In this document: positions 1 to 64,000 of the stretch, in pieces | Layout: every line of letters starts with the position of its first letter | How positions within the stretch are numbered: the first letter of the stretch is position 1 | NCBI GenBank assembly: GCA_017445025.1 | Contig: JAFSVJ010000028.1 | Coordinates: 30,707 to 94,706, forward strand | DNA from: Abditibacteriota bacterium | GTDB taxonomy: Bacteria > Armatimonadota > UBA5829 | Direction of reading: 5' to 3' | Length of the DNA stretch: 64,000 nucleotides | Program-made: the position numbers and the translations under genes | The notes under the pieces: generated by a model | What the model was told of the DNA's origin: nothing | The model's input: only the letters and a program-made list of their open reading frames with translations | The model's database searches: none

Positions 1-908
1 CTTTCTATTTCTCTATTAAGATCTGTAGTATTAAAATCGGACAAATCTTTTTCTTTTTCTGATAATCTATCTAAGTCAGGGAAAATTTTATACTTATAAT
101 CCTTAGTATCATTAAAAGAAATACCGGTATATTCTATATCTTTTATGTTGCCACTCTTTTCTCCGATTTTTTCATTTAATCTATCAATTTCTTTTGCCTT
201 TGCTTCATTTTCAACCAACTGCTCAAAATCAAACTCATCTGTAAACTCTTTAAGTTTTCTTTTTGCCTCATCAAGGGCAGTTGCTGATGAATTAAATTTA
301 TCTAAATCAATTAAGTCTTTCCCTATCTTTATTTTTCTATTAAGTTCTTTAATTTGATCGATATTAGCATCAATTTCTTTTTGAAGATCTTTAACTTTAT
401 TCCAAGCTTCTTTTTTACCTTCAATATTCTTTTTATTTATCTCTAAATCAATCATTATTGGTTTTATATCTTCAGTTTTAGTTTTTCTCGGCTTCTTATC
501 AACTAAATTCAAATCACATGTTCCGATTTTAGCCAATAAATCATCATAATTAGAGAATTTTCCGTTTACCAAACTGTCTAAATTCAAGTCATAAAATCCA
601 TCCGGTCTTTCACCAATTGGCATAGACCAAATATCTTCTTCTTTTTCAACATTTGTATCAAAAGTCACCTTTTGTCCGTCAAGAGTTGCTTCACCTTTAA
701 TAGAACCGTAAGTTTCTTTAGATTCATGTCCTCTTTTAAGTCTTTCTCTCCAAATAATACCTTTTATGGCAGAACATAAAGTAGATTTCCCGCTACCGTT
801 TTGACCTAAAACCACATTGATTTTTTTTAAGTTATCTAAAGATAACCTTTTTATTTTTCTGTTTGGATAACTGTCAAGTTTTATGTTTCTTAATTCTAGT
901 TTACTCAT
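1..908 (-). CDS. SbcC/Rad50-like AAA ATPase, N-terminal part (gene continues past window start)
   Basis: Manual minus-strand translation from ATG at 906-908 gives MSKLELRNIKLDSYPNRKIKRLSLDNLKKINVVLGQNGSGKST..., a Walker A motif near the N-terminus followed by Lys/Glu-rich coiled-coil-like sequence. The start overlaps the stop of the upstream phosphoesterase gene by 8 nt, the typical sbcD-sbcC arrangement. Confidence 0.6.
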   Translation of the reverse strand, partial: MSKLELRNIKLDSYPNRKIKRLSLDNLKKINVVLGQNGSGKSTLCSAIKGIIWRERLKRGHESKETYGSIKGEATLDGQKVTFDTNVEKEEDIWSMPIGERPDGFYDLNLDSLVNGKFSNYDDLLAKIGTCDLNLVDKKPRKTKTEDIKPIMIDLEINKKNIEGKKEAWNKVKDLQKEIDANIDQIKELNRKIKIGKDLIDLDKFNSSATALDEAKRKLKEFTDEFDFEQLVENEAKAKEIDRLNEKIGEKSGNIKDIEYTGISFNDTKDYKYKIFPDLDRLSEKEKDLSDFNTTDLNREIE

Positions 909-2181
909 TTTTATCACTCTCCCCCGGCAAAATATCAATTAAAGATTTTCGAATAAACTTCAATAATTCTTCATCATCTAAATAATCATAATAGCCATTA
1001 CGAGCTGGTTCTGTATACTCTTCACTTTGTTCTTTGTATTTAACAAAACTATCACCATATTTTTCAATAAAAGTTCCATCATCAATTGACAATATCATTT
1101 CAGCCACAACACCTATAGCATTAGGTTGTTTTGCCATTTCTCCCAAATTATACACACCTTCTATATTATCAATAAATTCTGATACATAAACATCTTCTGC
1201 CACATAACCGTTTACGGCAGATTGGTTTTCTTCCATTTCTTCTCTGATTTTATCATGTTTTTCTTTTGAAAGATTTCCGATTAGGTTCACCTTATATAAA
1301 TTTAAACTATGTTTACATTCCAAATTTTCATTTAAAATAGAACTTAAAGAATGTTCATCACTAAAATCTGACACATCCGCATCCACTAATTCATAATATA
1401 CTTTTGAAAAAGATTCAAAGCAGAAATTAACCTTATCTAATTTTTCATCTAATTCCAACGTCCAAAAACCATGTTCACCCTTTTCACCAAAATCAAAAGC
1501 CTGAGGAGAACCTAAACTAACATACTTATCTTTTTCTTCTTTTTTATGAGTGTGACCAATTAAAGTAATAATAGAGTTATTTATTACATCACCATTTAAG
1601 CTGTCTTTAAATGGGCCATATTTATTATCTTTTTCATTAGCATTATAATCCCCGTGAATCATAATTATATATTTATCGTCTTCAATTTTTAATTTTATTT
1701 CTTTATTATCTTCATTTTTTAATTTTCTTTTAAATGGATTTGTTTTTAAATCATCATCTAATCCGAAACCGTAAATACTTAATCCATTAAGATCAAACCT
1801 TTGCCACTTGCAACCACAACCTATCAAATGAACGAAAGAATAAGGAGTATTAGATAATAAATCTGAAAGTCGTGACTTATCATGATTTCCCGGAATCATA
1901 ACAACTTCTATATTTTTATCTTTTAGTTTTTCAAAACCGTTATTAAGAATTTGACGTGACGTAAAAGTGGATGTATCCTCATCTAATATATCCCCACAGA
2001 TTAATATAGCATCATAGTTGTTTTGAGAAGCTATATCAATAATATCATACCAAGCTTTTTCCGCAGTAAAATCTTCAATATTATATTTTTCAGGTATTTT
2101 TTTTGAAAAATTACCCAAGTGTAAATCTGCTGTGCAAAGAATTTTCATATTACATTCCTCCTTGTCTTTTTTATTTCTCAA
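901..2181 (-). CDS. SbcD/Mre11-like calcineurin-type metallophosphoesterase (DNA repair exonuclease subunit-like)
   Basis: N-terminus MKILCTADLHLG, then GDILD and GNHD metallophosphoesterase motifs. 426 aa. Translationally coupled to the downstream ATPase. Confidence 0.7.
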   Translation of the reverse strand: MRNKKDKEECNMKILCTADLHLGNFSKKIPEKYNIEDFTAEKAWYDIIDIASQNNYDAILICGDILDEDTSTFTSRQILNNGFEKLKDKNIEVVMIPGNHDKSRLSDLLSNTPYSFVHLIGCGCKWQRFDLNGLSIYGFGLDDDLKTNPFKRKLKNEDNKEIKLKIEDDKYIIMIHGDYNANEKDNKYGPFKDSLNGDVINNSIITLIGHTHKKEEKDKYVSLGSPQAFDFGEKGEHGFWTLELDEKLDKVNFCFESFSKVYYELVDADVSDFSDEHSLSSILNENLECKHSLNLYKVNLIGNLSKEKHDKIREEMEENQSAVNGYVAEDVYVSEFIDNIEGVYNLGEMAKQPNAIGVVAEMILSIDDGTFIEKYGDSFVKYKEQSEEYTEPARNGYYDYLDDEELLKFIRKSLIDILPGESDKNE

Positions 2182-2273
2182 TATTATATACCGAATTTTT
2201 CAAAATAAAATCTAAAAAAAACAGTGTTTTTTATGGGATTTTTATAAATGTCTATATTTTATGACAAATGTCT

Positions 2274-2612
2274 TTATTTTATCTCAAGTTTTTGTCTGTT
2301 GCCACATTTGCGACATGTGAAAGTTGTGTTCATACTTATGGAGGCTCTTGTTTCGGAAGAATTCTCCACATTGCCACATTTTTCACACTTTCTACGAATT
2401 GTTATTAAGTGTCCGTCATCTTTTGTGATAACACAACCCTGTATTGCCACACGAGGAGGCTTTTTGGTTCTCTCAAAAATGCTTTCGCTGTCTGTGGTCT
2501 GTGAGCTACTGTAACTACTTGTTTCGTTATCATTTGTGGTGCAACACAGACCTACAAAGCATAAACCCAAAGCCAATACCAACACTACAATTTTTGTTTT
2601 TAAACTCTTCAT
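2274..2612 (-). CDS. small secreted/membrane-anchored protein with C-terminal CxxC...CxxC zinc-ribbon
   Basis: N-terminal hydrophobic signal-like segment (IVVLVLALGLCFVGLCC), a Ser/Thr-rich linker, then CEKCG...CRKCG. Confidence 0.45.
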   Translation of the reverse strand: MKSLKTKIVVLVLALGLCFVGLCCTTNDNETSSYSSSQTTDSESIFERTKKPPRVAIQGCVITKDDGHLITIRRKCEKCGNVENSSETRASISMNTTFTCRKCGNRQKLEIK

Positions 2613-2628
2613 TTTTTATCTCCTTATA

Positions 2629-3687
2629 TTAATAAATATAACCTTTACAGGATAACATAACAGCTTGTGCAAAGCTGTGAGCGCTTGTCCATTTCTCAGA
2701 TAATTCTTTCGGTTTATAAAAAACACTCTCAGTATGTAGTTTCTTTGCTCTCAACAAATCACAACAGATTGAAATAACTTCAAAATTCAATATCTCAAAG
2801 GGACCTATCTCTACCTTAGATTTATCCTTATATAGATAAAATGTCTTTCCGGATTCAATGTAAATAACACAGTTAAGATTAAAACTATCCATTACATCTA
2901 AAACAGATGATATAAACCCTTCCCTATCATCATTTTTAAAGGGAACAAGCAAAGATTGTTCTTCATATTGATGAAGCGTATCGGGGATTGGTTGGTTATT
3001 TCTATAATAACTGTCCCTCAATTGTTCCTTTCGTTCCGCAAATCTTAACTTCTTTTCACGAAGTTTCTTTTTTAAATTCTCGTGCTTTTCTGTATCAACA
3101 CTTAATTGCTTATGTTTCCTTTCAATAATTTCTTTATCACTCAAACCTTCTAAAGAAGCGTTAGAATCAACACCATAAACATTAATTATCACAAAATCGT
3201 GAAATTTAGATAAAAAACCAATCTCATCTGCGGATCTTCCGGGACATACTACGCTAATCCATTTTGTAGCTTTTGAGATTTTTTCAAGATAATCTTCCAG
3301 ACTTTTTTGCTTATCTTCATAATGTGCCTTTTTTGCTTTTTTTATAATATGTTTAACAATATCTGTTTCTTCACTAAGGACATTTAACAAAAATGATTTA
3401 CCGACTTTATTTATAAATATTAATGAATCGGCATAATTTTCATCCTCACTCAATTCAACTATGGATAATATATGTGCTTGTGGGCTGTTTTCTTCTACCA
3501 TATCTTTTGTTAAAGAGTGGCAGGAATATCTGTCCATCTTGTCAAATAATTCTTCACGATACTTAGTGGCTTTCTCTGCTCCGGCAAGGTCGCCTTCTAC
3601 TTCTAAAGCTTTGATTGTACCATAAGCTCGGTTGAACTCTGTGTAGAGCTGCATTGGAATTTCTTTTAATTTTTTTCCTAATAACAT
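2629..3687 (-). CDS. hypothetical protein (352 aa), first gene of operon with zinc-ribbon protein and SbcCD-like pair
   Basis: Long ORF with protein-like composition and no motif I can assign. Its stop is 16 nt upstream of the next minus-strand start. Confidence 0.5.
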   Translation of the reverse strand: MLLGKKLKEIPMQLYTEFNRAYGTIKALEVEGDLAGAEKATKYREELFDKMDRYSCHSLTKDMVEENSPQAHILSIVELSEDENYADSLIFINKVGKSFLLNVLSEETDIVKHIIKKAKKAHYEDKQKSLEDYLEKISKATKWISVVCPGRSADEIGFLSKFHDFVIINVYGVDSNASLEGLSDKEIIERKHKQLSVDTEKHENLKKKLREKKLRFAERKEQLRDSYYRNNQPIPDTLHQYEEQSLLVPFKNDDREGFISSVLDVMDSFNLNCVIYIESGKTFYLYKDKSKVEIGPFEILNFEVISICCDLLRAKKLHTESVFYKPKELSEKWTSAHSFAQAVMLSCKGYIY

Positions 3688-3807
3688 TTGTATTCCTCCA
3701 TAATAATTATAACATTTTATTTAATCTTTGTCAACAGATTTATAAGGTTTAAAAAACATAAAATAAATTGTCTTTTAAACCCGACAAAACTGTTAATTTC
3801 TGACGGG

Positions 3808-3880
3808 TATGGGTGGGGAGATATTTTTCTTTTGTGTCACACTTTTCTCCTTTTCTCTCTCCCCACCCATATATTATAAA
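3808..3880. repeat. perfect 13-bp inverted repeat (atgggtggggaga / tctccccacccat) with ~45-nt spacer, upstream of the 352-aa gene
   Basis: Read directly from the sequence. GC-rich palindrome in an AT-rich leader region. Confidence 0.4.
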
Positions 3881-4007
3881 AAAAAACATCTAACAATCTA
3901 CTTTTAAGAGTAATTAAGTGCCTAAACCATATATAGCCATATTTTCAAAATTGTATATTTCATAAAAATTTATCATATATGACTAATAACACTCTCTGTT
4001 TAGGATT

Positions 4008-4199
4008 CTATTTTTCCAATACCTTTTCTTTAAACTCTTGTGGTAAATCTAAGTATTCAAGAACAACAAAATCTATACCATCTACATTATCTACAATTAA
4101 GTCAACGGCTACTAAATCATCTTTCCCTTTAATCTTATGCTTAAACATTATAACGAGGACACTTAATTTTAACATAGCAGCTACAGGTAAATTATCCAT
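4008..4199 (-). CDS. small hypothetical protein (63 aa)
   Basis: ORF lying 11 nt downstream of the 64-aa ORF on the same strand. No recognisable motif. Confidence 0.3.
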   Translation of the reverse strand: MDNLPVAAMLKLSVLVIMFKHKIKGKDDLVAVDLIVDNVDGIDFVVLEYLDLPQEFKEKVLEK

Positions 4200-4210
4200 A
4201 GATAATTCAA

Positions 4211-4405
4211 TTAATTCTTGAAAAAAGATGCTCTGTCAAAACAGGTCTCTCCATACCCCTCTAACCCTATCATTCTTAAAATGTCACTATTCCATATTAG
4301 GGTTATTGTATCTATTTTGGCTTCGGCTCCTTTGGCAATAAATTTTACCAAATATTGTTTCGTTACGGAGATTATCTCCTTTTCATTTTCGTTTTTTGTT
4401 GACAT
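4211..4405 (-). CDS. small hypothetical protein (64 aa), paralog-like to 15070..15213
   Basis: Preceded by RBS GGAGGTGA. It sits immediately downstream (minus sense) of repeat R1. A C-terminal segment NSDILRMIGLEGYGE resembles VSDLFGSKVVELMGE in the 47-aa gene that follows repeat R2. Confidence 0.45.
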   Translation of the reverse strand: MSTKNENEKEIISVTKQYLVKFIAKGAEAKIDTITLIWNSDILRMIGLEGYGETCFDRASFFKN

Positions 4406-4435
4406 AGCGTCACCTCCGATTTAAATATTTTGGTT

Positions 4436-4545
4436 AAGGTTTTTCCCCTTCCATATATATATAGTCATATTTCCACCCAAAATTGCCATTTTTTCAAAAA
4501 ATTTTTTTTAAAAAAAGTGATACCATGTTTTCACATAGTATCACT
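4436..4545. repeat. ~110-bp direct repeat R1 (terminator hairpin plus putative promoter module); second copy at 15321..15446
   Basis: Shared core ccttccatatatatatagtcatatttccacccaaaattgccattttttcaaaaaa plus gataccatgttttcacatagtatc in both copies, with small indels. Confidence 0.8.
4508..4543 (-). terminator. putative rho-independent terminator for the island-1 operon (inside repeat R1)
   Basis: Minus strand reads gatactatg-tgaaaac-catggtatc, a 9-bp stem with one G-U pair, followed by a U-run. Confidence 0.4.
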
Positions 4546-4635
4546 AAATAAATCTTAAATATATGAATTGTAATTGGATGATAATTTTACAATCACAATT
4601 CACATAAAGGCTTAATTTTAATATTGATAAAAATC

Positions 4636-6228
4636 TTACCAATTATTTCTGCGTTTTGCCCACAATGATTGTGCTTCTTTCACTAAATCATACATAAACT
4701 CTCTAACCATACCCGAAAACAAATTATCAATACTAGTATCCGGGAATAATTCATTAAATGCTTCTAATATATGAAGAATATAGTCAGGAGTGGCTGTAGG
4801 CAAAACATATTTATTCCTAAGATAAATTGAATCATGAGGACCAAAATCATCAAAGAATTCAACTGTCTTACTCTTTCCTGCTTTAATATAATTATAAAAG
4901 TCTTTTTCCAACTTTAAGTGTTTTTCTTCTTTTACTATTCTTTCCCACGCAGCTCGACCAAATAAATCTTTAACAGAGAATTTTATTTTCATTCCTGAAG
5001 GAAGAAGGGAAGCCAAAGCCAAAGCTATATCCAAAAGAGAGTCCAATTTTGGATACATTAAATTCTTTATACTATTCCAAACTATTTTACCCACAAAATC
5101 TTCCAAATTCAAAGGTTTAACACTATGTGATGAAAGCCAATGATCTTCTGTTATAATTATATCATCATCACCAAATTCTTTATCTAATCCTTCAATATTA
5201 TCGAACGATCCACCTTCGTCATCATATTCCATTTCATCATAATCTTCATCATTTATGTCTATTCCGGAAAATATTATATTAAAGGCCCTTAAAATGCCTA
5301 AAATATAATCTAAATCTGCAGGTGGTAATTTGACACTATTTCTTTCATAGAGTGTTTCTTCTACCGGGCCGTTATCCTCAACAATTTCTATAGATTTACT
5401 TTTTCCCTCTTTGATATAATTATAAAAGTCTTTAAAAAGCTTTTGATCTTCTTCAGCACCAACAATTCTATCCCAAGCTTTTTTGCTAAAGAGTTTGCGA
5501 ATATTAAATTTAATTCCCTTGCCGGCAGGAAGAAGATTTGCCAAAGCAATAGCAATTTGGAGCAAGGTTCGTGGTTTTTTGTTATGATTATCTATAGTAT
5601 TTTTAATTAAAACGCCAAAAATGTCACATTTATCTAAAGGATACTCTTCAGGGAATAAAGCATTAAAGGAATCCATAATCTCTCTTATATATTCCTCGTC
5701 TGCGGGAGGCAAAACCACATCATTTCGCTTGTATATAGCTAATTTAGGGGTGATATCATTATAGATTTCAAGAGCAGCTTCTTTTTTGGCTTTAACATAA
5801 TCATAGAATTCTTCTGTAAGACCGGAATATAAGCCATATTTTTTGATTCTCTTCAAAGCTTCTCTGCTAAACAATTCCTCTATTCTAAACATGGTATTGA
5901 AAGGCAAGAGGCAAGCTAATCTTACAGCTATTTCCAACAATGTCAATTTTCTCTTGGATTTGCCAGATGAAATTGTTTTTACAATATTATTATTACTCCT
6001 AAGAGATAATTTTGTATAGATTTTTAATGACTCAGAAAGAGTGATTAAATCCAAATCAGATTTATCTCTAAGGTTTTCAAATTCCTCTTCAACTTCTTGA
6101 GCTAATTTTAATGCTTTAATTTCATCCCACAGAGATGCATTAAATAAAGCTGATACGGTAAAAGCGGAATCTTTAGGTTTGTTCATTGCCTCGCTTATGG
6201 CAATCTTTGCAATGGTTTTAGGGTCCAT
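4636..6228 (-). CDS. hypothetical protein with three tandem ~110-aa internal repeats (last gene of island-1 operon)
   Basis: Three repeat units each contain LLxIAxxLAxLLPxG ... FxxKxW(D/E)RI ... LPPAD(x)DYIxxIxxxFN. The start is 17 nt downstream of the SNF2 gene stop. Confidence 0.6.
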   Translation of the reverse strand: MDPKTIAKIAISEAMNKPKDSAFTVSALFNASLWDEIKALKLAQEVEEEFENLRDKSDLDLITLSESLKIYTKLSLRSNNNIVKTISSGKSKRKLTLLEIAVRLACLLPFNTMFRIEELFSREALKRIKKYGLYSGLTEEFYDYVKAKKEAALEIYNDITPKLAIYKRNDVVLPPADEEYIREIMDSFNALFPEEYPLDKCDIFGVLIKNTIDNHNKKPRTLLQIAIALANLLPAGKGIKFNIRKLFSKKAWDRIVGAEEDQKLFKDFYNYIKEGKSKSIEIVEDNGPVEETLYERNSVKLPPADLDYILGILRAFNIIFSGIDINDEDYDEMEYDDEGGSFDNIEGLDKEFGDDDIIITEDHWLSSHSVKPLNLEDFVGKIVWNSIKNLMYPKLDSLLDIALALASLLPSGMKIKFSVKDLFGRAAWERIVKEEKHLKLEKDFYNYIKAGKSKTVEFFDDFGPHDSIYLRNKYVLPTATPDYILHILEAFNELFPDTSIDNLFSGMVREFMYDLVKEAQSLWAKRRNNW

Positions 6229-6245
6229 TTGTTTCTCCTTTTTAT

Positions 6246-9200
6246 TTAGTGTTTTTTATTTTCATATCCTACTATTATTTTGGTTTCTTTTTCCTCAGTC
6301 CTGTTTATAGAATTGATATATTTGGATTTACCTAAATCTTCATACAATTCTGTTATTTTTGCTTCCAATTTATCATCATCTTTCCAATCTTTGATTTTTC
6401 TATAATCAAAAGTTGACAAAGTCCCTAATCCTGTAATATCATCTATAAGGGCTTTTATGAAATCTTTATACTTGGCGCAAGAATGATATCTGTCTTTCTT
6501 TATTATACCTTCAAGAGACTTAAGAGTATTATAGGCTTTTTCTTCATCTCCCTTTTTAGGTAAAGAATGTCTGATTCCTGCATTAACATCTATAAGCTTA
6601 GGATACATATTCCAGAAATTATCGGAAAAAGTTTCAAGTGGGGTATCCGGGTCACACTTGATTTTATCTATCAAATCCTTATTAAGCTTGGTCTCAACAT
6701 AACTTTTGCTTGTATCAAAATTAAAGTGGCGAACAAACATATCATTTTTAAGAATAAAGAGTATTAATTCATTGTCTGTGCCTAATTTACAGGTTTTGAT
6801 TCTGTAAGGCATTTTATCAATATTCTTTAATGCTTCCTGAACTTTAGGATCTGTGCTTTCTTCAATGGATTTATAGAGTTTTCGAACATAAGTGTAAAAG
6901 CTCTCTTCTTCATCCTCATAAGGCAACTTATGTAACGCTTCGGAAAGCTCCGCCGCAGTAGGCTCTTCATCCGGAGTGAAGATTTTGGCATCTTCACCTA
7001 AAATATTGTGAATCAACAGCATTTTTTGAGTGGCAATTTGTTTAACTCGAACAGTGTCGGAAGTTAATTCTGAAGGGAAGAAGTTATAAATGTAAAGTTT
7101 GTCAAAGACTTTTGCGGAAATTCTGTTCATTCTTCCCACTCTTTGAATAACACGCACCGGGTTCCAAGGAATATCATAGTTTATTACAACACCGGCTCTG
7201 TTAAGGTTATGTCCTTCACTCATTTTATCCGTAGAAACAAGAATGTGTTTATCGTTAGTTTGGTCTTTGCAAGAATAATCAAATTCTTTTTCTATTTCTT
7301 CAATTTTTATACTGGAACCATAGACATATTCTATGTCATCTCTATGTAATCCGTCAAATTTATTCCTTAGATGTTTAACTGTATCCGCAAATTCTGTAAA
7401 TACCAATATTTTTCTATTAGGTTCTTTTGCTTTGATTCCATCTACAATTTTAACCAATTCTTCAAACTTAGGGTCTTTATCAACCATCTTAAGGTCTTCA
7501 CACCTTTCTTTAATTTTGGTAAATAAATCTATATCTTTTTTAATATCCTCTAAAAAATCCGCTTCGCCTGAAGGGGTAAATTCATATACATCATATTCTT
7601 TTCCCTTTTTGGCTTGCATTTCTTTTAACTTTTCTAAAACTTCATCATCATCCAAATCGACACAATCTGTCATAAATTTTCTGTTTAATACATAATAACC
7701 ATTAGTTGTGACAAAGGAATATATTTCAATATTTGTTTGAAGATATCTTTTAACGGATTCATAAAAAGCACCAAAAGAAGACTCAAGTCTTTTAACTATG
7801 ATTCTTTTCATAAAATCATACAATTGATCTTGATACTGTTTTGCCAATTTCTTAGATACAGAATTCTTTGCATCATAATTTACAGGACGATAAATAGCTC
7901 CTATAAAATCTCCGCCGGTTTTAGAAAAATACCTCAATATATCATCATAAAAATCTGATAAATCCGGCTCTAAAAAATATAAAGCTTCTCTGGGGTCTTC
8001 AATGGTAGAAAGGTCTCCTGTTTCTTTTTTATAATCCGGGTTGTTTAATATATCAAGTCTGTTTCTTCTTATAATATAACTTGAAATATCATCTTTGACC
8101 TCTCCCCCAACATCTTTCATCATTTTGTGCAATTTATCAATCTCAGGTTTACCTATTGAAGCAACTTTAACGCCGGGCAAGTATTTACTCAATAATCTAT
8201 CAATCTTAGCTAATTTTGCAGGATCTGTAGATCTATAATCTTTAATAATAGAATTAATATCTTCTATACGAGCTTTAACATCCATAAACTTTTCAAACAA
8301 AGAATATCCATAGGATGCAGATACAAATTTAGTAGGTAAGAACAATTTTAAAATACTATGAATATCCCAAAAGGTGTTATTGAATGGAGTAGCGGTTAAT
8401 AAAATAACTTTTTTGTTTTTACAGATAGTATTTAGATAACCATAGGTATCGTTTTTGTCATTTCTAAACCTATGAGCTTCGTCGATAATTACATTATCAA
8501 AATCAGAATATAATTTTCTCTCATAAATATACTTTAAATTGGAAAAGCTTGAAGATTCAACCTCACCTCGTATATTAAATTTATACTTATAATCTTTCCA
8601 ACCATATGAACCTGGTTCACCTATAAGATTAGGTGGACACAAAATAAGAGTGTTACCTGGCAATTGGGTGGCTATTACAGAAGCAATAATACTTTTTCCG
8701 AGACCTACAACATCACCGAGAATAACTCCACCATAGTCTTCTATTTTACCCAAAGCCTCACGAATAGCATCTATTTGAAATCTAAAAGGCTTAAATCCGG
8801 CTTTATCCAATATTTGAGGAATATTTTTATCATCTTCCATATCCAATGACAGATAGGTTTTTAGTATATAGATATAGGCTTCATAAGGGGTCACCTTTCT
8901 GCAATGGGTTTCCTTAGTCAAGATTTCAATAATATCTTTCTTTATAGAATCATCTTCGGTAATTAAAATAGCATCTCTCCAAAGATTTTCAAAATATTCA
9001 TCTGCTTCAATATAATCTTTAGCATGATTTACTTCAACATTAAATTCATCTTGACGGAACAAACCGGCAGATGTAAAATTGGAAGACCCGGTTATAAAAC
9101 GATTGTCTTTTCCATCTTTAGGATAGGCAAAGAGATATAATTTTGAATGATTATCTTTATTGGTTTTACGGATGATGATTTTTCCTTCTTTAATCCATTT

Positions 9201-9521
9201 TATAAAATCCTCATATTGGTCGTAAAACTCTTTTTTATCCAGAGCTTCAGAACAAAAGTTTTCTCTGACAGAAGAGAGAAATTTCTCAACGCCTTCACCG
9301 GAAATAGCCTTAACTATAATACTCTCGGAATTAAGGCCCACAAGTATTCTTAATTTAAGGTCATTCTTTTCAGCTTTGGCTTTTAGTTCTTGGTAGAGTT
9401 CCGGGATCGCGGAAAAATAGAAGTATCCCACCAAGAATTTCATTTCTGTAGATGTAGGAATTAAATCTTGAAATTTGGCTTTTAATGTGGTTGTGTCGTT
9501 ATTAATAATTAAGTTTGGCAT
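6246..9521 (-). CDS. fused phospholipase-D-family nuclease / SNF2-family (SF2) helicase
   Basis: N-terminal HKD motif NHSKLYLF...GSSNFTSAG. Helicase motifs: I (GDVVGLGKS), II (IIDEAHRFRN), III (LLTATPFNN) and VI (VIQRVGRMNRI). 1091 aa. Confidence 0.8.
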   Translation of the reverse strand: MPNLIINNDTTTLKAKFQDLIPTSTEMKFLVGYFYFSAIPELYQELKAKAEKNDLKLRILVGLNSESIIVKAISGEGVEKFLSSVRENFCSEALDKKEFYDQYEDFIKWIKEGKIIIRKTNKDNHSKLYLFAYPKDGKDNRFITGSSNFTSAGLFRQDEFNVEVNHAKDYIEADEYFENLWRDAILITEDDSIKKDIIEILTKETHCRKVTPYEAYIYILKTYLSLDMEDDKNIPQILDKAGFKPFRFQIDAIREALGKIEDYGGVILGDVVGLGKSIIASVIATQLPGNTLILCPPNLIGEPGSYGWKDYKYKFNIRGEVESSSFSNLKYIYERKLYSDFDNVIIDEAHRFRNDKNDTYGYLNTICKNKKVILLTATPFNNTFWDIHSILKLFLPTKFVSASYGYSLFEKFMDVKARIEDINSIIKDYRSTDPAKLAKIDRLLSKYLPGVKVASIGKPEIDKLHKMMKDVGGEVKDDISSYIIRRNRLDILNNPDYKKETGDLSTIEDPREALYFLEPDLSDFYDDILRYFSKTGGDFIGAIYRPVNYDAKNSVSKKLAKQYQDQLYDFMKRIIVKRLESSFGAFYESVKRYLQTNIEIYSFVTTNGYYVLNRKFMTDCVDLDDDEVLEKLKEMQAKKGKEYDVYEFTPSGEADFLEDIKKDIDLFTKIKERCEDLKMVDKDPKFEELVKIVDGIKAKEPNRKILVFTEFADTVKHLRNKFDGLHRDDIEYVYGSSIKIEEIEKEFDYSCKDQTNDKHILVSTDKMSEGHNLNRAGVVINYDIPWNPVRVIQRVGRMNRISAKVFDKLYIYNFFPSELTSDTVRVKQIATQKMLLIHNILGEDAKIFTPDEEPTAAELSEALHKLPYEDEEESFYTYVRKLYKSIEESTDPKVQEALKNIDKMPYRIKTCKLGTDNELILFILKNDMFVRHFNFDTSKSYVETKLNKDLIDKIKCDPDTPLETFSDNFWNMYPKLIDVNAGIRHSLPKKGDEEKAYNTLKSLEGIIKKDRYHSCAKYKDFIKALIDDITGLGTLSTFDYRKIKDWKDDDKLEAKITELYEDLGKSKYINSINRTEEKETKIIVGYENKKH

Positions 9522-9618
9522 TTTTTACCTCAAAACAATTAGTATACCCTAAAACTCGGAGAGTTTCTTGGAGGGGATTTTACCACTCTTTGTAAAATCA
9601 CAAAGAGGGGTAATATCA

Positions 9619-11460
9619 TTATATTTTTTTAAAAATCAAATTAACCAATTCTGTAGCTATTTCTTCCCCTCGCTCAGTTATATCTTTCCAAGTAGTAAAA
9701 GTAGTATAGCTTTCAGAATCAATTAAGGCATTTCTCTTGCTTGTTATTGGATCTTTATAAAATATCCTGGTATTTCCGATTTTATTTAAGCAAGAATCTT
9801 TAAAGTTTTTGTAAAGTTTATCCTTACACTCCTTAGGAAAATCACAACCGGATTTATAAACTGTTATACCATTATCATCATCTAAACCATCCATATAGTA
9901 TTGATATGAAGGATCAGAAGAACTTGGATTTTCGGGACATATATAATCTAAAATAAGCTCATCAAAATCTAAATCCAATAAATTATAAGCTTCTTTATAA
10001 TCAATGGTTCCTGATCCTTTTACGGATGCCATATAAAAAGCCAATAATATCATTGCCAACTTATTCTTATATGCATTCATATTTATAATTTCGGACAGAA
10101 CTGAACTATCAGGCAACTTGTTTATATAAGAATCTATTGTAGAAATTATATTAGTTATATTATAAGGTATGGTTTTATCAATCATATATCCCAATATATC
10201 TTTATACAAAGGAATTGAATCTTTACTGTCCCTATTGCAAACTGAAAGATATAAAAAAGAGTGTAGAATTACTTTTGAAACTGCATCTTCTACTTCCTTG
10301 GCAGTCAAAAAGGTTTCTTTATAATCATGCAAAAGTCTGAATATAAATGGCTTTGGATGTTTGTAGGAACCGTTTACAAATATTTTATAGAAAAATTTGA
10401 ATTTATCTCTGTTGATTAAGGTATATGTTTTATCTTCTGAGGTCAACATTTGATAAAACTCAACTTTATCATTTAAATCATCCAAGAATTTCTTCAAAGC
10501 TTCCGTTTCATCGCTTACACCATAATATTCTACCAATTCGTCTACAATCGTTTTTTTGAAATGACTTATTTTAATATTATTATTGTAAAACTTGATAAAA
10601 GCCTTTATATAAGTAGTTAAATAGTCATATAATTGGTCATTGGTTTTAATAATAAGATTTCCCCAAACAGACAAATAATGATGATGACTGGCTTCATCAA
10701 GTTTTGAGAAAATATAAGTCTTTATAAGATCTATATCTTCCAATTGTTTTCCTTTGGAATTAATTGATTCAAAGATAGAGAAAACTTTGGTTTGTTTGCA
10801 GTTGGAATCTATCACTATAAACCTAACAAAATTTAACAAATACTCGGCAAAAGCCAATAAATCATTAGAATCCGAAAATTCTTTTTTCAAATATTGATTT
10901 ATAAACTTAAAATTATCTATAACTCTTTTTTCAAAAGAATTGGCCGGGACAAATGATGAAATAAAATCGTCTATATTGGTGGGATCGTCAAATGCATAAT
11001 CAAATAATTGAGCAAAACAGGTTTTTTCTATACTGTTTAGGGAAATTAATCTTTGATCTTTGATATGTTTCCTGCCGACAACTTTCCATAAACAATTCTT
11101 CAATTTTACAATTGTTAAATCGCTTTCAGGTTCTCCGTTTTTTAATGCTCTTGTATATACTGACAAAAAAATCAAGGCAAAGGTGGTTATTCTTTGTTGA
11201 CCGTCTATAATATCATAAATGTTAATGTTTCCGTTAATTTTAGGTAAGGGAGTCTCATAAATTATAATATTACCGGTGTAATATCCTTCACTTCTTTCAT
11301 CAATATCGGTTAAATCAAAGACTTCTTTAATATCAATCAACAACTGATCAATATTTTCCTTATCCCAAGAATAAGGTCTTTGATACACAGGAACTGTGTA
11401 AGCTGACTTGAATAAATCTTCCAAGTCCATTGAAGCGGGGTCAAAAGTTTTTTTTGGCAT
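9619..11460 (-). CDS. DUF262 (ParB/Srx-like) + C-terminal DUF1524-like nuclease; GmrSD/BrxU/SspE-like type IV restriction-like enzyme
   Basis: N-terminal YQRPYSW and DGQQRITT motifs typical of DUF262. 613 aa with a C-terminal Cys/His-containing region. The start is 21 nt downstream of the MTase stop. Confidence 0.7.
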   Translation of the reverse strand: MPKKTFDPASMDLEDLFKSAYTVPVYQRPYSWDKENIDQLLIDIKEVFDLTDIDERSEGYYTGNIIIYETPLPKINGNINIYDIIDGQQRITTFALIFLSVYTRALKNGEPESDLTIVKLKNCLWKVVGRKHIKDQRLISLNSIEKTCFAQLFDYAFDDPTNIDDFISSFVPANSFEKRVIDNFKFINQYLKKEFSDSNDLLAFAEYLLNFVRFIVIDSNCKQTKVFSIFESINSKGKQLEDIDLIKTYIFSKLDEASHHHYLSVWGNLIIKTNDQLYDYLTTYIKAFIKFYNNNIKISHFKKTIVDELVEYYGVSDETEALKKFLDDLNDKVEFYQMLTSEDKTYTLINRDKFKFFYKIFVNGSYKHPKPFIFRLLHDYKETFLTAKEVEDAVSKVILHSFLYLSVCNRDSKDSIPLYKDILGYMIDKTIPYNITNIISTIDSYINKLPDSSVLSEIINMNAYKNKLAMILLAFYMASVKGSGTIDYKEAYNLLDLDFDELILDYICPENPSSSDPSYQYYMDGLDDDNGITVYKSGCDFPKECKDKLYKNFKDSCLNKIGNTRIFYKDPITSKRNALIDSESYTTFTTWKDITERGEEIATELVNLIFKKI

Positions 11461-11481
11461 ATTTGCCTCCTTAAAATTTAA

Positions 11482-14400
11482 TTATTTTTCAATTATTTTA
11501 ATTTCGTCATCAGTTAGATCATAAAGCTGATACACAAGGGTGTCGATTTCTTTTTCAAGGCTTGTGGTGTCCTTGCCTTGCTTTTTGCCCTCTGTAATTT
11601 GATCCACCAAATTCTCTATTTGATTGGCTATCTGCATGTTATCATCTTTTATTTCAGGAATAGGAAGTTTAATAACATCTTGAGTAAACCATCTTACAGC
11701 ATTTGTTCCTAATGAATTTCCATAATATGATATAAATGCATATCTTATTAATCTTGAATTTAATAAACCACAAATATATTTTACATTATTACCTGTAAGC
11801 ATATAACAAGTATTTAATAAATAATAACATTCATAATCATATATCATTTCTCCATCTGATATATCAGCCCATATAATTTTAGGTTTTTCATAATCTTTAT
11901 AATAATTTATTGTAGTTTGAGTTTCATACCATTTTCCAGAGGTTTTACTTCTTGCCTTAAAAGAACCATAATTTTTACCTGTCTGTTCAAGTCTTCTTTT
12001 ATCAAAATTATCTAAAAAGTATTTTTCAATTGTGGGATAATCTTTTATATTCAAATGTAAAGCCGGAAAAATTCCTATCACCCACAAATTAGCCCAATGA
12101 TATTCATATCTCTTTACATCTGAACCACGCAAGATGGGTTTAATTATTTTCTCCGTTCTCTGTCGTTCGGCAGATGTGGAACAGTTGTTTAAAATCTCGT
12201 CTTTGGTAGCTGTATCTATAATAAAAGCGTCATTAAAGCCGGTTTTAATACCATAATTAATGGTAATATCATCCCATTCTCCTAATGGTGTGCCTATATG
12301 CTCTATTTTTTTCTTTAGTGATACTTCTTCTCTTGATCCTATAAACCAACTGTCACTTGATAATTCTTTTAATATGACAGAATTATTGGTTATATAATCT
12401 CCCAAATTATCTTTAGGATTTTGACCTTTTCCCACCTTTAATGAACAAGCTTCAAGATCATAATGTATTTTTTCCTTTTTAATCAATAATATATTTGTAT
12501 CTACAGTTGCACTGTCAAAGACTCCGGGGCCTAAGTCTATCAACATCTTGGGGTTAAAATTGCAGAAATAGCCTCTTAACTTTTCACCATATCCGGCACG
12601 CATCCATTTGTTGGAGGTGATATAACATAAATTACCACCTGTCTTTAACAAATTCATTCCTTTTTCATAAAATAAACAATATATATCTCCACTACCATCA
12701 TGGGTTTCAAAACCTTGGGAAGCATATCGGTCTCTTAAATCTTTAGGTTTTATTTTTTGAAGTGGTATATAAGGCGGGTTTGCTATAACAATATCAAATC
12801 CTTCTTCAATACCAAACATCCATTTCGGATCAAACCAAGGGCAGGATTTGTTCTCAAAAGGATTCCAATCACATATAAACTGAATTCTTTCACTATCAGA
12901 ACCAATTTCTATGGCCTCATCTCTTATATTTTTTAATTTATATAAATACTCATCTTTTAATCTGTCTTTATCGTTTCCATGAGCATTTAAATAATCTTTT
13001 CTTATTTTTTGTAAATCTTTAATATCATTATCAAAATAACTATCGGAAAGATCTTTTGAGTCCGGTAAAGCAATTAAAGTATTGGCAGATACAAATTTAA
13101 AATCCAAATTAGGCAAAGGGAAAATATTTCTGTTTTCAACACCATCGTCTACTCTTTCATCTACAATTAAAGATAAAAAACATCTAAGCCTTGCAATATC
13201 CGTAGCCATGGTTTGTATATCCACACCATAAACAGAATTTCTGATAATTCCCAACTTATGTATATAACTTATGGCTTCTTGATTAAGTTTTGTTTCATAA
13301 GCCTCAAAAGCTTCCGTTAAAGTTGTTTTATCATGAGCCAGTATATAGTTTCTCCATAACTTTCCGTCGACATCCAATTTCCCTAAAATAAATAATATCT
13401 TCTGTAGCAGTCCCATAGGAAAGGCACCGGAACCACAAGCGGGATCAAGAATCTTAATATTGTATAAAGCTTCTGTTAATATTACTGTGACACATTGATC
13501 AAAAGGATTAGTCTCTTCATTAACGTCAAACAATTTATCTAACTTATCTTTATCTTTACAGAATTTATACAAATACTCCTTTAAACTCTCTTCACACATA
13601 TAATCCACTATTTCTCTAGGAGTATAAAAAGAACCGGAAGACTTTCTTGCATCTTCTTGGGTGACAGGATCTATAAATGCCAAAAGGTTTTCAAATATTT
13701 TACCCAACATTTCAGGGTCCACAGATATATCTGTATCGTTTACAGAGTTTTCATCTATAGTAAAATTAAATCTCCCGAATAAATCAAATAGTTTTATAAA
13801 CCATTGATTTGAAACTTTTAACACACCTGTGTTTGAATAATCACCTTTGTATTTATCTTCATCAATACATTGGAACAAACCACCGTTTAAATAAGGAACA
13901 AAATTAAAGTCATTTTGAGAAACAATATTATTATTTAATGTTTTATTATATTCTGTATAATCTCTTAAAGATTTGTTCTTATTAAGAACTTCAAAAAACA
14001 ATGTTTGTAGAACATAAGTATAGTATCCGCAATCGGAAGTCATTTTTTCAATAGTTTCAATACTTAAAATCTTATCCGGAATAATCTCCTTTCCTTGAAT
14101 TGATTTCTTTTGTTTCAAAAACCAACAGAATAAAATTCTTCCCAACAAACGAATTATAAATTTATTCTTATCTTCTTCCAATCCTTGATATTTCATCAAA
14201 GTCTTATCATTTTGTAAAGACAAATATAAGTCTTGAATTTCTTTATAAAATTCTTTTGTTACTTTTTCGATGGAGAAGGAGTCTGATAAGTCTTCAACCT
14301 TAAGCCACCTTTGATATTCTCCGGAAGAAGTCCGGTTTGCCACATATTTTTCAAAAGTCTTGTTGTTCTTAACAACCAATTCACCCTCATCATTTTCTTC

Positions 14401-14868
14401 CATTTGGAAAAAATGGGTTTGTCTGTTATACTTTGTAAACTCTACCTTTCCTTCACCGGGATAGATTTTTCTGACAAGGGACAGACGACAAGAAAGACTG
14501 TCGTTGTCATAAAAAGCCACCAAAGCAAAATCATAATCACTGCTTTTAATCAAATCCTTGATAATCTTAAACTGAAAAGATTTACTGCTTTTTTCCGTTA
14601 AGTTGTGGGACTTATCTTCACCTTTTTTTTCATTATACTCACTTACATAATCTTTATAATTGATTAAATAGCAAATAACATTATCGGAGCTGATTTTTCC
14701 ATATCCCAATTCTGTGATTGGACAACGGTTATCATCTGTAGTCTCCCTTGTTTTAGCTTCATCAATAATAGGATTGAATTTTCTTCTGATTAAGTCTGAT
14801 AAATAGGATTCTAATTTTGTTGGTGTTTTTGCCATTTTTAATTCTCTGTCATAATAATCGTTTAACAC
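11482..14868 (-). CDS. large gamma-class N6-adenine DNA methyltransferase (PglX / DrmMI / type IIG-IIL-like), 1128 aa
   Basis: Motif X GSFYTPREIVDYM, motif I ILDPACGSGAF, motif IV IANPPY. Long N- and C-terminal extensions, the C-terminal one TRD-like. Confidence 0.8.
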   Translation of the reverse strand: MLNDYYDRELKMAKTPTKLESYLSDLIRRKFNPIIDEAKTRETTDDNRCPITELGYGKISSDNVICYLINYKDYVSEYNEKKGEDKSHNLTEKSSKSFQFKIIKDLIKSSDYDFALVAFYDNDSLSCRLSLVRKIYPGEGKVEFTKYNRQTHFFQMEENDEGELVVKNNKTFEKYVANRTSSGEYQRWLKVEDLSDSFSIEKVTKEFYKEIQDLYLSLQNDKTLMKYQGLEEDKNKFIIRLLGRILFCWFLKQKKSIQGKEIIPDKILSIETIEKMTSDCGYYTYVLQTLFFEVLNKNKSLRDYTEYNKTLNNNIVSQNDFNFVPYLNGGLFQCIDEDKYKGDYSNTGVLKVSNQWFIKLFDLFGRFNFTIDENSVNDTDISVDPEMLGKIFENLLAFIDPVTQEDARKSSGSFYTPREIVDYMCEESLKEYLYKFCKDKDKLDKLFDVNEETNPFDQCVTVILTEALYNIKILDPACGSGAFPMGLLQKILFILGKLDVDGKLWRNYILAHDKTTLTEAFEAYETKLNQEAISYIHKLGIIRNSVYGVDIQTMATDIARLRCFLSLIVDERVDDGVENRNIFPLPNLDFKFVSANTLIALPDSKDLSDSYFDNDIKDLQKIRKDYLNAHGNDKDRLKDEYLYKLKNIRDEAIEIGSDSERIQFICDWNPFENKSCPWFDPKWMFGIEEGFDIVIANPPYIPLQKIKPKDLRDRYASQGFETHDGSGDIYCLFYEKGMNLLKTGGNLCYITSNKWMRAGYGEKLRGYFCNFNPKMLIDLGPGVFDSATVDTNILLIKKEKIHYDLEACSLKVGKGQNPKDNLGDYITNNSVILKELSSDSWFIGSREEVSLKKKIEHIGTPLGEWDDITINYGIKTGFNDAFIIDTATKDEILNNCSTSAERQRTEKIIKPILRGSDVKRYEYHWANLWVIGIFPALHLNIKDYPTIEKYFLDNFDKRRLEQTGKNYGSFKARSKTSGKWYETQTTINYYKDYEKPKIIWADISDGEMIYDYECYYLLNTCYMLTGNNVKYICGLLNSRLIRYAFISYYGNSLGTNAVRWFTQDVIKLPIPEIKDDNMQIANQIENLVDQITEGKKQGKDTTSLEKEIDTLVYQLYDLTDDEIKIIEK

Positions 14869-15069
14869 CGGTCAAAATTTGGTGCAAAACCACCTCTATT
14901 ATACATCAAAAAAAAAAAAAGCAAATCACAAGTCATTTTTGGTGGGATGAAAGAAAAAAGTGCTTTTTTAAGCCAAAAACAAACAATTTCTCTCAAACTC
15001 GTCCTCTGTCACCGGAAAACCTACTTATAAGATTAAATTAATTTGGAATGCATTTGCATCTGTGGATAT

Positions 15070-15213
15070 TTATCTCTCTATACTCTCCCCCATTAATTCC
15101 ACAACCTTTGATCCAAATAAATCGGATACAGTTAAATCCGTCCCTTTTGGAAATCTTATTGCCGCTAAAATGGCAAATGCCAATTTAACAAATACATTCG
15201 TTTTTGAATCCAT
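15070..15213 (-). CDS. small hypothetical protein (47 aa), not in ORF track
   Basis: Manual translation gives MDSKTNVFVKLAFAILAAIRFPKGTDLTVSDLFGSKVVELMGESIER. A GGAGGT RBS lies 3 nt upstream. It sits just downstream (minus sense) of repeat R2, mirroring the 4211..4405 gene after R1. Confidence 0.4.
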   Translation of the reverse strand: MDSKTNVFVKLAFAILAAIRFPKGTDLTVSDLFGSKVVELMGESIER

Positions 15214-15320
15214 AACCTCCTTTTTATTAAATTGTAAGAAATTTCATTTCCTTATCCATTTATTATATTCCAATCTTTCTAAAAATCTACTTTTTCAAAT
15301 CAAGAGGTTTATTTATACCC

Positions 15321-15446
15321 AAGGTTTTCTTTTCTCCCTTCCATATATATATAGTCATATTTCCACCCAAAATTGCCATTTTTTCAAAAAAAATTTTTAA
15401 ATATTTTTTGACAAAAAAAAAGATACCATGTTTTCACATAGTATCT
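15321..15446. repeat. direct repeat R2 (copy of 4436..4545)
   Basis: Same core sequence and hairpin as R1. Confidence 0.8.
15411..15445 (-). terminator. putative rho-independent terminator downstream of dxs (inside repeat R2)
   Basis: Minus strand: 9-bp stem gatactatg/catggtatc, 6-nt loop, then a 9-U run. Confidence 0.45.
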
Positions 15447-15473
15447 TATTCTTACGAGTTTAAGGGGTAAGGA

Positions 15474-17372
15474 TTAAAACATATCTATTATGGTTTGGGC
15501 TATGGTTTGAGGATCTAAGCCCAGTTTCTCAAAAAGCTTGTCCACGGAACCGTGTTCTATATATTCGTCAGGCAAGGTGAAAGATTTTTTTAGGAGATTG
15601 CCCTTTCCTATTTGGGTCAAATAGGCTCCCACCAAGGATCCGAAACCACCTTCTGCCACATTTTCTTCAAAAGTAAATATATAAAAGTTTTCCTTAGCCA
15701 CTTTTGATATATATTTCTTATCGAGAGGCTTTACAAAACGGGCATCCCAAACCTCTATATTAAAATCTTTTTTTAACAGCTCTTTTACTTTCAAAGCGGT
15801 ATAGCACATTCTTCCGCATGCCATAAAGACCATTGGAGGGGTTTTTGTTTTAAACAAATGTTTTAATCCCAAAGGCTCGGCAGGGCTTATTACCACACCT
15901 TTACCATATTCTAATTTTTCTTTTCCAATAGTATAAAGTGTAGGGCTTGCACCTCTCGGATACCTAATAGCAACAGGAGAGTTTATATCCAGAGATAACT
16001 TTATTGCTCCTTCCAAATCATTGACATCCTTAGGGGAAATAATGGTAATATTAGGAATATTGCTCAAATATGAAATGTCAAACATACCATGGTGAGTTTG
16101 TCCGTCCTCCCCTACCAGTCCGCTTCTGTCTATCATCAAAACCACAGGGAGATTTTGCATACAAATATCATGGTTAATTTGATCGTAGGCTCTCTGCAAA
16201 AAAGTGGAATAAATACATACAAAGGGCTTCAAGCCACCTTTAGCAAGTCCCGCACCAAAGCTGACAGCATGTTCTTCGCTCATCCCTACATCAAAAAATC
16301 TGTCCTTAAAAGTCTTTGCAAATTCACTTAGTCCGCACCCGTCGGGCATAGCCGCTGTGACAGCAACTATTTTTTTATTATCCTCTGCCAAATCACATAT
16401 AGTTTCGCTGAAAACATTGGTCCAAGAAATGTTGGTTTCCTTTTTCTCAGCTACTCCGTCAACTATATTAAACTTGCCTATACCGTGAAATTTAGCCGGG
16501 TTTTTCTCAGCAAACTCATATCCGTGTCCCTTTTGAGTAATAATATGAACCACGGTAGAAGATCTGTTTTGCTTTGCCCCTATTAAAGCTCTTTCCACAT
16601 CTTCGATTTTATGGCCGTCATAAGGTCCTATATAGGTAAGCCCCCATTCTTGAAAAAACACACCCTTAACTGACTGAAAAAGACGAATAAAACCGTGATA
16701 GAGACCTATACATGTATCTGCCACAACTCTTCCCCCGGGAATAAACTTTATACTTCTTTTCACAGTCTTTCTCGTTCTGTTTAGTCGATATTTCAAACGA
16801 AGGGTTGAGAAATTTTTAGCAAGAGCACCCACACTTTTAGAGATGGACATCTCATTGTCATTTAACACAATAATAACATTTGAGCCTAAGGAAGATAGAT
16901 TATTAAGGGCTTCAAGAGCCATACCGTTTCCTATGGATGCGTCCCCTATAACCACCACAATGTGACCGTTTTTGCCTTCAAGGTCCCTTGCTTTTGCCAA
17001 TCCCATAGCAAGAGATATTGAATTTCCGGAATGTCCGGTTATGAAATGGTCATGTTCACTTTCATTTGTATTTGTAAAACCGGAAAGGCCTCCAAAGGTT
17101 CTTAAAGTCTGAAACTCCTCTCCTCTGCCGGTTATAATCTTATGAGCATAAGATTGGTGACTTACATCCCATATTATTTTATCTTCCGGAGAATTAAAAA
17201 CAGAGTGTAATGCAACTGACAATTCCACCACGCCCAAATTAGAGGAAAGGTGACCGCCGTTTTTTGACACTACCTCTATTATCTTTTCTCTAAGATAATC
17301 CGCATATTTATATTTTTCCTTCAAAGTCAACTGTTTCAAATCTGAAGGACTTTTAATTTCATTATAATCCAT
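15474..17372 (-). CDS. dxs: 1-deoxy-D-xylulose-5-phosphate synthase
   Basis: GHLSSNLGVVELSVALHSVF, a GDASIGNGMALEALN TPP-binding region, and the transketolase-like C-terminal domains. 632 aa. Confidence 0.9.
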   Translation of the reverse strand: MDYNEIKSPSDLKQLTLKEKYKYADYLREKIIEVVSKNGGHLSSNLGVVELSVALHSVFNSPEDKIIWDVSHQSYAHKIITGRGEEFQTLRTFGGLSGFTNTNESEHDHFITGHSGNSISLAMGLAKARDLEGKNGHIVVVIGDASIGNGMALEALNNLSSLGSNVIIVLNDNEMSISKSVGALAKNFSTLRLKYRLNRTRKTVKRSIKFIPGGRVVADTCIGLYHGFIRLFQSVKGVFFQEWGLTYIGPYDGHKIEDVERALIGAKQNRSSTVVHIITQKGHGYEFAEKNPAKFHGIGKFNIVDGVAEKKETNISWTNVFSETICDLAEDNKKIVAVTAAMPDGCGLSEFAKTFKDRFFDVGMSEEHAVSFGAGLAKGGLKPFVCIYSTFLQRAYDQINHDICMQNLPVVLMIDRSGLVGEDGQTHHGMFDISYLSNIPNITIISPKDVNDLEGAIKLSLDINSPVAIRYPRGASPTLYTIGKEKLEYGKGVVISPAEPLGLKHLFKTKTPPMVFMACGRMCYTALKVKELLKKDFNIEVWDARFVKPLDKKYISKVAKENFYIFTFEENVAEGGFGSLVGAYLTQIGKGNLLKKSFTLPDEYIEHGSVDKLFEKLGLDPQTIAQTIIDMF

Positions 17373-17541
17373 ACAATAATATTATAACATATTTGACAAC
17401 AAATATAAAATTAATAGGTTTGCGAAAACTCCCTTCACTTTTTGGCAAATCACCCACTTTTTCTTAACGAATTTCAGAAAATATGTTGAAATATTAAAAT
17501 ATTTTGATACAAAATCGAAAAAATTCACAAATTATATAAAC

Positions 17542-17574
17542 AAAAAAAGAGGCTCTCACGAGCCTCTTTTTTTA
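17542..17574 (-). terminator. rho-independent terminator after glutamate dehydrogenase gene
   Basis: agaggctc-tcac-gagcctct stem-loop flanked by A-run and T-run, so it reads as stem plus U-run on the minus strand. Confidence 0.6.
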
Positions 17575-17586
17575 AACCAAGTATTA

Positions 17587-18843
17587 TTATACCCAGCCTC
17601 TGAATTTCATTGCATCGGCAACTTTCTTGATAGCTACAAGGTAAGCAGCCTTTCTGAGTGAGCACTTCTTATCAACTGACATGTCGTAAACGCTCTTAAA
17701 TGCGTTAACCATCTTGTTTTCAAGAGCTTTGTCAACTTCTTCTGCTGTCCAGTAGTAGTTGTATTCGTTTTGAACTGATTCAAAGTAAGAAACTGTTACA
17801 CCACCTGAGTTAGCAAGGAAGTCAGGGAGAACTACAATGCCTTTAGCGTCAAGAATCTTGTCAGCTTCGGGTGTGGTTGGTCCGTTAGCAAGTTCACAAA
17901 TAATCTTTGCTTGAATTGAGTCAGCGTTTTCAGCTGTAATTGAATTTTCAAGAGCAGCGGGAACGAGAACATCAACTTTAAGAGCAAATAATTCAGCTTG
18001 TGAAATTTCCTTAGCTTTTGGATATCCTTTCAAGGAACCGTTGGCAAGCTTGTAAGCTTGAACGTCCTTTGCGTCTAAACCGTCAGGGTTGTAAAGAGCT
18101 GCTTTTGTATCACAAACAGCAACGATCTTTGAACCTGTTAATTCTTCAAATAATGTAGCAGCAAATTGACCTGCGTTACCAAAACCTTGGATAGCAACTG
18201 TTGCACCTTTAAGGTCAATACCATAAGCCTTTGCGGCATCTCTTGTAATATAAACACCACCACGAGCTGTAGCGTCGCCTCTACCTAATGATCCACCGTT
18301 TCCTACAGGCTTACCTGTAATAACACCGGGTTCACTGTAACCTTTAATGGTTTCATATTCATCCATCATCCAAGCCATGATTTGAGGAGTTGTGTATACG
18401 TCAGGAGCGGGAACGTCGTTCTTGTGTCCGATGTAGTGAGCAACTTGTCTCATAAAACCACGGGCTAATCTTTCCAATTCACCTTCACTCATAGATTTAG
18501 GGTCACAAATAACTCCACCCTTACCACCACCTAAAGGAAGGTCAGCAACGGATGTTTTCCATGTCATCCAACAAGCAAGAGCACGAACTGTGTCAATGGT
18601 TTCTTCCGGGTGGAATCTGATACCACCTTTGTTAGGACCACGAGAGTTGTTGTATTGAACTCTAAAACCTTGGAACACCTTTACGGAACCATCATCCATC
18701 TTTACGGGAATGGTAAAGTGGAATTCTTTCATTGGGTTTCGTAACATTTGGTGAGTAGCTTCGTCCAAACCTAAGGTTTGACAGGCTTCGTCAATTGCAG
18801 CCTGAGCAACTTTGAAGGGGTTGTATGCATCTGTAGTACACAT
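17587..18843 (-). CDS. gdhA: NAD(P)-dependent glutamate dehydrogenase (Glu/Leu/Phe/Val dehydrogenase family)
   Basis: LPLGGGKGGVICDP motif and a Rossmann C-terminal domain. 418 aa. Confidence 0.85.
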   Translation of the reverse strand: MCTTDAYNPFKVAQAAIDEACQTLGLDEATHQMLRNPMKEFHFTIPVKMDDGSVKVFQGFRVQYNNSRGPNKGGIRFHPEETIDTVRALACWMTWKTSVADLPLGGGKGGVICDPKSMSEGELERLARGFMRQVAHYIGHKNDVPAPDVYTTPQIMAWMMDEYETIKGYSEPGVITGKPVGNGGSLGRGDATARGGVYITRDAAKAYGIDLKGATVAIQGFGNAGQFAATLFEELTGSKIVAVCDTKAALYNPDGLDAKDVQAYKLANGSLKGYPKAKEISQAELFALKVDVLVPAALENSITAENADSIQAKIICELANGPTTPEADKILDAKGIVVLPDFLANSGGVTVSYFESVQNEYNYYWTAEEVDKALENKMVNAFKSVYDMSVDKKCSLRKAAYLVAIKKVADAMKFRGWV

Positions 18844-18962
18844 TTTACAGAATGCCTCCTATAATATATTTATGTAATCTTTCGTAAAAGATTTCACACC
18901 ATTTATATTATACCACTTTTTTTATATAATGTCAAGTCTTAAAATACTTTTTTTATAAAAAA

Positions 18963-19304
18963 TTATTTATTTTCTTCTGATTTCTTAACATAATTAATTT
19001 GAAGATTAGCAAGAACTTGTTGCAAGGGTTTATACTCTTCTTCAGAAATTAATTTTTCAAGTTTTCCTGACAAAAACTCCACACAATCAATGGCAAGCTT
19101 GGCATCTTCCATATTTACCGTAGGCTCTTTCTCGCCATAGGGCAGAGTTATTCCCATATTCATCCAAGCTTTTTGAATAAATTCATTTATATCACGAATA
19201 ATCAAATCAATTACAGGCACCTTTGCAAAGGCTTTCATAAACTCTTCAAACTGCTTTGGATCGATTTGGGGCATTTCTTCGTTGTTTTTATTTTCTTCAG
19301 ACAT
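18963..19304 (-). CDS. hypothetical acidic protein (113 aa)
   Basis: ORF with good coding appearance, overlapping the plsC start by 8 nt. No motif recognised. Confidence 0.45.
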   Translation of the reverse strand: MSEENKNNEEMPQIDPKQFEEFMKAFAKVPVIDLIIRDINEFIQKAWMNMGITLPYGEKEPTVNMEDAKLAIDCVEFLSGKLEKLISEEEYKPLQQVLANLQINYVKKSEENK

Positions 19305-19941
19305 TTTTTGATACCTCTTTTTTTAAATTATATAGGGTTTCCTTCCAATCTCTCACAAGATTAGATAGCATTTCATCCTTAGGCAAATCCTTATACTTTT
19401 CCGTATCTAAAGGCTTTCCATACAAAACTTTCACAGGAGCTTTATGAATTTTAGGATTTATGGTTGACAGACTTTTTTCTGTTCCTACAATCAGTGTGGG
19501 AATTATTACAGCTCCGCATTTCAATGCCAGATCAAAGGACCCTCTGTTAGGATCACAAATCTCACCGGTTTCGCTTCGTTTTCCTTCCGGGAATATATTA
19601 ACCACCTCTCCCGCTCTCATAAGCTCCATAGCTCTCGCAAGGGCTCTTCTGTCTGCCACACCCCGAGTAACGGGAAAAGCACCGAAAGACCTAATCAAAG
19701 GCCCCAATACGGGAATTTTAAATAACTCAGCCTTTGCCATAAAATATACTTTTCTATTGAGAAAAGCTCCTGTGACAGGTGGGTCAAGATATGAAATATG
19801 ATTTGGCATAAGACATACAGGTCCCTCTTCGGGAACATTTTCTGTATAACAAGCTTTTGTGGGGCCAAAGATAGTAAGAAAAAACCTACAAAACACACGA
19901 CCTATTCTGTATGATAGATTAATCTTGCTTGCCATTTTCAA
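19297..19941 (-). CDS. plsC: 1-acyl-sn-glycerol-3-phosphate acyltransferase
   Basis: Acyltransferase motifs NHISYLD (HxxxxD) and FPEGKRS. Confidence 0.75.
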   Translation of the reverse strand: MKMASKINLSYRIGRVFCRFFLTIFGPTKACYTENVPEEGPVCLMPNHISYLDPPVTGAFLNRKVYFMAKAELFKIPVLGPLIRSFGAFPVTRGVADRRALARAMELMRAGEVVNIFPEGKRSETGEICDPNRGSFDLALKCGAVIIPTLIVGTEKSLSTINPKIHKAPVKVLYGKPLDTEKYKDLPKDEMLSNLVRDWKETLYNLKKEVSKNV

Positions 19942-20608
19942 CTCTTTCGTTAAAAATATCTATAATTTTATCCGCAACTTGACAAGCTGTCAAACTGTCG
20001 GTTTCCATTTCCACAGCATCGGCAACCTTTATCAAAGGGGATTCCTTTCTTGTGGAATCAATTAAATCTCTTTCGGCTATCTCAGCTTTCAAGGTTTCCA
20101 TATCTGTATTGATGCCTTTGGTTTTGTTTTCTTCAAATCTTCTTCTTGCTCTTTCTTCAATAGAAGCGGTAAGATAGATTTTTAGAAAAGCATTTGGCAA
20201 AACCACGGAGCCTATGTCTCTGCCCTCCATAACCACGTTGTTATTGGCGGCTAAAGCTTGTTGATGTTTCACAAGAGCTACTCGAACTCCTGTAATTCTT
20301 GACACAAAACTTACAGCGTTGGTTACGTCAGGCATACGAATGGCTAAGGTGACGTCTTCACCGTCCAAATAAACTCTTTGTCCTATCTTTTCATCTATTG
20401 TAAGATCGATTTCCGTGTTTTTGGCAAGATTAATAATAGGACACTGATTTTGAAAAGGTATTTTTTCTCTTATGGTTTTAAGAGTGACAGCACGATACAT
20501 AGCTCCCGTATCCACATACAGAAAACCAAGTTTTTTTGCTATTTGCTTAGCTACCGTGCTTTTACCGCTACCGGCAGGTCCGTCAATAGCTATCTGATAA
20601 TTAACCAT
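19919..20608 (-). CDS. cmk: cytidylate kinase
   Basis: IAIDGPAGSGKSTVAK P-loop at the N-terminus. 229 aa. Confidence 0.9.
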   Translation of the reverse strand: MVNYQIAIDGPAGSGKSTVAKQIAKKLGFLYVDTGAMYRAVTLKTIREKIPFQNQCPIINLAKNTEIDLTIDEKIGQRVYLDGEDVTLAIRMPDVTNAVSFVSRITGVRVALVKHQQALAANNNVVMEGRDIGSVVLPNAFLKIYLTASIEERARRRFEENKTKGINTDMETLKAEIAERDLIDSTRKESPLIKVADAVEMETDSLTACQVADKIIDIFNERVENGKQD

Positions 20609-20629
20609 ATTTTATCCTTTAAAAGATAA

Positions 20630-21718
20630 TTATAAAACTTTCTTTAAACATTCGATAAATTTGTCTAATTCTCTTTGAGTTCCTACAGAAACTCTGATAT
20701 GAGTGGGAGCACCGAAAGGTGCACCGGCTCGGACAATAACACCCATTCTTTGAAGTTTGGCAAACAGAGCTTTACAATCGGTTTTTACATCAACCCATAC
20801 GAAATTACCTTGTGTGGGCTTGTATTCAAGACCAAGTTTATCAAATTCTCTGTAAAGGAATGCTTTTCCTTCTTGATTTACCTTTCTGCTCTTGGCTACG
20901 TGGTCAATATCGTCAAGAGCGGCAAGAGCTGCCTTTTGAGCAATTCTGCTAACGTTGAAAGGCAGCCTGGTCTTCTCCATAAGGTCAATAATTCTCTTTG
21001 GAGCAATACCATAACCTATTCGGCAACCTGCTATTCCGTAAACCTTTGAAAAAGTTCGTAGAGCAAGAACATTTTTGTCTGCTTTTATATATTCAAGAGA
21101 ACTTGTGTAACCGGGATCATCAACATATTCATAGTATGCTTCGTCCAAGAAGAGAAGACAGTCCTCAGGCATCTTTTCCAATAAGTAATCTATCTTTTCT
21201 TTTGGAAGGAGAGAACCTGTAGGGTTGTTGGGATTGGTAATGTAAATGGCTTTAGTCTTGTCTGTCACAGCACCAAGGAGAGCATCCACATCTATTTCCC
21301 AATCTTTCATAGGAACGGTCACAGGCTTTCCACCCATAAGGAGAGCGGAAGTAGCATATTCTGAAAATGTGGTATCGGGAGTTATTATCTCATCACCGGG
21401 ATTAATAAAAGCTTCGGCAAAATGGAAAATAACCTCATCACCACCGTCACCAAAAATAAGGTTTTCCGGGTTTATGCCAAGGTGTTTGGCTAATTTTTGA
21501 CGAAGCTCAAAACAGGCACCGTCGGGATATTGGTTAATCTCACAGGCGGCAGCTTTAATGGCTTCTACAGCCTTAGGAGAAGGACCTAAAGGATTTTCGT
21601 TAGAAGCTATTTTAATAACATCATCAAGACCGAATTCTCTCTTAACATCTTCAATAGGCTTACCGGGCACGTAAGCCGTTATTTGCATTATTGTTTCTCT
21701 AAATTTAGGAGTTTTCAT
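20630..21718 (-). CDS. hisC: histidinol-phosphate aminotransferase
   Basis: Class II aminotransferase: IASNENPLGPS, YITNPNNPTGS and the PLP-lysine region FSKVYG. 362 aa. Confidence 0.85.
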   Translation of the reverse strand: MKTPKFRETIMQITAYVPGKPIEDVKREFGLDDVIKIASNENPLGPSPKAVEAIKAAACEINQYPDGACFELRQKLAKHLGINPENLIFGDGGDEVIFHFAEAFINPGDEIITPDTTFSEYATSALLMGGKPVTVPMKDWEIDVDALLGAVTDKTKAIYITNPNNPTGSLLPKEKIDYLLEKMPEDCLLFLDEAYYEYVDDPGYTSSLEYIKADKNVLALRTFSKVYGIAGCRIGYGIAPKRIIDLMEKTRLPFNVSRIAQKAALAALDDIDHVAKSRKVNQEGKAFLYREFDKLGLEYKPTQGNFVWVDVKTDCKALFAKLQRMGVIVRAGAPFGAPTHIRVSVGTQRELDKFIECLKKVL

Positions 21719-21822
21719 ATTTAAACCTTCCGGATATTTAAAATCTTGCTATAATATTATACCACTTTTTGGGATTTTTTTCAAATCTTAAACTTTTATT
21801 ACTTTTAAGGGCAGGCACTTAT

Positions 21823-21856
21823 CCCAACAAAAAGACCACAGATTTCTCTGTGGTCT
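21823..21856 (-). terminator. putative terminator after the 208-aa secreted protein gene
   Basis: gaccacag-atttctc-tgtggtc hairpin followed on the minus strand by tttttgttggg. Confidence 0.45.
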
Positions 21857-21862
21857 GTAAAA

Positions 21863-22489
21863 CTATTTCTTCAAAGGTTTATATTGTTTGGAACCTTTAA
21901 CCTTTTTATAAGTATATGTCCCTTTGGATTGAGCTTTCTTATATTTCATGTTTCCGGAACCCTTAACACAATCCTTGGGGCTCTTGTAATCTGTCCCTGA
22001 CTTAGAAGGCTTTTTTCCGCCGTAGACATTTTTGGTCTGTGGTTTGGAATATGTCATATCACCTTTGTAGTAAACAGAGTTTTTAGAGCTTTTGTAAGCA
22101 TCCTTACCGTTGTAGTAGTTAGAACCTTTAGGATCCACAAAATCCATTCCGTTGGCTGAACCGAAGGCACCCTTCTTTCTTTTGAAATTTGAGTCATAAT
22201 TATAGGTATAAGAAGGTTTAGTGTAAGATATGGACCCGTCTCTGTTTTGGGTGACGGAAGGACCTGTGACCGAAACAGAGCCTTGGGCACTTCCGCTTGC
22301 TAAGGGAGTATCCACTTCCATAGATTTAAAAACCCCTGAGGTTTCCGGGGAGATAATGGTGGTTTCCCCTGCGGCAAAAAGAAGGGAAGAAAGACCCAAT
22401 ATCAATATTATAAAAAGAATCTTTTTCATATTACTAATCCAAAAACAATTATTCATAATTATTATACCAAAAAGAAAAAATAAAAGCAA
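21863..22489 (-). CDS. secreted Lys/Tyr/Gly-rich hypothetical protein
   Basis: N-terminal signal/TM segment, then low-complexity K/Y/S/G-rich sequence. Confidence 0.5.
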   Translation of the reverse strand: MLLFFLFGIIIMNNCFWISNMKKILFIILILGLSSLLFAAGETTIISPETSGVFKSMEVDTPLASGSAQGSVSVTGPSVTQNRDGSISYTKPSYTYNYDSNFKRKKGAFGSANGMDFVDPKGSNYYNGKDAYKSSKNSVYYKGDMTYSKPQTKNVYGGKKPSKSGTDYKSPKDCVKGSGNMKYKKAQSKGTYTYKKVKGSKQYKPLKK

Positions 22490-22585
22490 ATTTTAAAGTA
22501 TCATACAGTTTAAAATTCATTGAAAAATGAATTTCCGGGTATTTTTTCTTTTTTAAAGATTAACAGTTATTATAAGGATAAGATA

Positions 22586-24538
22586 TTATCCGCAACAGCA
22601 AGTTCTCTTACTCTTAACTTTTTTCTTCATATCGCAGTTATTTCCTGTGGCAAATTCGTTTTTCTTATCAATAAACTTCCTGTCATACAAGAAACCTGCA
22701 ATTAATATAACCAAACAAGAGCCACCGTTGTGAACCAGGGCTCCCGTAGTGGGGGTCAGAACCTTCATAAAGGACAAAACTATTGCCACAAAATTGATGG
22801 TAAGAGATAATGCCACACCAAAGTTTATGGTGTTTATGGTTGCTTTTGACAATCTCTTCAAATAGGGAATAAGAGAAATATCGTCTGTCATTATGGCAAT
22901 ATCGGATGCGTCAAGAGCTATATTACTACCTTTTAATCCCATGCCTATACCCACATCAGATATCTTTAAAGAAGGGGCATCGTTTACTCCATCTCCTACC
23001 ATACAAACCTTTTTCCCTTCATTTTGAAGTTGCTTAATATAATTTAGTTTTTCCTCAGGTAAGAGATTTCCTTTAACTTTATCTATTCCCACCATGCTTG
23101 CAAAATGCAATCCCGCATTTTCGTTATCACCGGTTAGAAGAATAGGTTCTATATTCATCTTACGAATCTCTTCCACAGTTTCTTTTACACCGGGCTTAAT
23201 TGTATCGGAAAGAGTAATCATTCCCACAAGTTCGTTATCTTTTGCCACCAAAACTACAACCTTATCTGTATACTTCTTTAATTTCTCTTTTATATCATCA
23301 CTTATTATAATGTCAAAACCTTCAATATAACTTTGATTTCCACATATAATTCTCTCCCCTGAAAGAGTGACTGAAACACCCTTGCCGGGGGTCATTTCAA
23401 AATCGGTGGTTTCTATATGACCCAACTGCCCATATTCAACTATTGCCTTAGCTATAGGGTGTTCACTGTTTTCTTCACAGGCTGAAGCAAAACGAATGAT
23501 GCATTTTTCACAATGTTCTTCTTTAAAAGATATAACTTCTGAAACAGACAATTCCCCTTCTGTGATGGTTCCGGTTTTGTCAAAAACCATTGTATCTACA
23601 GTGTTAAGGGCTTCGAGTGCTTCTCCGGACTTAATCATAACTCGGTTTTTTGTAGCCTGACCTATGGCTGCCATTATGGCGGTAGGTGTGGCAAGAATCA
23701 AAGCACAAGGACAAAATACCACAAGCAAGGTGACAGATACCTTAATATCCTTTGTAATAAAATATGCTATTATTGACAAAAGGAAAGAAGCGGGGACCAA
23801 TACACTTGCAATTCTGTCAAGGATAACCTCTTTGGGAGCTTTCTTCTCATCTGCCTCCGTCACAAGTTTGATTAATTTTTGAAGAGAGGTGTCCTTATAT
23901 TCCTTATTAACCCTTATATCCACGGATCCAAACATATTTATGGTTCCCGCAAGGACACTGTCCCCTATTTGCTTTTCGACAGGCAAAGACTCCCCGGTCA
24001 TAATGGATTCGTTTACCGTGGTGTGTCCCTTTTCCACCACTCCGTCAATGGGGAAAGCTTCTCCCGGCAAAACTCGAACCACATCCCCTATTTTTAATTC
24101 TTCCGTTTCTATATCTATTATTTTATCATTCTTTAGAATTTTGGCTTTACTCGGAGAAAGGTTTATCATCTCTTTAATGCCTTTGTGGGCTTTGGCAACG
24201 GTTAAGTCTTCCAAAATATGACCTATTGCCATAATCAAAGCCACTTCACCACAGGCAAAGATCTCACCGGTCAATACAGAGGCTATCATAGCCACACTGA
24301 CAAGCAAGGAACCGCTGATTTTCTTTAAACCATGACTAAATATGAGCCTATTTATGGCGTGATATAAAGGGCTGAGACCACATATTATGGCAGTTATCCA
24401 ACATAAATTAAAAGGAATATGGGTATTAATCAAAGCTTCATGACCATGGGCTCCTCCGGTTAAGAAACCCAATATGAGAAAAACTGCTCCTATTATGGTT
24501 AAAGGAATCCCTTCCGTAAACGTAATTAACATTTTCAT
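22586..24538 (-). CDS. heavy-metal-translocating P1B-type ATPase (Zn/Cd/Cu type)
   Basis: CPC transmembrane motif (VVFCPCALILATP), DKTGTITEG phosphorylation site, GDGVNDAPSL hinge, and a C-terminal CCCG. There is no separate N-terminal HMA domain. Confidence 0.85.
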   Translation of the reverse strand: MKMLITFTEGIPLTIIGAVFLILGFLTGGAHGHEALINTHIPFNLCWITAIICGLSPLYHAINRLIFSHGLKKISGSLLVSVAMIASVLTGEIFACGEVALIMAIGHILEDLTVAKAHKGIKEMINLSPSKAKILKNDKIIDIETEELKIGDVVRVLPGEAFPIDGVVEKGHTTVNESIMTGESLPVEKQIGDSVLAGTINMFGSVDIRVNKEYKDTSLQKLIKLVTEADEKKAPKEVILDRIASVLVPASFLLSIIAYFITKDIKVSVTLLVVFCPCALILATPTAIMAAIGQATKNRVMIKSGEALEALNTVDTMVFDKTGTITEGELSVSEVISFKEEHCEKCIIRFASACEENSEHPIAKAIVEYGQLGHIETTDFEMTPGKGVSVTLSGERIICGNQSYIEGFDIIISDDIKEKLKKYTDKVVVLVAKDNELVGMITLSDTIKPGVKETVEEIRKMNIEPILLTGDNENAGLHFASMVGIDKVKGNLLPEEKLNYIKQLQNEGKKVCMVGDGVNDAPSLKISDVGIGMGLKGSNIALDASDIAIMTDDISLIPYLKRLSKATINTINFGVALSLTINFVAIVLSFMKVLTPTTGALVHNGGSCLVILIAGFLYDRKFIDKKNEFATGNNCDMKKKVKSKRTCCCG

Positions 24539-24685
24539 TTATTTATACCTTATCTTGCTTTATCTATAATCCCTCAGAAAGAAAACTGAGGGAGAATTGA
24601 AATTATACCATAATTATTATACCACTTTTTACAAAACTTTTCAAGTCAAAAGTTAAAAGAGATTAACTTAATATAATCAACCATA

Positions 24686-24713
24686 TAAAAAACTCCTCTT
24701 CTTTTAAAGAGGA
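24686..24713 (-). terminator. putative terminator downstream of uvrC
   Basis: ctcctct/agaggag hairpin followed by a T-run on the minus strand. Confidence 0.4.
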
Positions 24714-24766
24714 GATATAAGATAAATTACTTTAAAAAATCTTATTTGATCAATACAAATAAGTGA

Positions 24767-26617
24767 CTAATTTTCTTCCTTGTGAAAATACTCATAAACC
24801 TTCTGAGCCACGGGGGCGGTGATGCCGGGAGCTTCCCTCAGCTCTTCCACGGAGGCTTGTTTTATTTTATCCATGGATTTAAAATGACGCAGAAGGGCGG
24901 TGCGACGAGTTTTCCCCACCCCTTCTATTTTATTTAAGACAGATTGGCTCATAGTCTTGCCCCGAAGGTTTTTGTGATAGGTTATGGCAAATCTGTGAGC
25001 TTCATCCCTAATCCTTTGCAATATCATTAAGGCTTCACTTCGTCTTGGGAGAGCGATGGGGGTGCTATCATGGGGTTTAAAAATAAGCTCTTCTTTTTTG
25101 GCAAGACTTATGACGGGGACATTTATATTTAATTCTTCCAATATGGAAACAACGGAGGAGAGTTGCCCTTTACCGCCATCTATTACAAGGAGATCGGGCC
25201 ACTGCTCAAATTTATCCGTTTTGGAGAGAGAACCTGTAAACCGCCTTGTAATGGTCTCCTTCATGGATTTGAAATCGTCAGGCTTCCCTTCCGTGGTTTC
25301 CAGTTTAAATTTTCTGTAATAGTCCTTGGCAGGCTTACCACCTATGAAGGTGACAAGACTTGACACAGTGTTGGTTCCTTGAATGTTGGAGATGTCGTAG
25401 CATTCCATGCGGTAAGGGTAGATCTCGCTGTCTATGGCTTTTTGAAGGTCACCTAAAGCCTTTGACACTATTTCATTATCAAGAGAGGCTTTTTTGGTCA
25501 AATAGCTAACCTGCTCTAAAGAATTTTTTACACACAAATCAAGAAGCTTCCTCTTCTCACCTTTTTGGGGTATTATAACAGAAACCTTAAAGCCTCTTTT
25601 ACCTGAGAGCCATTCAGACAGGTTTGAAACGTCCTCCGGCATAATATTCACTATAATCTCTTTAGGGATATGAGAAACCATTTGATAATATGAGAGTAAA
25701 AATTCATACATAGATACAGACATATTGTCCGGATCTGTATTGTCAAGCTTAATTTGGTTTTGACCTACCACATAACCATCTCGGACATTGAGAACAAAGG
25801 CGAGAGAGGAGAAACCGTCTGTCACCAGGGCTACCACATCCTTATCGTCATAGGATTCCGAAACCACCTGCTGCTTGGAGACAAGACGCTTGACGGAGCT
25901 GATTTGATCTCGAAGCTTGGCAGCCTTCTCAAATTCCAGCTTTTCGGCACACTCTTCCATTCTGTGAGTTAGGGAAGCCAAAAGCTCCTTCCTGTTGCCT
26001 TCAAGGAATTTGATAACATCGGAAAGGGCGTTTTGGTAGTCGGTTTTGTCTGCCTTGTTGCAACAGACACCGAGACACTGGTTTATATGATAGTAGAGAC
26101 AGGGACGGCCCTTGCTCTTGGTGGGGTCCTTGTAACCGCAGGGGACCTTGAAAATCATACGAATGAGCTTGACGGTCTCCTTTACTGCCAAGGCGTCGGT
26201 GTAGGGGCCGAAATAGGTGTTCTTGTCATCCTTTTTGAAACGGAGCTTGCGAACAGACTTTATTTGAGGATATTCAGCGTCGGTGATGCAGATGTAGGGG
26301 TAGGACTTGTCGTCCTTGAGAAGGACATTGAAAGGGGGGGAGTATTTTTTTATGAGAGAGGACTCTAACATGAGGGCCTCCTGCTCACTGCCCGTCACCA
26401 CATAGTCAAAATCACGAACAAGGCCCACCATCTTCATAATACGGGGGCTTTTTTCAAATGAGGAGACGAAATAGGAGCGAACACGATTAGGCAAGACTTT
26501 CGCCTTGCCTACATATAAAACACTTCCCGCCTCATCCTTCATTATATAACAGCCGGAAGACTGAGGCAAAAGCTTTAATTTCTCTATAACATTTTTCGGA
26601 ACATAATCATAAAACAT
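24767..26617 (-). CDS. uvrC: excinuclease ABC subunit C
   Basis: N-terminal GIY-YIG (SGCYIMKDEAGSVLYVGKAKVLPNRVRSYF), a UvrBC-interaction region, and a C-terminal RNase H-like/HhH region. 616 aa. Confidence 0.9.
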   Translation of the reverse strand: MFYDYVPKNVIEKLKLLPQSSGCYIMKDEAGSVLYVGKAKVLPNRVRSYFVSSFEKSPRIMKMVGLVRDFDYVVTGSEQEALMLESSLIKKYSPPFNVLLKDDKSYPYICITDAEYPQIKSVRKLRFKKDDKNTYFGPYTDALAVKETVKLIRMIFKVPCGYKDPTKSKGRPCLYYHINQCLGVCCNKADKTDYQNALSDVIKFLEGNRKELLASLTHRMEECAEKLEFEKAAKLRDQISSVKRLVSKQQVVSESYDDKDVVALVTDGFSSLAFVLNVRDGYVVGQNQIKLDNTDPDNMSVSMYEFLLSYYQMVSHIPKEIIVNIMPEDVSNLSEWLSGKRGFKVSVIIPQKGEKRKLLDLCVKNSLEQVSYLTKKASLDNEIVSKALGDLQKAIDSEIYPYRMECYDISNIQGTNTVSSLVTFIGGKPAKDYYRKFKLETTEGKPDDFKSMKETITRRFTGSLSKTDKFEQWPDLLVIDGGKGQLSSVVSILEELNINVPVISLAKKEELIFKPHDSTPIALPRRSEALMILQRIRDEAHRFAITYHKNLRGKTMSQSVLNKIEGVGKTRRTALLRHFKSMDKIKQASVEELREAPGITAPVAQKVYEYFHKEEN

Positions 26618-26650
26618 AAAATTAATTTTTTCTTTTAAAAATCTTTATAG

Positions 26651-26842
26651 TTATTTGACGGTATCTTCTGTGGTGATATGTTTATTATCTAATTCATCTA
26701 TAATATATTGTGCTTGTTTACACCCCAATTTCCCTAATCCTGTAGTTATAAGCAATAAGATAAGGACCACATACACAACCCCCATACAACAGGGCGGTTT
26801 CAGATTGTCTTCCGGCTCTGCGTTTAAATCATTGTAATCCAT
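26651..26842 (-). CDS. small predicted membrane protein (63 aa)
   Basis: A single strongly hydrophobic helix (VVYVVLILLLITTGLG). Weak call. Confidence 0.3.
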   Translation of the reverse strand: MDYNDLNAEPEDNLKPPCCMGVVYVVLILLLITTGLGKLGCKQAQYIIDELDNKHITTEDTVK

Positions 26843-26954
26843 GGTTAATTATTCATTTTTAAAATAAACATCATTTGCACTTTATAAGGGAGATAAATCT
26901 CTTTAATCAAAGGACTTTCATAAATCCCATTTAGGTTGAGCTACCATGCTATTA

Positions 26955-28079
26955 TTATGAATTTAATAACTTAAGAATAGTTTCATCATAATTATCAGTA
27001 TAATTTTTTAATACTCTCAAAAATTCTTTAAAATCAGATATTTTTTCCATTTTGCTTATGGTTATCCAATCTAAATCTTTATATTTAGCTTGAAATAAAG
27101 TTTTACTGTTTTTAGGATTTTCAAAATCATATTTAATAATGCCTATACCAAAGGCATTATTTAATCTTTCCATTTCTTCTTGTAATTCTGGTTTATCATC
27201 AATTTCACTTGCAACCAAATATCCTTCATTTGCCCAACTTGAATTTGATACTGCTTGAAAATATGATTTCTTTAAATCCCCAAGAGTTAATGATTTCTTA
27301 AGTTCAAAAGAATAAATAGTGCAAGGAGCATTAGACATTTTTTTTACAAGATCTTGAGTTATATTCTCATATTTATGTGGTTTTACACCAACTATATCCG
27401 GATTCATCCATTCAAAATCCCCTTTTTTACCATTACTTTCTTGAATTCTTTTTCCATAAACATTAAATTTAACTTTTAAATACTCTATAAATGGCATGTA
27501 CATATCTTTTTCATCAAATTTCTTTTTTTCTATAATATGAAATTCTGCTTGTTTATTATCATTATTAAAATATCTTAATTTAAATTTAGCTTCATCAACT
27601 TTGACAAATTCAGAATTATCACCATTATTCTTAATATCTTCATATATAGGAGTTGATAAAGTATCTATAGGATTTTTACTTTTGGTATTTAGTTTTTTGT
27701 CATAACCTTTGTTAACACCGTAAGCCCAAATATCATTTATGTGTGTTGGCTCATTATTTAATTCGGTTAAAACTTCTATGGCAAAATCTTTAAATGTATA
27801 TTTGTTATTATTATAAAGAGGGTTTAGAGAGAATTTCCCTTTATCTATTTGAATAAATTCGGAGTTTTTTCCTTTCTTTTTTATATCTAAGTATAATTGG
27901 GCAGAAATAGTTGCTTCCGGAGTTTTACCGATATTTTTAAGTTTCTTGTGAAAATCCCGAAATACTCCTTGCTCCCAAATTTCCTTAGCAGTTAATATTT
28001 GATTTGAAGCTTTTAAAGTTTCTCTTGCAAAATCCTTGTAAGTATATGCCATTTTATAATCTCCTTTAAAATGTATCAA
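26955..28079 (-). CDS. tandem HARE-HTH domains + C-terminal PD-(D/E)xK-like nuclease domain (restriction-endonuclease-like), island 2
   Basis: Two repeats containing GKTPEATISAQLY / NPIDTLSTPIYEDI that resemble the HARE-HTH of RNAP delta and restriction enzymes. The C-terminal region has NPDIVGV ... YSFELKKS (PD ... ExK). The start overlaps the upstream gene stop by 14 nt. Confidence 0.55.
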   Translation of the reverse strand: MIHFKGDYKMAYTYKDFARETLKASNQILTAKEIWEQGVFRDFHKKLKNIGKTPEATISAQLYLDIKKKGKNSEFIQIDKGKFSLNPLYNNNKYTFKDFAIEVLTELNNEPTHINDIWAYGVNKGYDKKLNTKSKNPIDTLSTPIYEDIKNNGDNSEFVKVDEAKFKLRYFNNDNKQAEFHIIEKKKFDEKDMYMPFIEYLKVKFNVYGKRIQESNGKKGDFEWMNPDIVGVKPHKYENITQDLVKKMSNAPCTIYSFELKKSLTLGDLKKSYFQAVSNSSWANEGYLVASEIDDKPELQEEMERLNNAFGIGIIKYDFENPKNSKTLFQAKYKDLDWITISKMEKISDFKEFLRVLKNYTDNYDETILKLLNS

Positions 28080-31000
28080 AATTTATAATATTACTTTCAT
28101 CCTTTGGCTGGAATTTTTCTCTTATAAATTGTTTGATATTATCCGGTAAATTATATTTTTCCATTAGTTTTTCATTAATTTTATCGATTGATGAATCCCA
28201 CCAAATTTCTGAAAAATCTTGTCTCGGTATAGCTTGCCAACAAGAGGTGCTATGCTGATTCTTTTTATTTACATATAATAAAGCTCTAAAAAACTGAGTC
28301 ATAAAGTATTTAGCACATTTTTTGACAAGATCTATATCGTCAGAAGGGCACACTTCTAAGTAGGTTTCTAAACATGCTTCGTTGGGATAGGCAATAATAA
28401 TATCTGCAAATTGCCCTCCTAAATGTGTATGTTCTGACATATTCCCCCATGCATATGGAACATAGAGCTTATATTTATTAATATTTTCAATCTTAGGTTT
28501 CTCAGGGAACTTATAAGAGTCAGAAATATACTTTATTTGATTTTTAGGACCATATATTTTTATATTATATCCATTTTGCTTTTTATCTAGTAAATTATCT
28601 TTATAATTAGGTATGGATGAGAACTTTGTTCCTATTCCATATTGATTTCTGTTTGAAATAATATCTACACATTTATTACTTTTCTTTATGCTTTCAAAAC
28701 CATCAAAGTTAGAAATAATATTTGATAAATCTATTATTTCTTGAGGTTTTGAAACTTTGGATTCATATAATAATTTCTTTATATCGGGATTCTTACCTTC
28801 TGTAAATATCTTTTGTTTACCATCTAATTTATTATCAGATCCATATATCCAAAGTATTATATTTGTCCATTCTGCTCCTGCTACTCCAGTAAAGACATTA
28901 TGTCTATTATCTATACACTTAATTTGTTTATCTTCTTTTATTTCCGGTTTATTCATAAATTGAAGATTATTTTTATTTTTTGGTTCTTGCCAACCAACGG
29001 GGAATATTAAAGAGACATATTCCCCTAATATAATAGACTGCAAATAGAAAAATGGATATATTTGCATATGATGACCCATTTGATATGGTGGATTGCCTAC
29101 TATTGCTTCAAATTTCATACTTTTTTTTCCTTTAACTAAACTTGTATTCAAATCTATTTCATTAAATATCTTTTTTTGACATAGTAATTCTTTTACTTTG
29201 TCATAATCTATAGTTTCTTTTTTACCTTTATTCTTTTTTACTTTTAATAAATCGTAAGTATTAAATTTCTCTGCTATATTCTCTATTGGTAACCCCAAGC
29301 ATTCATAGACTTTTCTTGTAAATTCATAAGTTAATGAAGAGGTTGGTATTGAGTATATCATTTTTTTATATTTTTCCTTAGGTATGTTTAACTCTTCATA
29401 TTTTTCAACAATAGCAATAGCAAATTCACCTATTTTGGAAGCTATATCTAATATAGGATTTTTAAAATCATTTATAGGTAAATCTTTTATCATTTCTTTA
29501 CATATACTTTGGGGAGTGACAATTTCTGAAATGCCAAGCCTACTGAATTTAGTTAAAGCAACTTTTGCTCGTTCAATTGGGCTTAGACTGTCATCGTGAG
29601 ATAAGTTATTCATATTTCTTATTTTTTGATCTAAATCACGAATAATTATTGAATTTAATTTGGAATTTAGTTGTTCTAAATTTTCTTTCTTTAAATTAAT
29701 ATTTTTAGCGATTCTTTTATTATCACAAGTATCATCTATTTTAGATATTATATCACTTAAAGTTTTAACTTTACTTTTAGTTAAAAAAGCAAAGATTAAA
29801 ATTCTTGAATAATAAGCTCTGACTTTATCTTCAAAAGCGTCTTTTTCTTTTTTTGGAGGTTCCGCAGATGTGTCGCTTGTATCTCTTTTTTCTTTTGTTG
29901 AAGGGTCTATGTCTTTGCCTTCCCCTTCTCCTTCGTGTGCATTAAAGCTCAATCCTTCTTTAGAATTTAACCCTTTTTCTTTATTGATAAAATCCAAATC
30001 TTTTAATGAGGCATCTATACTAATTTCGTCAACTTCTTCTCTAATCCCCCTTTCCTTTGAGTATTTGCTAACATAATTCATAACATTATCCGGAGTAACT
30101 TTCTCGATTTTATCATTATTGATAACAAACATAGGGGAGAGATCAAAATCTTTTTCAATTCTTTTTTTAATATCACAATCTTTCTCATCTTTAACAACAT
30201 TATATACAAAAGCTTTTTGCTCTTGTAAAGTAAACATTCTATAAGGATTAAAATCTACTAACAGAGTTTGAGGCTTTTTATTATCTTTAATTATATTATT
30301 GTTTTTATCTATAAATATCTTAACATTTTGATTTTGTAATCTAAAAATAGCTTGGTCGTATTCTTGTGGTGAAGATGTATCCTTTAGAAAAATCATTGTG
30401 TCCCATTGTGGCACTGTTGAACCGGTTAACATTCTGTTAACCGTTAAGGTTAAAGTTTTTGAATCTTCTTTTGTTTTTATTTTATTTTTGATAGCATTTG
30501 TATTCTTATATTTATTATCTAAACCGGCAATATTTATAATTTCATAGTCTTTTAGCTTATTAAACTTGCATTTATTATTATTTAATAAATCTTCGAGAGC
30601 GTCACAAGAAGCCTTATATGGTAAAACACAGACTATGTGTTGACACATTTTCCCTTCTTTAATTGGATCATAATTTAAAAAACTAAAAATATTATCGTCA
30701 TCTTTAGAGCCATCTATAGCTTGAAAGAGTTCTAATACTTCTTTCTCAAATTTAAACTTTTTATATTCTCCTTTTTTATCTATACTTTCAGGTCTTAATA
30801 AATCGTTTAATGTTCCTAATTCACCTTTACTTTTTAATTCTTCCATTTTCTTTAAGGAAGATTCATTTGGATTAAAACCAAACCTAATCATTTCCGGGAA
30901 ACCGAAATAGGGATTATCCCATTCTTCTATATTATCTTTATTTAAATTTTTTTTATCCCATTCGTTTTTTGCTTCAATGATATCAGAATATTGATATTTT

Positions 31001-32058
31001 GCTATAATTTTTTCTTCTTCTTCAAATTCACTACTCATTAATATTCTGTAAGGAGTTCCGGATAAATGTAGTTTTATGCTACACTTTAATTTTTTATTTA
31101 TTATTTCTTTAGCTTCATTTGGATCAAAATAGTCTTCATCTTTTCCGGACGGTATTTTTTCACTATATTTTTCTGCACGTGCTCCAAAGTGAGTCTCATC
31201 AATTATCAACAGGTCAATGTTTTTTTCTAATAATTCTTTGTGCTTATCCTTTACATTTTCGCCTTGTAAATCTTGTAAAGTCAGAAAAATCACTACACGA
31301 TTTTTATCTTTCTTATTTAATACTTTTTTTATTTCACCATCTGACTTTTCTAAATCATGTGAAGTTAAAAATTCGTAATCGCTAAAATTTTCAGCACTTT
31401 GGACGGTTTTTCTCCATTCATCTTTAACATCTGCTTTTGCGGAAACAATAACAACTATTTTTGCACAAATAGCTTTTGCACAGCATAAAGCAGTAAAAGA
31501 TTTTCCAAATCGCATTACAGCATACATAAGTAGATTCGTTTTGTAATTAGATACTGCATCTATAAATTTTAGAACAGTCTCTTCTTGATTTGGTCTTAAA
31601 CTCCACGTTCCGGTAGATGCATATTTTGTTTTGATTTTTCCTTTATCTTTTAGGCTATATATATCATACGAATCAGAATTATCTTTTATATGTTGTATTG
31701 CTTTATCTATATCTTCTTCATTTACATTTTCAAAAAATTCATTAGAATAATAAGCTTCATGATTTATTTCTTCTAATTTTTTTTCGGTTAAACGTGTCTT
31801 ATCATTATTTTCTAAAAATTGATGAACAGAATAATCTCTAAAATATTTATCGTTATCTTTTAATACAGCACTGTGTTCAGATAATTTCTCAAGATTCGGG
31901 AATATATCTCTCCATTGCTTAAGTCTAACATTTACTCCTTGGGTTGTGTCACCGACTTTAGTATAATTGGGAATAGTCTCAGTTGTAAATGAATATATAT
32001 ATGGTTCTTTATATCCTGTTATAACTTCATCAATTTTAGTAGTATCAATTTTAGACAT
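28066..32058 (-). CDS. multidomain protein: GIY-YIG-like N-terminus + DExH SF2 helicase (type III res-like) + gamma-class N6-adenine MTase-like domain + C-terminal TRD-like region (Type ISP-like), 1330 aa
   Basis: N-terminus YIYSF...YTKVGDT...R, GIY-YIG-like. Helicase motifs I (RFGKSFTA), II (IIDETHFG) and III (LSGTP). MTase motif X (IVTPQSICKEMI), degenerate motif I (ILDIASKIGEF) and motif IV (IVGNPPYQ). Confidence 0.7.
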   Translation of the reverse strand: MSKIDTTKIDEVITGYKEPYIYSFTTETIPNYTKVGDTTQGVNVRLKQWRDIFPNLEKLSEHSAVLKDNDKYFRDYSVHQFLENNDKTRLTEKKLEEINHEAYYSNEFFENVNEEDIDKAIQHIKDNSDSYDIYSLKDKGKIKTKYASTGTWSLRPNQEETVLKFIDAVSNYKTNLLMYAVMRFGKSFTALCCAKAICAKIVVIVSAKADVKDEWRKTVQSAENFSDYEFLTSHDLEKSDGEIKKVLNKKDKNRVVIFLTLQDLQGENVKDKHKELLEKNIDLLIIDETHFGARAEKYSEKIPSGKDEDYFDPNEAKEIINKKLKCSIKLHLSGTPYRILMSSEFEEEEKIIAKYQYSDIIEAKNEWDKKNLNKDNIEEWDNPYFGFPEMIRFGFNPNESSLKKMEELKSKGELGTLNDLLRPESIDKKGEYKKFKFEKEVLELFQAIDGSKDDDNIFSFLNYDPIKEGKMCQHIVCVLPYKASCDALEDLLNNNKCKFNKLKDYEIINIAGLDNKYKNTNAIKNKIKTKEDSKTLTLTVNRMLTGSTVPQWDTMIFLKDTSSPQEYDQAIFRLQNQNVKIFIDKNNNIIKDNKKPQTLLVDFNPYRMFTLQEQKAFVYNVVKDEKDCDIKKRIEKDFDLSPMFVINNDKIEKVTPDNVMNYVSKYSKERGIREEVDEISIDASLKDLDFINKEKGLNSKEGLSFNAHEGEGEGKDIDPSTKEKRDTSDTSAEPPKKEKDAFEDKVRAYYSRILIFAFLTKSKVKTLSDIISKIDDTCDNKRIAKNINLKKENLEQLNSKLNSIIIRDLDQKIRNMNNLSHDDSLSPIERAKVALTKFSRLGISEIVTPQSICKEMIKDLPINDFKNPILDIASKIGEFAIAIVEKYEELNIPKEKYKKMIYSIPTSSLTYEFTRKVYECLGLPIENIAEKFNTYDLLKVKKNKGKKETIDYDKVKELLCQKKIFNEIDLNTSLVKGKKSMKFEAIVGNPPYQMGHHMQIYPFFYLQSIILGEYVSLIFPVGWQEPKNKNNLQFMNKPEIKEDKQIKCIDNRHNVFTGVAGAEWTNIILWIYGSDNKLDGKQKIFTEGKNPDIKKLLYESKVSKPQEIIDLSNIISNFDGFESIKKSNKCVDIISNRNQYGIGTKFSSIPNYKDNLLDKKQNGYNIKIYGPKNQIKYISDSYKFPEKPKIENINKYKLYVPYAWGNMSEHTHLGGQFADIIIAYPNEACLETYLEVCPSDDIDLVKKCAKYFMTQFFRALLYVNKKNQHSTSCWQAIPRQDFSEIWWDSSIDKINEKLMEKYNLPDNIKQFIREKFQPKDESNIINFDTF

Positions 32059-33124
32059 TATATTTTTCTCCTAATAATGATTTGAATGTAATAACATTTG
32101 GATTCCCTTTTTTTCCATTAGCGAACCAATCTTTGATATAACAATATTTAGGCTCTGTATCAAAGGGAGTTGTTAATTCTTTGTTTTTCTTTAAAAATTG
32201 CTTTTCTAAAAATTTATTATTATCTATTCTTTCTTTTTCAAACGGTGGCATAAAGGTTAAACCATCCATTTGCCATATATTCCATGCTATAATATTAGCA
32301 ATGGTTTTTATATATTGTAAATTCGGTATTTTGTTAAATTTATCAATATAATAATCTATAAAAGTAAATAATATATTTTCTCTTGCTAATAATAAATTAT
32401 CACCTTGATATTCATAACCATAGGTAGACCAAAAAGCTTTTATAGCCCAATTTACCCAATCTTTTTCTTCATTAGTGTTTTCACTTACAACTCTTAACTT
32501 CCTATCCAATAAACCAATTCTTTCTTTTATAGGTATTTGCTCACCGGTTACTGTGTCATATCTACTAACCAAATAAGGAGCTTCTCCACAGGTGATTTCA
32601 AGTCTTTTAGCCCTAACATAATCTTCCCAAGTCTTTTTTGTTTTTGAAAAGTTTATTTTATTTTCTGTAGCTTTCCAACCTTTATCACCAACAGGCACAT
32701 TAAACATATTTTCAACACCAAACCAATCATCATCAATAAGTTTATTTTGTTTATTACAAACCCAAGAAGGAGTAAATACTTCAGCCTTATCTTTTGTTCG
32801 TGCTTGTTGGTTGGATTTTTCTTTATCTATACGAGGTTGAATAATTAAACCGTTAATTGTTATACACTTGATAGTGATAGGACTTTTGGGGTCATAAGCA
32901 TCAGCATTTTCTAATAAATCTTTATATTGAATATAATTATCTGTAGCCCATATAATGTTTTTATTTTCAAAATTATATCTAACTTTAGACATATCAATTA
33001 ACAAAAGTTTCATAACCGACTCACCGAAAAAGTTAAGAATAAATTCTTCAGATATATCTCGTTTGGAACATTCACTTTTTAATATGTCTAATGTTAAGTT
33101 TTGTTTATATTTAATCTTTCCCAT
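32051..33124 (-). CDS. hypothetical protein (357 aa) with FTP ... CGEAPYL ... MPPF signature reminiscent of MTase motifs X / I / IV; first gene of island-2 operon
   Basis: AEVFTPSWV, LEITCGEAPYLV and LTFMPPF. Its stop overlaps the 1330-aa gene start by 8 nt. Confidence 0.45.
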   Translation of the reverse strand: MGKIKYKQNLTLDILKSECSKRDISEEFILNFFGESVMKLLLIDMSKVRYNFENKNIIWATDNYIQYKDLLENADAYDPKSPITIKCITINGLIIQPRIDKEKSNQQARTKDKAEVFTPSWVCNKQNKLIDDDWFGVENMFNVPVGDKGWKATENKINFSKTKKTWEDYVRAKRLEITCGEAPYLVSRYDTVTGEQIPIKERIGLLDRKLRVVSENTNEEKDWVNWAIKAFWSTYGYEYQGDNLLLARENILFTFIDYYIDKFNKIPNLQYIKTIANIIAWNIWQMDGLTFMPPFEKERIDNNKFLEKQFLKKNKELTTPFDTEPKYCYIKDWFANGKKGNPNVITFKSLLGEKYNV

Positions 33125-33289
33125 ATTGAATCTTATAAAAAATAGTTTCTTTTCTCACTTATATTATACCACAAAATTATATAAAAATACCAATATTAAT
33201 TATATATTTGTCACCAAAAAATAATATTCGGAGTTTTGGGACATATTTTGATTTTTTTTTAATATTGAAGGATTGTTATGGAATGGTTT

Positions 33290-33650
33290 CGGTGGTGTTG
33301 TTGGCTTAGATTGTTAGGCTTCTATCTCGCAAGCGAGTGAATACATAAATTTGCAATTCTATGCAAATTTATTCCTGACCACCCACCACAATCCAAATCC
33401 CTAAAAGTTTCGCACGGCCCCCCCACGGGAAAATCAAAGATTTTCCTCGTAGCCCCCCTAAAGGGGGTTCATTGATAGAAAAGCGAAACTTTTTGGGATT
33501 AGGGCAAGCAGTTGTCGTTTTTACAAAAAAGCGATGCTTTTTTGCCGCAATTCAACCTTGGATGAAAGGAATTTGCGGTTGCAAATTCAGTTCAAGGAGG
33601 GTGAGTGCCTACAATTCACCCCCAAACCTATGGTTTAGGGGAGAGAGAGA
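33290..33650. repeat. GC-rich mosaic interspersed repeat copy, related to 48230..48470 (inverted), 60170..60262, 34560..34680, 38380..38660 and 49268..49393
   Basis: tctatctcgcaagcgagtgaatacataaatttgcaattctatgcaaatttattcctgaccacccacc recurs as its reverse complement at 48393..48460. GC palindromes such as cccccaaacctatggtttagggg are present. Confidence 0.6.
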
Positions 33651-34479
33651 TTTTATCTATTTTCTTACAAATGTCTTCTATAATATAGTCCGGGGTGGAG
33701 GCACCGGCGGTTATGCCCACTGTGTCACAGTTTTCAAACATTTCTCCACTTATTTCTTCATCCGTTTCTATATGATAAGTGTGTGGATTCATTTCCTTGC
33801 AAATCTGAAACAGTCTGTTGGTATTGGCACTGTTCTTTCCACCAACCACCAGCATTACATCCACATTAGGTGCCAGATCGTGAGCTGCCGCTTGTCTTTT
33901 ATGAGTGGCATAACAAATTGTATTTGCCACAGTTATTTCATCAGCTATTTGTGCTATTTTACCCACCACTTCACCAAAATACTTTGGGCTGTTGGTGGTT
34001 TGGCTCACTATACCTAACTTTTTCTTTTTAAAATCATATTTATCAACGTCTTCAATGCTTGATATTACAATACAATCGTTATCCGCAGAAGACATTATAC
34101 CCTTAACTTCACTGTGGCCCGCATCACCAACTATTACTATTTTCAGCCCGGCTTTCTTATATTCAACCACTTTCTCATGGACTGCCTCCACAAAGGGGCA
34201 TGTGGCGTCAATAGCCTCAATACCTAAGTTCTCACACTTTTTGAAAAACTCCTTAGGCACACCATGGCTGGGCATTATTATTTTATCATAAAACTTATCT
34301 ATTTCGCTTGTGACCTCAACACCCTTTTCTTTCAAATCTTCCACAACTTGAGGATTATGAATAAGGGGGCCTAAGGTGGCTATTTTCTTGTCCTTATCTT
34401 TGGCATTAGATAGAACTATATCCATAGCTCGCTTTACACCAAAGCAGAAACCGGAATGTTCACTGATTTTGATTTTCAT
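33628..34479 (-). CDS. ispH: 4-hydroxy-3-methylbut-2-enyl diphosphate reductase
   Basis: GFCFGVKRAMDIV N-terminal motif, three conserved Cys regions, and LytB-like length (283 aa). Confidence 0.9.
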   Translation of the reverse strand: MKIKISEHSGFCFGVKRAMDIVLSNAKDKDKKIATLGPLIHNPQVVEDLKEKGVEVTSEIDKFYDKIIMPSHGVPKEFFKKCENLGIEAIDATCPFVEAVHEKVVEYKKAGLKIVIVGDAGHSEVKGIMSSADNDCIVISSIEDVDKYDFKKKKLGIVSQTTNSPKYFGEVVGKIAQIADEITVANTICYATHKRQAAAHDLAPNVDVMLVVGGKNSANTNRLFQICKEMNPHTYHIETDEEISGEMFENCDTVGITAGASTPDYIIEDICKKIDKISLSPKP

Positions 34480-34559
34480 ATTTTATACCAAATACAATTA
34501 TAGCATTAAAGAAGTTTTTGATTTTGCTTCGCAAAATGTGATTTTCTTTGAAAATCACG

Positions 34560-34680
34560 AATTCCCCCCGTCAGTTTCATTCCCAAAAAGTCTTCGCTAA
34601 CGCTTCAACTTTTCGGGAGCCCTTGAAACAATTACGGACTGCCACCCCCCATTTTTCCAAAGAAAAATAGAGGGGCACAT
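34560..34680. repeat. GC-rich interspersed repeat copy (module caacttttcgggaRcccttg)
   Basis: Shares cttcgct ... caacttttcgggagcccttg with 38520..38550 and, inverted, 49296..49320. Confidence 0.45.
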
Positions 34681-34702
34681 TTAGCAGAACCGAATATCTA
34701 CA

Positions 34703-35695
34703 TTAATTTCTTCCTATTATCTTAGGTTTATGGTTTTTGTTCTTTTCATAATCCTTTAAAATCTCTTCAATTTTAGGATCTTCCGCATATTTATCGGACA
34801 CTTCCATTAGGTGATAATCATAAGATTTTATCCTCTTTGTTTCTTCATCTATTTTAAGGTCCAATTTTCCCAACATTACACCTAATTCTCCTGTTTGGCA
34901 TACCAATGTGCCACCTATTTCCCCTTCCTTTGGATCTTTTTTCGGAATAAACCTTGGTTTTGCACGGAAGGTATGGAAATCTCCCTCTATAATAAGATCT
35001 ATTTGGGGAAAAATACCTGCCAAGGCTCCGTCGTGCAAATCTCCGAGGTGGGACAGAAGAATAAAAATATCATACCTCCCGGATAGTTCCTTAAATATCT
35101 TTTCAAGTTCCTCTTTCGGGTCTGTAAAGGTTAAATTCTCACACTCCGGATAGGTTCTACACTTTAAGGTGGTCATTCCCACGCAAGCTATTCTTATATC
35201 CCCTTCATTAATTATAACATATGGCTGAAAAGCTCGTTTTCCCGTCTCATTATCATATACATTTGCTGTTAAGATGGGGAAAGAAGCTTCTTTAATTCTC
35301 TCTCTAAAAAAATCAATGGATTCGGGAGTTCTTTTCTCTTTTTTTGCCAGTTTAAACTCTGCATTTCCGGCTGCCATAGCGTCATATTTTAAATAATTCA
35401 TTATCTTAATCTCAGGCTCACCGTAATATTTCTCATATTCTCCTCTTCCGGAAATATCCCCAATATCAAATAACAAAACTCTGTGGTCTGTGGCTTTTCT
35501 TATATCATTAATCATTGTGGCTCTTCGAGCTGTGCCACCTACGTTCTTGTGTTCTCTGTAGCCGGTTTTATAATCTATGGGATGATGTTGTCCATGGATA
35601 TCGTTGGTATGAAGAATAGTTATATCTATATCCTTATCGGCACAGGCTGACAGACATAAACACAAAACTATTAAAATCAAATAGATCTTTTTCAT
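34703..35695 (-). CDS. lipoprotein, 5'-nucleotidase / UDP-sugar hydrolase-like metallophosphoesterase
   Basis: Signal peptide with Cys (LCLCLSAC). ILHTNDIHGQ and GNAEF metallophosphatase motifs. Confidence 0.7.
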   Translation of the reverse strand: MKKIYLILIVLCLCLSACADKDIDITILHTNDIHGQHHPIDYKTGYREHKNVGGTARRATMINDIRKATDHRVLLFDIGDISGRGEYEKYYGEPEIKIMNYLKYDAMAAGNAEFKLAKKEKRTPESIDFFRERIKEASFPILTANVYDNETGKRAFQPYVIINEGDIRIACVGMTTLKCRTYPECENLTFTDPKEELEKIFKELSGRYDIFILLSHLGDLHDGALAGIFPQIDLIIEGDFHTFRAKPRFIPKKDPKEGEIGGTLVCQTGELGVMLGKLDLKIDEETKRIKSYDYHLMEVSDKYAEDPKIEEILKDYEKNKNHKPKIIGRN

Positions 35696-35806
35696 TTTAT
35701 ATTCCTTTTTATTAAATAATTTATTATTCTCTCAATATTATTATATCATATTTTTACAAAATATACATAATTAAAAAACTCTCCGAAACCATCGGAGAGC
35801 TCTCAA

Positions 35807-37831
35807 TTATTTTTTATAATCCAAAACTATTATTCCATAAGGGGGAATGTGCAAAGGGGTTTGACCTGAACCACACTTAAATTCCCCTTTCTCATTCACA
35901 GTGACAGATGTATAAGGAAAACCTGACTTTTTTTCTACTTTCGTCGGAATTTCGGTAAAAGATAATTTACTCTCTATATAATGATCCTTGGTGTTTATAA
36001 GGGCAAGCCTTATATATTCATCATTTTCAAGAGTAATCACTCGCAAGTCATCTTGCTTTACCCTATCACCATATATATTTACACAATAATCATCCACCAA
36101 AACAGGAGAGGTTTTATACTTCTTCAAAAGCTCTGCCACTTTATTCCAAAAGTCCTCCGTTATGGTCATATACTCAGCCATAAACCAAAAATAAATTGGG
36201 CTGGGAATATCCTTAAACTCATTTGAAACAGAAGGAAGAGAGGTGCAAATATTATTTCCGTTAAGAATAACACATGAAAGATTATAATCTCCTACTCTTT
36301 GGCATACCTGTTCGCTGTTTTCGTAGCCTTCGGAGAAATCTCCAAAAAGAGCCACAACTCCACCTTTATATTCCTTTAAAATATCTAAATTCTTTTGGGA
36401 ATATAAATGAGCATTGGGGACTATTAAATTTTCCTTTAAATTCGGCACATTTTCCACTCGTGCAACAGAAGATATTTGAATATCATAATCTGTTAATAAC
36501 TTTGACACTTGTTTGAAGCCGGGCCATGTTCCATACTTTGGAAACTCGTCCATAAGCCCTTCCATGGTGTCATCACACCAAACCCAAGTGAAATCGGAAA
36601 GTTTGTTTGGACTAAACTCATACCCTAATTGCCATACCGAACGAAGGAAATCCCATTCATAAGACTTTATTCCATCTCCCAGGCATACCATAAAACCGTC
36701 AGCACATCTGCTATACTCTCCGGCTTTTTCTGTATAGTAGAAATTAGATAAAGAAAAGAATTCTCGCTCAAGCCTTGAAGGAGCATGTCGCAGTAGGTCA
36801 TAAGACTCCACCACATCTTTCACACCGTGAAGATAAATCACCTTTGTATTAGGCATCATAGCTTTTGTGTCTGCCAAAGTTGTCAAAAAATCAAAATGAT
36901 AATCGTGTCCGCCATAGATTATTCCGCAATTGGCTGCAACACACTCAACCAGAATATAATCAAGTCCCAACTCGGCAATATCTCTGTAATCTATTCCATA
37001 TATATATTTGGCTTCAAAATCAGCTTTCGTATTGGCAGAATTTATCATAGAAAGTTTGTTATGCTTTTTGAGAACCTTTATTATCTTCTCCCAGCAAACC
37101 TTCCAACGATAACAATAAAAATCTACCCACTCTTTTCTTAGATTTTGCCAAATATAATCCGATCTCTCTTTTAATTTCTCTACATCATATTTAAACTCAA
37201 ATGATGGATCATATAAAGGCTCTTTCAATTCATTGGGGGTATATCCAACCCACATACAAAACTGAGCTATCATATTATCCGAATAATCTGTGACTGATAA
37301 AGCACCACCGGGGCCCATGCAGTCGGGACCGTGATAACCGTCAAAGCCATAATCAACCATAACTCTCTCAAGTTGGCTCACAAAAACATCCTCTGTATAA
37401 GTTCCGTCTTTAAGCCGAGAGATTAACTGCATACCGGGAGTTATTCCTATTGAATTATAAACAATAAGAGCATTATCATCACAGGAAGCCCATTCTGTAT
37501 GATATTTATCAAAAGTGTGAGTGGCAAATACAGAACAAAAAACTTTTATGCCTTTTTTTTGAAGACATTGAACCAAGCTTTTAAGCTCAAAGGAAGTCCA
37601 TTGCTGACGTGCTCTTTCCTCATTCCCGGGATGCCCCTGTCTTGAACAAATATCTCTAAAAAGATTATAATCTTCATCCATTCCCTTGTGCAAAAAAACA
37701 AAATCAGGATGAGATAATAAAAGAGATATTCCATAAGGAGTGTAGCCTATCCTTTCAAGATAAGCATCCACTCCCATGTCTTTTTGTGTATTATCAAAAG
37801 CTAAAAGCTCAGTCCATATAAAATTTTCCAT
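35807..37831 (-). CDS. hypothetical protein, putative glycoside hydrolase (674 aa); paralog of 39503..41419
   Basis: Paralogous N-terminal region (WxELxxFDxxxxDxGVxAY...GxxPxxxSLLL) shared with the 638-aa gene. Both are followed by an ASRT gene. Confidence 0.45.
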   Translation of the reverse strand: MENFIWTELLAFDNTQKDMGVDAYLERIGYTPYGISLLLSHPDFVFLHKGMDEDYNLFRDICSRQGHPGNEERARQQWTSFELKSLVQCLQKKGIKVFCSVFATHTFDKYHTEWASCDDNALIVYNSIGITPGMQLISRLKDGTYTEDVFVSQLERVMVDYGFDGYHGPDCMGPGGALSVTDYSDNMIAQFCMWVGYTPNELKEPLYDPSFEFKYDVEKLKERSDYIWQNLRKEWVDFYCYRWKVCWEKIIKVLKKHNKLSMINSANTKADFEAKYIYGIDYRDIAELGLDYILVECVAANCGIIYGGHDYHFDFLTTLADTKAMMPNTKVIYLHGVKDVVESYDLLRHAPSRLEREFFSLSNFYYTEKAGEYSRCADGFMVCLGDGIKSYEWDFLRSVWQLGYEFSPNKLSDFTWVWCDDTMEGLMDEFPKYGTWPGFKQVSKLLTDYDIQISSVARVENVPNLKENLIVPNAHLYSQKNLDILKEYKGGVVALFGDFSEGYENSEQVCQRVGDYNLSCVILNGNNICTSLPSVSNEFKDIPSPIYFWFMAEYMTITEDFWNKVAELLKKYKTSPVLVDDYCVNIYGDRVKQDDLRVITLENDEYIRLALINTKDHYIESKLSFTEIPTKVEKKSGFPYTSVTVNEKGEFKCGSGQTPLHIPPYGIIVLDYKK

Positions 37832-37941
37832 GGATTAAAACCTCTTAATAACAAGAACTCTTAAATATAATAAGTATTCTAACATAAATAAAAACCCTTA
37901 ATTTTAGATAATTTAAATTAAGGGCAATTATAAACAATCTA

Positions 37942-38295
37942 TTAATCGTGATAACCAATGTTTACATAAAAACAATGGTCAGGGACATCCATTCTTCCAA
38001 ACTGGCAAACAATAGGCACATCACTTATTACTTTTACAGAATAATGAGTGTCATTGGGAATAGAAAAGCCAAAGAGATCTTCCTTGTGATCCATACGCAA
38101 GGCCTTCATTTTCTCTGCGGGCACCACATACTTCAAACCTTTCACCGGTTCTCTGTCTTCAAAATGAAGACTAACCTCAACATGAGCTTCCTCACCATTA
38201 GGGTTGAAGAATAAGAGAGACTCATGTGCATCAACTTTCTCTGTTTTACAAGGCAAGTATCCATCAGGATAACACCAAACTTTACTACCTATCAT
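37942..38295 (-). CDS. ASRT-family protein (sensory rhodopsin transducer-like, PF07100-like)
   Basis: W..DGYLP...HE..L..N..EAHV...HF.DR.PVKG...VPA..M.ALR.DH....IP......V.SD.PIV.Q..R.D pattern, matching the Anabaena ASRT / Thermotoga TM1070 family. 117 aa. Confidence 0.65.
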   Translation of the reverse strand: MIGSKVWCYPDGYLPCKTEKVDAHESLLFFNPNGEEAHVEVSLHFEDREPVKGLKYVVPAEKMKALRMDHKEDLFGFSIPNDTHYSVKVISDVPIVCQFGRMDVPDHCFYVNIGYHD

Positions 38296-38379
38296 AGTTA
38301 ACTCCTTAATTTTATTATATAATTTATAATTTTATATCTATTTAAAAAAATTCCCAAATCCATACGGGATTTATATTTC

Positions 38380-38660
38380 TTTTATCTTGAGTATAAAAAT
38401 TCCAAATTCCACAAAAATCTCTAATTTTTTATTACGAAAATCTCTTCGCTCCTTAACCTACGATTTTTTTATAGACGCATAAAACCCTAAGCCCAAATCC
38501 CAAAAAGTTTTGCAAGCTCAACTTTTCGGGAACCCTTGGGCAGCACCCAATTTCTTCATAAATACACTACGGTGAAATTTTACTTCGTAAAATTCCATTT
38601 ATTTTGAAATTGTGGCTTATGGACGGCTAAAGCCTTTTTATTTGCTTAATAAAAAAATCT
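38380..38660. repeat. interspersed repeat copy (modules ttccaaattccacaaaaatctctaatttttt and aaaagttttgcaagctcaacttttcgggaacccttg)
   Basis: Related to 43720..43790, 44060..44130, 48040..48090 (inverted), 48308..48345 (inverted) and 49296..49340 (inverted). Confidence 0.5.
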
Positions 38661-38730
38661 TGTTATAGTCGCTTGATATTTTCTATAAAAAATTGATCTT
38701 TTCAGTTCTTTGGGATTTTTATACTCGCTT

Positions 38731-39084
38731 TTATTCAAAATAAGGTGTATTTACATAATATGAGTAATCACCTACATCAAGTCTGCCAAATTGAGATACT
38801 ATTTTTATATCCGATTCAACTTTTATTGAATATTGAGTTAAGGGAGGTATCTCATAACCGGCTGTATCCTCTTTGTGGTCAAGTCTTAAAGTTTTAACTC
38901 TTTCCGCTCCCACAGTTACTTTAATACCCTTTACAGGGTCCCTGTCAGAAAAATAAATATCAATAGTCACATGAGCTTCCTTATTATTTAAATTTAAAAG
39001 CATTAAAGCTTCATGACAATCAATACCATTTGCCTTTTCCGGAAGATACCCGTCGGCAAATACCCAAATCTTCTTTCCTACCAT
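38731..39084 (-). CDS. ASRT-family protein (second copy)
   Basis: Paralog of 37942..38295 with the same conserved pattern. 117 aa. Confidence 0.65.
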   Translation of the reverse strand: MVGKKIWVFADGYLPEKANGIDCHEALMLLNLNNKEAHVTIDIYFSDRDPVKGIKVTVGAERVKTLRLDHKEDTAGYEIPPLTQYSIKVESDIKIVSQFGRLDVGDYSYYVNTPYFE

Positions 39085-39169
39085 TTTTATGCTCCTAAAC
39101 TTATAAATTATATATTTTTATTATTCATTTTATATAGATTTTTCTACGCAAAATCATTTTTCTGCTTAT

Positions 39170-39420
39170 AGTCGCAAAATCGCTGTTTTGCGAATTCCCC
39201 TTCCCCCACTCCGTTTTGACCGTTTGCTACGCAAACGCCAAAACGACACCCCCCGCCCCGTGGGTCGGGGGACCGACTTTGGGGCTACCCCCCTCCGGCT
39301 CCCCCCTATATTCAAACAAGCTTGAGGCTTGTCTACAGAGCTTTACCCCCATAGGGGGGGAGAGAGTGGTGCGTTTGCATTAGCGTTTCCCGTGGCTAAG
39401 GAGTCTATCTACTTAAGATA
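39170..39420. repeat. GC-rich intergenic block with multiple short CCCCC/GGGGG palindromes (repeat-family-like)
   Basis: ccccgccccgtgggtcggggg, cccccatagggggggagagag and similar. GC content is far above the flanking DNA. Confidence 0.4.
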
Positions 39421-39502
39421 ACTAATAATCTAAGAGACCGCCAACATAAATAGTTCGGAACAATACAACTGTTCTGCTTTCTGATTTCATATTTGATATG
39501 AT

Positions 39503-41419
39503 TTATTGATAAATCATATCAAATATTACTATTCCTTTATTGGGGACTGTGATTTTAAATTGATTAAAGTCTTTCAATCTAACAACAGGGAAATCTGTTA
39601 TTATCTTTACATCTTTTGGCATCTTTTTAGGCGTAATAACAGCCTTAATATATTTATTAAGATCATTTCTAAGGACACATCTTAATGTTCTGTCATCAAT
39701 AAACTGATAATTTAAGACACCTATATCATTTTTATCATTCTCATAGTATTTATCAAAAAATATATCAAAATACTCATTTTTATTGATTTCTGACACTGCT
39801 GCATTAATAAAATCGTCACCGGGTCCCATTAATTTGAGTTCATCAACATACGTTAAGGGAACAGAGGAAGGTTTATTTTGTATTTTTACTTTCTCTCGAG
39901 CCTTAATAGCTTCGGCTACCTTTAACACAAAACTTCCATCCCTTTCATCAATACAAATAACCTTTCCGCCTTTATAATTATTTATTATTTCTTTCTCGTC
40001 AGCAGGAAATAAATCTCTAAACAGAACTAAAATATCACCCTTATAATTATCTAACTCTCTCACATCTATTCCACCTGTGGCAAAAGACCCTTTTTCACAC
40101 AAAAGAGAAAACAAATTATGAGGGTCAATTCGGAGAGAATTTTGTAATTTATAAGCACTCATTTTAAGATAATTATGAGATAAAACAACCACGGGGGCTT
40201 CAATCTTTTTCGGAAAAGATTTTTCTGCCATTTTCCAGTTTTTTCTGAGCCATTTCCATTCGTCTTTAAAAATACTGTCTCCCAAGCAGCAAACAAGACC
40301 ATCGGCACAAGGCTTTACTTTTCCATTACTTATATAATATTGATTAAAAAGAGAGTATATTTCTCTTTGCAACATATTGGGATTATGCCTTAGAACGTCC
40401 CACTGCTCCTCAATATCCTTTATACCATGCAAAAACAATATTTTAGCCTTTGGCATTATGGTTTTCATAAACATCATAGCGGAAGAGAAAGTAAAATGGC
40501 GACTTTTACCTCCATAAATCAAATCGCTTGCACTACCAACACATTCCACCACAAAACCCGTAATATCAACATCTAACAATTCTTTATAATCAAGACCGTA
40601 TCTGTAAAAAGCTTCTATGGGATCTCTGGTCCAAGCAGAATTTACATATATAAACTTACCTTTTAACAACTTAACGGCTTTTTTATGAAATTCACACCAA
40701 CGCCAAGAATAGAAGTCTGCCCACTCTTTTTTATAATTTTCCCATATATAATCGGCTCTTTCTCTAACAATCTTAGGTTTATTATTGTTTTCCAATAATT
40801 TTTTCGGCATAAAAACTGATGAATGAGAGACAAATTGATCTATCATATCAAAAGAAAAATCAGCAAAATAAATAGGTATTCTGGCAGGTCCCCAACCGTC
40901 ACAGGCATGCCAACCGTCAAAATCAAGGTCTTTTAAAAACTGTGATAACTTTTCAAAGAAAAAATCTTCATAATATGAGCCGTCTTTAAATCTTTTTAAA
41001 GGGTTATTAACGGGAACCACCTCTCCGTCTCTCACTATTTCAAAAAGTTCTTCATGTTCTCTTATCCATTCTTTTCTGTAAAAACTCTCATTTCCATAGC
41101 TATATGAAAAAGTAAAGAAAGCAGGCATAACCTTAATATTATGCTTATGAAGTTCTTTCACAAGACCAAAAAGGTCCCCATATGTCCAATCTTGCCTGTC
41201 TCTCTCAACGCTTCTCTCTCTTCCGTTATATGAAGCACATTCCCTTGGAATTGATTGTTCGGGAACATAACCCTCATAAAAATGCAAAATATCTAAACTT
41301 GTTAAGAGTAAACTGACAATATTTGGCACAAATCCGCAGTTATTTATATAAGCTTTAACACCATAATCTCTTTTATTCTTATCAAAGCCTATTAATTCTA
41401 TCCAAATATTTTTTTTCAT
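39503..41419 (-). CDS. hypothetical protein, putative glycoside hydrolase (638 aa); paralog of 35807..37831
   Basis: Paralogy with the 674-aa gene over the N-terminal and central regions. Confidence 0.45.
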   Translation of the reverse strand: MKKNIWIELIGFDKNKRDYGVKAYINNCGFVPNIVSLLLTSLDILHFYEGYVPEQSIPRECASYNGRERSVERDRQDWTYGDLFGLVKELHKHNIKVMPAFFTFSYSYGNESFYRKEWIREHEELFEIVRDGEVVPVNNPLKRFKDGSYYEDFFFEKLSQFLKDLDFDGWHACDGWGPARIPIYFADFSFDMIDQFVSHSSVFMPKKLLENNNKPKIVRERADYIWENYKKEWADFYSWRWCEFHKKAVKLLKGKFIYVNSAWTRDPIEAFYRYGLDYKELLDVDITGFVVECVGSASDLIYGGKSRHFTFSSAMMFMKTIMPKAKILFLHGIKDIEEQWDVLRHNPNMLQREIYSLFNQYYISNGKVKPCADGLVCCLGDSIFKDEWKWLRKNWKMAEKSFPKKIEAPVVVLSHNYLKMSAYKLQNSLRIDPHNLFSLLCEKGSFATGGIDVRELDNYKGDILVLFRDLFPADEKEIINNYKGGKVICIDERDGSFVLKVAEAIKAREKVKIQNKPSSVPLTYVDELKLMGPGDDFINAAVSEINKNEYFDIFFDKYYENDKNDIGVLNYQFIDDRTLRCVLRNDLNKYIKAVITPKKMPKDVKIITDFPVVRLKDFNQFKITVPNKGIVIFDMIYQ

Positions 41420-41427
41420 TTAAAAAC

Positions 41428-42597
41428 CTAAAATTCTGAAAGCATCTTTCTGATTAAAGGAGTTAAACTTTCCACACCCTTATCTGTAATAAGTAAACTT
41501 TCCTCCACTCTGTTACCGTATATTTCAGGGATACCAAAGAGAGAAATATCTGTATTCACTGTCATATTATTTTCAAATAACCTTGAAGAATTCTCATCGG
41601 GATATGGATCTTCAGCTTCAGCCAAACCTATACCGTGCATGGGAGGATAAATATCATATTTGTCAAGTCCTTTCTTTCTAAAGAAATTACGAACGGCTTT
41701 CACCATTTCTGCCATAGGCTCCCCTACAATCATCTTACTCATAGCAATATTTGAGCCTTCCACCAAGGTCTTTATAAAATCTCTTTGTTTATCACTCATT
41801 TTACCCACAACAAAAGGCATCTCGGCAGTAGAAACATAACCTTCATACTGAACAGCTATAGCTGCCATTACCATGTCCCCATCTTCTAAAACCTTATCCG
41901 TATCTCGACCTATAACCGTATTAATTCTTTCACCGGAACCTACAACCGAAAAAGTTATGTTTTCCGCTCCTGCCATTCTTGCTGCTCCTTCACAAGCACC
42001 GGTCATATATCTTTCTGTCTTTCCCGGTATAGCATTAGCGAGAAGAGCTTCATAACCCACACAAGCAAGTCGTCCGGCTTCCCGAAGACATGCTATTTCA
42101 TTAGGTGTTTTTACAAGTCTCATTTTATTGATAATATCACTTACATCCACAATTTCAATACCATCTATGGCTGTAGCAATTCTATTATAAATAATGCCGG
42201 GCATATCATTAATTCCCACAACACCTAATTTCTTTCCTCCTGCCAAAACATCTCCTATAAGCTCCTTAAAATCACTTATAACCGCAAGAGGATAATCTAT
42301 ATCATCCACAACCGTGACACAAAGAAATTCCTTAAGATTTACAACTTTATAAGGACACATTTCCTTTGCATAAGGTTCTCCCTCCGGAGCACCTGCATAA
42401 ATAGGCTCTCCTTCCTTTGGAATAAACAAGGCTCCTCTTTCAAATATAGGCCAGAAATTAGATACATAACGAAGATTTTCTTTTCTGTACTCATCTCCGT
42501 AAACCATAATGGCATCAATGCCACACTTTACCATCTCTGTTTTAATTTTACAAATTCTTTCCTTAAATTCTTCAAACGGAATACAAATTTTAGACAT
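41428..42597 (-). CDS. M24-family metallopeptidase (Xaa-Pro aminopeptidase / creatinase-fold)
   Basis: Creatinase/prolidase-like N-terminal domain and a C-terminal HGIGL...E metal-binding region. Confidence 0.6.
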   Translation of the reverse strand: MSKICIPFEEFKERICKIKTEMVKCGIDAIMVYGDEYRKENLRYVSNFWPIFERGALFIPKEGEPIYAGAPEGEPYAKEMCPYKVVNLKEFLCVTVVDDIDYPLAVISDFKELIGDVLAGGKKLGVVGINDMPGIIYNRIATAIDGIEIVDVSDIINKMRLVKTPNEIACLREAGRLACVGYEALLANAIPGKTERYMTGACEGAARMAGAENITFSVVGSGERINTVIGRDTDKVLEDGDMVMAAIAVQYEGYVSTAEMPFVVGKMSDKQRDFIKTLVEGSNIAMSKMIVGEPMAEMVKAVRNFFRKKGLDKYDIYPPMHGIGLAEAEDPYPDENSSRLFENNMTVNTDISLFGIPEIYGNRVEESLLITDKGVESLTPLIRKMLSEF

Positions 42598-42671
42598 TTT
42601 TATCTCCTTTAATTATATTCATGAACTCTGTCCACCTCGTAAATAATGCAGAATGCAAAATGCATTTTTCA

Positions 42672-43682
42672 TTATTTACAAGAGCCTCTCACAACCAATT
42701 TAGGCTCCATTATTATCTTTTTTAAAGGATAATCTTTATCTCGTAAAGATTTTATAAGCAAATCAGCTGCCATTTCCCCTATATGCATATAGTTCTTACC
42801 ATAGGTGGTCACTATTGTAGTTAAATTGATTCTTCGCAGTTTTGCCATTTCACTGTCGTCTATGCCTAAAACACTGACTTTTTCCGGGATAGATATTCCT
42901 TTTTCGTCCAGCGCTTCCATTACTCCCACTGCCACGTTATCACTTATACAAAAAACTGCGGAAAAATCAAGATTTTGCCATAAAGCTTGTTGGATAGCAT
43001 TGTATCCATCCTTTATATAAATACCGCCATTAATAAAATATTTCTTTCCAAGCTCAATACCCTTAGTTTTCAAATATTCTTTTGAAGTATCATTAAACAA
43101 CTTAAAAGATTTAAAATGTTCTTCCTTCTTACTGCCATTTATAAACAATATTTTTTCATGACCTAAGGACAGAAGATAATCAAGCCCTGTCTTCACTATA
43201 CCTGTCATATCCTCTATAATATAATGGCTGTTAACATTAGGGGGTTCAGAGTCCACACATACAGTCGGAAGAGATTTTGATATTCTGCTGAGTAAATCAT
43301 TTTCTCGTTCACAAGCACAAACTATAAGTCCGCAAGCCTGAAATTCAATAAGTTGTGTCAAAGCTTCCTTTTCTTTTTCCAAATCTCTGTAGGTAGAAAA
43401 AATCATTACCTTATAACCCACATCGGATAAATACCTTTCCGCGTTGGTCACTATTTCTTGCATGAAAGGAGTATCAAACTCTGATACGACTATTCCTACC
43501 AAGTTACTGCTTCCCTTTTTTAATATCTGGGCGATTTTATTGGGAAAATAACCATGCTTTGAAGCTATTTCCAAAACTTTCTTTCTTGTATTTTCGGATA
43601 TACGAGATTTTTCTTTAAAACACAAACTTACGGTTGTTGCCGAAACACCGGCCAATTTCGCTATTTCATTTACAGTAATCAT
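42672..43682 (-). CDS. LacI-family transcriptional regulator
   Basis: N-terminal HTH MITVNEIAKLAGVSATTVSLCF plus a periplasmic-binding-protein-like sugar-binding domain. Confidence 0.85.
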   Translation of the reverse strand: MITVNEIAKLAGVSATTVSLCFKEKSRISENTRKKVLEIASKHGYFPNKIAQILKKGSSNLVGIVVSEFDTPFMQEIVTNAERYLSDVGYKVMIFSTYRDLEKEKEALTQLIEFQACGLIVCACERENDLLSRISKSLPTVCVDSEPPNVNSHYIIEDMTGIVKTGLDYLLSLGHEKILFINGSKKEEHFKSFKLFNDTSKEYLKTKGIELGKKYFINGGIYIKDGYNAIQQALWQNLDFSAVFCISDNVAVGVMEALDEKGISIPEKVSVLGIDDSEMAKLRRINLTTIVTTYGKNYMHIGEMAADLLIKSLRDKDYPLKKIIMEPKLVVRGSCK

Positions 43683-43923
43683 AAAATTTATTTTTTGTCT
43701 CTAAAAAATGTATTTATTATTAAATTATAAAATTCTAAATTCCCTAAAAATCTCTAATTTTTTGCTTAACGAAATATCTCTTGTCTTACCAACCCTGACG
43801 CTCATTCGTCTTGAAACAAAATAGCTTCGGATTGCGTCCTTGCTCTTTTGCTCCAATACTCATTCGCTACGGGCGGTGACGACAATTCGCTATTTCTTGC
43901 AAAAAATTAATCTTTTTGGTAAT

Positions 43924-44019
43924 TTATAACTTTATAATACGAGATTTTTCTTTAAAACACAAACTTACGGTTGTTGCCGAAACACCTGCCAATTTCGCTA
44001 TTTCATTTACAGTAATCAT
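43924..44019 (-). pseudogene. 31-aa HTH-only fragment copy of the LacI-family regulator N-terminus
   Basis: Manual translation gives MITVNEIAKLAGVSATTVSLCFKEKSRIIKL then a stop. It is identical to the regulator N-terminus up to residue 27, with one synonymous change. Confidence 0.55.
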
Positions 44020-44257
44020 AAAATTTATTTTTTGTCTCTAAAAAATGTATTTATTATTAAATTATAAAATTCTAAATTCCCTAAAAATCTCTAATTTTTT
44101 GCTTTACGAAATAACTCTTGTCTTATCTCCTTGACATTCGCTCGTATAAGAACAAATCTCTTTCGGCTACGCCTCACATCTTTGCCCTTCTACTCACTCA
44201 TTACAGTCGAAGACGACAATTCGCTATTTCTTGCAAAAAATTGATCTTTTTGGTAAT

Positions 44258-44353
44258 TTATAACTTTATAATACGAGATATTTCTTTAAAACACAAACTT
44301 ACGGTTGTTGCCGAAACACCTGCCAATTTCGCTATTTCATTTACGGTTATCAT
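44258..44353 (-). pseudogene. second 31-aa HTH-only fragment copy of the LacI-family regulator N-terminus
   Basis: Manual translation gives MITVNEIAKLAGVSATTVSLCFKEISRIIKL then a stop. Confidence 0.55.
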
Positions 44354-44380
44354 AGTTTTTACTCTTTTAAAAGTTTTTTA

Positions 44381-45847
44381 TTATATTTCTGTCACTTTTA
44401 TATTCATAATTTCTGCCAATTTGATCAGTTGACTCTTGCAATCACCATGACAAACTATTACATGGTGGGTGACTCCCACCTTATGAAGTTTTGCCACAAA
44501 TTCTTTAACAGGTCTCTTAACTTCTACAAGAGCATGGATTTCATTACAAGGCAAAGTGGGATAATCTAAGGATTTACCACTGCTTACAAGCATTTGCCAA
44601 CCTTCACTTGTATTCAGCAAATGTCCCATGGTCACCGGTCCCGGTTTAAATATAAACTCCATATTACAACCGGTTCCCTCAAAACCCCACTCTTCCGGAG
44701 CTGTGGTAAGAGATATATCTTTCTCACTCTTAGCGTTCTTTGTGCCGGCTACCCCGTGACCTACCAAAAATATGGCATTATGAGATAAGTCATATTGCCC
44801 CCACTCGGCTTGAAGAGGCACATTTCCGGTTAATTTATACATCATCTGCATCATACAAAGACCTGCAAGGTCACCTTCACTTGCCACAATATTATCCGGC
44901 TTATCCATAATCATGGAAGCACCGATTCTTGCGGGAGCACCTGTTTCTTTTTCAATAAAATGTTGACCTAAAAAACAAAGACTGTCAAGCCTATACTTAT
45001 CAATAAGATCTTTCATAGCCAAGCCAAGCTTAACACTTTTTACAATATCATCCGATTTAACACCGCGGACATTAAAACGAGCTGCAAATTTTCTTGCTTC
45101 TTCTTCCGCATCACTATCCTTAACCTCTTTCCATAATCTCAAAAGATGTGATAATTCAACATAGATAATGTTAGGACCCAATGTGCCCTTGATTTTGGTT
45201 TTGTCATTTTCAAGGTCATACATTCCTCTAAATACGTGACCCACAACACCTACATTTAAATTTCTCAAATCCTTGACAATTTTAAGAAGTGTCACATATT
45301 CATCTATTTCTTCAAAACATACACCTTCTTCAAGAGAACCCACAATTACATCATAATTCTCTTTCCCCATCTTTTTAAAAGAGCCGGAAAGCTGTGTGGT
45401 TCCTATAAGTGATGAGTTTTCCATCATAACTTCATAGTCGTCTTGCGGGGTAATATCGTTATATGCTTGAACGTCAAACAATAATATGGGAACATCTCTG
45501 TTATAATCTATAGCTTGCATAGAAATATAATCAGGCACATAAGTTCCTTCACATACTATTATAAGGTCTACCTTTTCATCTCTGAAAATTCTTCCCACTT
45601 CATCAGCTTTATCAAGAGTATCTACTATTTTAGGAAATATTACCGTATTATTCTCTTTAAGTTTTAAGGCTATTTTGTTTAAAAGATTTTCCACATTTTC
45701 TTTAAACCGGGGAGAGAACATTCTCCAATATTCAAAATATCCGCATGCCAAAAATCCTATTTTAAATTCACAAGGTTTTGTTTTTTCAGACAATAAATCG
45801 CCAAACACATTACCTATTCCACTTTCAAAAGATAAAATTTCGTCCAT
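44381..45847 (-). CDS. sugar isomerase of the L-arabinose/L-fucose isomerase superfamily (putative)
   Basis: About 490 aa. The N-terminal KIGFLACGYFEYW...VDLIIVCEGTYVPD region resembles AraA/FucI-like isomerases. The family assignment is tentative. Confidence 0.45.
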   Translation of the reverse strand: MDEILSFESGIGNVFGDLLSEKTKPCEFKIGFLACGYFEYWRMFSPRFKENVENLLNKIALKLKENNTVIFPKIVDTLDKADEVGRIFRDEKVDLIIVCEGTYVPDYISMQAIDYNRDVPILLFDVQAYNDITPQDDYEVMMENSSLIGTTQLSGSFKKMGKENYDVIVGSLEEGVCFEEIDEYVTLLKIVKDLRNLNVGVVGHVFRGMYDLENDKTKIKGTLGPNIIYVELSHLLRLWKEVKDSDAEEEARKFAARFNVRGVKSDDIVKSVKLGLAMKDLIDKYRLDSLCFLGQHFIEKETGAPARIGASMIMDKPDNIVASEGDLAGLCMMQMMYKLTGNVPLQAEWGQYDLSHNAIFLVGHGVAGTKNAKSEKDISLTTAPEEWGFEGTGCNMEFIFKPGPVTMGHLLNTSEGWQMLVSSGKSLDYPTLPCNEIHALVEVKRPVKEFVAKLHKVGVTHHVIVCHGDCKSQLIKLAEIMNIKVTEI

Positions 45848-45848
45848 A

Positions 45849-46697
45849 TTATAAAGTTCCTATATTGTTTACTTCTATTTCATAATTATCTTTCATGTAA
45901 TCTATCATTAAATCATACATTTTATAACCGTTACCGTGAGGACAAAGATTAATGGGAGATACATGACAAACAGGTATAAAGGGTAAATCTAACTCGGCAC
46001 AACGATCTATATCATGCTTTGCAAGAGAGAAAGTTAAATTAAAATCTTCATCCGGCAAGAACCAAGAATAATCCGTGGTTAAAGGATAAGTTTTATAGTT
46101 TTGGTGACTTGTCCATATAGGGTCGATTTTAAAGTCCACAGGTGGGGTGTTTTTCTTTCCGTTTAAAATATCCCAACCTGTAGGTTGCAATGCACAGCTG
46201 GAATCCCATTTATATCCGACTATATCAAAAGCCTTCCACATATTATCACTTGTTTGAAGACTTGGGGCTCTAAAACCCAAAACCTCAAATTCAAAAGCGT
46301 CTTCAAGTATTTTCTTACCCATTTCAAGCTTTTTTATAATCTTTTCCAAAGTATGTTCAGCTACAAGAGATGAATATTCTTCCAAAACCTTTCTCTTTGA
46401 CTCGGTCTCATTAGGAAGATCTAAAATCATCTGCGGAGGAACACCTATTTCAAAACGATCGTGACTTATACCATGTTGACCTATGGTATGTCCTGCCATA
46501 ACAGCATCTTTTAATATGGCAATATATTCCTTTTGTTTTGTAAAATAGGTTCCGTCTTCATACACAGGAACAACCATAAAAGTTCCCTTAAAACCTTTCT
46601 TATTATAATAGTTAATAAGAGTTTCAAGGTCCTTAGGTGTAGACCAACCATCCAGAGCTACATCATCACAGCTCATTGCTACTTTTAATTTCTTCAT
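45849..46697 (-). CDS. polysaccharide deacetylase-like (NodB/DUF2334-type) protein
   Basis: MSCDDV and GHTIGQHGISHD motifs. The start is 2 nt from the isomerase stop. Confidence 0.5.
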   Translation of the reverse strand: MKKLKVAMSCDDVALDGWSTPKDLETLINYYNKKGFKGTFMVVPVYEDGTYFTKQKEYIAILKDAVMAGHTIGQHGISHDRFEIGVPPQMILDLPNETESKRKVLEEYSSLVAEHTLEKIIKKLEMGKKILEDAFEFEVLGFRAPSLQTSDNMWKAFDIVGYKWDSSCALQPTGWDILNGKKNTPPVDFKIDPIWTSHQNYKTYPLTTDYSWFLPDEDFNLTFSLAKHDIDRCAELDLPFIPVCHVSPINLCPHGNGYKMYDLMIDYMKDNYEIEVNNIGTL

Positions 46698-46705
46698 AAT
46701 TTCCC

Positions 46706-47827
46706 TTATTTTAAATTATCAAAATATTCTTTTACTTGTTTTAACTGTTTTGGTATATCTAATTTTTGTGGGCATTTTTTCATACAAGCCCCACAGCCCA
46801 CACAGTTTTCCGGGCCTTTGGTTTTTCCCTTATCATCTTTTTGCATAATAAAATTGAAATAATGGTTTTTTGCCACATCATCGGCACCATATACATTAGA
46901 AACATTATAAACCCAAAAGTTTCCCGGTATATCAATACCTTTAGGACATGGCATACAATATCTGCAACCGGTGCAATATAAATCAGATAAGGCCTTTAAC
47001 TCTTTTGCGGCAGATAAAACATTATCCATCTCTTCTTGAGATAATCTCGGTTCTTTTGAAGTGGTAGTAATATTTTCTTTTACCATTTCCATTGATCCCA
47101 TACCTGAAAGAGCAACCGTTACATTAGGATTGGAAAGGACAAATCTTATAGCCAATTCGGGAGTGGAATTTCCTTTAAATTTTCCCGCAAAACCCTTATT
47201 TCCGCTGACACCTAAAATACCGCCGGCAACAGGACCCATAATAATCACACCCAATCCCTTTTCATGGGCGTAAGCTATGGCATCTTCATAATCTCTGTTG
47301 GTGATATTATATTGCACAAGCATTCCTTCAAAAATACCTGTATCAATGATTTTTTTCACATTTTCAGGCTTATCATGAGAAGAAAATGCTATATGACGAA
47401 TAACACCTTGTTCCTTATATTTTAAAATCTCATTAAGATTATTGTCCTTTAATAAAAACTCATCATATTGTTTGAACTCCATAGAGTGAATTATATTATA
47501 AAAATCAATATGATCTGTTTGAAGTCTGGTAAGGGAAGTTTCAAGTCTCTTTTTCCAACCCTCAATTGTTGCGTCGTCCCATAAAGGGTTTTTGGTAGAT
47601 ATATAAACCTTATCTCTGTATCCGTCTTTTAAAGCTTCCCCTAATTTTTCTTCGCTTTTTGGGTAGCCATAAGCTGTATCAAAATAATTCACACCGTTAT
47701 CTATTGCATAACGAACAATTTCTTTTGTCTCATCAAAAGACTCGGGAAATCTCATACATCCAAACCCAAGGGATGATACTTTTATTCCCGAATTACCGTA
47801 TTCTCTATATAACATATTTATCTCCAA
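46706..47827 (-). CDS. aldo/keto reductase with C-terminal 4Fe-4S ferredoxin-type domain
   Basis: N-terminal AKR motifs (GFGCMRF, DTAYGY) and two CxxCxxCxxxCP clusters (CTGCRYCMPCP, CVGCGACMKKCP). Confidence 0.8.
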   Translation of the reverse strand: MEINMLYREYGNSGIKVSSLGFGCMRFPESFDETKEIVRYAIDNGVNYFDTAYGYPKSEEKLGEALKDGYRDKVYISTKNPLWDDATIEGWKKRLETSLTRLQTDHIDFYNIIHSMEFKQYDEFLLKDNNLNEILKYKEQGVIRHIAFSSHDKPENVKKIIDTGIFEGMLVQYNITNRDYEDAIAYAHEKGLGVIIMGPVAGGILGVSGNKGFAGKFKGNSTPELAIRFVLSNPNVTVALSGMGSMEMVKENITTTSKEPRLSQEEMDNVLSAAKELKALSDLYCTGCRYCMPCPKGIDIPGNFWVYNVSNVYGADDVAKNHYFNFIMQKDDKGKTKGPENCVGCGACMKKCPQKLDIPKQLKQVKEYFDNLK

Positions 47828-47855
47828 ATATTTTACACTTATATTTTAATTATTT

Positions 47856-47889
47856 ACTATACACTTATATTTTATCATATTTACAAATA
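47856..47889. repeat. 34-bp direct repeat ctatacacttatattttatcatatttacaaatat (second copy 48151..48184) bracketing a ~260-bp repeat-element insertion
   Basis: Two identical copies read directly from the sequence. Confidence 0.7.
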
Positions 47890-47894
47890 TAAAA

Positions 47895-48085
47895 TTACAA
47901 AGGACCGAAAAGATCATTTTTTTGCAAGAAATAACGCATTGACGTCTTCGACTGTAATGAGTGAGTATTGAAGCGATTTTTAAGGCACACGCCATTAAAA
48001 ATTGTTTCAAGACGAAGGAATGTCAAGGAGATAAGTCAAAAGTTATTTCGTTAAGCGAAAAAATAGAGATTTTCGAGGAATTTGG
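47895..48085. repeat. inverted copy of the ~190-bp element found at 43720..43915 and 44060..44255
   Basis: The reverse complement matches ttc(c)aaattcc..aaaaatctcta...cttatctccttgacattc...tactcactcattacagtcgaagacg...tatttcttgcaaaaaa.tgatctttt. The sequence is mosaic between the two direct copies. Confidence 0.7.
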
Positions 48086-48229
48086 GATTTTATATTTAAA
48101 TTAATGCATCTCTAACTAAAAAAAATATTGATATTGAAAAATCATTATTTCTATACACTTATATTTTATCATATTTACAAATATTTTTCAATCCAAATCC
48201 ATGCCACTTTCCACCCGTCAATACTTTTT

Positions 48230-48470
48230 TCGGAAATGGGTTTTAGGGGTGAAAAAAAAGCCTCAGTGGTTAGACTCACCCTCCTTGAACTGAAAATTGC
48301 ATCCGCAATTTTCCTTTCATCCAAGGGTTTCCAAAAAGTTGAGCTTGCGAAACTTTTAGGGATTTGGAAGGAGGGGGGACCGGCGAAGACGGTGGGTGGT
48401 CAGGAATAAATTTGCATAGAATTGCAAATTTATGTATTCACTCGCTTGCGAGATAGAAGTTATATATCTC
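48230..48470. repeat. GC-rich mosaic repeat copy (inverted relative to 33290..33480)
   Basis: ggtgggtggtcaggaataaatttgcatagaattgcaaatttatgtattcactcgcttgcgagataga is the reverse complement of 33300..33366. It also carries caagggtttccaaaaagttgagcttgcgaaactttt (inverted module B). Confidence 0.6.
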
Positions 48471-48695
48471 TTTTTCACTTCCGCCGTAGGAATGACTGTA
48501 TACAACTATGGTTTCAAAATTCTTGGCATGACTTTTATCAAAATAACACACTTCTCTGTCACCCTTATAGGAAAATTCTATTTTTTCGAGATGAAAAGGA
48601 CTTGTCATATCTTTATTTATACCAAGAATTTTAAAGTCTTCACAAAATACCCGAAGAGATAAAATACACAATAATAAAACAAATAATATTTTCAT
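48438..48695 (-). CDS. small secreted hypothetical protein (85 aa)
   Basis: Signal-peptide-like N-terminus. Its 5' region overlaps the repeat element. Weak call. Confidence 0.3.
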   Translation of the reverse strand: MKILFVLLLCILSLRVFCEDFKILGINKDMTSPFHLEKIEFSYKGDREVCYFDKSHAKNFETIVVYSHSYGGSEKEIYNFYLASE

Positions 48696-49864
48696 TTTTT
48701 AAGCCAATTTATTGTATTTTCAAATAAAATTTTATTAATATCACTGTGGCTGACACCATAAAATTTCATCATTTCTTTAAAAGTGACAAGAATATAATCA
48801 AAACCTAAGCCACCATAATTGTGAAGCATTTGCTTTAAACATATATCATTACTTAATAGGATTTGTGAAGCATATCCCTTATCACAGAGTTTCTTAATAC
48901 AAACACATCTCTCTCTGTCACTCGCAAAAGGACCATCAGCATATCCGCCGGCTTCGGGAATAAAGAACTCTTTGGCAATATTATCAAACTGAACATAAAC
49001 ACCCATATCCAACAGTTTTTCCATATATTCTATGTTTAATTCCACATCTGTATGGCAAATAACCACTTTTTCAAAATCAAGATTAAAAGGTTTTAATATA
49101 TTGATAACATCAATGCCTGTTGTTCCCCAAGGGTGAAGGTGAACTTGCATTGGAGCGTGAAGTTCCTTACAAGCAATTGCGGCACCACACAGAGATTTCT
49201 TTTCATTCTCTGATATAACCTTACTTGTGCCTATCTCCCCTATTATTCCCGGAAATATTTTACAATCCTGCCCCCCTAAACCGTAGGTTTGGGGGGTGGC
49301 ATCTCCCCCAAGGGTTCCCGAAAAGTCGTTTAGACTTTTTGGGATTTGGGGGCGAAGAGATGACGGGGGGATGGACATCTGCCCCCCTAAACCCACAGAA
49401 ATGCCATATCTAAATTCATTTAATATCTCTTCCGCTATATCATTTTCCCTCTTCTCGGAAAAATCGGAAGGAAATGTATCACCTGTATAATATCCGGATC
49501 CGCAAATAATATTCACTCCCGTTTTTTCTGCCATTCTCTTTAATTTTAAAGGATCTCTGTTTATACCTATATTAGTATTATCTATTATAGTTCCTCCGCC
49601 GTGAGCTTTGAATATTTTAAGCTCATCTGTCATTATATCCTCATTATCAAGAATAAAATTGTCCTTCATTAAATAAGGATTAAGCTTAATATAACCCACA
49701 TTTTTAAGAGATATTTCATCATAACAAATCTTCGCCATTTCGGGATTTTTAGGCTCGGAAAACTCATTTGTCAAATCAATAAATATATGCTCATGGGGGA
49801 GAATATATCCCAAATCTTCAATTTTCTTTTTTCCCAATACAGTATTTATCATATTTCTGTCCAA
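48692..49864 (-). CDS. phosphotriesterase-family (PTE/Php, TIM-barrel metal hydrolase) protein carrying an in-frame 111-bp repeat-element insertion
   Basis: N-terminal LPHEHIFIDL metal-binding motif typical of the PTE family. At 390 aa it is longer than typical family members. A GC-rich segment encoding ...IPKSLNDFSGTLGGDATPQTYGLGGQ... interrupts the fold. Confidence 0.65.
   Translation of the reverse strand: MDRNMINTVLGKKKIEDLGYILPHEHIFIDLTNEFSEPKNPEMAKICYDEISLKNVGYIKLNPYLMKDNFILDNEDIMTDELKIFKAHGGGTIIDNTNIGINRDPLKLKRMAEKTGVNIICGSGYYTGDTFPSDFSEKRENDIAEEILNEFRYGISVGLGGQMSIPPSSLRPQIPKSLNDFSGTLGGDATPQTYGLGGQDCKIFPGIIGEIGTSKVISENEKKSLCGAAIACKELHAPMQVHLHPWGTTGIDVINILKPFNLDFEKVVICHTDVELNIEYMEKLLDMGVYVQFDNIAKEFFIPEAGGYADGPFASDRERCVCIKKLCDKGYASQILLSNDICLKQMLHNYGGLGFDYILVTFKEMMKFYGVSHSDINKILFENTINWLKK
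49268..49393. mobile_element. MITE-like GC-rich repeat element inserted in-frame in the PTE-family gene, bounded by 15-bp direct repeats ctgcccccctaaacc
   Basis: Direct repeats at 49268..49282 and 49379..49393, exactly 111 bp apart. The internal sequence is the reverse complement of the module at 38498..38545 (cccaaatcccaaaaagt...cttttcgggaacccttg). Confidence 0.55.
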
Positions 49865-49879
49865 AATTATAATAATTTA

Positions 49880-52819
49880 TTAAAGAATATCAAAATCAAT
49901 GGCAACCTTAGGTTCTTTACAGCCATATAGTTTAACAGGTTTCCATACTCCACCCATCATACTTGTGTTATGAACTTTGATACACAAATTATTACTACCA
50001 TCTTTGTTGACAACATCTTTAATATCAACCATAAAAGGGTCATTCCATAATTCTGTGATAGGCTTTCCTGTAGAAGCAACAGAATGTTCGCATATAAGCT
50101 TACCGTTTAAATAAACCCAGGCTTCTTCGTCACAGCCTAACATATAAAGATATATGTGATCACAAGCTTTTATATCATTATTTAAAGTAAACTTTTGAAA
50201 ATACCAACCGTTTCCAAAACAGTCCGGATAGCCTTGTGCCTCCCAACCGGCATTTATGTCACTTCTGACTCTTGAAAAGCCATCCTCATCCTTTGCAAAA
50301 GAAACATCCCCTAAGGATTTATTCTGAACCTTATCAAAGATACTGTTTTGTGATTGCCAATTTTCAGCATCTCCAACAACTTTTTCATCAAACTTAAATA
50401 TCCATTCATTGGAAACTTCTTGAGAGATTATATCTGTCGGCTCAGCAGCCAAAACAGCTTCCCATTTAGCGATAATATCGGACTTATTGTTCTGTTCGGA
50501 TAAATTGGTTATTTGATGATAATCACAAATCTCATTAAACTCTTTAAAATATGCCTCATACTTTTCTTTGTCTTTCAAAACTCCGTTAACAAAACTTTTT
50601 CCGGGAGCAAAATCTCTAAATTCCGTCATATAGCCTAAGTTTTGAGCAAGTTCGAGATATAACAAAGAAGCTTTTATCTTCTTAACTTTCCAAAGCATTT
50701 CATCACTTTGAGCAAGGCTTTCGGCTTCTTTGATATATTCCCAAAACTTTGCCATAAATTCTTCCGTAAACATAGGACCGTCGGGAGCACAAGAACACAT
50801 AAGACAGTCAAGCAAGGGGTTTCCTGTATCCTTGTCCCCACACTTGTGAGGCTTGGCGTGATTGGTTTCCCAAAAGTCCCACAACATCATTTGGTAATCC
50901 CATATAGGCTCAGCACACTCTCTGTAGTAACCGAAAATAAAGTCGTGCATTAATTCTTTGGTGTCTCTGTCTATATCCCAAAGTTGTTTTGCCCAAACCC
51001 AACTACGCATATCTGCCATGTCTCCACCGTTTGAATAGCAGGTTCCTTGAAGCATTATTCCCTTAGCATTGTTATCTATATAAAATTTCATATTATCACG
51101 AACCACGGGCATATTTGGCATAGGAACAAGCATGTGAACATAATCTGCCACATAATCCCAAATAAAGATTCCCGCACCGGATTTTCCCCATTTTTTCATA
51201 TATGATGAAAAACCGTCACTTTCAGTAGTGAAACAGAATTGATATTTCCAAGCGTGAGCATCTGTGCAAAGTTGAACTATAACATTATCCTCTATTTTCA
51301 TATTTGTGGGAGGATCGGCATAGTCCAAATAGGCAAGAGCTAAAATCTTTTTGTCGGGAAATTCATCTCTGATACCTTTGGCAACTTCGTTTACAAGATA
51401 AAAATATGAACCGCTTCTGCCACCGTTAGCCTCATCCATAGCTTTACAGTTGGGACAATCACAAAAGCCTCGTCCGTCATTGGGAGATATAGATGTTATT
51501 GTGACAGAAGGATTATCTCTGAATATTTGTTTTGTTTTTTCAATGGATAATCTTATAACATCAGGATTGGTATTACATAATTGAACGGGAGAGCGAACTC
51601 CGTTGATTTCTGAAAAGTATTCGGGATGGTCTTTAAAATACTCTTCCGGTGGGAAATATCTGAAATATGTATGCACCAAATAATAATATTTTATACTTCC
51701 GCCGTATTGCAAGGGTATATTAGCATTAGGTGCATTGGTCTTATTTTTAAGTGACCATATAGGTTTCCATGATTCAAATACATAAGGGTCCCTTAAGTCC
51801 AAAACAGGCAGAAAAACTCTTGGTGTCACAGTTTGAGCTAAGGGTTTAAGAGTTGGCACATACTGGTCAGCAAGGGTATAAAAACGACAACCAAAATCTT
51901 CTTCAAGCATGGAATATACGGCATTTATACAACCTCTGCCCCGTCCGCCAAAGATATAAATATTATCTTTAACTATATCTATAGCATAACCTTCCGTTCC
52001 TAAATCTATACTGTATGAAGGTGCCTTTTGAGAAAGTTTTGTCTTTCCTATACTTATAAATTTTCCCTTTTTATATTCACTTTCTTTGATAATCTTAAAA
52101 TCAAGACCACTCATTTCATCAAAATAAGCTTTTAAATCAACAGCAGCCTTTTCGTCTGTTGACAGAGGGTCATCAGCAATAACTATTTGATATAAAGGTT
52201 CTTTTCCGGCAAAAGTTATTTTTTTACCGCCTTTGGGTTTAAGAGTATTTTTCCATTCCTTTGGTAATGTTTTCACAAATATATTCTCCTTAGGTGAGCC
52301 TATTAAAATGGTATTAAAGCCCACAAATCCTGTATTTATAAGTCCTCTATCCTCAGCATATACATAATCTGTCAGATAACCTTTAATCTTATCTTTAAAC
52401 CGAATATGATAAACAACTTTTAAAGTATCTTCAGTAATATCTACTTTGGATTTAGACAAATCAATTTTAACATTATCGTTTTCTATTACAGTATTTTCAC
52501 CGGGTTTTCCCATCATCTCCGGCTCATTCCAAGTTTCATGCTTAACTACATATATATTTCCGTCAGCATGACAATATTTTAAAAGAATTTGACTTAACAA
52601 ATCTCCCTGTGATACACCTATTCCGTAATGACAGTTATATATCTTATCCATATTGCCTTTGTATTCAAGTGACACAGCAATATCATACCAATCGTCGTAA
52701 TTAAACATAGGAGGAGCTATTTGAGAGTCATTATAAGTAATAGATGTAATTCTTATACCTTGAGCATAGATACTGACAGATACCAATAATAAAACAAAAA
52801 AAGAAAGCAAATATTTCAT
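49880..52819 (-). CDS. large secreted hypothetical protein, putative carbohydrate-active enzyme (979 aa)
   Basis: N-terminal signal peptide and long ORF. The GH20-N-like / DUF4838-like impression is weak, so the family is uncertain. Confidence 0.45.
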   Translation of the reverse strand: MKYLLSFFVLLLVSVSIYAQGIRITSITYNDSQIAPPMFNYDDWYDIAVSLEYKGNMDKIYNCHYGIGVSQGDLLSQILLKYCHADGNIYVVKHETWNEPEMMGKPGENTVIENDNVKIDLSKSKVDITEDTLKVVYHIRFKDKIKGYLTDYVYAEDRGLINTGFVGFNTILIGSPKENIFVKTLPKEWKNTLKPKGGKKITFAGKEPLYQIVIADDPLSTDEKAAVDLKAYFDEMSGLDFKIIKESEYKKGKFISIGKTKLSQKAPSYSIDLGTEGYAIDIVKDNIYIFGGRGRGCINAVYSMLEEDFGCRFYTLADQYVPTLKPLAQTVTPRVFLPVLDLRDPYVFESWKPIWSLKNKTNAPNANIPLQYGGSIKYYYLVHTYFRYFPPEEYFKDHPEYFSEINGVRSPVQLCNTNPDVIRLSIEKTKQIFRDNPSVTITSISPNDGRGFCDCPNCKAMDEANGGRSGSYFYLVNEVAKGIRDEFPDKKILALAYLDYADPPTNMKIEDNVIVQLCTDAHAWKYQFCFTTESDGFSSYMKKWGKSGAGIFIWDYVADYVHMLVPMPNMPVVRDNMKFYIDNNAKGIMLQGTCYSNGGDMADMRSWVWAKQLWDIDRDTKELMHDFIFGYYRECAEPIWDYQMMLWDFWETNHAKPHKCGDKDTGNPLLDCLMCSCAPDGPMFTEEFMAKFWEYIKEAESLAQSDEMLWKVKKIKASLLYLELAQNLGYMTEFRDFAPGKSFVNGVLKDKEKYEAYFKEFNEICDYHQITNLSEQNNKSDIIAKWEAVLAAEPTDIISQEVSNEWIFKFDEKVVGDAENWQSQNSIFDKVQNKSLGDVSFAKDEDGFSRVRSDINAGWEAQGYPDCFGNGWYFQKFTLNNDIKACDHIYLYMLGCDEEAWVYLNGKLICEHSVASTGKPITELWNDPFMVDIKDVVNKDGSNNLCIKVHNTSMMGGVWKPVKLYGCKEPKVAIDFDIL

Positions 52820-52872
52820 ATTAAGTCACCATAAATAAAAGAGAAGGTAGGGAAAACCCTACCCTATCATTT

Positions 52873-53637
52873 TTATCCACACAAGTCACGGTTAATCCAG
52901 TGTGTATTCCACCACCAAGCAACAGAGTTATACATTATATCACTGTTGTATTTAGAATATTTGGCGTGACCGTCAGCAAATGTAATGTTTACACCATCCA
53001 TGTGGGGGTAAACCTTTGCGGCTTTTGCACCGGAACCAACATAGTCAGCAGCATAAGCTTGCATAACAGAAGCCTGTGTAGAACCTAAACCATACCAATA
53101 TCTGTCAATAAGCATAACAAATTCGGAAGAGGTTGGGATTTGAGTTTCCGTTAGAGGAGGTCGGCAGTGCCAAGTTAGGTATCCTTCCATTGAAATACAT
53201 AAGTGTCCTGAAATTTCTGCATTATAACCGTATGAGGGCTTATTTGTAGTTATATTTTTATTTAATGCAGGGTTGGAAGGACAACGAAACATTTGAACAT
53301 TCTTGACATAAGGGAATATAGAATCCATCCATGTGAAACGTGCCTCTGCTCCTGTTGCATCACATTGGGCAAAGAAAATCTCACCCGGGTAACCGGCAGT
53401 GGCTGTGGTGATAAGATTTCCTGCACCACAATCATACTGACAATCAGCAGGGTATGTTTCGTCGTAATCGTCTTTGTATAACATAAAAGCAGTTCCCATT
53501 TGCTTCATGTTAGAGAGACAACTTGTTTGTCTTGCTTTTTCTCTTGCCTGTGCAAACACAGGGAAAAGAATGGCTGCGAGTATTGCTATAATGGCTATAA
53601 CAACAAGCAACTCAATTAAGGTAAAACCTTTCTTCAT
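52873..53637 (-). CDS. DUF1559 / H-X9-DG protein with prepilin-type N-terminal cleavage-methylation domain (pseudopilin-like)
   Basis: [27 protein letters not shown]-terminus. C-terminal H-x9-DG motif ([12 protein letters not shown]). Confidence 0.75.
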
Positions 53638-53796
53638 TATTTTTCTCCTGTTTATATTTTAGTTTATCGTTAAACCTACATATATATTATACCATAAAAA
53701 AAAATAAAAAGTCAAGGTTTAAACCTTATTTTTTTTAAAAAATCAAAAAAAACATCCAAAAAATAATTAATCTAAGGGAAATGTTTTAGATATTTT

Positions 53797-55089
53797 TCAT
53801 TCGGCATATAACAGAACACCGTGGCCGGGCATTATATAAACATCTTCTCCTCCAAAAGATTTTACATCTCCTCCTGTGCTTCTGTCTTCAACTTTAAATA
53901 TCTTATTTCCTTTGTTAAACTCTATTCCTACCGCAACAGAATAATCGGGGTTTTTATTTACTATCATGGCATACTGTTTGCCGGCTTTATCCACAAATTC
54001 TTGGGCAACCACATTAGCTTCACCTCGTAAAGGAGACAAGGAAAGATTTTTAACATTTATGGCACTTGACTTATCTTTACAACCCTTTGGAACATAACCC
54101 ATATGAAAAACATTAATATTTTTTAAGCTTTTGTATATAGCACCTATATTATGAATGGCATAATTCATGTGGGCAACATATCTCCATGCGGGAGACTTCA
54201 TATTATATTCATCATAAGGAGCGTTTCTCCAATTTCCGAGATTGGGGGTTTGGTATGTAAAATAAGATATACCTTTGGCACCGTAAGCAAGAGAAGACCA
54301 ACCTTGAACGTGAATAATATAATCGTCCGGGTCCGGCCAACTTAAAGCACCTACGGATTGAATTATATTAATAAAACCTACCCTATTTATGTCGGCACCT
54401 TTTTTAATGGCCTCAAGGTTTGAATAAAAATAATTTTCGTTAAAATTATAGTTGCGAACACTGTTTGTATAGCCTACAGCATCCGGATTGTTTCCGACAG
54501 AAAAAGAATAATTATCATAGGAAATATAGTCCAATTTACAACTCTGTGTAATGGTATCAATATATTTATCATAGCTTTCTACTCCCAATCCTGCAGGAGA
54601 CACTGCTATAGGATAAAGATTTATATAGGGTTTACATTTACAGCTTTCTCTAACGGCATCTGCGTAAGCTGAAAGCCTTGCAACTGTATCTTCTCTGGCA
54701 TTGGGTTCATCTTGCACATAAACCATATACAAATCATCCAAATTATTTTTACCTACTTCCTTAATCACTCTTTTTGTAAAGTTTTGTGCCTTTGTTGCGT
54801 AATCTGCGTCACTTTCACCGGTAGAATCCACAAAAACATGAGCTTTTAAATTATGTTTCTTGGCGAATTTAACTTCAGTGGGAGGAATAAAGTGTGTCAC
54901 ATTAAATCCACAGTCATACATATCTTTAAAATATTCATCTCTTTGAGTGTTATTGGTCCACCAATAATGGCCCCAGGGCATAATAAGAAATTCATCGGGA
55001 GTTAATCTTTGTCGTGTAGTGTCGGTAAAGTCTGCATAAGCAGAAATTGATATTATCAAAACTGCCAATAAAAATATTATTTTTTTCAT
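53797..55089 (-). CDS. secreted hypothetical protein (430 aa), tandem paralog of 55128..56420
   Basis: Signal peptide. Long collinear identity with the neighbouring gene (e.g. DDYIIHVQGWS.LAYGAKG, RYVAHMNYAIHNIGAIYK). Confidence 0.5.
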   Translation of the reverse strand: MKKIIFLLAVLIISISAYADFTDTTRQRLTPDEFLIMPWGHYWWTNNTQRDEYFKDMYDCGFNVTHFIPPTEVKFAKKHNLKAHVFVDSTGESDADYATKAQNFTKRVIKEVGKNNLDDLYMVYVQDEPNAREDTVARLSAYADAVRESCKCKPYINLYPIAVSPAGLGVESYDKYIDTITQSCKLDYISYDNYSFSVGNNPDAVGYTNSVRNYNFNENYFYSNLEAIKKGADINRVGFINIIQSVGALSWPDPDDYIIHVQGWSSLAYGAKGISYFTYQTPNLGNWRNAPYDEYNMKSPAWRYVAHMNYAIHNIGAIYKSLKNINVFHMGYVPKGCKDKSSAINVKNLSLSPLRGEANVVAQEFVDKAGKQYAMIVNKNPDYSVAVGIEFNKGNKIFKVEDRSTGGDVKSFGGEDVYIMPGHGVLLYAE

Positions 55090-55127
55090 AAAAAACTCCT
55101 TTTATAACATTTATTATTATATATATG

Positions 55128-56420
55128 TTATTCCGCAAACAGCAAAACTCCATGGCCGGGGGCAACCATGGCTCCTTCACCATAGAAAAAAGTCACCTGA
55201 TTGCCGGCTCCTCTGTCATCTATCTTATAAACATCCTTGCCTTTTTTAAATTCTATTGATACTTCAACAGAATAGTTAGGGTTTTTATTTACTATCATAG
55301 CATATTGTTTTCCGTCTTTATCCACAAATTCACCCACAACAGCATTAGCTTCCCCTTTAACGGATTTCAATGACAGATTTTTAATATTAACGGCACTTGA
55401 CAGATCTTTACAACCCTTAGGAACATAACCCACATGGAAAACATTTATGTGTTTTAAATTTTTATAAATTGCACCTATATTATGAATGGCATAATTCATG
55501 TGAGCCACATATCTCCATGTGGGAGATTTCATATTATATTCATCATAAGGGGCGTTTCTGTAATCACCAAAATCAGGAGTTTGATAAGTATAATAGCACA
55601 AACCCTTGGCGCCATAGGCAAGAGTAGACCAACCTTGAACATGGATAATATAATCGTCCGGCTCCGGCCAATTAAAGGCTTCCACAGATTGGATAATATT
55701 TATAAAACCAACTTTATTCCTATCGGCGGCAGCCTTGACAGCTTCCATATTGCCATAAAAAGAGTTCTCGTTAAAGCAATAGTTTTTATTACTGTTGGTC
55801 CAACCTTCCTTTTCCTCATTGTCAACAACAAATGGATAGTTATCATAAGAAATATACTCTAATGAACATTCTTTTATTAATTTATCCAAATATTCATCAT
55901 AACCGCCATAGGGATAGGCAATAATGGGTAAAAGGTTTATGTATGGTTTACATTTACAGTTTTCTCTGACAGCATCTGCATAAACTGATAATTTGGCAAT
56001 ATTTTTTTCATCATCGGTAGGTTCGTCTTGAAGATAGACAAAATATACATTATCCATATTCTCTTTGCCTACTTCATCTATAATTTTTTGTGTCCATCTT
56101 TTAGCTTTGGTTTTATTATCATCTTCACTGTTATCGGTCTGCCTAACATACACCTGAGCTTTCATTTTATATTTTTTGGCAAGAAGAACTTCATTGGGAG
56201 GGCACATATGTGTCACATTAAAACCACAGTCGAACATATCTTTATAATACTTCTCTCTTTCCCCGGTTCCGCTCCACCAATAATCACTAAATGGCATAAT
56301 GATAAACTCATCGGGAGTTAATCTCTCTCGAACTCTGTTTGTCGAATCTGCATAAGCAGAACCTGCTACTATTATTATAAATATAAGAAATATAAAAATT
56401 TTTTTCATAAAAAACTCCAA
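55128..56420 (-). CDS. secreted hypothetical protein (430 aa), tandem paralog
   Basis: See the paralog above. Possibly a glycosidase-like TIM-barrel, unconfirmed. Confidence 0.5.
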   Translation of the reverse strand: MEFFMKKIFIFLIFIIIVAGSAYADSTNRVRERLTPDEFIIMPFSDYWWSGTGEREKYYKDMFDCGFNVTHMCPPNEVLLAKKYKMKAQVYVRQTDNSEDDNKTKAKRWTQKIIDEVGKENMDNVYFVYLQDEPTDDEKNIAKLSVYADAVRENCKCKPYINLLPIIAYPYGGYDEYLDKLIKECSLEYISYDNYPFVVDNEEKEGWTNSNKNYCFNENSFYGNMEAVKAAADRNKVGFINIIQSVEAFNWPEPDDYIIHVQGWSTLAYGAKGLCYYTYQTPDFGDYRNAPYDEYNMKSPTWRYVAHMNYAIHNIGAIYKNLKHINVFHVGYVPKGCKDLSSAVNIKNLSLKSVKGEANAVVGEFVDKDGKQYAMIVNKNPNYSVEVSIEFKKGKDVYKIDDRGAGNQVTFFYGEGAMVAPGHGVLLFAE

Positions 56421-56698
56421 TCAATCCGGGATTATTAATAAACAAACCTACTTCTTAAACAAAAATTAAAGAATATAAAATATAAAAAAAAGTCTGTTAA
56501 CATTAGGAAAATATTAGGGTAAAGAATATTATTTTCTATTTTACATTTTTTATTTCATATTTAGGATAATAAGTGTATTATACATCATTCATTATTAAAT
56601 GCCCACCAATATCATTATACCACATCATTCCACTTTTATCAATTTGTTATAATTTTTAAATTTCTGTGATTTATAGTATAATATAAATAGAATAAACT

Positions 56699-58216
56699 AT
56701 GGAAAAAGCCATGAAACAAAAACTCTTAATCATTTTATCATTTATTTTACTGTCCCTTCCTCTCTTCCCCTTAGACTATGCCCTCCTAAACTCCGAGGGC
56801 AAGCCTGTTACCGACTTTTCCTACTCAGAGATTTATCCTTTTTTTGAGGACTTGGCTTTATGCAAAAGAAACAATCTCTACGGATATATAGACAAACAAG
56901 GCAAAGAAGTCATCCCTTGTGAATACACTTATGGTGAATTTTTTCAAAATGGAGCCACAAAAGTTTGCAAAGGCAATGAATTTTACTATATTAATAAAGA
57001 AAACACACCTATTTTCAAAAAAGAGATAAAAGCTTATACTCCAAAAACAGGAAATGTAATAGAAGTCTTCAAACCCTACACCCCCTCAAACCTCCTACTT
57101 ATCGAAAAAGATAACCTCTGTGGCTTAGGAGACACTGAAGGAACCACCATAATCCCTTGCGAGTATAACAGAGTAATTAGTAATCGGGGGGATTTGTTCC
57201 TTGTGAGCAAAAATAACCTTTTCGGCTATGTGGACAGATATAACAGAGTTGCAATCCCTTTAAGTTTCCAAAGAGCCAGTGAATTCAAAGACGGTATGGC
57301 GTGTGTCACCAAAAAGGGTAAAACCTTTGTAATAAATGAAAGGGGGGAGACTGTAGCTAAGGGCTGCGAAAGATATTTGATTTACTCTTCAAATCTCATT
57401 CTCGGAATCAAAAAAGGTAAAATCGGAGGTTTTAACAGAGAAGGAAAACAGATAATTGCCTTCGAATACTCACAGAACCCAAGCGGAGAGGTTAAATCCC
57501 TAAAATATGATACCATGACCAAAGAGAACGGTTGTTTTATTCTGTATAAAAACGGTTCATGGTTCCTCTTCAATAAGGAAGGTGTAGGTGTAAATAATAT
57601 TAAAGCCACAGATATAAGCGAATGGGAAAAAGAATATACAGTGGCTTTTACAGGGGTCTATGTGGTGGACGCCTTTGGCAGAATGGAATTTAAGTCCAAA
57701 AAAGAAGCAAAAAAATATGTGGACGACCTAAAAGTGAAATCCATAACGGATTTGGAAAACAAGTATGATATTATTAAACAAGAAGGAACCTCAATCCTTT
57801 TAGATCGAAACTGGAAAGAAATAATCCCACAGAAATATGAACTAATAAAGGATTTTAAAGATAATGTATATGTGGCAAAGAAAAAATTTTCCGATGAGTT
57901 CTATGGTATGGTAGATATAGGCGGAGAGTGTGTAGTCTCCTTTGATTATGAAGAACTGACAAACTTTTATGATAATGTGGCAATAGGCAAATCAGAAGGT
58001 AAATATGGATTAATTAACAGAGAAAATGAAAGGATAACCCCTTTCGACTATGATTATATAGATAACTTCATCTTAGGCTTTGCCAAAGCAAAGAAAAATA
58101 ATAAATGGGGAATAATTGATAATATAGGCAAAGAAGTCATCCCTTGCCTGTATGAAGATATTAAAATATATCCTACAAATTCCGACACTGAAATCTTCTT
58201 CGCAATCGGAAAATAG
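56699..58216 (+). CDS. secreted WG-repeat (KWG/Leptospira-repeat) containing protein
   Basis: Repeated YGYIDKQGKEVIP / FGYVDRYNRVAIP / YGLINRENERITPFDY / WGIIDNIGKEVIPCLYEDI units after a signal peptide. Confidence 0.7.
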   Translation: MEKAMKQKLLIILSFILLSLPLFPLDYALLNSEGKPVTDFSYSEIYPFFEDLALCKRNNLYGYIDKQGKEVIPCEYTYGEFFQNGATKVCKGNEFYYINKENTPIFKKEIKAYTPKTGNVIEVFKPYTPSNLLLIEKDNLCGLGDTEGTTIIPCEYNRVISNRGDLFLVSKNNLFGYVDRYNRVAIPLSFQRASEFKDGMACVTKKGKTFVINERGETVAKGCERYLIYSSNLILGIKKGKIGGFNREGKQIIAFEYSQNPSGEVKSLKYDTMTKENGCFILYKNGSWFLFNKEGVGVNNIKATDISEWEKEYTVAFTGVYVVDAFGRMEFKSKKEAKKYVDDLKVKSITDLENKYDIIKQEGTSILLDRNWKEIIPQKYELIKDFKDNVYVAKKKFSDEFYGMVDIGGECVVSFDYEELTNFYDNVAIGKSEGKYGLINRENERITPFDYDYIDNFILGFAKAKKNNKWGIIDNIGKEVIPCLYEDIKIYPTNSDTEIFFAIGK

Positions 58217-58382
58217 AGATAAAGATTAATTATAATTTTGCCCCTACCCCGGGGGGCATGTCCACAGACCTAACAATCAAAAATTTTTAATCTGTTATTG
58301 GGCTAGAAAGCTTGGAGACAGTTTTTATGTTTCAAATCTTCTATTCATCATTGTTTTTTAAATGTTATAAAAAGAGCGTTCT

Positions 58383-58928
58383 ATGATTATTGAAACAGAA
58401 AGATTAAAACTCAGACCATTTAAAACAGAAGACGCAAAGGATCTGTTTGAATATTTAAAAGAACCTTTGGTCCATTGCTTTGCTTCTATGAAAATTAACA
58501 CTATTGAAGAAGCGGAAAAAGAAATTCTCAATAGGATAAAAGAAGAGTGCATTTATTTTGCGGTGGAGTTAAAAAGCGAGAAAAAGGTTATCGGAGAAAT
58601 ATGGGTCAATCCGGAGTCTGATGAAGAAATAAATAAGGATACAGTTTTCAGTCCTTGCTGGATGTTAAACAAAGCCTATCACGGAAAAGGTTATGCCTAT
58701 GAATCTGTATATGCAATTTTTGACTACCTATTCAAAGAAAGAAATGCTCGGAGAATTTATATATATACAGAAGATTATAATATTCCATGCCAAAAACTTT
58801 GCAAGAAATTGGGGATGCGTCAAGAAGCTTTATATAAGGAATTTATATCCTTTATCAATGACCGAGAAGGCTCCCCTATTTATGAAAACACCTACGAATT
58901 TGCTATCTTGAAGAAAGAGTGGAAATAA
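58383..58928 (+). CDS. GNAT-family N-acetyltransferase (RimJ/RimL-like)
   Basis: ETERLKLRPFKTEDAKDLFEYL N-terminus and an acetyl-CoA-binding-like core. 181 aa. Confidence 0.75.
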   Translation: MIIETERLKLRPFKTEDAKDLFEYLKEPLVHCFASMKINTIEEAEKEILNRIKEECIYFAVELKSEKKVIGEIWVNPESDEEINKDTVFSPCWMLNKAYHGKGYAYESVYAIFDYLFKERNARRIYIYTEDYNIPCQKLCKKLGMRQEALYKEFISFINDREGSPIYENTYEFAILKKEWK

Positions 58929-59070
58929 CACCGTCCCTCTGCAAAAAAGAAAATTATTATTTTTTAGAAAAGTATGCCAAAGACAATTTTTCATCTATAT
59001 AATTAAAATGAGACATAAGAAGGTAAATTTCGTATAAAAAACTTAGGGATTTTTAGGAAAATTAATAAAC

Positions 59071-59102
59071 AAAAAAAGAGCCTTTCGGCTCTTATTTTTT
59101 TA
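59071..59102. terminator. bidirectional rho-independent terminator between convergent genes
   Basis: agagcc-tttc-ggctct hairpin flanked by an A-run and a T-run. Confidence 0.6.
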
Positions 59103-59104
59103 AT

Positions 59105-60091
59105 TTATTTGGATTTAATAATTTCTCTTTCCAACAAAGCTAAGCGGATAGATTCTATGGTAGATTCAGGAGGGCAAATCTCGTTCTTGTGAAGGCCCTT
59201 AACTGTATCTAAAAAGTACCTCAATTCAGTAATATAGGCGTTGGGCTTGTCTATCTTTATGGTTTCCTTGGTGACACCGTCAGAGCAAGTGACACGAACT
59301 TCGCCCCAATCTCCTCTGTATTCAGCTGTGGCTTTCTCAAAGTTTGCTTTAATATAGCAGCAGAAAGGAGAATGTTCTATCCAAGATCCACGAATAGATA
59401 CCAAAACATCTCCATATTTCATCAAAACATTACAGTCGTCCACTTCCCCGGTTTTTCCCACAAGTCCTGAAGCTATCATACTGTCCGGCTTAGGTCCGAA
59501 AGTATAATTAACCCAGTCCATATCGTGAACATGTAAATCTAAAAGGGCACCACCACTTCTCTCACCCTCTAAGAACCACCCCCCGGGATAGCAACCGGTT
59601 CTTTGCATTATTACAGAATAGAGTTTTCCATATCTACCGTTCTCTATACAGGACTTAATATATTCATACTCATGCCAAAATCTGACACACTGACCTATCA
59701 TCAGTTCTTTTCCACTCTTATTCTTGGCATCAATCATTTTTTGGCAACCTTCAACACTTATACTCATAGGCTTTTCGGAGAAAACATTTATACCTTTATT
59801 GAGAGCCATAACCGCATAATCCGCATGAATATCCGTAGGAAGAGCAGAAACGAGAACATCTATTTCCTCTTTTTCCAGCATCTCTTCAAACTTTTCGTAT
59901 GTATTAACTGTATTGATGTCCAGCCAAGCCTTATCTACTTTAAAATTAATTTCACTTTCGGTCTGAACAAATTTTTCAGGGTCTATATCACAAATACAGG
60001 TCACCTTAACATCATCATAACCTACCAAAGAACCTGCGTGAATATGTCCCAAACCACCGTAACCTACGATGCCGACTTTCAATTTTTCCAT
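59105..60091 (-). CDS. Gfo/Idh/MocA-family NAD(P)-dependent oxidoreductase
   Basis: N-terminal Rossmann KVGIVGYGGLGHIH, family length and C-terminal domain. Confidence 0.8.
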   Translation of the reverse strand: MEKLKVGIVGYGGLGHIHAGSLVGYDDVKVTCICDIDPEKFVQTESEINFKVDKAWLDINTVNTYEKFEEMLEKEEIDVLVSALPTDIHADYAVMALNKGINVFSEKPMSISVEGCQKMIDAKNKSGKELMIGQCVRFWHEYEYIKSCIENGRYGKLYSVIMQRTGCYPGGWFLEGERSGGALLDLHVHDMDWVNYTFGPKPDSMIASGLVGKTGEVDDCNVLMKYGDVLVSIRGSWIEHSPFCCYIKANFEKATAEYRGDWGEVRVTCSDGVTKETIKIDKPNAYITELRYFLDTVKGLHKNEICPPESTIESIRLALLEREIIKSK

Positions 60092-60169
60092 AACAATTTC
60101 CTCTTTTAATCTTTTAATGTTAATATTTATAATAATTTAAATAATTTTCACCATCTTTGATAAATATCA

Positions 60170-60262
60170 CAAGGAGGGAGGACCATTCGCAAAGCGAATG
60201 GTGTGTGGTCAGGAGTAAAATTTGCAAAACTGCAAATTTTACGATAGAAGCCTAACAATCTA
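60170..60262. repeat. short copy of the GC-rich mosaic repeat (ggtcaggagtaaaatttgcaaaactgcaaatttt ... gatagaagcctaacaatctaagc)
   Basis: Matches the reverse complement of 33290..33366 with an internal deletion/substitution. Confidence 0.5.
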
Positions 60263-60264
60263 AG

Positions 60265-62523
60265 CTAACTATCTATTGTATTTATTTCTATAGTACCGCA
60301 AGGAGTATACACACTTGCCTTTACAAATGATCTCTTAACAGGATCTATTTCATATTCTTCAAAACCGGGTTTTATGGGCTTTACACCCAAAAGATAAGCA
60401 TAGTAGAAATACAAAGGCACAGCACTCCATGCATGGCTCCAAGAACCCGCTCTGTGGAAATCCCAAGCTCCCTTTATGGTCTCCCAAAAGGTAGTGGCAC
60501 CCTTAACCACCATAAGTCCCCAAGTGTTCTCTATCTCGTCAAAAACAAAATCCGCATATTTTTTGTCTTTCAAAAGGGCTTCATATTTATACATAGTCAT
60601 AGACAGAGTGCATTCCACCAAAGAGGAATCCCCTATTATCTTTTGGCGAATGGCTTCTTCCTTCTCCTTAGGAACAAAGCCTGCAAGGAGTGCCAAAGCC
60701 CCTGTCAGTTGAGCATAATTCTCTTCGTTTGCTCCTCCTATAAAGGATCTATAGTATCCCCTATTCTCTACCCAAAAGGTTTTGTCTGCATTCTCTCTCA
60801 TACCATTAAGGATTTTCTTATATTTCTTCGGGTCTTCCCCCAAATTTTCCATTATGAAAATAAGACTTTCCAGAGCCAAGGCAAAGAAGGAGTTGTAAGG
60901 CAAACTGAATTTCTCATTTTGGTCAAAACCTGAATCAATGGCACCTGAGAGACCCTCACTCCACTCGGTAAAGTTCCAATATCTCGATCCTATGGGACTT
61001 CTCAAAAGTCCCCCTTCCATAGTTTCAACCTGTTTGTCCAAAGTAAACCTTATTTGAGGCAACATTTCCTTTGCAAAATCATAATCTCCGGAGTAGAGAA
61101 AATAATCCTTTACCATCATCACCCAAGCCAAAGTAAAGGAAGGTATGGTAAAATCAAATTTGGTTGGAGAAGTTATCTCAAAAAATCCGTCTTCCCCAAA
61201 GGTTCCAGCAAAGGTTCTAAGACAACTTTTTACAAAGTTGTAATCGGCAAAAGCATAATAGTTACACAAAGCTTGGTTTCGACTGTCCATACCGTAAAGA
61301 CCTTGCTCTCGCCAAGGCGTGTCCTCAAAATGCTCATGCATACATATTCTTAAAGTTCTTACGGCTATCTCGTTAATTTTATTCTCAAGTTTGTTTACAC
61401 TTTCATATTTGGATTTCAAAGGAGCATTATAATCAGTAGGAATAATCTCCGCATTTTTAATAAAGGCATCTCCCGTCACATGAATTTGCAAATACCTTCC
61501 TCCAAGACGAAGAGTTCTATGTATAAACTTATTCTCTCCCTCTTTGGCAAAATATCTAAAACCAAAGTTTCTTCCGTCTATAAAAGAACGAACTCTCATA
61601 TCATCCAATTGCTCTCCATAGCCGAATTCCAACACCGTCCCCTCTTTGGCGTCTATTTCAAAAGAAATGTTTCCCGCAACTTCCTTTCCCATGTCAATTA
61701 TATAATAAACACCATCACAACCCTCGTCTTTCTTAACGGAAAAGCTTTCATTGGGAAGATCCACTATTTCTTCCACCACATTTGCACCTAAAAAGTCATT
61801 AAAAACACACTCTGCGGCAGAAGGAAAGGTTTTCTTTCTGATAAAAGAACCTGCCACGATGATTTGGGGGTGAGTATGGGCAATTCTTTCAAGTTTAGCT
61901 ATAGGACGAGGGAAAAAGTTATAAGTCTTATCTTGAATGTCCTCATCCCCTATTATAATCCAATGATCTCTGTTATAATCAAAGTCTGTCCAATTATCGG
62001 ATTTGGTAGCGTCAAATTCAAAGGTCCAACCCAGCTGAGAGGATACTTTTTCCATCTCGCCACACTTGTAATCAGGACTTATTTCATAATAACAATCATC
62101 TCCGGATGTAAATAACTCTTGCCCATTTTCTATGGCATAAATAATTCCCGCAGTATCATTTATATAGGCGAAAGTGTTGATACCCATATTATAACCCAAA
62201 ACAGCAATTCTGTTTCTTCCGGGCTTTAAGAATTCTCCTACTGAAAGAGTATCATAGGATTTATTGTCGGGGTAGTCGTGGTATTGTCTGCAAGATACAT
62301 ATTCCCCATTAATCCAAAGAACATAATCGCTTGTGGCACTGATATATATTTTGGCATCCTTAGAAGGCTTCTCTATATCAATGTCCTGCAAAAATCTACA
62401 GTATTGATTGGGCAAATTTGCGGTGACCTTTGGCCACATCCATTTAGCTTGACTTAATAATTCCATTATTATAACCTTTTTTAATACTACACTATTTTTA
62501 TAAAACAATAATATAAATGACAC
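60265..62523 (-). CDS. putative alpha-L-rhamnosidase-like (GH78-like) glycoside hydrolase
   Basis: AKWMWP-type N-terminus and a six-hairpin-like C-terminal region (GSWSHAWSAVPLYFY). The true start may be the internal Met at MELLSQAKW, about 19 codons downstream of the ORF start. The family call is tentative. Confidence 0.45.
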   Translation of the reverse strand: MSFILLFYKNSVVLKKVIIMELLSQAKWMWPKVTANLPNQYCRFLQDIDIEKPSKDAKIYISATSDYVLWINGEYVSCRQYHDYPDNKSYDTLSVGEFLKPGRNRIAVLGYNMGINTFAYINDTAGIIYAIENGQELFTSGDDCYYEISPDYKCGEMEKVSSQLGWTFEFDATKSDNWTDFDYNRDHWIIIGDEDIQDKTYNFFPRPIAKLERIAHTHPQIIVAGSFIRKKTFPSAAECVFNDFLGANVVEEIVDLPNESFSVKKDEGCDGVYYIIDMGKEVAGNISFEIDAKEGTVLEFGYGEQLDDMRVRSFIDGRNFGFRYFAKEGENKFIHRTLRLGGRYLQIHVTGDAFIKNAEIIPTDYNAPLKSKYESVNKLENKINEIAVRTLRICMHEHFEDTPWREQGLYGMDSRNQALCNYYAFADYNFVKSCLRTFAGTFGEDGFFEITSPTKFDFTIPSFTLAWVMMVKDYFLYSGDYDFAKEMLPQIRFTLDKQVETMEGGLLRSPIGSRYWNFTEWSEGLSGAIDSGFDQNEKFSLPYNSFFALALESLIFIMENLGEDPKKYKKILNGMRENADKTFWVENRGYYRSFIGGANEENYAQLTGALALLAGFVPKEKEEAIRQKIIGDSSLVECTLSMTMYKYEALLKDKKYADFVFDEIENTWGLMVVKGATTFWETIKGAWDFHRAGSWSHAWSAVPLYFYYAYLLGVKPIKPGFEEYEIDPVKRSFVKASVYTPCGTIEINTIDS

Positions 62524-62554
62524 TTATACAAAAAAGTGCCAAAAGGCACTTTCT

Positions 62555-63139
62555 TTAATTTTGGTCTTTTTTAATCTTGAAAATTAACTTTATTAATGGT
62601 GTGATAGACTTAGGACTTTTTATAACTATAATTTTTATTTTTGTATCAGGTTTATATTCATTCAAAAATCCATTAGACATATCATACACATAATAACAGC
62701 TTTCTGTTGGCCCCTGAGCCTTTACAACACAATATCCTTCATCATAATTCACAGTTTCCAAAGATCCTGTGATATTTGGACTAATATTCCACTTTTCATT
62801 ATAAAAGTCAATTACCTTTAAAAACTCTGTTTGTCCGTTATTATCTTCCACAAGACTGTAATATACTCCGTTACGATCATAATACATACACATCAAAGGA
62901 ACTTCTGTTTGGGCTTCAAAACTACCTTCATATATTATTTTTCCCATACCGTCTCTGGTTCCTCTCCAAACAAGATAATAATCTTGATCTTCTTCGTCAA
63001 CAATATAAGTTCCTTCTTCCCAAATATCTTTGAACATTGATTTTAGACTTTTGTAAGATGAAGAAGAAGAGGAACTGCCACCACAGCCTACCAAAACAAA
63101 AGACATTAATACAAGCAATAACAGAACTATTTTTTTCAT
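62555..63139 (-). CDS. lipoprotein, hypothetical (194 aa)
   Basis: Lipobox LVGCGGSSSSSSS signal. Confidence 0.5.
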   Translation of the reverse strand: MKKIVLLLLVLMSFVLVGCGGSSSSSSSYKSLKSMFKDIWEEGTYIVDEEDQDYYLVWRGTRDGMGKIIYEGSFEAQTEVPLMCMYYDRNGVYYSLVEDNNGQTEFLKVIDFYNEKWNISPNITGSLETVNYDEGYCVVKAQGPTESCYYVYDMSNGFLNEYKPDTKIKIIVIKSPKSITPLIKLIFKIKKDQN

Positions 63140-63366
63140 TTGTATCTCCGTAAAATATAATTCTATATATATTATACTATAACTTAAATGATTTTTGCAA
63201 ATTAAAAATCATATTATAATAAAGCAATTTGAATAAAAAAAAACTTAAATTTGACTTCAACACGACATTAGTAGTATAATTATATCGTAAATGGAACTTT
63301 TTCTGTTTTTACTTAGTCTACTAAGTTGTAAAATTAAAACATTAAATAATATTGTAGGTAACTTAA

Positions 63367-64000
63367 TGTTACAAAAAGTTAAAAAAGGATTTACCTTAAT
63401 CGAGTTGTTGGTAGTTATAGCAATTATTGCTATTTTAGCTGCCATTTTGTTCCCTGTATTCGCACAGGCAAGAGAAAAAGCAAGAGCATCTTCTTGTTTA
63501 TCTAACTTAAAACAAATAGAAACTGCTTTGCAGTTATACACAGACGATTACGACGAAACATACCCTATAAGAATTGATGGTGGAGCAGCATGGGATCCTA
63601 CAGGTCAAGCAGCTTACCCAAGATTTTGGCTTGCCGGTGAAACTCAAGACTGGACTGTTGCAGGAAACGCTCGATGGTGGACGTGGATGGACAGCCTTTA
63701 CCCATATGTAAAGAACTCTCAAATGTATGTTTGTCCTTCTATCGGAAATAAAGTAGGTTCTTACGGATACAACCCATTTATGAATGGTTTCCACTGGAAA
63801 AACAACGAAGCTGTTTCTATGAGCGAACTTAAAATGCCATCTGAAACCGTATTTATCGGTGATGGTCTTGTTAACACAGATTCTAAACTTTTAATCTCTG
63901 TTCTCGGTGCTCACATGTGTGGTGCACAAGAATGGGGTGGCGCATGGAAAAACGGTAAGAGACACAACGGCGGTTCCAACTTCTGCTTTGGTGACTCTCA
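63367..64000 (+). CDS. DUF1559 / prepilin-type N-terminal methylation-domain protein (pseudopilin-like), C-terminally truncated by window end
   Basis: [40 protein letters not shown]. Paralog of 52873..53637. Confidence 0.75.

Follow-up and report, generated by a model that had tools for sequence, protein, structure and literature searches.

The three AT-rich genes that lie between uvrC and ispH in this window (the whole 64,000-nucleotide stretch of DNA that was analyzed) raise the question of whether they encode one integrated restriction-modification (RM) system or separate modules. The corresponding open reading frames, all on the minus strand as the preliminary description had stated, occupy positions 26955-28079, 28066-32058, and 32051-33124, and Pfam agrees with the identification of the flanking genes as those for UvrC and IspH/LytB. 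The low GC content that had been remarked on is evident in the numbers, with 25.8-27.5% in the three genes (∼27% for the island) versus 44% in uvrC and 39% in ispH. An 8-nt overlap, ATGTCTAA, joins the 357-aa gene to the 1330-aa gene, as previously noted. The 14-nt overlap reported for the third gene is an artefact of a TTG start; its true start is the ATG at 28052, which follows AAGGAG, lies 13 nt past the upstream stop, and yields the 365-aa protein annotated by NCBI. The three genes are as follows.

26955-28052, minus strand: 365-aa HrgA/COG2958-family protein MBQ7256613.1, recognized by HARE-HTH, PD-(D/E)xK, and its NCBI name
28066-32058, minus strand: 1330-aa single-polypeptide enzyme MBQ7256614.1, with nuclease, SF2 motor, N6A-methyltransferase, and target-recognition region (TRD)
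32051-33124, minus strand: 357-aa "restriction endonuclease subunit M" MBQ7256615.1, with a helical domain, motif X EVFTP, LEITCGEAPYL (motif I-like), YGYE.QGD, and WNIWQMDG, and with neither NPPY nor a TRD

Because the pair formed by the 357-aa and 1330-aa genes is widespread and HrgA is unrelated to it, we read the island as two catalogued modules rather than as one new three-gene system. The probability that it holds two independent defense modules, a Type ISP-like, two-gene, ATP-dependent RM system with a half-methylase and a stand-alone HrgA nuclease, is in our estimate about 0.7, and the two were probably acquired together.

The large protein is divided into the following regions.

31684-32010, minus strand: probable T5orf172/GIY-YIG-clan nuclease domain, residues ∼17-125 (YIYSF, KVGDT, R45, and E107-FF; PF10544 in relatives, invariant columns)
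30199-31602, minus strand: SF2 (ResIII/Snf2-like) ATPase motor, residues ∼153-620 (Walker A GKS, DETH, SGTP, motif V TGSTV, motif VI QAIFRLQ)
28939-29541, minus strand: gamma-class N6A-methyltransferase domain, residues ∼840-1040 (motif X EIVTP, motif I LDIASKIGEF, motif IV GNPPYQ)
28339-28938, minus strand: hypervariable target-recognition region, residues ∼1041-1240 (column identity, TRD shuffling)
28066-28338, minus strand: conserved C-terminal helices

Pfam matches this protein to ResIII and to Eco57I (1e-6, residues 901-1055). The helicase motifs (GKS, DETH, and SGTP) and methylase motifs (VTP of motif X, an altered motif I, and NPPY) that had been read from the letters proved to be invariant or nearly so in 25-46 homologues, where motif I takes the form D-x-A-x-K-x-G-E-F. 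Helicase motif VI is also invariant, as are methylase residues D871, A873, and N989-Y992, with G877 nearly so, and a model of the methylase domain has the full beta1-beta7 strand pattern. Motif I, DIASKIGEF, is without its first glycine, so SAM binding by the large protein is not assured. The earlier GIY-YIG assignment is supported by homology, as in 4 of 10 relatives the aligned position matches the whole PF10544 T5orf172 profile with a score higher than the gathering cutoff (E ∼3e-7) and residues Y22, G36, R45, and E107 are invariant across homologues. The large protein's own N terminus scores below the Pfam gathering threshold for T5orf172 and has no PD-(D/E)xK match either. The tail previously called TRD-like is truly variable, with a column identity of 0.20-0.33 in residues ∼1041-1240 (0.20-0.29 at 1041-1200) versus 0.5-0.75 elsewhere, and TRD similarity does not correlate with core similarity (r 0.07, 62 loci). 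By these comparisons, the TRD appears to be hypervariable and to have been shuffled without regard to the core, which points to diversifying selection on specificity.

Among 48,164 PDB chains, the closest solved structure to the large protein is LlaBIII, followed by the Snf2, EcoP15I Res, and SauUSI motors. Like the Type ISP enzymes LlaGI and LlaBIII, it is a single chain in which a nuclease, an SF2 helicase-like ATPase, a gamma-class N6A-methylase, and a TRD follow in this order, so the proposal of a Type ISP domain order with another type of nuclease is supported; the Type ISP nuclease is an Mrr-type PD-(D/E)xK domain, whereas that of the large protein is probably T5orf172/GIY-YIG. Type ISP enzymes use ATP to translocate along dsDNA, cleave upon head-to-head collision, and methylate a single strand; of the features behind this behavior, the large protein displays the ATPase motifs, all intact. 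They are also self-contained, whereas the island pair includes a conserved half-methylase gene. Neither phmmer nor an hmmsearch with the family profile against all PDB chains, including 4xqk, matched the large protein to LlaBIII or LlaGI by sequence. The Type ISP literature makes only brief mention of relatives with helicases and GIY-YIG nucleases (PMC3553950).

The large protein also matches the PADLOC model REase_MTase_IIG (PDLC03626) end to end (1023 bits, profile positions 7-1354 of 1359) and has the single-chain nuclease, methylase, and TRD of a REBASE/PADLOC Type IIG enzyme. With the Type IIG/IIL enzymes that have a companion methylase (Eco57I, MmeI), it shares an Eco57I-type NPPY methylase, a C-terminal TRD, and terminal helices. 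Type IIG enzymes have no NTP-dependent motor and cleave at a fixed distance from their site, whereas an intact SF2 ATPase of ∼470 residues separates the nuclease and methylase of the large protein, and the 357-aa protein, unlike a Type IIG/IIL companion methylase, is without the catalytic half. Based on these comparisons, the core pair is a catalogued, uncharacterized variant of Type ISP/IIG RM.

Among 80 genomes of many phyla (the best 80 of 509 species matches), 73 have a homologue of the 357-aa gene adjoining the large gene, and in 6 of the remaining 7 loci the available upstream sequence is <1.1 kb. In the 62 pairs with both reading frames intact, nearly all spacings fall between -57 and +15 nt. 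Defense islands and plasmids of dairy and gut bacteria harbor members of the family of this pair, the core proteins have thousands of homologues, and no measured activity of any family member was found in the literature. The two-gene pair is thus widespread, catalogued, and uncharacterized, and from its linkage the 357-aa gene appears to be an obligate partner of the large gene. The earlier hint of an unknown module has to be withdrawn, since both core proteins have end-to-end matches to PADLOC/REBASE-derived models and all three island genes already have NCBI names.

Within the 357-aa protein, EVFTP and LEI(T/S)CGEAPYL are invariant among homologues, and its motif X aligns with that of the large protein (hhalign). 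Its fold matches are LlaBIII, CamA, HsdM, and PglX. Of the features of a gamma-class N6A-methylase, it has motifs X and I and is without motif IV, the beta4-beta7 half, and a TRD of its own. Catalytic motif IV occurs in this family only in long relatives, after the SAM-binding module. These long forms (590-720 aa) make up about one-third of the top 150 family clusters; in them, the SAM-binding module is followed, ∼75 residues further on, by KFDxVIGNPPYQ, then by a TRD and the C-terminal helices known from the large protein, and Pfam Eco57I matches only at profile positions ∼51-171. The neighboring gene encodes T5orf172 plus a helicase in 3 of 3 long-form loci, and in L101, the one locus of the three with a complete partner, that partner has no NPPY/TRD half. 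The NPPY/TRD half therefore occurs in two alternative architectures, on the large chain or on the partner. In addition, P0383 is a Rosetta-stone fusion of the small module and the helicase. The 357-aa protein is predicted from these data to correspond to the N-terminal half, which binds SAM, of an Eco57I-type gamma N6A-methylase and not to a complete enzyme.

The third gene encodes the following domains.

∼27825-28043, minus strand: HARE-HTH unit 1 of the HrgA protein
∼27585-27800, minus strand: HARE-HTH unit 2 of the HrgA protein
∼27045-27512, minus strand: PD-(D/E)xK nuclease domain of the HrgA protein

The two HARE-HTH units and the PD...ExK signature claimed for this protein are confirmed by a Pfam match to HARE-HTH in two stretches (E 4e-23) and by the invariance of D228, E259, and K261. 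The protein belongs over its full length to the HrgA/COG2958 family (6,104 homologues so named), with which it shares a HARE-HTH N terminus and an invariant PD...ExK...QAVSNSSW pattern. Most members have one HARE-HTH (∼310 aa, ∼71% of the query), whereas the island protein has two, as does a minority of 390-445 aa. HrgA is the restriction-endonuclease-replacing gene of H. pylori, and its family comprises fusions of HARE-HTH with a REase domain. No biochemical activity of a HrgA/COG2958 protein was found in the literature searched.

Were all three genes parts of a single system, the HARE-HTH/PD-(D/E)xK protein would work alongside the helicase-methylase and the 357-aa protein, for instance as a nuclease or a modification reader. 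The genes are co-oriented and alike in GC content, the HrgA Shine-Dalgarno sequence overlaps the upstream stop codon, no terminator lies between the large gene and the HrgA gene, fusions of prokaryotic HARE-HTH domains to endonucleases are reported to serve N6A-modifying RM systems (PMC4738411), and one sampled HrgA homologue lies in a methylase locus. We nevertheless consider such a system unlikely. None of the 80 related loci (the best 80 of 509 species matches) contains a HrgA homologue; the slot downstream of the pair is filled instead by many unrelated defense genes (CBASS, GmrSD, KAP, AAA_15/21, RES, and similar genes), and the large protein already has a conserved nuclease domain. The HrgA homologue nearest in sequence (50% identity) stands by itself in a housekeeping neighborhood, and the sampled homologues occur as solitary genes in such surroundings, next to other methylases, or within toxin-antitoxin islands. 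From these neighborhoods, the HrgA gene appears to be a passenger and a separate stand-alone module, although it may be functionally coupled to the pair at this particular locus because of the 13-nt spacer, the overlapping Shine-Dalgarno sequence, the lack of a terminator, the shared GC content, and the published association. The preliminary description was therefore right about an RM-like islet that fits no textbook Type I, II, III, or ISP system but not about a single three-gene system, and the possibility it had raised, that both smaller genes are unrelated passengers, applies to the HrgA gene and not to the 357-aa gene. Another reading makes the 357-aa protein a complete, independent DNA methyltransferase for the second strand of an asymmetric site, the role that M.Eco57I has beside the bifunctional Eco57I enzyme. 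The PADLOC model MTase_II (PDLC03390, "Type II methyltransferase") matches it end to end, its NCBI name and its nearest folds (gamma-class methylases) agree, and besides the invariant motif X and motif I-like segment it has many invariant polar residues, which imply an active or ligand-binding site. This reading is improbable, as the family has no conserved motif IV: whereas the FTP and CGEAPYL motifs described earlier are invariant, the accompanying MPPF is a local coincidence of which P294 alone is kept, and (D/N/S)PP(Y/F/W) is missing from 92 of the 102 short representatives of the family. There is also no TRD-sized variable region (just ∼55 variable C-terminal residues) and no co-variation with the partner TRD (r ∼0.02), and in the long relatives the module depends on an NPPY/TRD half appended to it. 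The database names are uninformative because PGAP also labels homologues of this protein "restriction endonuclease."

It is similarly improbable that the locus is epigenetic or a relic without active restriction in its host, as proposed for DnmA-YeeB-YeeC of B. subtilis. Compared by domain content only, that cluster has the three matching domain types (an MmeI/Eco57I-like N6A-methylase, an SF2 helicase, and T5orf172/GIY-YIG); it is conserved, lies in low-GC defense islands, and methylates DNA with neither restriction nor phage defense (PMC9973331). Its methylase, helicase, and nuclease are three separate proteins, in this order, whereas the island has a fused nuclease-helicase-methylase and an extra half-methylase gene. 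Against a relic stand the catalytic motifs, intact and family-invariant in all three activities of the 1330-aa protein (nuclease, motor, and methylase), the full-length reading frames, the occurrence of the family in defense islands and on plasmids, the shuffling of the TRD, and the phage defense seen with the Vibrio crassostreae homologue (PMC9973331).

In the favored reading of two modules, the variable TRD of the 1330-aa polypeptide would recognize an asymmetric site and the NPPY domain would methylate adenine; on unmodified DNA, the SF2 motor would translocate the duplex and the T5orf172/GIY-YIG N terminus would cut. The 357-aa protein, with motifs X and I-III only, would be a subunit of the methylation activity, either by pairing with the methylase domain of the large protein as a pseudo-dimer or by acting in trans as a SAM-binding half. 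The HARE-HTH units of HrgA would read DNA, perhaps its modification state, and its PD-(D/E)xK domain would probably cut. The methylase fold of the large protein, seemingly complete in the model, gives no reason for a small subunit. A more speculative reading, less likely than not, is a split methylase, in which the 357-aa SAM-binding half (motifs X and I-III) would act in trans to the NPPY/TRD half on the nuclease-motor chain, the second SAM-binding-like segment, at residues 840-940 of the large protein, would serve for docking or coupling and not as the working cofactor site, and the NPPY/TRD half would have moved between partner genes to give the two architectures (A and B). If this were true, self-protection would require the assembly of two polypeptides.

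The small module is also present in the jumbo phages PTm1 and PTm5. In PTm1, the phage examined, it lies beside an HTH gene and a methylase/TRD portion, with no nuclease and no motor, and this gene arrangement suggests that the small module is tied to methylation. The PTm1 methylase gene has a frameshift in an A6 run.

One further feature lies upstream of the 357-aa gene, the first of the three.

33125-33230, minus strand: putative promoter region, by direct sequence reading

An extended -10 pattern, TGGTATAAT, lies 39 nt ahead of the ATG of this gene, at 33163-33171; it is a pattern only, and the DNA is too AT-rich for a promoter consensus scan to be informative. Beyond this region, the repeat element mentioned in the preliminary description was seen only as an inverted repeat of 21 nt (33393-33413 and 33483-33503).

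The locus appears to comprise a Type ISP/IIG-like restriction-modification pair of an already catalogued kind and an HrgA passenger gene. The preliminary description had proposed a single three-gene module; its observations largely held, as did its reading of the large protein, but the unity of the three genes and the nature assigned to the small protein did not. The three open reading frames on which it was based are present in the window:

26955-28079, minus strand: HrgA gene
28066-32058, minus strand: large gene, encoding the 1330-aa protein
32051-33124, minus strand: small gene, encoding the 357-aa protein

All three proteins are in NCBI, from a 161,952-bp contig of an Abditibacteriota metagenome-assembled genome, where MBQ7256613.1 is named "HrgA protein" and MBQ7256615.1 "restriction endonuclease subunit M." As had been noted, the locus is AT-rich and lies between uvrC and ispH: the GC content of the three genes is 25.8%, 27.3%, and 27.5%, compared with 44% in uvrC (24767-26617) and 39% in ispH (33628-34479), both confirmed by Pfam, and 34% in the whole window. 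The small and large genes overlap by the 8 nt originally reported (ATGTCTAA), but the 14-nt overlap reported between the large and HrgA genes was an artefact of choosing the first TTG as a start. This junction reads TTT TAA AGGAG ATTATAAA ATG GCA; because a stop is followed by AAGGAG, which abuts it, and then by ATG, the start of the HrgA gene is placed at ATG 28052, with a 13-nt spacer and, as in NCBI, a 365-aa product. At the island edges, a search for flanking direct repeats or a target-site duplication turned up nothing beyond chance AT-rich matches, and a promoter and terminator scan was uninformative in the AT-rich island DNA, where it returned fewer matches than in shuffled sequence. 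A 21-nt inverted repeat (33393-33413 and 33483-33503; arms 90% complementary and 69 nt apart) sits in the higher-GC spacer between the island and ispH and is probably the "repeat element" of the preliminary description. Between the HrgA gene and uvrC is a 63-aa open reading frame with a hydrophobic segment (26651-26842, minus strand) and no Pfam match.

The interpretation of the large protein as a fused nuclease, motor, and methylase proved right. Pfam placed ResIII at residues 153-338 (E 3e-13) and Eco57I at residues 901-1055 (E 1e-6), with a weak match to Helicase_C. The PADLOC profile REase_MTase_IIG (PDLC03626) aligned with residues 5-1314 over profile positions 7-1354 of 1359 (1023 bits), and it follows from this end-to-end match that the whole architecture is that of an already catalogued REBASE-type family. 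Full-length homologues form at least 4,651 clusters (90% identity) at 43-48% identity, and when one genome was scanned per species, 509 species had relatives, among them members of Bacillota, Bacteroidota, Pseudomonadota, Campylobacter, Spirochaetota, Lentisphaeria, Veillonella, and others. The motifs first recognized in the sequence (GKS, DETH, SGTP, motif X, an altered motif I, and NPPY) are kept across 25-46 homologues: RFGKS, DETH, SGTP, motif V TGSTV, and motif VI QEYDQAIFRLQ in the helicase, and (V/I)TP, D871-x-A873-x-K-x-G877-E-F, and GNPPYQ in the methylase, whose region has the full β1-β7 strand pattern in the predicted model. The same homologues keep the N-terminal residues I21, Y22, F24, K34, G36, D37, T38, R45, and W49 and, further on, F73, R74, D75, H79, S105, E107, F108, and F109. 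The N terminus of the window's own protein is below every Pfam threshold; 4 of 10 aligned relatives match the full profile of PF10544 (T5orf172, GIY-YIG clan; E about 3e-7), which by homology argues that the proposed GIY-YIG reading stands. The search of NCBIfam gave nothing useful, and sequence searches of the PDB with all three proteins, as single sequences and as profiles, returned no match.

The proposed target-recognition-like tail is also borne out. Residues 1-1000 of the large protein have a column identity of 0.5-0.75; conservation drops at residues 1041-1200 (0.20-0.29) and returns at residues 1241-1320. Similarity within the 1041-1200 block does not correlate with similarity elsewhere in the protein (Spearman 0.07, 62 loci), behavior that points to a swappable target-recognition domain (TRD).

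Sequence comparisons suggest that the small protein is an obligate partner of the large one and yet only half a methylase. Among the best 80 of the 509 species matches to the large protein, a homologue of the small gene adjoins the large gene in 73 loci (tblastn); of the 7 loci without such a match, 6 were covered for less than 1.1 kb upstream. In nearly all of the 62 pairs with both reading frames intact, the spacing between the two genes is -57 to +15 nt, and in one close relative their order is swapped. Pfam has no match to the small protein; PADLOC MTase_II (PDLC03390) matches it with 326 bits, and its homologues number more than 8,000, mostly about 319 aa long. The FTP and CGEAPYL noted earlier fall within its invariant motifs, EVFTPxWxCNxQNN, LEI(T/S)CGEAPYLxSRY, RIGxLDRK, YGYExQGD, ARxN, and WNxWQMDG. 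MPPF, which had been put forward as its catalytic motif, was ruled out because it is not conserved, P294 alone being kept; an NPPY half is present only in long relatives. The sole variable part of the protein is its last 55 residues or so, and this is too small for a TRD. Its similarity between loci tracks the core of the large protein (r 0.33) and not the TRD (r 0.01-0.02). The AlphaFold model (pTM 0.82) resembles gamma-class adenine methylases in part only, with 100-177 residues aligned per case. When the small and large families were compared with hhalign, motif X alone was aligned (probability 12%), so no direct homology is established between the two SAM-binding halves.

The identity of this half is indicated by the long forms of the family. 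With clustering at 50% identity, an exhaustive profile search yielded 2,369 clusters with E ≤1e-3, of which 848 reached E ≤1e-30, and long forms of 590-720 aa make up about one third of the top 150 representatives. These consist of the small module followed, about 70-90 residues past WNxWQMDG, by KFDxVIGNPPYQ, a variable region, and C-terminal helices (LQDFT..IDW.KSI.EID.QLYKKYGL..EEI.FIE). The Pfam Eco57I profile matches them at positions about 51-171 only, from β4/NPPY onward, and the appended half has its homologous counterpart in the large protein at residues 938-1312 (E 6e-19). Since no other SAM-binding segment is found in the long forms, the 357-aa module must correspond to the N-terminal part of an Eco57I-type methylase, the half that binds SAM (motifs X and I-III), and the window's small protein lacks the catalytic half.

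Three long-form loci were examined. In each, the product of the adjacent gene combines T5orf172 with a helicase and shows homology to the large protein over its residues 19-633 (E 3e-29 in one-to-one BLASTP; E 2e-38 to 6e-5 against the three window proteins). The sole complete such partner (1120 aa, locus L101) ends in a motif X/motif I-like stretch with weak similarity to residues 844-918 of the large protein (E 0.025) and has no NPPY/TRD half. Because the NPPY/TRD half of these loci is on the gene of the small module, the family exists in two architectures:

Architecture A (window): [half-methylase] + [nuclease, motor, second SAM-binding-like segment, NPPY, TRD]
Architecture B: [half-methylase, NPPY, TRD] + [nuclease, motor, second SAM-binding-like segment]

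The two differ by relocation of NPPY and TRD between the partner genes. In another relative (P0383, 1125 aa), the small module is fused straight to a helicase, a fusion which would imply that the two proteins act as a complex.

Members of the family are also carried by phages and plasmids. Fusobacterium phage FNU4 has a solitary long form beside its integrase, and the Tenacibaculum jumbo phages PTm1 and PTm5 both have a short form with 49% identity to the window's small protein. Gene context was taken from PTm1, the one of these two examined, which has what would be a modification-only version:

NC_049340.1, 4137-6993 (locus L105): methylase/TRD portion (gp277 plus an unannotated upstream segment), gp278, and gp279

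Here, the short form (gp279, 335 aa) is preceded by a small HTH gene (gp278) and by gp277, which begins MKFDIIVGNPPYQ and runs into a TRD (a long form matches it at E 8e-62). Just upstream of gp277, in another frame, lies a stretch (TVTPEIV..LLDISAKQGEF..FYSVPTS) that corresponds to large-protein residues 847-907, and one A less in an A6 run (near 4405-4410) would join it to the gp277 frame. This homopolymer may be a phase-variable switch, or the sequence may be in error here. We had considered this copy of the SAM-binding segment decayed, a reading dropped since it is intact save for the one frameshift, and it therefore provides no argument for the segment's dispensability. PTm1 keeps the methylase/TRD portion and the small protein without the nuclease or motor, a gene set that matches what phage self-methylation would need. 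On this, the best available evidence, we take the small protein as probably part of the modification activity. Plasmids, too, carry the pair, both small mobilisable ones from Loigolactobacillus, Lactiplantibacillus, and Pediococcus and large ones from Enterococcus faecium (L084, L096, and plasmid matches H26-H39). Plasmid copies often adjoin a MazF/PemK toxin-antitoxin pair, and PGAP labels their small partner inconsistently, as "restriction endonuclease" or "hypothetical protein" on plasmids and "subunit M" elsewhere.

The small protein may complete the catalytic half in trans, or it may act as a pseudo-dimer partner, by analogy with EcoP15I Mod2, where one Mod subunit recognizes the site and the other methylates. 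If it is a required or trans-acting part of the methylase, this would be a new way of coupling modification to restriction and would also explain its carriage by phages. Two features of the system merit experimental attention, this half-methylase partner and the transfer of NPPY and TRD between partner genes.

To our knowledge, insight into ATP-dependent single-polypeptide restriction enzymes comes from LlaGI and LlaBIII alone, which are close relatives of each other. The large protein would work like such a Type ISP enzyme, but it has a different nuclease type and an accessory subunit, and it shares no sequence homology with either of the two. Databases file it as Type IIG, yet it carries an intact ATPase motor. 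The DnmA-YeeB-YeeC cluster has the same three activities on separate proteins; it is inactive as a defence in B. subtilis, and protection against some phages is conferred by its homologue in Vibrio (PMC9973331). The Type ISP literature has noted "related RM enzymes" that use GIY-YIG nucleases and helicase subunits or domains (PMC3553950). The literature searched contained no characterised GIY-YIG Type ISP, T5orf172 plus Eco57I, or helicase-bearing Type IIG enzyme and no biochemical study of the fused nuclease-motor-methylase family, which appears there as database labels only; of these, "Type IIG," "subunit M," and "restriction endonuclease" are partly misleading. With relatives in 509 species, thousands of clusters, and copies both in phages and on plasmids of dairy and gut bacteria, the fused family is far more widespread than LlaGI and LlaBIII, relative to which its nuclease type is swapped and a conserved half-methylase subunit added.

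The HrgA protein has the two HARE-HTH units (Pfam, E 4e-23) and the PD-(D/E)xK signature originally seen in it; W224, P227, D228, E259, K261, and FQAVSNSSWxxEGYLV are invariant in its C-terminal domain. It has no match in PADLOC, NCBIfam, or the PDB. The HrgA/COG2958 family (6,104 matches) is typically about 310 aa with one HARE-HTH, a minority being 390-445 aa with two. HARE-HTH domains are fused to endonucleases of N6A-modifying restriction-modification systems and may read modified bases (PMC4738411; PMC11037411). Against the proposal that the three genes form one system, an HrgA homologue occurs in none of the 80 related loci, and in 39 of them another gene lies closely behind the large gene on the same strand, drawn from many unrelated families: SMODS/DncV-like with SLATT (CBASS), GmrSD_N, KAP NTPase, AAA_15/AAA_21, RES, RelA_SpoT, DUF3644, and others. 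The closest HrgA homologue (50% identity) stands alone among housekeeping genes; others occur in a locus with an EcoRI-methylase/DNA_methylase fusion and in a toxin-antitoxin island. No methylase linkage was visible for the two-HARE-HTH variants, whose contigs are too short to reveal one. The simplest reading is that the HrgA gene would be a nuclease module in its own right that sits tightly behind the pair, a packing usual in defence islands. The 13-nt spacer, the lack of a terminator, and the identical GC content make co-transcription with the pair likely; a functional dependence between HrgA and the pair is not supported. Three adjacent co-directional genes of a defence islet need not be one system, which is a caution for annotation. 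The slot just 3' of the large gene (L002-L080) is a hot spot of unrelated, tightly packed defence genes, which often begin -3 to +40 nt from its stop.

A separate low-GC (28-32%) defence island occupies positions 901-14868 of the window, on the minus strand:

11482-14868, minus strand: 1128-aa Type IIG/DrmMI/PglX-like methylase (PADLOC, 1e-170)
9619-11460, minus strand: 613-aa DUF262/GmrSD-like protein (HEC-06/dnd Orf5/SspE N terminus; 1e-34)
6246-9521, minus strand: 1091-aa HKD(PLD)+SNF2 helicase (DrmD/BrxH-like; 1e-34)
901-2181, minus strand: endonuclease-effector (weak match)

This island resembles a DISARM-like or PLD-SNF2 plus IIG-methylase system.

Follow-up and report, generated by a model that had tools for sequence, protein, structure and literature searches.

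What are the GC-rich, hairpin-dense stretches that punctuate an otherwise AT-rich bacterial genome, and how did they come to occupy so many unrelated positions? The question is raised by a 64,000-nt stretch of DNA (hereinafter the window), in which the GC content is 33.8% (34% is given for the host genome) and in which nearly all genes between 28 and 56 kb lie on the minus strand. At 33290–33650 and in six other places we observe stretches of 38–59% GC situated in intergenic DNA, with one of them falling within a gene (Table 1). Every such cluster strings together short hairpins whose stems, 7–12 bp long, are nearly perfect and whose loops measure 3–6 nt; hairpins with stems of 8–12 bp are present in every cluster, and copies occur at more than seven sites in the window. 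The clusters sum to about 2 kb, i.e., 3% of the window, and C or G runs of six or more are nearly restricted to them. The LytB protein encoded beside the first cluster is identical to GenBank MBQ7256616.1, from a metagenome-assembled genome (MAG) labelled Abditibacteriota bacterium, while for other genes the closest named relatives are Armatimonadota, such as Candidatus Hippobium faecium. We posit, with a probability of roughly three in four, that the clusters belong to a family of interspersed repeats not described before, whose members are small, non-autonomous and hairpin-forming, in an uncultured Abditibacteriota host. The titles and abstracts searched contained no literature on such repeats in Abditibacteriota; the kind of repeat is known (selfish bacterial repeats) and this family is a fresh example of it.

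Table 1. Hairpin clusters, their component modules and the genes that they touch in the window.
Feature	Position	Strand	Description
Cluster A	33290–33650		Hairpin chain from the 3′ end of lytB towards the promoter of the gene that follows; RNA fold z = −7.44 against shuffles. Contains M1 33300–33387; split M2 33392–33509 (three small hairpins in loop); hairpin CAAAAAAGC-GAT-GCTTTTTTG 33524–33544; M3 33556–33606; M4 (CCCCCAAACCTATGGTTTAGGGG) 33619–33641
lytB/ispH gene	33628–34479	−	Last seven codons (ISLSPKP) and TAG stop from M4
Cluster B	34480–34702		223-nt insertion between metallophosphoesterase gene and lytB. Contains X-like element with nested M2 variant 34573–34627; hairpins GTGATTTTC-TTT-GAAAATCAC and TTTTGC-TTC-GCAAAA; on the minus strand, extended −10-like TGCTATAAT ahead of the lytB start codon
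Cluster C	38296–38730		Between two ASRT-family genes; M2 38491–38541; AT-rich U module fragment 38396–38430
Cluster D	39189–39406		59% GC chain of C/G-run hairpins within the 418-nt spacer 39085–39502
Cluster E	48185–48470		M3 48274–48326, M2 48321–48367, M1 48391–48459; all inverted relative to cluster A
85-aa ORF	48438–48695	−	Last seven codons and stop inside M1
Phosphotriesterase-family (PF02126) gene	48692–49864	−	Hosts in-frame element; ORF intact
Cluster F	49262–49399	−	Composite inserted in frame into the phosphotriesterase-family gene, adding a net 129 nt (43 codons); DNA fold z = −3.38. Solo arm GGTTTAGGGGGGCAG, then element X (ATGTCCATCCCCCCGTCAT...CCCCCCAAACCTACGGTTTAGGGGGGCAG) with M2 hairpin in its centre
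Cluster G	60147–60269		3′ end of rhamnosidase-family gene (60265–62523, minus strand); M1 variant, modules reshuffled
Lone match to core of M2 left arm	21764–21776	−	Promoter-like region, without right arm

The modules of which the clusters are built (M1, M2, M3, M4, X and U; names coined in this analysis) recur with high fidelity at distant positions. M1 at 33319–33387 is 100% identical over 69 nt to the reverse complement of 48391–48459, and the segment 33304–33326 matches the reverse complement of 60243–60265 at 23 of 23 positions. M3 at 33556–33606 corresponds to the reverse complement of 48274–48326 (53 nt, 91% identity), and the M4 palindrome at 33619–33641 is the reverse complement of 49273–49295. 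The 13-mer core of M2, AATCCCWAAAAGT, occurs six times in the window as against a mean of 0.03 in 100 shuffles, whereas the lone match to its left arm (Table 1) may be a remnant or a chance match. The original prediction of GC-rich interspersed repeats in an AT-rich genome is thus borne out far beyond chance, as are the C5/G5 palindromes that it pointed to (the M4 pair) and the second module that it placed at 34.6 and 38.5 kb and, inverted, at 48.3 and 49.3 kb, which is M2 and has a further, split copy at 33392–33509. Its long segment, drawn at 33300–33366, is a true repeat with the shifted limits of the 69-nt M1 pair, its positions being offset by up to 20 nt in places. The copy with an internal substitution at 60.2 kb is likewise real, but it is a partial one, comprising the 23-nt match and a central hairpin that reads GTAAAATTTGCA..TGCAAATTTTAC in place of ATAAATTTGCA..TGCAAATTTAT and stays palindromic; another segment of this cluster, 60147–60175, also recurs in a metagenome contig (L027). 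The sequence at 39.2 kb (cluster D) had been listed as a copy, but shares only the hairpin-chain style: no copy of it was detected in the window or the fetched loci and, consequently, it is by style that we assign it to the family. The M3 pair is a shared module that had escaped that prediction.

The basic units are imperfect palindromes of about 25–60 nt with GC-rich stems. M2, a hairpin with arms CCAAATCCCWAAAAGT and ACTTTTYGGGAACCCTTGG flanking its loop and copies at 33.4, 34.6, 38.5, 48.3 and 49.3 kb, is an imperfect palindrome of about 51 nt with the form xxCCAA-AT-CCCWAAAAGT-(variable loop)-ACTTTTYGGG-AACCC-TTGGxx, in which AT stands opposite AACCC as an asymmetric bulge. The copy at 38493–38539 and the inverted one at 48321–48367 are 91% identical over 47 nt, and further copies are seen at 34578–34625 (divergent) and 49307–49350 (inverted). 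In the split M2 other hairpins are nested in the loop: its arms, at 33399–33497, surround three of them, and the same composite is found at 92–95% identity in two metagenome contigs (L021 and L022). Element X displays conserved ends, AATGTCCATCCCCCCGTCAT ... TTAGGGGGACA, around a variable centre: in L026 there is nothing in it, in L024 and L027 it contains small hairpins, and in two window copies it is occupied by a whole M2. Both units have inverted termini (TGTCC(AT)CCCCC / GGGGG-GGACA in X and xxCCAA / TTGGxx in M2) and both are palindromic throughout. The order and orientation of M1–M4, X and the small hairpins differ from locus to locus. The family accordingly consists of palindromes within palindromes, chained as mosaics in either orientation.

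The hairpin structure of M2 is preserved by compensatory changes. When 22 distinct copies, taken from the window as well as from other contigs, are compared, 92.9% of the cells are paired, and 28 cells show two-sided changes as compared to 9.5 in shuffles, with none of 500 shuffles reaching 28; moreover, the pairing collapses when partner columns are slid. The two outermost pairs come in 3–5 pair types, and the asymmetric bulge is invariant. Outside the palindrome the flanks of 26 copies are diverse, with no motif common to them and thus no conserved, GTAG-like cleavage tetranucleotide.

Beyond the window, loci were retrieved from metagenomes by means of a 21-mer of M2, and the sample is biased to M2 as a result. 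The 21-mer matched 20 metagenome contigs, about 18 of which are of low GC and carry the same modules in new combinations: alongside M2 they contain M1, M3, X, the split-M2 composite and the AT-rich module, in an order that is ever different. Their neighbors are unrelated housekeeping genes, coding for a chromate transporter, a GDSL lipase, sigma factors, a ParA-like ATPase, LptF/G, UbiA, GntR regulators and others, and in one contig (L024) a copy lies between divergent genes, i.e., in a promoter region. Many of the contigs end within repeats, as a multi-copy family would break assemblies. Among 185,579 species-representative genomes, which do not include this lineage, the 21-mer gave two matches, both in ordinary sequence without the hairpin, with about two expected by chance. 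Two scans of viral contigs returned either nothing or chance matches at 50% GC, and as far as these scans go the family does not appear to be phage-borne. The family is dispersed over many unrelated loci. Hence, the further copies are not confined to a single duplicated region, and they show the orientation-independent, modular distribution, in both orientations and varied orders, that had been described for the window; the association with a carbohydrate locus and the edge of a genomic island, also suggested from the window, is incidental, given that at other loci it is housekeeping genes that adjoin the copies.

The window has a gene landscape and several repeats of its own, which we record here as separate observations. 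Two low-GC (0.26–0.32) blocks of restriction/defence genes occupy 1–15000 and 27000–33100; they include Eco57I-type methylase-endonuclease fusions (11482–14868 and 28066–32058), GmrSD (9619–11460), a PLD-SNF2 helicase (6246–9521) and a HARE-HTH protein (26955–28079). The 15–27 kb region between them is made up of higher-GC housekeeping genes and is nearly without hairpin clusters. A unit of about 335 nt is present in tandem triplicate at 43600–44460, each copy comprising the first ~28 codons of a LacI-family regulator together with AT-rich upstream sequence; the true start of the regulator is at 43682 on the minus strand, and two extra truncated HTH-coding stubs result. The upstream part, the U module, is found inverted at 47886–48101 ahead of an aldo/keto reductase gene and adjoins M2 hairpins in six metagenome contigs (L005, L010, L014, L019, L023 and L027). 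An intergenic direct repeat of about 100 nt (4440–4542 and 15330–15445, 85–93% identity, 10.9 kb apart) is probably a common promoter or leader; a sub-threshold match to the Rfam family sbrA is seen at 15414–15484 (29.5 bits vs. the 45 required, E = 0.05). Tandem paralogous genes for 430-aa proteins with no Pfam match lie at 53797–55089 and 55128–56420 (73–84% nucleotide identity). Finally, an inverted 194-nt repeat (53449–53642 vs. 63373–63566) corresponds to the N-terminal prepilin-like (N_methyl/DUF1559) region of two genes and recurs in L006, L015 and L016.

The clearest filled and empty forms of a single site come from the phosphotriesterase-family gene that houses cluster F. In a sister strain (L025), 9 nt are found where the window has 138 nt (49262–49399), a net gain of 129 nt or 43 codons, and the flanks of the site are 93–98% identical at the nucleotide level. 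The protein encoded on that contig (P0001), which is the closest homologue, shows 97% amino acid identity outside the insert and is 43 residues shorter at the insert site. The insert is absent from all 62 other homologues compared (alignments A1 and A2), and the structure PDB 3k2g, which is without the insert, gives a gapless alignment across a 41-residue stretch of the window protein; a separate ENA protein (P0002), on the other hand, carries the identical in-frame insert. Every piece of the 129 nt recurs elsewhere as a module of the family, and the insert folds as three hairpins. The AlphaFold model places insert residues 159–197 at pLDDT < 50 between a helix (140–153) and a strand (207–212), the rest being above 90 save for one lower-confidence stretch around residues 300–310; in this prediction, the insert is a low-confidence extra loop in an otherwise confident fold. 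The reading frame is maintained across the insert and, as the insert is open in three of its six frames, this tolerance requires no special explanation. A HMMER search with the 43-aa insert peptide against 1.84 billion representative proteins gave one low-complexity false match only, a weak negative given that alleles with the insert would go unseen in a set of representatives at 50% identity. At this site the insert is not flanked by a direct repeat of the target.

Other junctions tell of similar gains and losses between relatives. In L026 and L027, whose genes at this junction are about 83–90% identical to those of the window at the nucleotide level, the metallophosphoesterase and lytB genes overlap (TAATG), whereas in the window the 223-nt cluster B separates them and ends in the extended −10-like TGCTATAAT and a new ATG; at most, ATG is repeated at this junction, and it would be functionally needed anyway. 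Separately, an extended −10-like motif, TGGTATAAT (minus-strand reading GTGGTATAATAT), precedes several minus-strand genes (18905, 21754 and 24614) and is seen, too, where hairpin clusters have their AT-rich end; it is likely to be the house promoter of the organism. The spacer before the first ASRT gene measures 12 nt in L027 as compared to 418 nt, with cluster D, in the window, and the spacer between the two ASRT genes is 139 nt in L027 and has modules different from those of cluster C. One L027 spacer exceeds its window counterpart in size and contains modules missing from it; thus, as each holds modules of its own, both lineages gain copies at different sites.

Coding ends are affected as well. 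LytB has 283 aa in the window and 277 aa in relatives, in which it ends in ...LRNF or ...LKKY, while strains that are at least 97% identical display the tails ...ISLSPKP, ...ISPTKP and ...ISLLLNHRFGGEL (P0121, P0362 and P0363). The longest of these, ISLLLNHRFGGEL, is consistent with a one-base slip in a (CT)n tract before M4, such that the hairpin is read in another frame. The 85-aa ORF next to cluster E diverges from its L025 counterpart, which runs on for at least 101 aa, exactly at the M1 boundary, and its missing 3′ part is not present downstream of cluster E, where it was searched for. Repeat gain is lineage-specific, with relatives having empty sites. One more locus is of note: positions 1–210 of L026 hold an X-like element with three tandem 33-nt units, in frame and immediately upstream of an FrhB_FdhB_N domain. 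The gene is cut by the contig end, which falls within the element, and the corresponding place in homologues is taken by a 2x[4Fe-4S] ferredoxin domain. It is a possible second in-frame insertion or, alternatively, a domain replacement.

How does the family relate to known repeat systems? As in REP and BIME elements, the units are short imperfect palindromes that are mostly extragenic, and as in BIMEs each cluster mixes several motif types, in both orientations, into a mosaic; M2 and X resemble REPINs in having two inverted arms around a variable spacer, and, as in all three, complementarity is kept via two-sided changes and clusters turn over between close relatives. In contrast to these elements, the present family shows no sequence similarity to them and occurs in another phylum, REPs being of Proteobacteria; unlike REP/BIME, its units are GC-rich in an AT-rich genome, are nested in each other's loops, and have at least one copy inside a coding sequence, and neither a RAYT gene nor a conserved flanking tetranucleotide was found in the DNA examined. 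Other precedents lie further afield. In the BOX elements of Streptococcus pneumoniae, for which no dedicated transposase is known, the boxes follow one fixed order, A-B(n)-C. They share with our family a modular build from a few short box types in variable number and order, stable hairpins and intergenic placement, but here the modules are more numerous and their order, orientation and nesting are free. The GC clusters of yeast mitochondria are GC-rich mobile palindromes in a very AT-rich genome that are polymorphic between strains and have optional in-frame copies in var1. The likeness in composition, strain polymorphism and in-frame copy is an analogy only, as these belong to a eukaryotic organelle and have unrelated sequences.

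The in-frame copy recalls the Rickettsia palindromic elements (RPE), said to have been described by Ogata et al. in 2000. RPEs are mentioned in a review of MITEs (PMC10969869). In both cases, a palindromic element of about 100–150 nt (here 129 nt, 43 codons) sits in frame within a gene with the frame kept; the insertion-free orthologue is found in a close relative, and the insert falls, in the predicted model, in a loop of the fold. Differences are the unrelated organism, the intergenic location of most copies here, the composite make-up from modules also found alone, and the count of one clear in-frame case plus C-terminal tail replacements. Compared by description, then, the family is an analogue of the RPEs and not a member of them, the host being of the Abditibacteriota and not of the Rickettsiales. 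More generally, it is not a demonstrable member of the REP/BIME/REPIN, RPE or yeast GC cluster families. With classical MITEs it has terminal inverted repeats in common (X and M2), though here the whole unit is palindromic. Of the MITE-like mobility originally suggested, the mobility itself is upheld by the empty sites in relatives, but a MITE in the strict sense is not, as no transposase and no target-site duplication were found.

Specifically, no Y1_Tnp or other transposase is seen among the ORFs of the 64-kb window, or among the ORFs of 100–350 aa beside repeats in L005–L027; about 150 kb of the lineage was covered. No clean target-site duplication is seen at the phosphotriesterase site, the lytB junction or the X flanks. 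The dispersal, the identical distant copies, the nesting, the kept structure and the lineage-specific gain are what one would expect of palindromic repeats that are non-autonomous and copied in trans. For the copying, by analogy and inference only, the nearest working model is offered by REP/REPIN-RAYT, where hairpins on single-stranded DNA are recognized by a tyrosine transposase with a single gene copy (PMC3116915; PMC3337134, which reviews REP biology). On this precedent, we infer that the repeats would be copied in trans by an enzyme encoded elsewhere, presumably a single-strand, hairpin-recognizing HUH/tyrosine transposase, for which the asymmetric M2 bulge (AT opposite AACCC) might be the recognition feature. 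New copies would land mostly in intergenic DNA, often next to a unit already there or within its loop, thereby building nested mosaic chains in either orientation; nesting would follow because hairpin loops offer single-stranded targets. The occasional copy that lands within a coding sequence, or at its end, would have its GC-rich, stop-poor sequence translated as an extra loop or a C-terminal tail, and any role at the level of the host, for example as hairpins at mRNA 3′ ends, would be secondary. Recombination or gene conversion between existing clusters could make part of the mosaicism without transposition, and recombination between clusters probably does add to it. A bolder version appears unlikely to us: that this is a distinct mode of DNA growth, in which palindromes insert preferentially in the loops of other palindromes by the action of a hairpin-specific Abditibacteriota enzyme distinct from known transposases, with the host regularly recruiting them as protein loops, tails and spacers.

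Could the clusters instead be cis elements selected by the host, such as terminators or exonuclease blocks in 3′ UTRs or sites for nucleoid or repair proteins, which spread because they are useful? REP/BIME elements have acquired such host roles, and most clusters here follow directly on a stop codon and precede the AT-rich promoter from which the next gene would be read, with stems maintained by compensatory change and an invariant M2 bulge sequence. However, copies are present in both orientations relative to transcription, and a terminator scan detected 8 sites as against 10.0 ± 2.9 in shuffles, i.e., no enrichment. The only terminator-like matches touching clusters are two weak 5-bp stems in the cluster C spacer (38536–38550 and 38369–38352); in clusters A, B, D, E and F none coincide with the GC-rich hairpins, which lack T-runs. 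Further, orthologous spacers in close relatives are without clusters or have different modules, one copy is in a divergent promoter region (L024), another is inside a coding sequence, and one cluster separates two genes that overlap in relatives. This poor conservation at orthologous sites disfavors host use as the primary explanation, and we consider it improbable in that role.

A good deal less probable still is it that the repeats are genes for structured RNAs of small size, or parts of a single large RNA, the alternative that the original prediction had offered alongside mobile elements. While a strong fold is predicted and there is covariation in the M2 stems, Rfam gave no match at the gathering thresholds, and the three matches at E ≤ 1 are all outside the clusters. 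Moreover, the modules are perfect DNA palindromes that would fold equally on either strand and occur in both orientations with respect to transcription, their order and content differ at every locus, and some copies overlap coding sequence. As that prediction had held, leaders specific to particular genes do not account for the clusters either, since nesting, free orientation and housekeeping synteny do not fit leader RNAs. CRISPR arrays are ruled out by the irregular spacing; tRNA or tmRNA genes are ruled out too, no tRNAs having been found.

It might also be supposed that chimeric joins of GC-rich reads into an AT-rich MAG have produced the clusters by faulty assembly or binning, considering that the window comes from a metagenome-assembled genome and that many related contigs break at repeats. 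Yet clusters A and B together with both flanking genes are reproduced at 99.96–100% identity in two independent ENA assemblies, whose agreement argues that the repeats are no assembly artefact; the reading frame is also intact across the 129-nt insert, and P0002 has the identical insert in frame. We accordingly regard an artefact as highly implausible. Integron attC-like sites marking gene cassettes, which are likewise imperfect palindromes of variable sequence with conserved bulges located 3′ of genes, can practically be dismissed, for here several units are nested or chained per spacer in both orientations, the genes on either side (lytB, metallophosphoesterase, ASRT) are not cassettes but housekeeping genes whose synteny is conserved, and the window has no integrase.

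Taken as a family of interspersed, hairpin-forming repeats, the clusters document repeat biology of the REP/BIME-like and RPE-like kinds in a phylum known almost only from metagenomes (Abditibacteriota/Armatimonadota). They would amount to a new category of system only if the copying mechanism proves new. The repeats account for the fragmented assemblies of the lineage, and the pairs of filled and empty sites date insertions to the divergence between strains. Their effects on genes are tangible: a 43-residue loop in an enzyme with the amidohydrolase fold, LytB tails that vary from strain to strain, a small ORF cut short, and two genes that used to overlap and are now 223 nt apart with a new promoter-like sequence between them. 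Finally, the repeats could serve as strain markers in this lineage.

Follow-up and report, generated by a model that had tools for sequence, protein, structure and literature searches.

A dispersed hairpin element and repeated gene starts upstream of a LacI-family regulator gene in an Abditibacteriota bacterium

Where an island supplies dusA with a new 5' end, the insert is flanked by direct repeats of that gene end, the reconstituted gene is slightly different, and the displaced ends remain as scars (PMC4482086). At tRNA genes, successive integrations leave arrays of partial tRNAs (10.1101/2020.12.28.424599). MITEs and palindromic repeats such as ERIC, Correia, RUP and RPE are shorter than 500 bp, non-coding and AT-rich; they are dispersed, lie mostly between genes, have terminal inverted repeats and give rise to transcripts with stable hairpins (PMC10969869).

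We analysed a 64-kb stretch of DNA (the window) from an Abditibacteriota bacterium, in which a LacI-family regulator gene is preceded by repeated copies of its own start and by copies of a hairpin sequence, which we call E. The reading we prefer, to which we give about an even chance with all its parts taken together, is that the LacI locus of this uncultured gut bacterium is a two-copy array of E, a small, non-coding, non-autonomous mobile element; that selection maintains the hairpin as a single-stranded structure, either RNA or ssDNA, of one strand in particular; and that its apical part is exchanged or diversified far faster than its base.

Anatomy of the LacI locus

The start of the LacI gene is repeated in direct orientation, as a sequence-only reading of this DNA had proposed; it is present three times on the minus strand (X1, X2 and X3 in Table 1). 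By our measurement the starts are 337 and 334 nt apart. The copied segment, which that reading put at about 27 codons, is 83 nt long (the ATG through codon 27, plus 2 nt), and the copies are 95-99% identical to one another. We also confirmed the synonymous GCC/GCA difference between copies and the presence of two ORFs of 31 aa ahead of the intact gene, which encodes 336 aa; in the ORF nearer to that gene, the last four codons and the stop are read from the 5' end of E. X3 differs from both X1 and X2 by two synonymous changes in codons 2-3, adjoining the tail, and is near-identical to them beyond. The start of X3, ATGATAACC, is similar to the start of an uninterrupted LacI orthologue in a related species (ATGATAACA, assembly L008).

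The copies are separated by two units, B and then A, of which A adjoins LacI, and the junction of ...CTCGTAT with TATAAAG... is present twice at the locus. The sequence-only reading had seen here a plain head-to-tail duplication of local material, with few nucleotide differences and a third, partial unit, and this description did not hold. Divergence is far from uniform: the flanks of units A and B are 98% identical (98.1% over the segment made of right flank and tail), and the cores of 86-89 nt are merely 61.5% identical. Tandem Repeats Finder called no tandem repeat at the locus, because the cores are too divergent. What lies between the copies is a dispersed element; it recurs ahead of an aldo-keto reductase (AKR) gene and in the interval that separates two ASRT genes, and a different assembly (L003) has it next to a tRNA-Met gene. 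What was taken for a partial unit is the gene's native 5' end, which follows the upstream 488-aa gene. A scan of the locus for sigma-70 promoters and terminators found site numbers no higher than in shuffled sequence. We rejected the idea that the cores are coding: by inspection, the ORFs that cross the cores of units A and B lack conservation and use different frames.

Table 1. Positions of the features in the window (E, hairpin element; DR, direct repeat; X, copy of the LacI 5' end)
Feature	Position	Strand	Evidence or remark
E-like copy between two ASRT genes	38394..38721	-	covariance-model match 49.3 bits, E = 4e-9
Intact LacI-family regulator gene, 336 aa	42672..43682	-	Pfam LacI and Peripla_BP_1/3/4; ORF list; copy comparison
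X1, first 83 nt of the intact LacI gene	43600-43682	-	copy comparison
Unit A tail, 44 nt, A/T-rich	43683..43726	-	separates hairpin from LacI ATG
E copy A, extended imperfect hairpin of ~205 nt	43727..43936	-	fold z = -7.7; covariance-model match 204.7 bits
E copy A, variable core	43789-43877	-	
31-aa ORF (MITVNEIAKLAGVSATTVSLCFKEKSRIIKL)	43924..44019	-	ORF list; NCBI annotation MBQ7256624.1
X2, LacI 5'-end repeat inside the MBQ7256624.1 ORF	43937-44019	-	
Unit B tail, 44 nt	44020..44063	-	
E copy B, hairpin architecture as in copy A	44064..44270	-	core-hairpin fold z = -4.8; covariance-model match 198.7 bits
E copy B, variable core	44126-44211	-	61.5% identical to core A
31-aa ORF (…KEISRIIKL)	44258..44353	-	ORF list
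X3, native, displaced LacI 5' end	44271-44353	-	27 nt past the stop of the upstream 488-aa gene
Upstream 488-aa gene (Fucose_iso_C-like), in the sugar-utilisation operon preceding LacI	44381..45847	-	Pfam
DR1, AKR-promoter site	47854..47890	+	44 nt from 47847 if one indel is allowed
E copy C, upstream of the AKR gene	47889..48093	+	covariance-model match 225.1 bits; fold z = -8.0
Copy C tail, ~50 nt	48094-48147	+	unrelated to other tails
DR2, AKR-promoter site	48148..48184	+	

The hairpin element and its targets

E is a rod-like imperfect hairpin of about 205 nt followed by a locus-specific tail of roughly 45-70 nt. Its ends are TAAAATTACAAAGGACCGAAAAGATCA and GGGATTTGGAATTTTA, and the base of the hairpin is built from imperfect inverted ends of about 27 nt. 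Units A and B have a single hairpin architecture (z = -5.2 and -4.8 for the cores, -7.7 for the whole unit), and six distinct copies of E adopt one rod-like fold, with 94% of cells paired, that contains G-U pairs and tandem G·A pairs. Across these six, out of about seven distinct copies available from a handful of strains, 29 of the 60 pairs have changed on both sides in a compensatory manner; shuffles gave 13.8 ± 2.4 (0 of 500 reached the observed count) and slid controls 3-11. The strand of the element folds better than its complement by 5-27 kcal/mol in all six copies, including the one in opposite orientation. The 5' boundary of E is constant within ±2 nt across all loci; this and the strong conservation of the rod argue for a defined functional element and against a random product of template switching. 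Rfam 15 gave no match at E ≤ 1 in region 42500-45500, and at gathering thresholds its sole match in the window and L003 was a tRNA. The possibility that E is a guide RNA, comparable to a bridge RNA, was rejected: the longest matches between core and target were 5-9 nt, and the cognate target matched no better than others.

A covariance-model search found four copies of E in the window. Elsewhere there are at least three, arrayed beside the tRNA-Met gene in L003, on a contig from the same population. Copy C, at the AKR gene, has the opposite genomic orientation to copies A and B. The copy between the ASRT genes retains the ends of E around a longer, different interior that includes a 49-nt mini-hairpin (m, 38493-38539). 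Around E, the local target is directly repeated over 83 nt at LacI, 37-44 nt at the AKR promoter, 32-44 nt at the tRNA (its 3' half) and possibly about 13 nt at the ASRT site. The tRNA-Met gene itself is intact, with 3'-half fragments beyond each array unit. These fragments have in common derived bases that are missing from the live tRNA, and every unit of the array carries its own intrinsic terminator, oriented for the tRNA strand.

By inspection of the alignment, copy C and a copy of the tRNA array (T1) have closely similar hairpins with differing tails and repeats, and orthologous copies of E differ in an internal sub-hairpin only. The tails of different loci are A-rich and have no homology to one another; at the AKR site, tail and repeat share a 7-nt match, ATTATTT, at their junction. 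We considered whether the tail is a diverged part of the duplicated target and rejected this, since the alignment scores resembled those of shuffles (p≈0.5 for AKR, p≈0.08 for LacI).

The units of E are non-coding and encode no recombinase, and Pfam scans of all ORFs in the window that are 150 aa or longer detected no domain of an integrase, transposase, reverse transcriptase or Cas1. ARAGORN found no tRNA within the window. Exact-pattern scans returned no match in representative genomes, one in JGI metagenomes (the LacI locus again) and none in viral contigs with four patterns. A literature search yielded no account of an element resembling E. The window also contains a defence island of 10.9 kb, with repeats of about 105 nt at both sides and no integrase.

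Both the AKR site and the LacI locus vary between samples. Sample ERZ28019071 has an empty AKR site, in which the repeat occurs once and E is missing, and the filled and empty alleles differ by exactly the element, its tail and one repeat. At LacI, assembly L007 has one unit (B), and in ERZ28019071 unit A adjoins the native copy and unit B adjoins LacI. No two array units assembled to date share the same core, which may reflect assembly bias. Assemblies from short reads break or collapse in arrays of this kind; unit counts and orders are therefore uncertain, and identical neighbouring units would be invisible. The single-nucleotide differences among gene-end copies form a mosaic across samples. 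In a related species (L008 and L009, 69% amino-acid identity), the LacI orthologue is uninterrupted and stands directly after the 488-aa gene, and its upstream sequence has no E-type insert. A protein scan of representative genomes with the 488-aa protein found relatives at up to 58% identity only, and no close genome.

Origin of the arrays and of the 31-codon fragments

Under the mobile-element reading that we prefer, each unit would end with its own copy of the gene start (the ATG and 27 codons), so that LacI downstream remains whole and the displaced 5' ends, among them the native one beside the 488-aa gene, are left as 31-codon scars. The units would act as miniature non-autonomous integrative elements: a small DNA composed of hairpin, tail and gene-end copy may recombine with the gene end on the chromosome, either through a recombinase provided in trans or through homologous recombination. 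More units would then join in tandem, and recombination among the repeated gene ends would alter their number and order. The differences of X3 beside the tail, the derived bases of the tRNA fragments and the terminators borne by the units would point to gene ends carried by the element, not to fresh duplications. Several observations stand against this reading. There is no integrase, transposase or reverse transcriptase in the units or the 64-kb window. The targets number at least three, probably four, and are unrelated, with varied repeat lengths, which is unusual for a site-specific integrase. The similar hairpins C and T1 carry different tails and repeats. Finally, the tails are homologous neither to each other nor to the target.

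Several of these same observations would be expected if E were a transposable element whose insertion itself makes long target-site duplications of variable length, for example by the filling-in of widely staggered nicks (target-primed reverse transcription of a structured RNA, or a Cas1-like integration), with survival limited to insertions whose duplication extends to a gene end and so regenerates the gene. Such a process would account for several unrelated targets with repeats of 32-44, 37-44 and 83 nt (and possibly about 13 nt at ASRT), for filled and empty AKR alleles that differ by exactly one element, tail and repeat, and for closely similar hairpins at two different targets. The strand-specific, RNA-like fold with its G-U and tandem G·A pairs is in keeping with it, as are A-rich, locus-specific tails of the kind left by 3' transduction and the lack of a site-specific recombinase nearby. 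On the other hand, the derived bases of the tRNA fragments are not in the live tRNA, which means that the fragments are copies of each other; the differences between LacI copies cluster at one end; and the well-formed, tRNA-oriented terminators in the tails of the tRNA array suggest long adaptation to that site. The window also holds neither reverse transcriptase nor Cas1. We know of no bacterial precedent for a long target-duplicating insertion of this kind, and such a mechanism, if insertion itself makes the long repeats, would be a new one in bacteria. We consider this explanation unlikely.

Slightly less probable in our judgement is that homologous recombination did everything, with E a passive palindromic intergenic repeat, similar to ERIC or REP. 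Rare illegitimate or template-switch events would have placed E together with its flanking duplications, and unequal crossing-over, gene conversion between copies of E and exchange between strains would have produced the arrays and their polymorphism. Unit number and order do vary as recombination between 83-nt repeats predicts, and the gene-end mosaic across samples agrees with this. The confinement of differences between orthologous copies to an internal sub-hairpin looks like conversion. The ATTATTT match at the AKR junction also fits, and the defence island is likewise bracketed by repeats (~105 nt) and free of an integrase. What this explanation does not predict is a 5' boundary held within ±2 nt at all loci and a strongly conserved rod; it also leaves unexplained the terminator-bearing tails and the different core of each array unit, the latter perhaps a matter of assembly bias.

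More doubtful again is the boldest statement of the case, that E stands for a novel class of non-autonomous mobile elements in bacteria. A rod-like RNA or ssDNA would insert with long and variable target duplications of about 13-83 nt and a transduced tail, would for that reason survive only close to gene ends and regenerate them, would build CRISPR-like 'repeat-insert' arrays, and would use its hypervariable apex as a determinant of identity or exclusion.

The two 31-codon fragments are most likely leftover duplicated target sequence and not new mini-proteins. They retain native residues 1-27, and in the full protein the PF00356 match (46 positions that comprise the HTH and a third helix, model 1-46) covers residues 3-48, so that the fragments hold about half of the LacI DNA-binding domain; a precomputed match of that domain to a fragment is graded 'weak'. 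Amino-acid changes are confined to truncated copies: copy 3 has K25I, and V4L was seen in one that comes from another sample. The intact gene carries synonymous differences only. This pattern fits relaxed constraint, though the counts are tiny. The sequence-only reading had suggested either inert duplication scars or short DNA-binding peptides that compete with the full repressor. Its scars come close to the truth, with the amendment that their source is a dispersed hairpin element and not a simple duplication; its competing peptides found no support.

It is very improbable that the fragments are expressed micro-proteins that would modulate the full repressor, with the array kept for that purpose. 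Each fragment has an ATG that opens a reading frame of 31 codons, copy 3 retains the native translation-start context in the operon, and the ORFs occur in several samples and are called by gene callers. Yet the fragments hold only about half of a 46-position domain, the four C-terminal residues come from the end of the element, K25I and V4L occur in fragments only, and one-unit and two-unit arrays coexist. Comparable long duplicated fragments flank E at the tRNA gene and the promoter region, where there is no peptide, and the uninterrupted relative has no such fragment.

That the array is an assembly artefact, an expansion or chimera of a single-copy region, is barely credible. In favour of an artefact, several short-read contigs end within the array, one scaffold has an N gap there, and identity between the repeated parts is 98-100%. 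Against it, both diagnostic junctions and both cores recur in assemblies made independently from three or more other samples, and are therefore no artefact of one assembly; a complete one-unit array lies within a single contig that reaches the flanking genes on both sides, the window spans a two-unit array, and a core identity of 61.5% is too low for read errors.

Comparison with described elements

Integron attC sites resemble E in being strand-specific folded hairpins that occur in arrays and whose structure is conserved above their sequence. The hairpins of attC are 57-141 nt long, compared with about 205 nt for E, and by inspection the ends of E, TAAAATTAC... and ...GGATTTTA, do not fit the RYYYAAC/GTTRRRY boxes. 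No integron integrase or attI was found in the window. The arrays of E are also organised in the reverse manner, with constant sequence between hairpins and the hairpin itself variable.

With MITEs, E shares its small size, lack of coding capacity, inverted ends and dispersal (four copies in 64 kb, plus the tRNA array). DDE transposition typically duplicates a few bases of the target, whereas the repeats around E range from 32-44 to 83 nt and have no short fixed length. Unlike MITEs, E has a variable, non-homologous tail between the hairpin and the downstream repeat, a hypervariable apex with compensatory changes, and arrays at gene ends. No parent insertion sequence with the ends of E and a transposase is present within the 64-kb window. 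If our preferred reading is right, E would add a new, strongly supported structured motif, a rod of about 205 nt that has tandem G·A ladders and an apex subject to rapid exchange, in the Abditibacteriota, a phylum nearly without molecular genetics.

Cis-mobilizable elements (CIMEs) are reportedly elements reduced to att sites without recombination genes, and they occupy a single att site in tandem with related elements. The CIMEs known to date have lengths in the kilobase range and originate from ICEs or IMEs; E has no known parent, and nothing like its hairpin is known from CIMEs.

The islands at the 5' end of dusA, and the islands and prophages at tRNA 3' ends, share with E the gene-end repeats, the intact reconstituted gene, the scars and the empty sites in relatives. 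The units of E differ in measuring only about 335 bp, in encoding nothing, and in having no integrase in the unit or the window; moreover, one family of E occupies at least three unrelated targets, and its body is a single long hairpin. Should the preferred reading be correct, the short "regulator" ORFs annotated as MBQ7256624.1 and MBQ7256625.1 would be insertion scars and not genes. Integration that restores a gene end, known from kilobase-sized islands that bear an integrase, would then extend to non-coding units of about 335 bp, and a protein-coding gene could escape inactivation even as such units pile up in arrays within its start.

Three copies of the LacI-family gene start

The sequence-only reading had described a 338-bp tandem duplication yielding two 31-aa fragments of a LacI-family regulator, and in outline this is real. 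The gene start is present in three 83-nt copies (X1, X2 and X3), of which X3 and X2 each open a 31-codon reading frame, with the stop four codons into the insert, upstream of the intact gene. The spacing between copy starts is 334 and 337 nt, and Tandem Repeats Finder reported no repeat at the locus. The description of few differences between copies holds for the left flanks of the two inserts, which are 98.3% identical, and for the right flank and A/T-rich tail (98.1%), but not for the central 86-89 nt (the core), where identity is 61.5%.

Features of the window and of one locus from another assembly (L003)
Feature	Position or length	Strand	Remark
Sugar-isomerase-like gene, 488 aa	44381-45847	minus	first in order at LacI locus
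Spacer, 488-aa gene to X3	27 nt	minus	
X3, LacI-start copy	44271-44353	minus	
Insert, X3 to X2	251 nt	minus	
X2, LacI-start copy	43937-44019	minus	
Insert, X2 to intact LacI gene	254 nt	minus	
Intact LacI-family gene, 336 aa	42672-43682	minus	first 83 nt are X1
E, copy C	47889-48093	plus	upstream of aldo-keto-reductase (AKR) operon
E, longer interior	38394-38721	minus	between two ASRT genes
E, at least three tandem copies	L003		beside tRNA-Met gene; another assembly of same population
Repeat family F	48185-48460; 33320-33650	plus; minus	
Mini-hairpin, 49 nt	38493-38539; 48321-48367; L003 ~1022-1075 (minus)		
Direct repeat, ~105 nt	4440-4542; 15330-15445		
Restriction-modification-like block	26955-32058		
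Promoter-like repeats, ~40 nt	18898-18943; 21754-21792; 24607-24652		upstream of minus-strand genes
Inverted repeat, 194 nt	53449-53642; 63373-63566		arms 9.7 kb apart
Paralogues, 430 aa	53797-55089; 55128-56420		tandem
ASRT-domain paralogues, 117 aa	37942-38295; 38731-39084		tandem; E-like element between

Comparison with other strains, which the same reading had proposed, bears out the array. Both CTCGTAT|TATAAAG junctions and both cores recurred in other, independently assembled samples (L001/L003, L002+L004, L005 and L007), although several contigs end within the array and it contains a gap in one scaffold. Because of this recurrence, an artefact of a single assembly is excluded.

The idea that the fragments are functional HTH peptides fared less well. 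They keep residues 1-27 of a protein whose DNA-binding domain spans residues 3-48, their last four residues come from the insert, and K25I and V4L, the only amino-acid changes among all copies, both fall in fragments. Counterpart fragments at other sites of the inserted element are non-coding, and nothing in the sequences suggests a selected function. The intact regulator and the two fragments match NCBI entries MBQ7256623-25 (Abditibacteriota bacterium MAG), where both fragments are annotated as LacI-family regulators.

A dispersed hairpin element

When single strands were folded in the LacI sense, the core and its adjoining conserved bases formed one long imperfect hairpin, alike in both LacI units (-43.3 and -39.5 kcal/mol; z = -5.2 and -4.8), while the opposite strand folded much more weakly. 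The fold contains a ladder of 2×2 internal loops (5'-GA/5'-GA), parted by two base pairs that vary between units. On extended folding nearly the entire insert becomes a single rod of ~205 nt (z = -7.7), the element E; between it and the ATG lies a 44-nt A/T-rich tail.

A whole-window repeat search, together with a covariance model of six distinct copies, placed E at three more sites; it is not specific to LacI, and no Rfam family matches it. Across the six hairpins 94% of cells are paired and 29 of the 60 pairs have changed on both sides, compared with 13.8 ± 2.4 in shuffles (0 of 500 reached the observed value) and 3-11 in slid controls; about 15 cells are G-U and none A-C. In every copy, including the one in opposite genomic orientation, the element strand folds 5-27 kcal/mol better than its complement. 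Because of this pairing, the two-sided changes, the strand bias and the presence of G-U without A-C cells, selection acts on one defined strand in single-stranded form, as RNA or ssDNA.

Cores A and B, named for the two LacI units, are each identical over several samples, with equal model scores, and are therefore discrete alleles that did not arise by continuous hypermutation. In two samples the elements at the orthologous ASRT site are 100% identical save for an internal sub-hairpin of ~85 nt, which is swapped for a different sequence with the same pairing. Change in the apical parts of E, whether by exchange or by diversification, is thus far faster than at the base. A test of the variable core as a guide RNA gave no support for that role.

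Other repeats and gene blocks

A second repeat family, F, has no match in Rfam. Its 3' end is a 69-nt stretch 100% identical in both copies (GGTCAGGAATAAATTTGCATAGAATTGCAAATTTATG...), the motif CTTTTAGGGATTTGGA is common to F and the 3' end of E, and 6 nt separate the inserted copy C of E from the 5' end of F. A 49-nt mini-hairpin (CCAAGGGTTCCCGAAAAGTTGAGCTTGCAAAACTTTTTGGGATTTGG) occurs in the ASRT-site element, in F and, nested, in the tRNA-array unit T1, where a 5-nt AATGA duplication flanks it; it resembles, in its behaviour, an independent and very small mobile hairpin that makes short target duplications.

The ~105-nt direct repeat (two ungapped blocks, 85-93% identical) includes the terminator hairpin downstream of dxs and brackets a 10.9-kb low-GC block encoding a DUF1413 protein, a PLD+SNF2 helicase, a GmrSD nuclease and an Eco57I/TaqI_C-type methylase. 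The block has the look of an inserted defence island with a long duplication at its flanks and no integrase. The second low-GC block (0.27) encodes a HARE-HTH protein and a 1330-aa ResIII+Eco57I fusion. The organism appears to use canonical sigma-70 promoters, since the best promoter-like copy, on the minus strand, has TTGACA, a 17-nt spacer and TGGTATAAT. In the 194-nt inverted repeat (81% complementary), the arms probably represent the starts of paralogous genes; one arm extends over the 5' part of a DUF1559/N-methyl (type IV pilin-like) gene. The 430-aa paralogues (73-84% nucleotide identity) have no Pfam match, and the ASRT-domain proteins share 54% aa identity.

Target duplications and their origin

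At the AKR site E and an unrelated ~50-nt tail lie between direct repeats of promoter-region sequence, 37 nt long (44 nt with one indel); sample ERZ28019071 has this site without the element and with a single repeat, a clean filled/empty pair. In the tRNA-Met array, a 32-44-nt copy of the 3' half of the tRNA borders each unit, and each has its own intrinsic terminator on the tRNA strand. At LacI the repeat is the 83-nt gene start. In a related species (LacI 69% identical) the 488-aa gene is followed by an uninterrupted LacI gene whose start (ATGATAACA) resembles X3 (ATGATAACC) and not X1/X2 (ATGATTACT); X3 is therefore the native, displaced 5' end.

The composition of the LacI array varies by sample: L007 carries a single unit, B, the window carries B followed by A, with A adjoining LacI, and ERZ28019071 has A adjoining X3 and B adjoining LacI, as well as another variant of the gene start (MITLNE...) and a tail variant. 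The core-A unit of the LacI array in ERZ28019071 (L004, 4385-4620) is diverged at the 3' end of its hairpin, and its tail starts like the tRNA-array tails (ATAAACAAAAACCCGG), at which point the contig stops; it could be a longer element. In scaffold_10654 of ERZ28653721 (L003, 650-2060) the AKR promoter and the start of copy C are joined over an N gap to the tRNA-Met/E array and dnaE, whereas in the window and L004 element F and a phosphotriesterase gene come after that promoter. This junction is either a real rearrangement via E copies or a scaffolding error at a repeat.

It is firmly supported that the 31-codon reading frames are by-products of a dispersed structured element flanked by duplicated target, and that the intact regulator is preserved downstream, because the duplicated segment reaches the gene's start. 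As the step creating the duplication, we favour recombination of the target with elements that would themselves bring a copy of its end; tandem accretion would follow, and then repeat-mediated gain, loss and reordering of units. We favour this because X3 differs from X1/X2 by two synonymous changes beside the tail and is nearly identical beyond, fitting a crossover inside the shared segment; because the three tRNA fragments have derived bases in common (ATCAAAACCCGT-GG versus CTCATAACCCGGAGG in the live gene) and are therefore copies of one another, not fresh duplications of that gene; and because the tRNA-array tails hold terminators oriented to serve the tRNA.

Several results count against this model. 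No recombinase was found in the E units or anywhere in the 64-kb window, one hairpin family occupies at least three unrelated targets, copy C and T1 align as closely similar hairpins at different targets with unrelated tails, and the tails have no homology to each other or to the targets. These results keep two rivals alive: E may insert with long, variable target duplications, or it may be a passive palindromic repeat spread purely by host recombination.

The representative genome set contained no close genome. That the insertion chemistry of E is new seems unlikely. In its size, its inverted ends, its dispersal and its capacity to fold, E is like MITEs and ERIC-like repeats (PMC10969869), and it is like integrative islands in its gene-end-restoring repeats, yet it departs from both in defining traits: its repeats are long and variable, an integrase is absent and it has several targets. 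The favoured model of element-borne target ends mirrors the islands that replace the 5' end of dusA (PMC4482086) and the arrays in which successive integrations have left partial tRNAs (10.1101/2020.12.28.424599).

Follow-up and report, generated by a model that had tools for sequence, protein, structure and literature searches.

Derivatives of the IS200/IS605 insertion sequences (PATEs) have neither terminal inverted repeats nor target duplications, but show subterminal hairpins and strand asymmetry; insertion takes place 3' of a fixed tetra- or pentanucleotide, and the excised IS200/IS605 circle is characterized by a right end joined directly to a left end. REP sequences and BIMEs, which are mobilized by RAYT (Y1/HUH) transposases, are short, imperfectly palindromic repeats in which a mismatch or internal loop is conserved; REPs are extragenic by definition. 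Classical bacterial MITEs, e.g. Correia/NEMIS, ERIC, RUP and YPAL (PMC2229807), carry terminal inverted repeats and duplicate their target site, often TA; most of them are AT-rich. Finally, the Rickettsia palindromic elements (RPEs; Ogata et al. 2000, reviewed in PMC10969869 and PMC2229807) are palindromic and lie in-frame in conserved enzyme genes; a Rickettsia guanylate kinase bearing an RPE is translated and active (PMC2229807).

The insertion that we describe here is comparable to RPEs or REP-type repeats, i.e. it is a kind of event already known in bacteria. We consider it likely that, at positions 49268-49396 of the window (the whole stretch of 64 000 nt that was analysed), a GC-rich, non-autonomous repeat made up of several hairpins has inserted, recently and in this lineage only, into the reading frame of a phosphotriesterase (PTE)-family gene. 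The element would be a member of a modular carrier family whose other copies in this Abditibacteriota lineage lie between genes. The finding opens no long-standing question, but it would extend 'selfish DNA inside protein-coding genes', best known from Rickettsia, to a barely studied phylum.

The host gene (48692..49852, minus strand) encodes an amidohydrolase-fold protein of 386 aa counted from its ATG (ORF list, Pfam PF02126). As stated in the initial annotation, the reading frame is open from the TTG at 49864 (48692..49864) and belongs to the PTE family (PF02126, E=2.4e-56, the match being split into two stretches by the insert); the length of 390 aa given there has to be corrected, since the likely start is the ATG at 49852, which yields 386 aa as deposited. 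Relatives of the protein in the PDB are 3k2g and 9efa. The metal ligands of amidohydrolases are an HxH motif on strand beta1, a bridging Glu or Lys on beta4, His residues on beta5 and beta6, and an Asp on beta8. In a 65-sequence alignment the columns of H22, E206, H238, H267 and D336 are invariant and that of H20 is nearly so, and all these residues are kept in the host protein. Membership in the PTE family is thus supported by the profile match, the metal ligands and the TIM barrel of the structure model.

DNA alignment with empty-site orthologs delimits the whole insertion to 129 nt, or 43 codons (VGLGGQ...TYGLGGQ; 49268..49396, minus strand), located between the codon of Ser152 (TCT, ATG numbering) and that of an Asp (GAT). 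The insertion had initially been described as in-frame and 111 bp long; the frame is indeed preserved, whereas the length is 129 bp. At this site the ortholog L001 (~98% nt identity) and the more distant L003 (66% identical) both show a gap of 129 nt, 63 of 64 homologs have no residue in the columns of the insert, and the GC content of the insert is 57% compared to 33% for the remaining gene. From these comparisons we infer an insertion and not an ancestral loop. The protein alignment likewise bears out a clean, lineage-specific insertion of a dispersed repeat. L002, a separate ENA assembly from another pipeline, carries exactly the same filled site as the NCBI MAG contig, so the insert is not an artefact of one assembly. 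In L001 the empty site reads ...CATGGTATTGGT|GACAGCAAA...; it contains no core sequence, and integration at an att site was rejected on this ground. The inserted peptide, VGLGGQMSIPPSSLRPQIPKSLNDFSGTLGGDATPQTYGLGGQ, is Gly/Pro-rich, as had been noticed from the sequence, and gave no match at E<=0.001 among 1.84 billion representative proteins (query shifted by one residue). Rfam has no family for the element, neither at the gathering threshold for the window and 16 related loci nor at E<=5 for the insert itself. An intein or intron was rejected as well, the insert being too short, devoid of the respective motifs and without Rfam match.

As 129 nt is a multiple of three and the frame is free of stops, the gene is read through, and it would have survived by presenting the insert as a 43-residue Gly/Pro-rich disordered loop. 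In the AlphaFold2 model of the host protein (mean pLDDT 89.6, confident TIM barrel) pLDDT drops below 50 for residues 155-193, which follow helix 136-149 and precede strand 203-208. The model, which had been suggested as a check of loop placement, puts the insert into a predicted disordered loop joining helix alpha3 to strand beta4, outside the barrel core. In the (beta/alpha)8 topology alpha-to-beta loops are found on the barrel face opposite the active site, and the insert is predicted to sit on the face opposite the metal site. Another family member, P0120, has its own insert of 15 aa in the same loop. Most likely the insertion is tolerated, i.e. neutral or mildly harmful, rather than adaptive; the RPE-bearing guanylate kinase of Rickettsia is a precedent. 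In line with tolerance, three of the six frames of the insert are stop-free, and no terminator-like site was found within it. We regard it as unlikely, though worth serious consideration, that the insertion inactivated the enzyme without introducing a stop and that the gene is a young pseudogene whose frame is open by chance. Indeed, the near-identical contig L002 (99.7%) has a frameshifting 7-nt deletion downstream in the same gene, which suggests that the insert-bearing allele may be dispensable or already impaired, and the 43 disordered residues are placed 11 residues ahead of the metal-bridging Glu206. Nor does the open frame argue strongly for selection, because 21% of insert shuffles are stop-free in a given frame. 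Against a pseudogene stand the intact metal-ligand columns, the position in an alpha-to-beta loop on the far side of the barrel (model and general topology), the comparable insert of P0120, and a dN/dS relative to L001 of 0.078 outside +/-8 codons of the site (0.14 overall), a ratio that integrates the whole divergence and hence carries no evidence on constraint since the insertion.

In its relation to the host gene the element resembles the RPEs: both systems comprise palindromic elements of about 100-150 bp with long stem-loops, both have intergenic copies together with in-frame copies in enzyme genes that are read through as extra peptide, and in both the effect on the enzyme is presumed to be neutral or slightly harmful. 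The likeness is one of description and concerns an unrelated phylum. RPEs are reported to have terminal inverted repeats, whereas the ends of the present element are not inverted. Furthermore, RPEs are reported to insert recurrently in-frame with conserved peptides, while we found only one clear intragenic copy among about 35 family copies inspected, the others being intergenic, and a peptide without database match. Given the different phylum and composition, membership in the RPE family by sequence is very unlikely.

The ends of the repeat unit could be fixed with the help of a second filled/empty pair. In strain L133 a short form of 63 nt lies between TTTAATAA and ATTATTAT, in the spacer between a DUF4838 gene and the PTE gene, and the same site is empty (TTTAATAA|ATTATTAT; 49853..49879, minus strand) in the window, L001 and L002. 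The short form is inserted without duplication, and its comparison with the empty site sets the unit ends as 5'-ATGTCC...GGGGGGCAG-3'. With these ends, the insert in the PTE gene consists of a full unit of 111 nt (49268..49378, minus strand; 5'-ATGTCCATCCCCCCGTCATCTCT ... GAGATGCCACCCCCCAAACCTACGGTTTAGGGGGGCAG-3' on the coding strand) and, by direct reading, of 18 extra nt upstream of it (49379..49396, minus strand; GTG + GGTTTAGGGGGGCAG). In these 18 nt, GGTTTAGGGGGGCAG repeats the final 15 nt of the unit, so that the boundary 49378/49379 forms a head-to-tail (3'-end/5'-end) junction and the insert amounts to ~1.16 units.

Set against the short form, the insert contains an additional hairpin of 50 nt, 'module B' (49307..49356, no strand assigned), which sits inside the loop of the 63-nt carrier, in place of the 2-nt loop centre. 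The apical loop of the carrier holds variable cargo, here module B. The carrier termini are fixed and non-inverted (5'-ATGTCCATC6GTCA... and ...C6-loop-TAG5-6(A)CAG-3'), and they enclose different cargo in L131 (twice), L132, L133, L025, L027 and L100. DNA folding of the insert predicts a terminal hairpin, C6-TAAACC / GTA / GGTTT-G6 (49270..49297, plus strand), and two further hairpins at 49298-49364 and 49365-49387, with -36.3 kcal/mol (z=-5.1) for DNA and z=-3.4 for the RNA of the coding strand.

The interior of the insert had been recognized as an inverted copy of a repeat near 38.5 kb, and this holds: the arms of module B at 38493-38539 match exactly (19/19 and 16/16). By arm matches, the copies of module B in the window are those at 38493-38539, 48321-48367 and 34582-34618. 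The last of these belongs to a second lineage-specific insertion of about 221 nt (34480..34702, minus strand, alignment with relatives), which separates a Metallophos gene from ispH; in the relatives L131 and L132 the two genes overlap (TAATG). A hairpin module closely similar to the terminal hairpin of the insert, CCCCTAAACC-ATA-GGTTTGGGG, aligns to 33619..33645 (minus strand), where it contributes the 3' end of the ispH reading frame, stop codon included (KISLSPKP*), so that the protein has 283 aa compared to 277 aa in the relatives. Tandem arrays of related hairpins occur in L098 and, as 3 x 39 nt, in L131. Module B is also present in AT-rich metagenome contigs among the matches listed. These listed matches are dominated by a different family of higher GC content, which has no more than the inner hairpin CCCAAAAAGTC-N-GACTTTTCGGGA in common with the present one. 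A search for the module B pattern in contigs of species-representative genomes, apparently not including this genome, returned a single unrelated Eubacteriales contig, and the 5' terminus gave 17 matches in viral contigs, all in unrelated, coding-like contexts of higher GC content and at chance level.

In this arrangement the family comes close to REPs and BIMEs, with which it shares short palindromes that are imperfect and conserve a mismatch or internal loop, dispersed as well as clustered, mosaic and nested intergenic copies in both orientations, and the lack of target-site duplication. Repeat clusters are found in the window at 33.3-33.6, 34.5-34.7, 38.4-38.6, 39.2-39.4 and 48.2-48.5 kb, and, as expected for compensatory change, an outer 5-bp stem of differing sequence is kept in 16 of 27 module B copies (shuffles: mean 6.3, maximum 13). 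The copy in the PTE gene is intragenic, unlike REPs, and the carrier-plus-cargo organization with fixed 5' and 3' termini is outside the standard description of REPs. No gene for a RAYT (Y1/HUH transposase) was seen in the window or in related loci.

The element also agrees with the PATEs, as it has no inverted termini, no target duplication, subterminal hairpins and strand asymmetry, and a junction of the right-end/left-end type is embedded in the PTE insert. TnpA or TnpB was not found in the loci examined, and the 5' flanks at five sites (TAATAA, ATCTA, TTATA, GCGAA, GGCAG) are A-rich without clear consensus in a genome of 34% GC. In fact, no transposase of any kind turned up in roughly 100 kb of the lineage (Pfam on small window ORFs; gene tables), so the mobilizing mechanism can only be deduced: movement would depend on a hairpin- or single-strand-recognizing activity of the REP/RAYT or the IS200/IS605 'peel-and-paste' type, supplied in trans. 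To our knowledge, the IS200/IS605 pathway has not been described to yield integrated copies of more than one unit. The insert would be composed of the last 15 nt of one unit and 3 filler nt, joined head-to-tail onto a full unit, which points to a donor longer than one unit, for instance a rolled circle, copies in tandem or the product of a template jump. We can offer only as a doubtful suggestion that the embedded junction (…GGTTTAGGGGGGCAG|ATGTCC…) is the footprint of movement through an intermediate of more than one unit and that the carrier captures hairpin modules in its loop. Rolling-circle or tandem copying could yield such an intermediate, and so could reverse transcription in which the copy switches, at the 5' end of a first template, to the 3' end of a second; if true, this would be a propagation mode not described for bacterial hairpin repeats. 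The 1.16-unit insert with its junction is an odd feature and a single observation: neither the CAG|ATGTCC junction nor a tandem dimer of the carrier occurs in any other copy examined.

The excess over one unit would also be explained if the 129 nt had been copied as a patch from a mosaic repeat cluster or from another strain, by recombination, gene conversion or replication template switching, with the direct repeat reflecting a tandem donor. The tandem hairpin arrays of L098 and L131 fit such a donor. In addition, the divergence between the window and L001 is mosaic along the contig (0-24% per 100 nt), and 20 of the 26 differences in the gene fall into codons 119-179 around the insert, synonymous ones included; the insertion could thus have come by recombination with another strain instead of transposition in situ. 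Compensatory mutation was rejected as a cause of this cluster of substitutions, because synonymous sites are raised too and the divergence of the whole contig is mosaic. However, the sequences searched contained no locus with these 129 nt that could have served as donor, and the short form of L133 starts and stops exactly at the unit ends, as expected for a defined mobile unit. We judge a templated origin to be rather improbable.

Returning to the insertion of a mobile hairpin repeat, the two 15-bp direct repeats reported initially, CTGCCCCCCTAAACC at 49268..49282 and 49379..49393 (plus strand, exact matches), are real. Their starts are 111 bp apart, and 0 of 100 dinucleotide shuffles contained at least two matches even with 2 mismatches allowed. 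Their interpretation as a target-site duplication, by contrast, did not survive. Both copies lie inside the 129-bp insert: the first is the 3' terminus of the unit, and the second, in the extra 18 nt, is no host sequence. The empty sites of L001 and L003, which should have held a single copy according to that interpretation, contain none, so the direct repeats are not a target-site duplication. A loss of the element from L001 by deletion between the repeats was rejected for the same reason, as one 15-mer would remain. On the coding strand the right-hand 15-mer corresponds to the element's own 3' terminus; it ends the 63-nt copy of L133, and the near-identical TAGGGGG[G/A]CAG ends independent copies at other loci (L131, L132, L025, L027 and L100). 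In our interpretation, the 15-bp repeat is a terminal redundancy of the element, not duplicated target.

A classical MITE of 96-111 bp that cut into a host CTGCCCCCCTAAACC and duplicated it is thus highly improbable, although exact direct repeats on both sides, 111 bp apart, are what such an event would leave and the palindromic YPAL of bacteria makes long duplications of variable size (3-26 bp; PMC2229807). Besides the empty sites and the gap of 129 instead of 111 nt, all three filled/empty comparisons (the PTE site, the DUF4838-PTE spacer of L133 and the Metallophos/ispH site) reveal no duplication beyond 1-3 ambiguous bases; the element inserts without target-site duplication. Nor are its extreme ends inverted repeats, as seen by comparing the 5' end, ATGTCCATCCCCCC, with the reverse complement of the 3' end, CTGCCCCCCTAAACC; pairing is confined to internal segments (CATCTC/GAGATG). 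With no inverted termini, 'MITE with TSD' is the wrong class. Similarities to MITEs are size, copy number, stable stem-loop transcripts and the in-frame fusion of some copies to ORFs, whereas the lack of terminal inverted repeats and target-site duplications and the high GC content in an AT-rich genome set the family apart. Taken together, the three exact filled/empty pairs define a new modular hairpin-repeat family whose ends are fixed and not inverted, whose cargo varies and which inserts without duplicating its target.

That the element came to lie in the gene through a misjoin caused by repeats is extremely improbable: contigs of the lineage are frequently interrupted at such repeats, L002 terminates within one, and L133 passes, at the very codon of the PTE insertion, into unrelated sequence with an HNH-endonuclease gene, but collinear PTE sequence flanks both junctions, the insert is the same in both pipelines and the frame is exactly kept. 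The foreign part of L133 had no match in phage records (BLAST). In practice, these GC-rich repeats break assemblies of this lineage.

The source lineage is uncultured, Abditibacteriota being known here only from ruminant-gut-type metagenome assemblies, and look-ups of the window's proteins matched only same-strain contigs (99.6-100% identical). As a practical point, the host protein is deposited as MBQ7256630.1 (386 aa, Abditibacteriota MAG, exact look-up) with no annotation other than 'hypothetical protein'.

The PTE-family gene of this Abditibacteriota bacterium (a taxon of phylum rank), ORF 48692..49864 on the minus strand, carries an in-frame insert of 129 nt (43 codons; 49268-49396, minus strand), which its nearest ortholog lacks. 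The ORF matches Pfam PTE (PF02126; E=2.4e-56) in two stretches with a gap between them, in line with the initial annotation, and translation from the ATG at 49852 gives a protein identical to MBQ7256630.1 (386 aa, annotated as 'hypothetical protein IJS60_02935', encoded on a contig of 161,952 bp). The initial annotation had described a 111-bp MITE-like insertion flanked by a 15-bp target-site duplication, and its sequence facts are correct. By exact search, the 15-mer CTGCCCCCCTAAACC is present in exactly two copies in the 64-kb window (49268-49282 and 49379-49393, plus strand), both inside the gene and 111 bp apart; no further match with up to two mismatches was found in the window, and two matches were seen in 0 of 100 dinucleotide-preserving shuffles. 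Likewise, the arms of the hairpin between the two copies are identical to the repeat at 38493-38539, in inverted orientation. The G/C content of the insert segment is 57%, compared to 33% for the gene and 34% for the window.

The 43 codons are missing at the insertion point from the nearest ortholog, P0001 on contig L001 (97% protein identity; DNA ~98% identical to the window in the gene part downstream of the insert), and also from L003 (an ortholog of 66% identity, in a MAG labelled Armatimonadetes) and from the 59%-identical homolog P0004. In an alignment of 65 sequences, which had been proposed as a check and gave a clean insertion, the 43 insert columns are empty in 63 of 64 homologs; the remaining one, P0120, carries a separate and unrelated insert of 15 residues. 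The solved relatives 3k2g and 9efa show the same clean gap. On the coding strand, the insert begins with GTG GGT TTA GGG GGG CAG ATG, ends with GGT TTA GGG GGG CAG and lies between GGC ATT TCT and GAT TGT AAA, while L001 passes directly from GGT ATT GGT to GAC AGC AAA. A single 15-mer had been expected at an empty site; L001 holds none, therefore both copies arrived with the insert, and the target-site duplication has to be abandoned. Nor is L001 a deletion derivative, as a deletion from repeat to repeat would leave one 15-mer. Contig L002, from another assembly pipeline and 99.7% identical, has a filled site identical to that of the window, which speaks against an assembly artefact; several ENA and Logan assemblies hold contigs of the same strain.

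The ends of the repeat unit can be read from L133, a contig of 802 nt from a third strain, in which the 5' half of the PTE gene shares 96.9% identity with the window. Its DUF4838-PTE spacer reads TTTAATAA, ATGTCCATCCCCCCGTCATCTCTACGAGATGCCACCCCCCAAACCTACGGTTTAGGGGGGCAG, ATTATTATAATTT, and at the same spacer the window, L001 and L002 are empty, with TTTAATAA directly followed by ATTATTATAATTT. This 63-nt short form agrees with the PTE insert over its 5' end (25 of 26 nt) and its 3' end (38 of 38 nt); it locates the ends of the unit with one base of ambiguity and shows insertion without any duplication. The full unit (49268-49378, 111 nt) corresponds to the 63-nt carrier in which the 50-nt module B (49307-49356) takes the place of the 2 nt at the loop centre, and the additional 18 nt (49379-49396, upstream on the coding strand) consist of GTG and a second copy of the last 15 nt of the unit. 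The unit length thus accounts for the 111-bp period; the insertion stands as annotated, its size does not. The left-hand repeat adjoins the canonical 5' end just as a preceding unit would with its 3' end, which makes this a head-to-tail junction. The carrier termini, 5'-ATGTCCATCCCCCCGTC... and ...C6-7/loop/TAGGGGG(G/A)CAG-3', recur elsewhere with different contents: three tandem 39-mers in contig L131 (32-207), nothing in a short copy on the same contig (6328-6270, minus strand) and a TTTTGC hairpin in contig L132 (827-766, minus strand). Matching 3' ends are also present in L025, L027 and L100. A third filled/empty pair is provided by the Metallophos gene and ispH, which overlap (TAATG) in L131 and L132 and are ~221 nt apart in the window, with a module B copy inside the gap. 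At 556-802 of L133 (ENA ERZ28654011, scaffold_437206), the match to the PTE gene stops exactly at the codon where the window has its insert (…AAACATGGTATT) and gives way to unrelated DNA of ~50% G/C with an HNH-endonuclease-like ORF (…RYCPEHQQKV…CELCFERG); the join is either a chimera formed at a polymorphic site or the mark of another insertion in this position.

Module B (CCCAAAAAGT-loop-ACTTTTCGGGA with flanks), which forms the middle hairpin of the insert, recurs in the G/C-rich hairpin clusters of several intergenic spacers of the window (33.3-33.6, 34.5-34.7, 38.4-38.6, 39.2-39.4 and 48.2-48.5 kb) and, among the matches listed, in A/T-rich metagenome contigs. Its stem has a conserved mismatch position and a conserved internal loop. 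Outside the 3'-side internal loop, RCCC(T), a 5-bp outer stem is kept in 16 of 27 copies with varying sequence (CCCAA/TTGGG, ACCCA/TGGGT, TTTCA/TGAAA and others); when the flanks were re-paired at random, the mean was 6.3 and the maximum 13 of 27, therefore the hairpin itself is conserved through compensatory change. Folding z-scores of the insert are -5.1 as DNA and -3.4 as RNA. The inner hairpin CCCAAAAAGTC-N4-5-GACTTTTCGGGA(G/A)CCC also occurs in a distinct and widespread repeat, which in contrast to the Abditibacteriota family lacks the outer stem. It has a conserved left flank (…CTCCTC(T)TT), often occurs twice per contig and, among the matches listed, is found in metagenome loci of 42-63% G/C (L004, L008, L010, L014, L017, L026, L036, L047, L063, L070, L072, L105, L124 and many others), including human-gut and other metagenomes and one contig labelled Eubacteriales; a search against Rfam gave no match. 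Two repeat-rich spacers of the window hold a 69-nt inverted repeat pair (33319-33387 and 48391-48459; 100% complementary, 15 kb apart), inside which L002 ends. Another class than the G/C-rich hairpins is an A/T-rich repeat of ~335 nt, with three tandem copies (43600-44459; 98% and 64% identical over 189 nt) upstream of the gene at 42672..43682 and inverted partial copies (47877-48101; 79-85% complementary) in the spacer upstream of an aldo/keto reductase gene.

Since termini are near-identical in strains ~3% apart and sites are polymorphic, comparison of the loci shows a family that is dispersed and recently active; it inserts without target duplication and has no inverted repeats at its extreme ends. 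These properties fit REP/BIME elements with RAYT and the 'peel and paste' IS200/IS605 elements with their small derivatives; REP/BIME are closest in the mosaic, nested, orientation-free layout and IS200/IS605 derivatives in end structure. By this analogy Y1/HUH enzymes would process the family in hairpin or single-stranded form, a step which we infer, as no such enzyme was found in the ~100 kb of the lineage that is readable. From the 18 extra nucleotides it follows that more than a single unit was copied. What stands 5' of the full unit is a 3'-terminal fragment, which might derive from a tandem donor cleaved at a cryptic site on the left, from rolling-circle copying started just before a unit end, or from reverse transcription with a jump between templates, out of the 5' end of one and onto the 3' end of another; no second head-to-tail junction was seen among the copies examined, and this single example allows no choice among the three. 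Possibly, the insert is instead a templated patch gained by recombination: divergence between the window and L001 is mosaic (0-24% per 100 nt), and 20 of the 26 differences in the PTE gene, synonymous ones included, fall within codons 119-179 around the insert. Such a mosaic indicates frequent recombination in the population; at 49400-53900, stretches with 0 differences per 100 nt adjoin stretches with 15-24. The MITE-like label has to be dropped, as membership tests found neither target duplication nor terminal inverted repeats, and cut-and-paste MITEs do not fit the family.

The insert length is a multiple of three and the frame used contains no stop codon. Three of the six frames are stop-free, as are 21% of insert shuffles in a given frame, therefore readability needs no special selection. 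An AlphaFold2 model built with the 65-sequence alignment gave a confident (beta/alpha)8 barrel (mean pLDDT 89.6, pTM 0.87), in which residues 155-193 (pLDDT <50) lack secondary structure and are placed after helix 136-149 and before strand 203-208, the latter bearing the metal-bridging Glu206. In (beta/alpha)8 enzymes the catalytic residues lie at the C-terminal ends of the strands; by general fold topology, the insert, in an alpha-to-beta loop, would therefore face the other side. Both this disordered loop and the ortholog gap uphold the proposed in-frame insertion of a repeat element into a tolerant loop. We regard tolerated read-through as the somewhat more probable outcome, given the intact metal ligands, the clean gap against 3k2g and 9efa, the lack of a terminator-like site in the insert and a dN/dS versus L001 of 0.14 (0.078 away from the insert site), a ratio that cannot single out the post-insertion period. 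Silent inactivation of the enzyme by the insert seems rather unlikely; it would agree with a 7-nt deletion (ATTCCCG) in L002 (ENA ERZ28653721, scaffold_109115; equivalent of window ~48960), which frameshifts the insert-bearing gene downstream of the insert, be it a genuine pseudogenising variant or an error of assembly. Hence the allele with the insert may be dispensable.

Tolerated read-through would have precedents, as in-frame palindromic repeats in conserved genes are established: Rickettsia palindromic elements (RPE) measure 105-146 bp, a guanylate kinase with an RPE is translated and active, and ERIC and the 107-bp Correia element also occur fused to ORFs (PMC2229807, PMC10969869). The PTE insert works alike, but RPE are marked by an encoded peptide that recurs and is conserved, which is missing here; when the insert peptide was searched exhaustively against 1.84 billion representative proteins, no match appeared. 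The repeat family and the phylum are new, the kind of event is known, and the sole unusual feature is the 1.16-unit insert with its head-to-tail junction, seen in one instance. Among ~35 family copies inspected, the PTE insert is the one clear intragenic case. Among other genes of the window, 53797..55089 and 55128..56420 (minus strand) are tandem paralogs of 430 aa (73-84% DNA identity over long stretches), with no Pfam family recorded for their L001 orthologs. The window ispH (33628..34479, minus strand), whose product is 100% identical to a protein of an Abditibacteriota MAG, is six codons longer than in relatives (283 versus 277 aa), its end …KISLSPKP and TAG stop being read from the repeat hairpin CCCCTAAACC-ATA-GGTTTGGGG (33619-33645). 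In L131 (1-210), the carrier copy with three tandem 39-nt units ends in …TYGLGGQ, in the same frame as the PTE insert and exactly where the FrhB_FdhB_N domain starts; at this contig end it is in frame with the start of the FrhB-like gene and is either coding or 5' leader.
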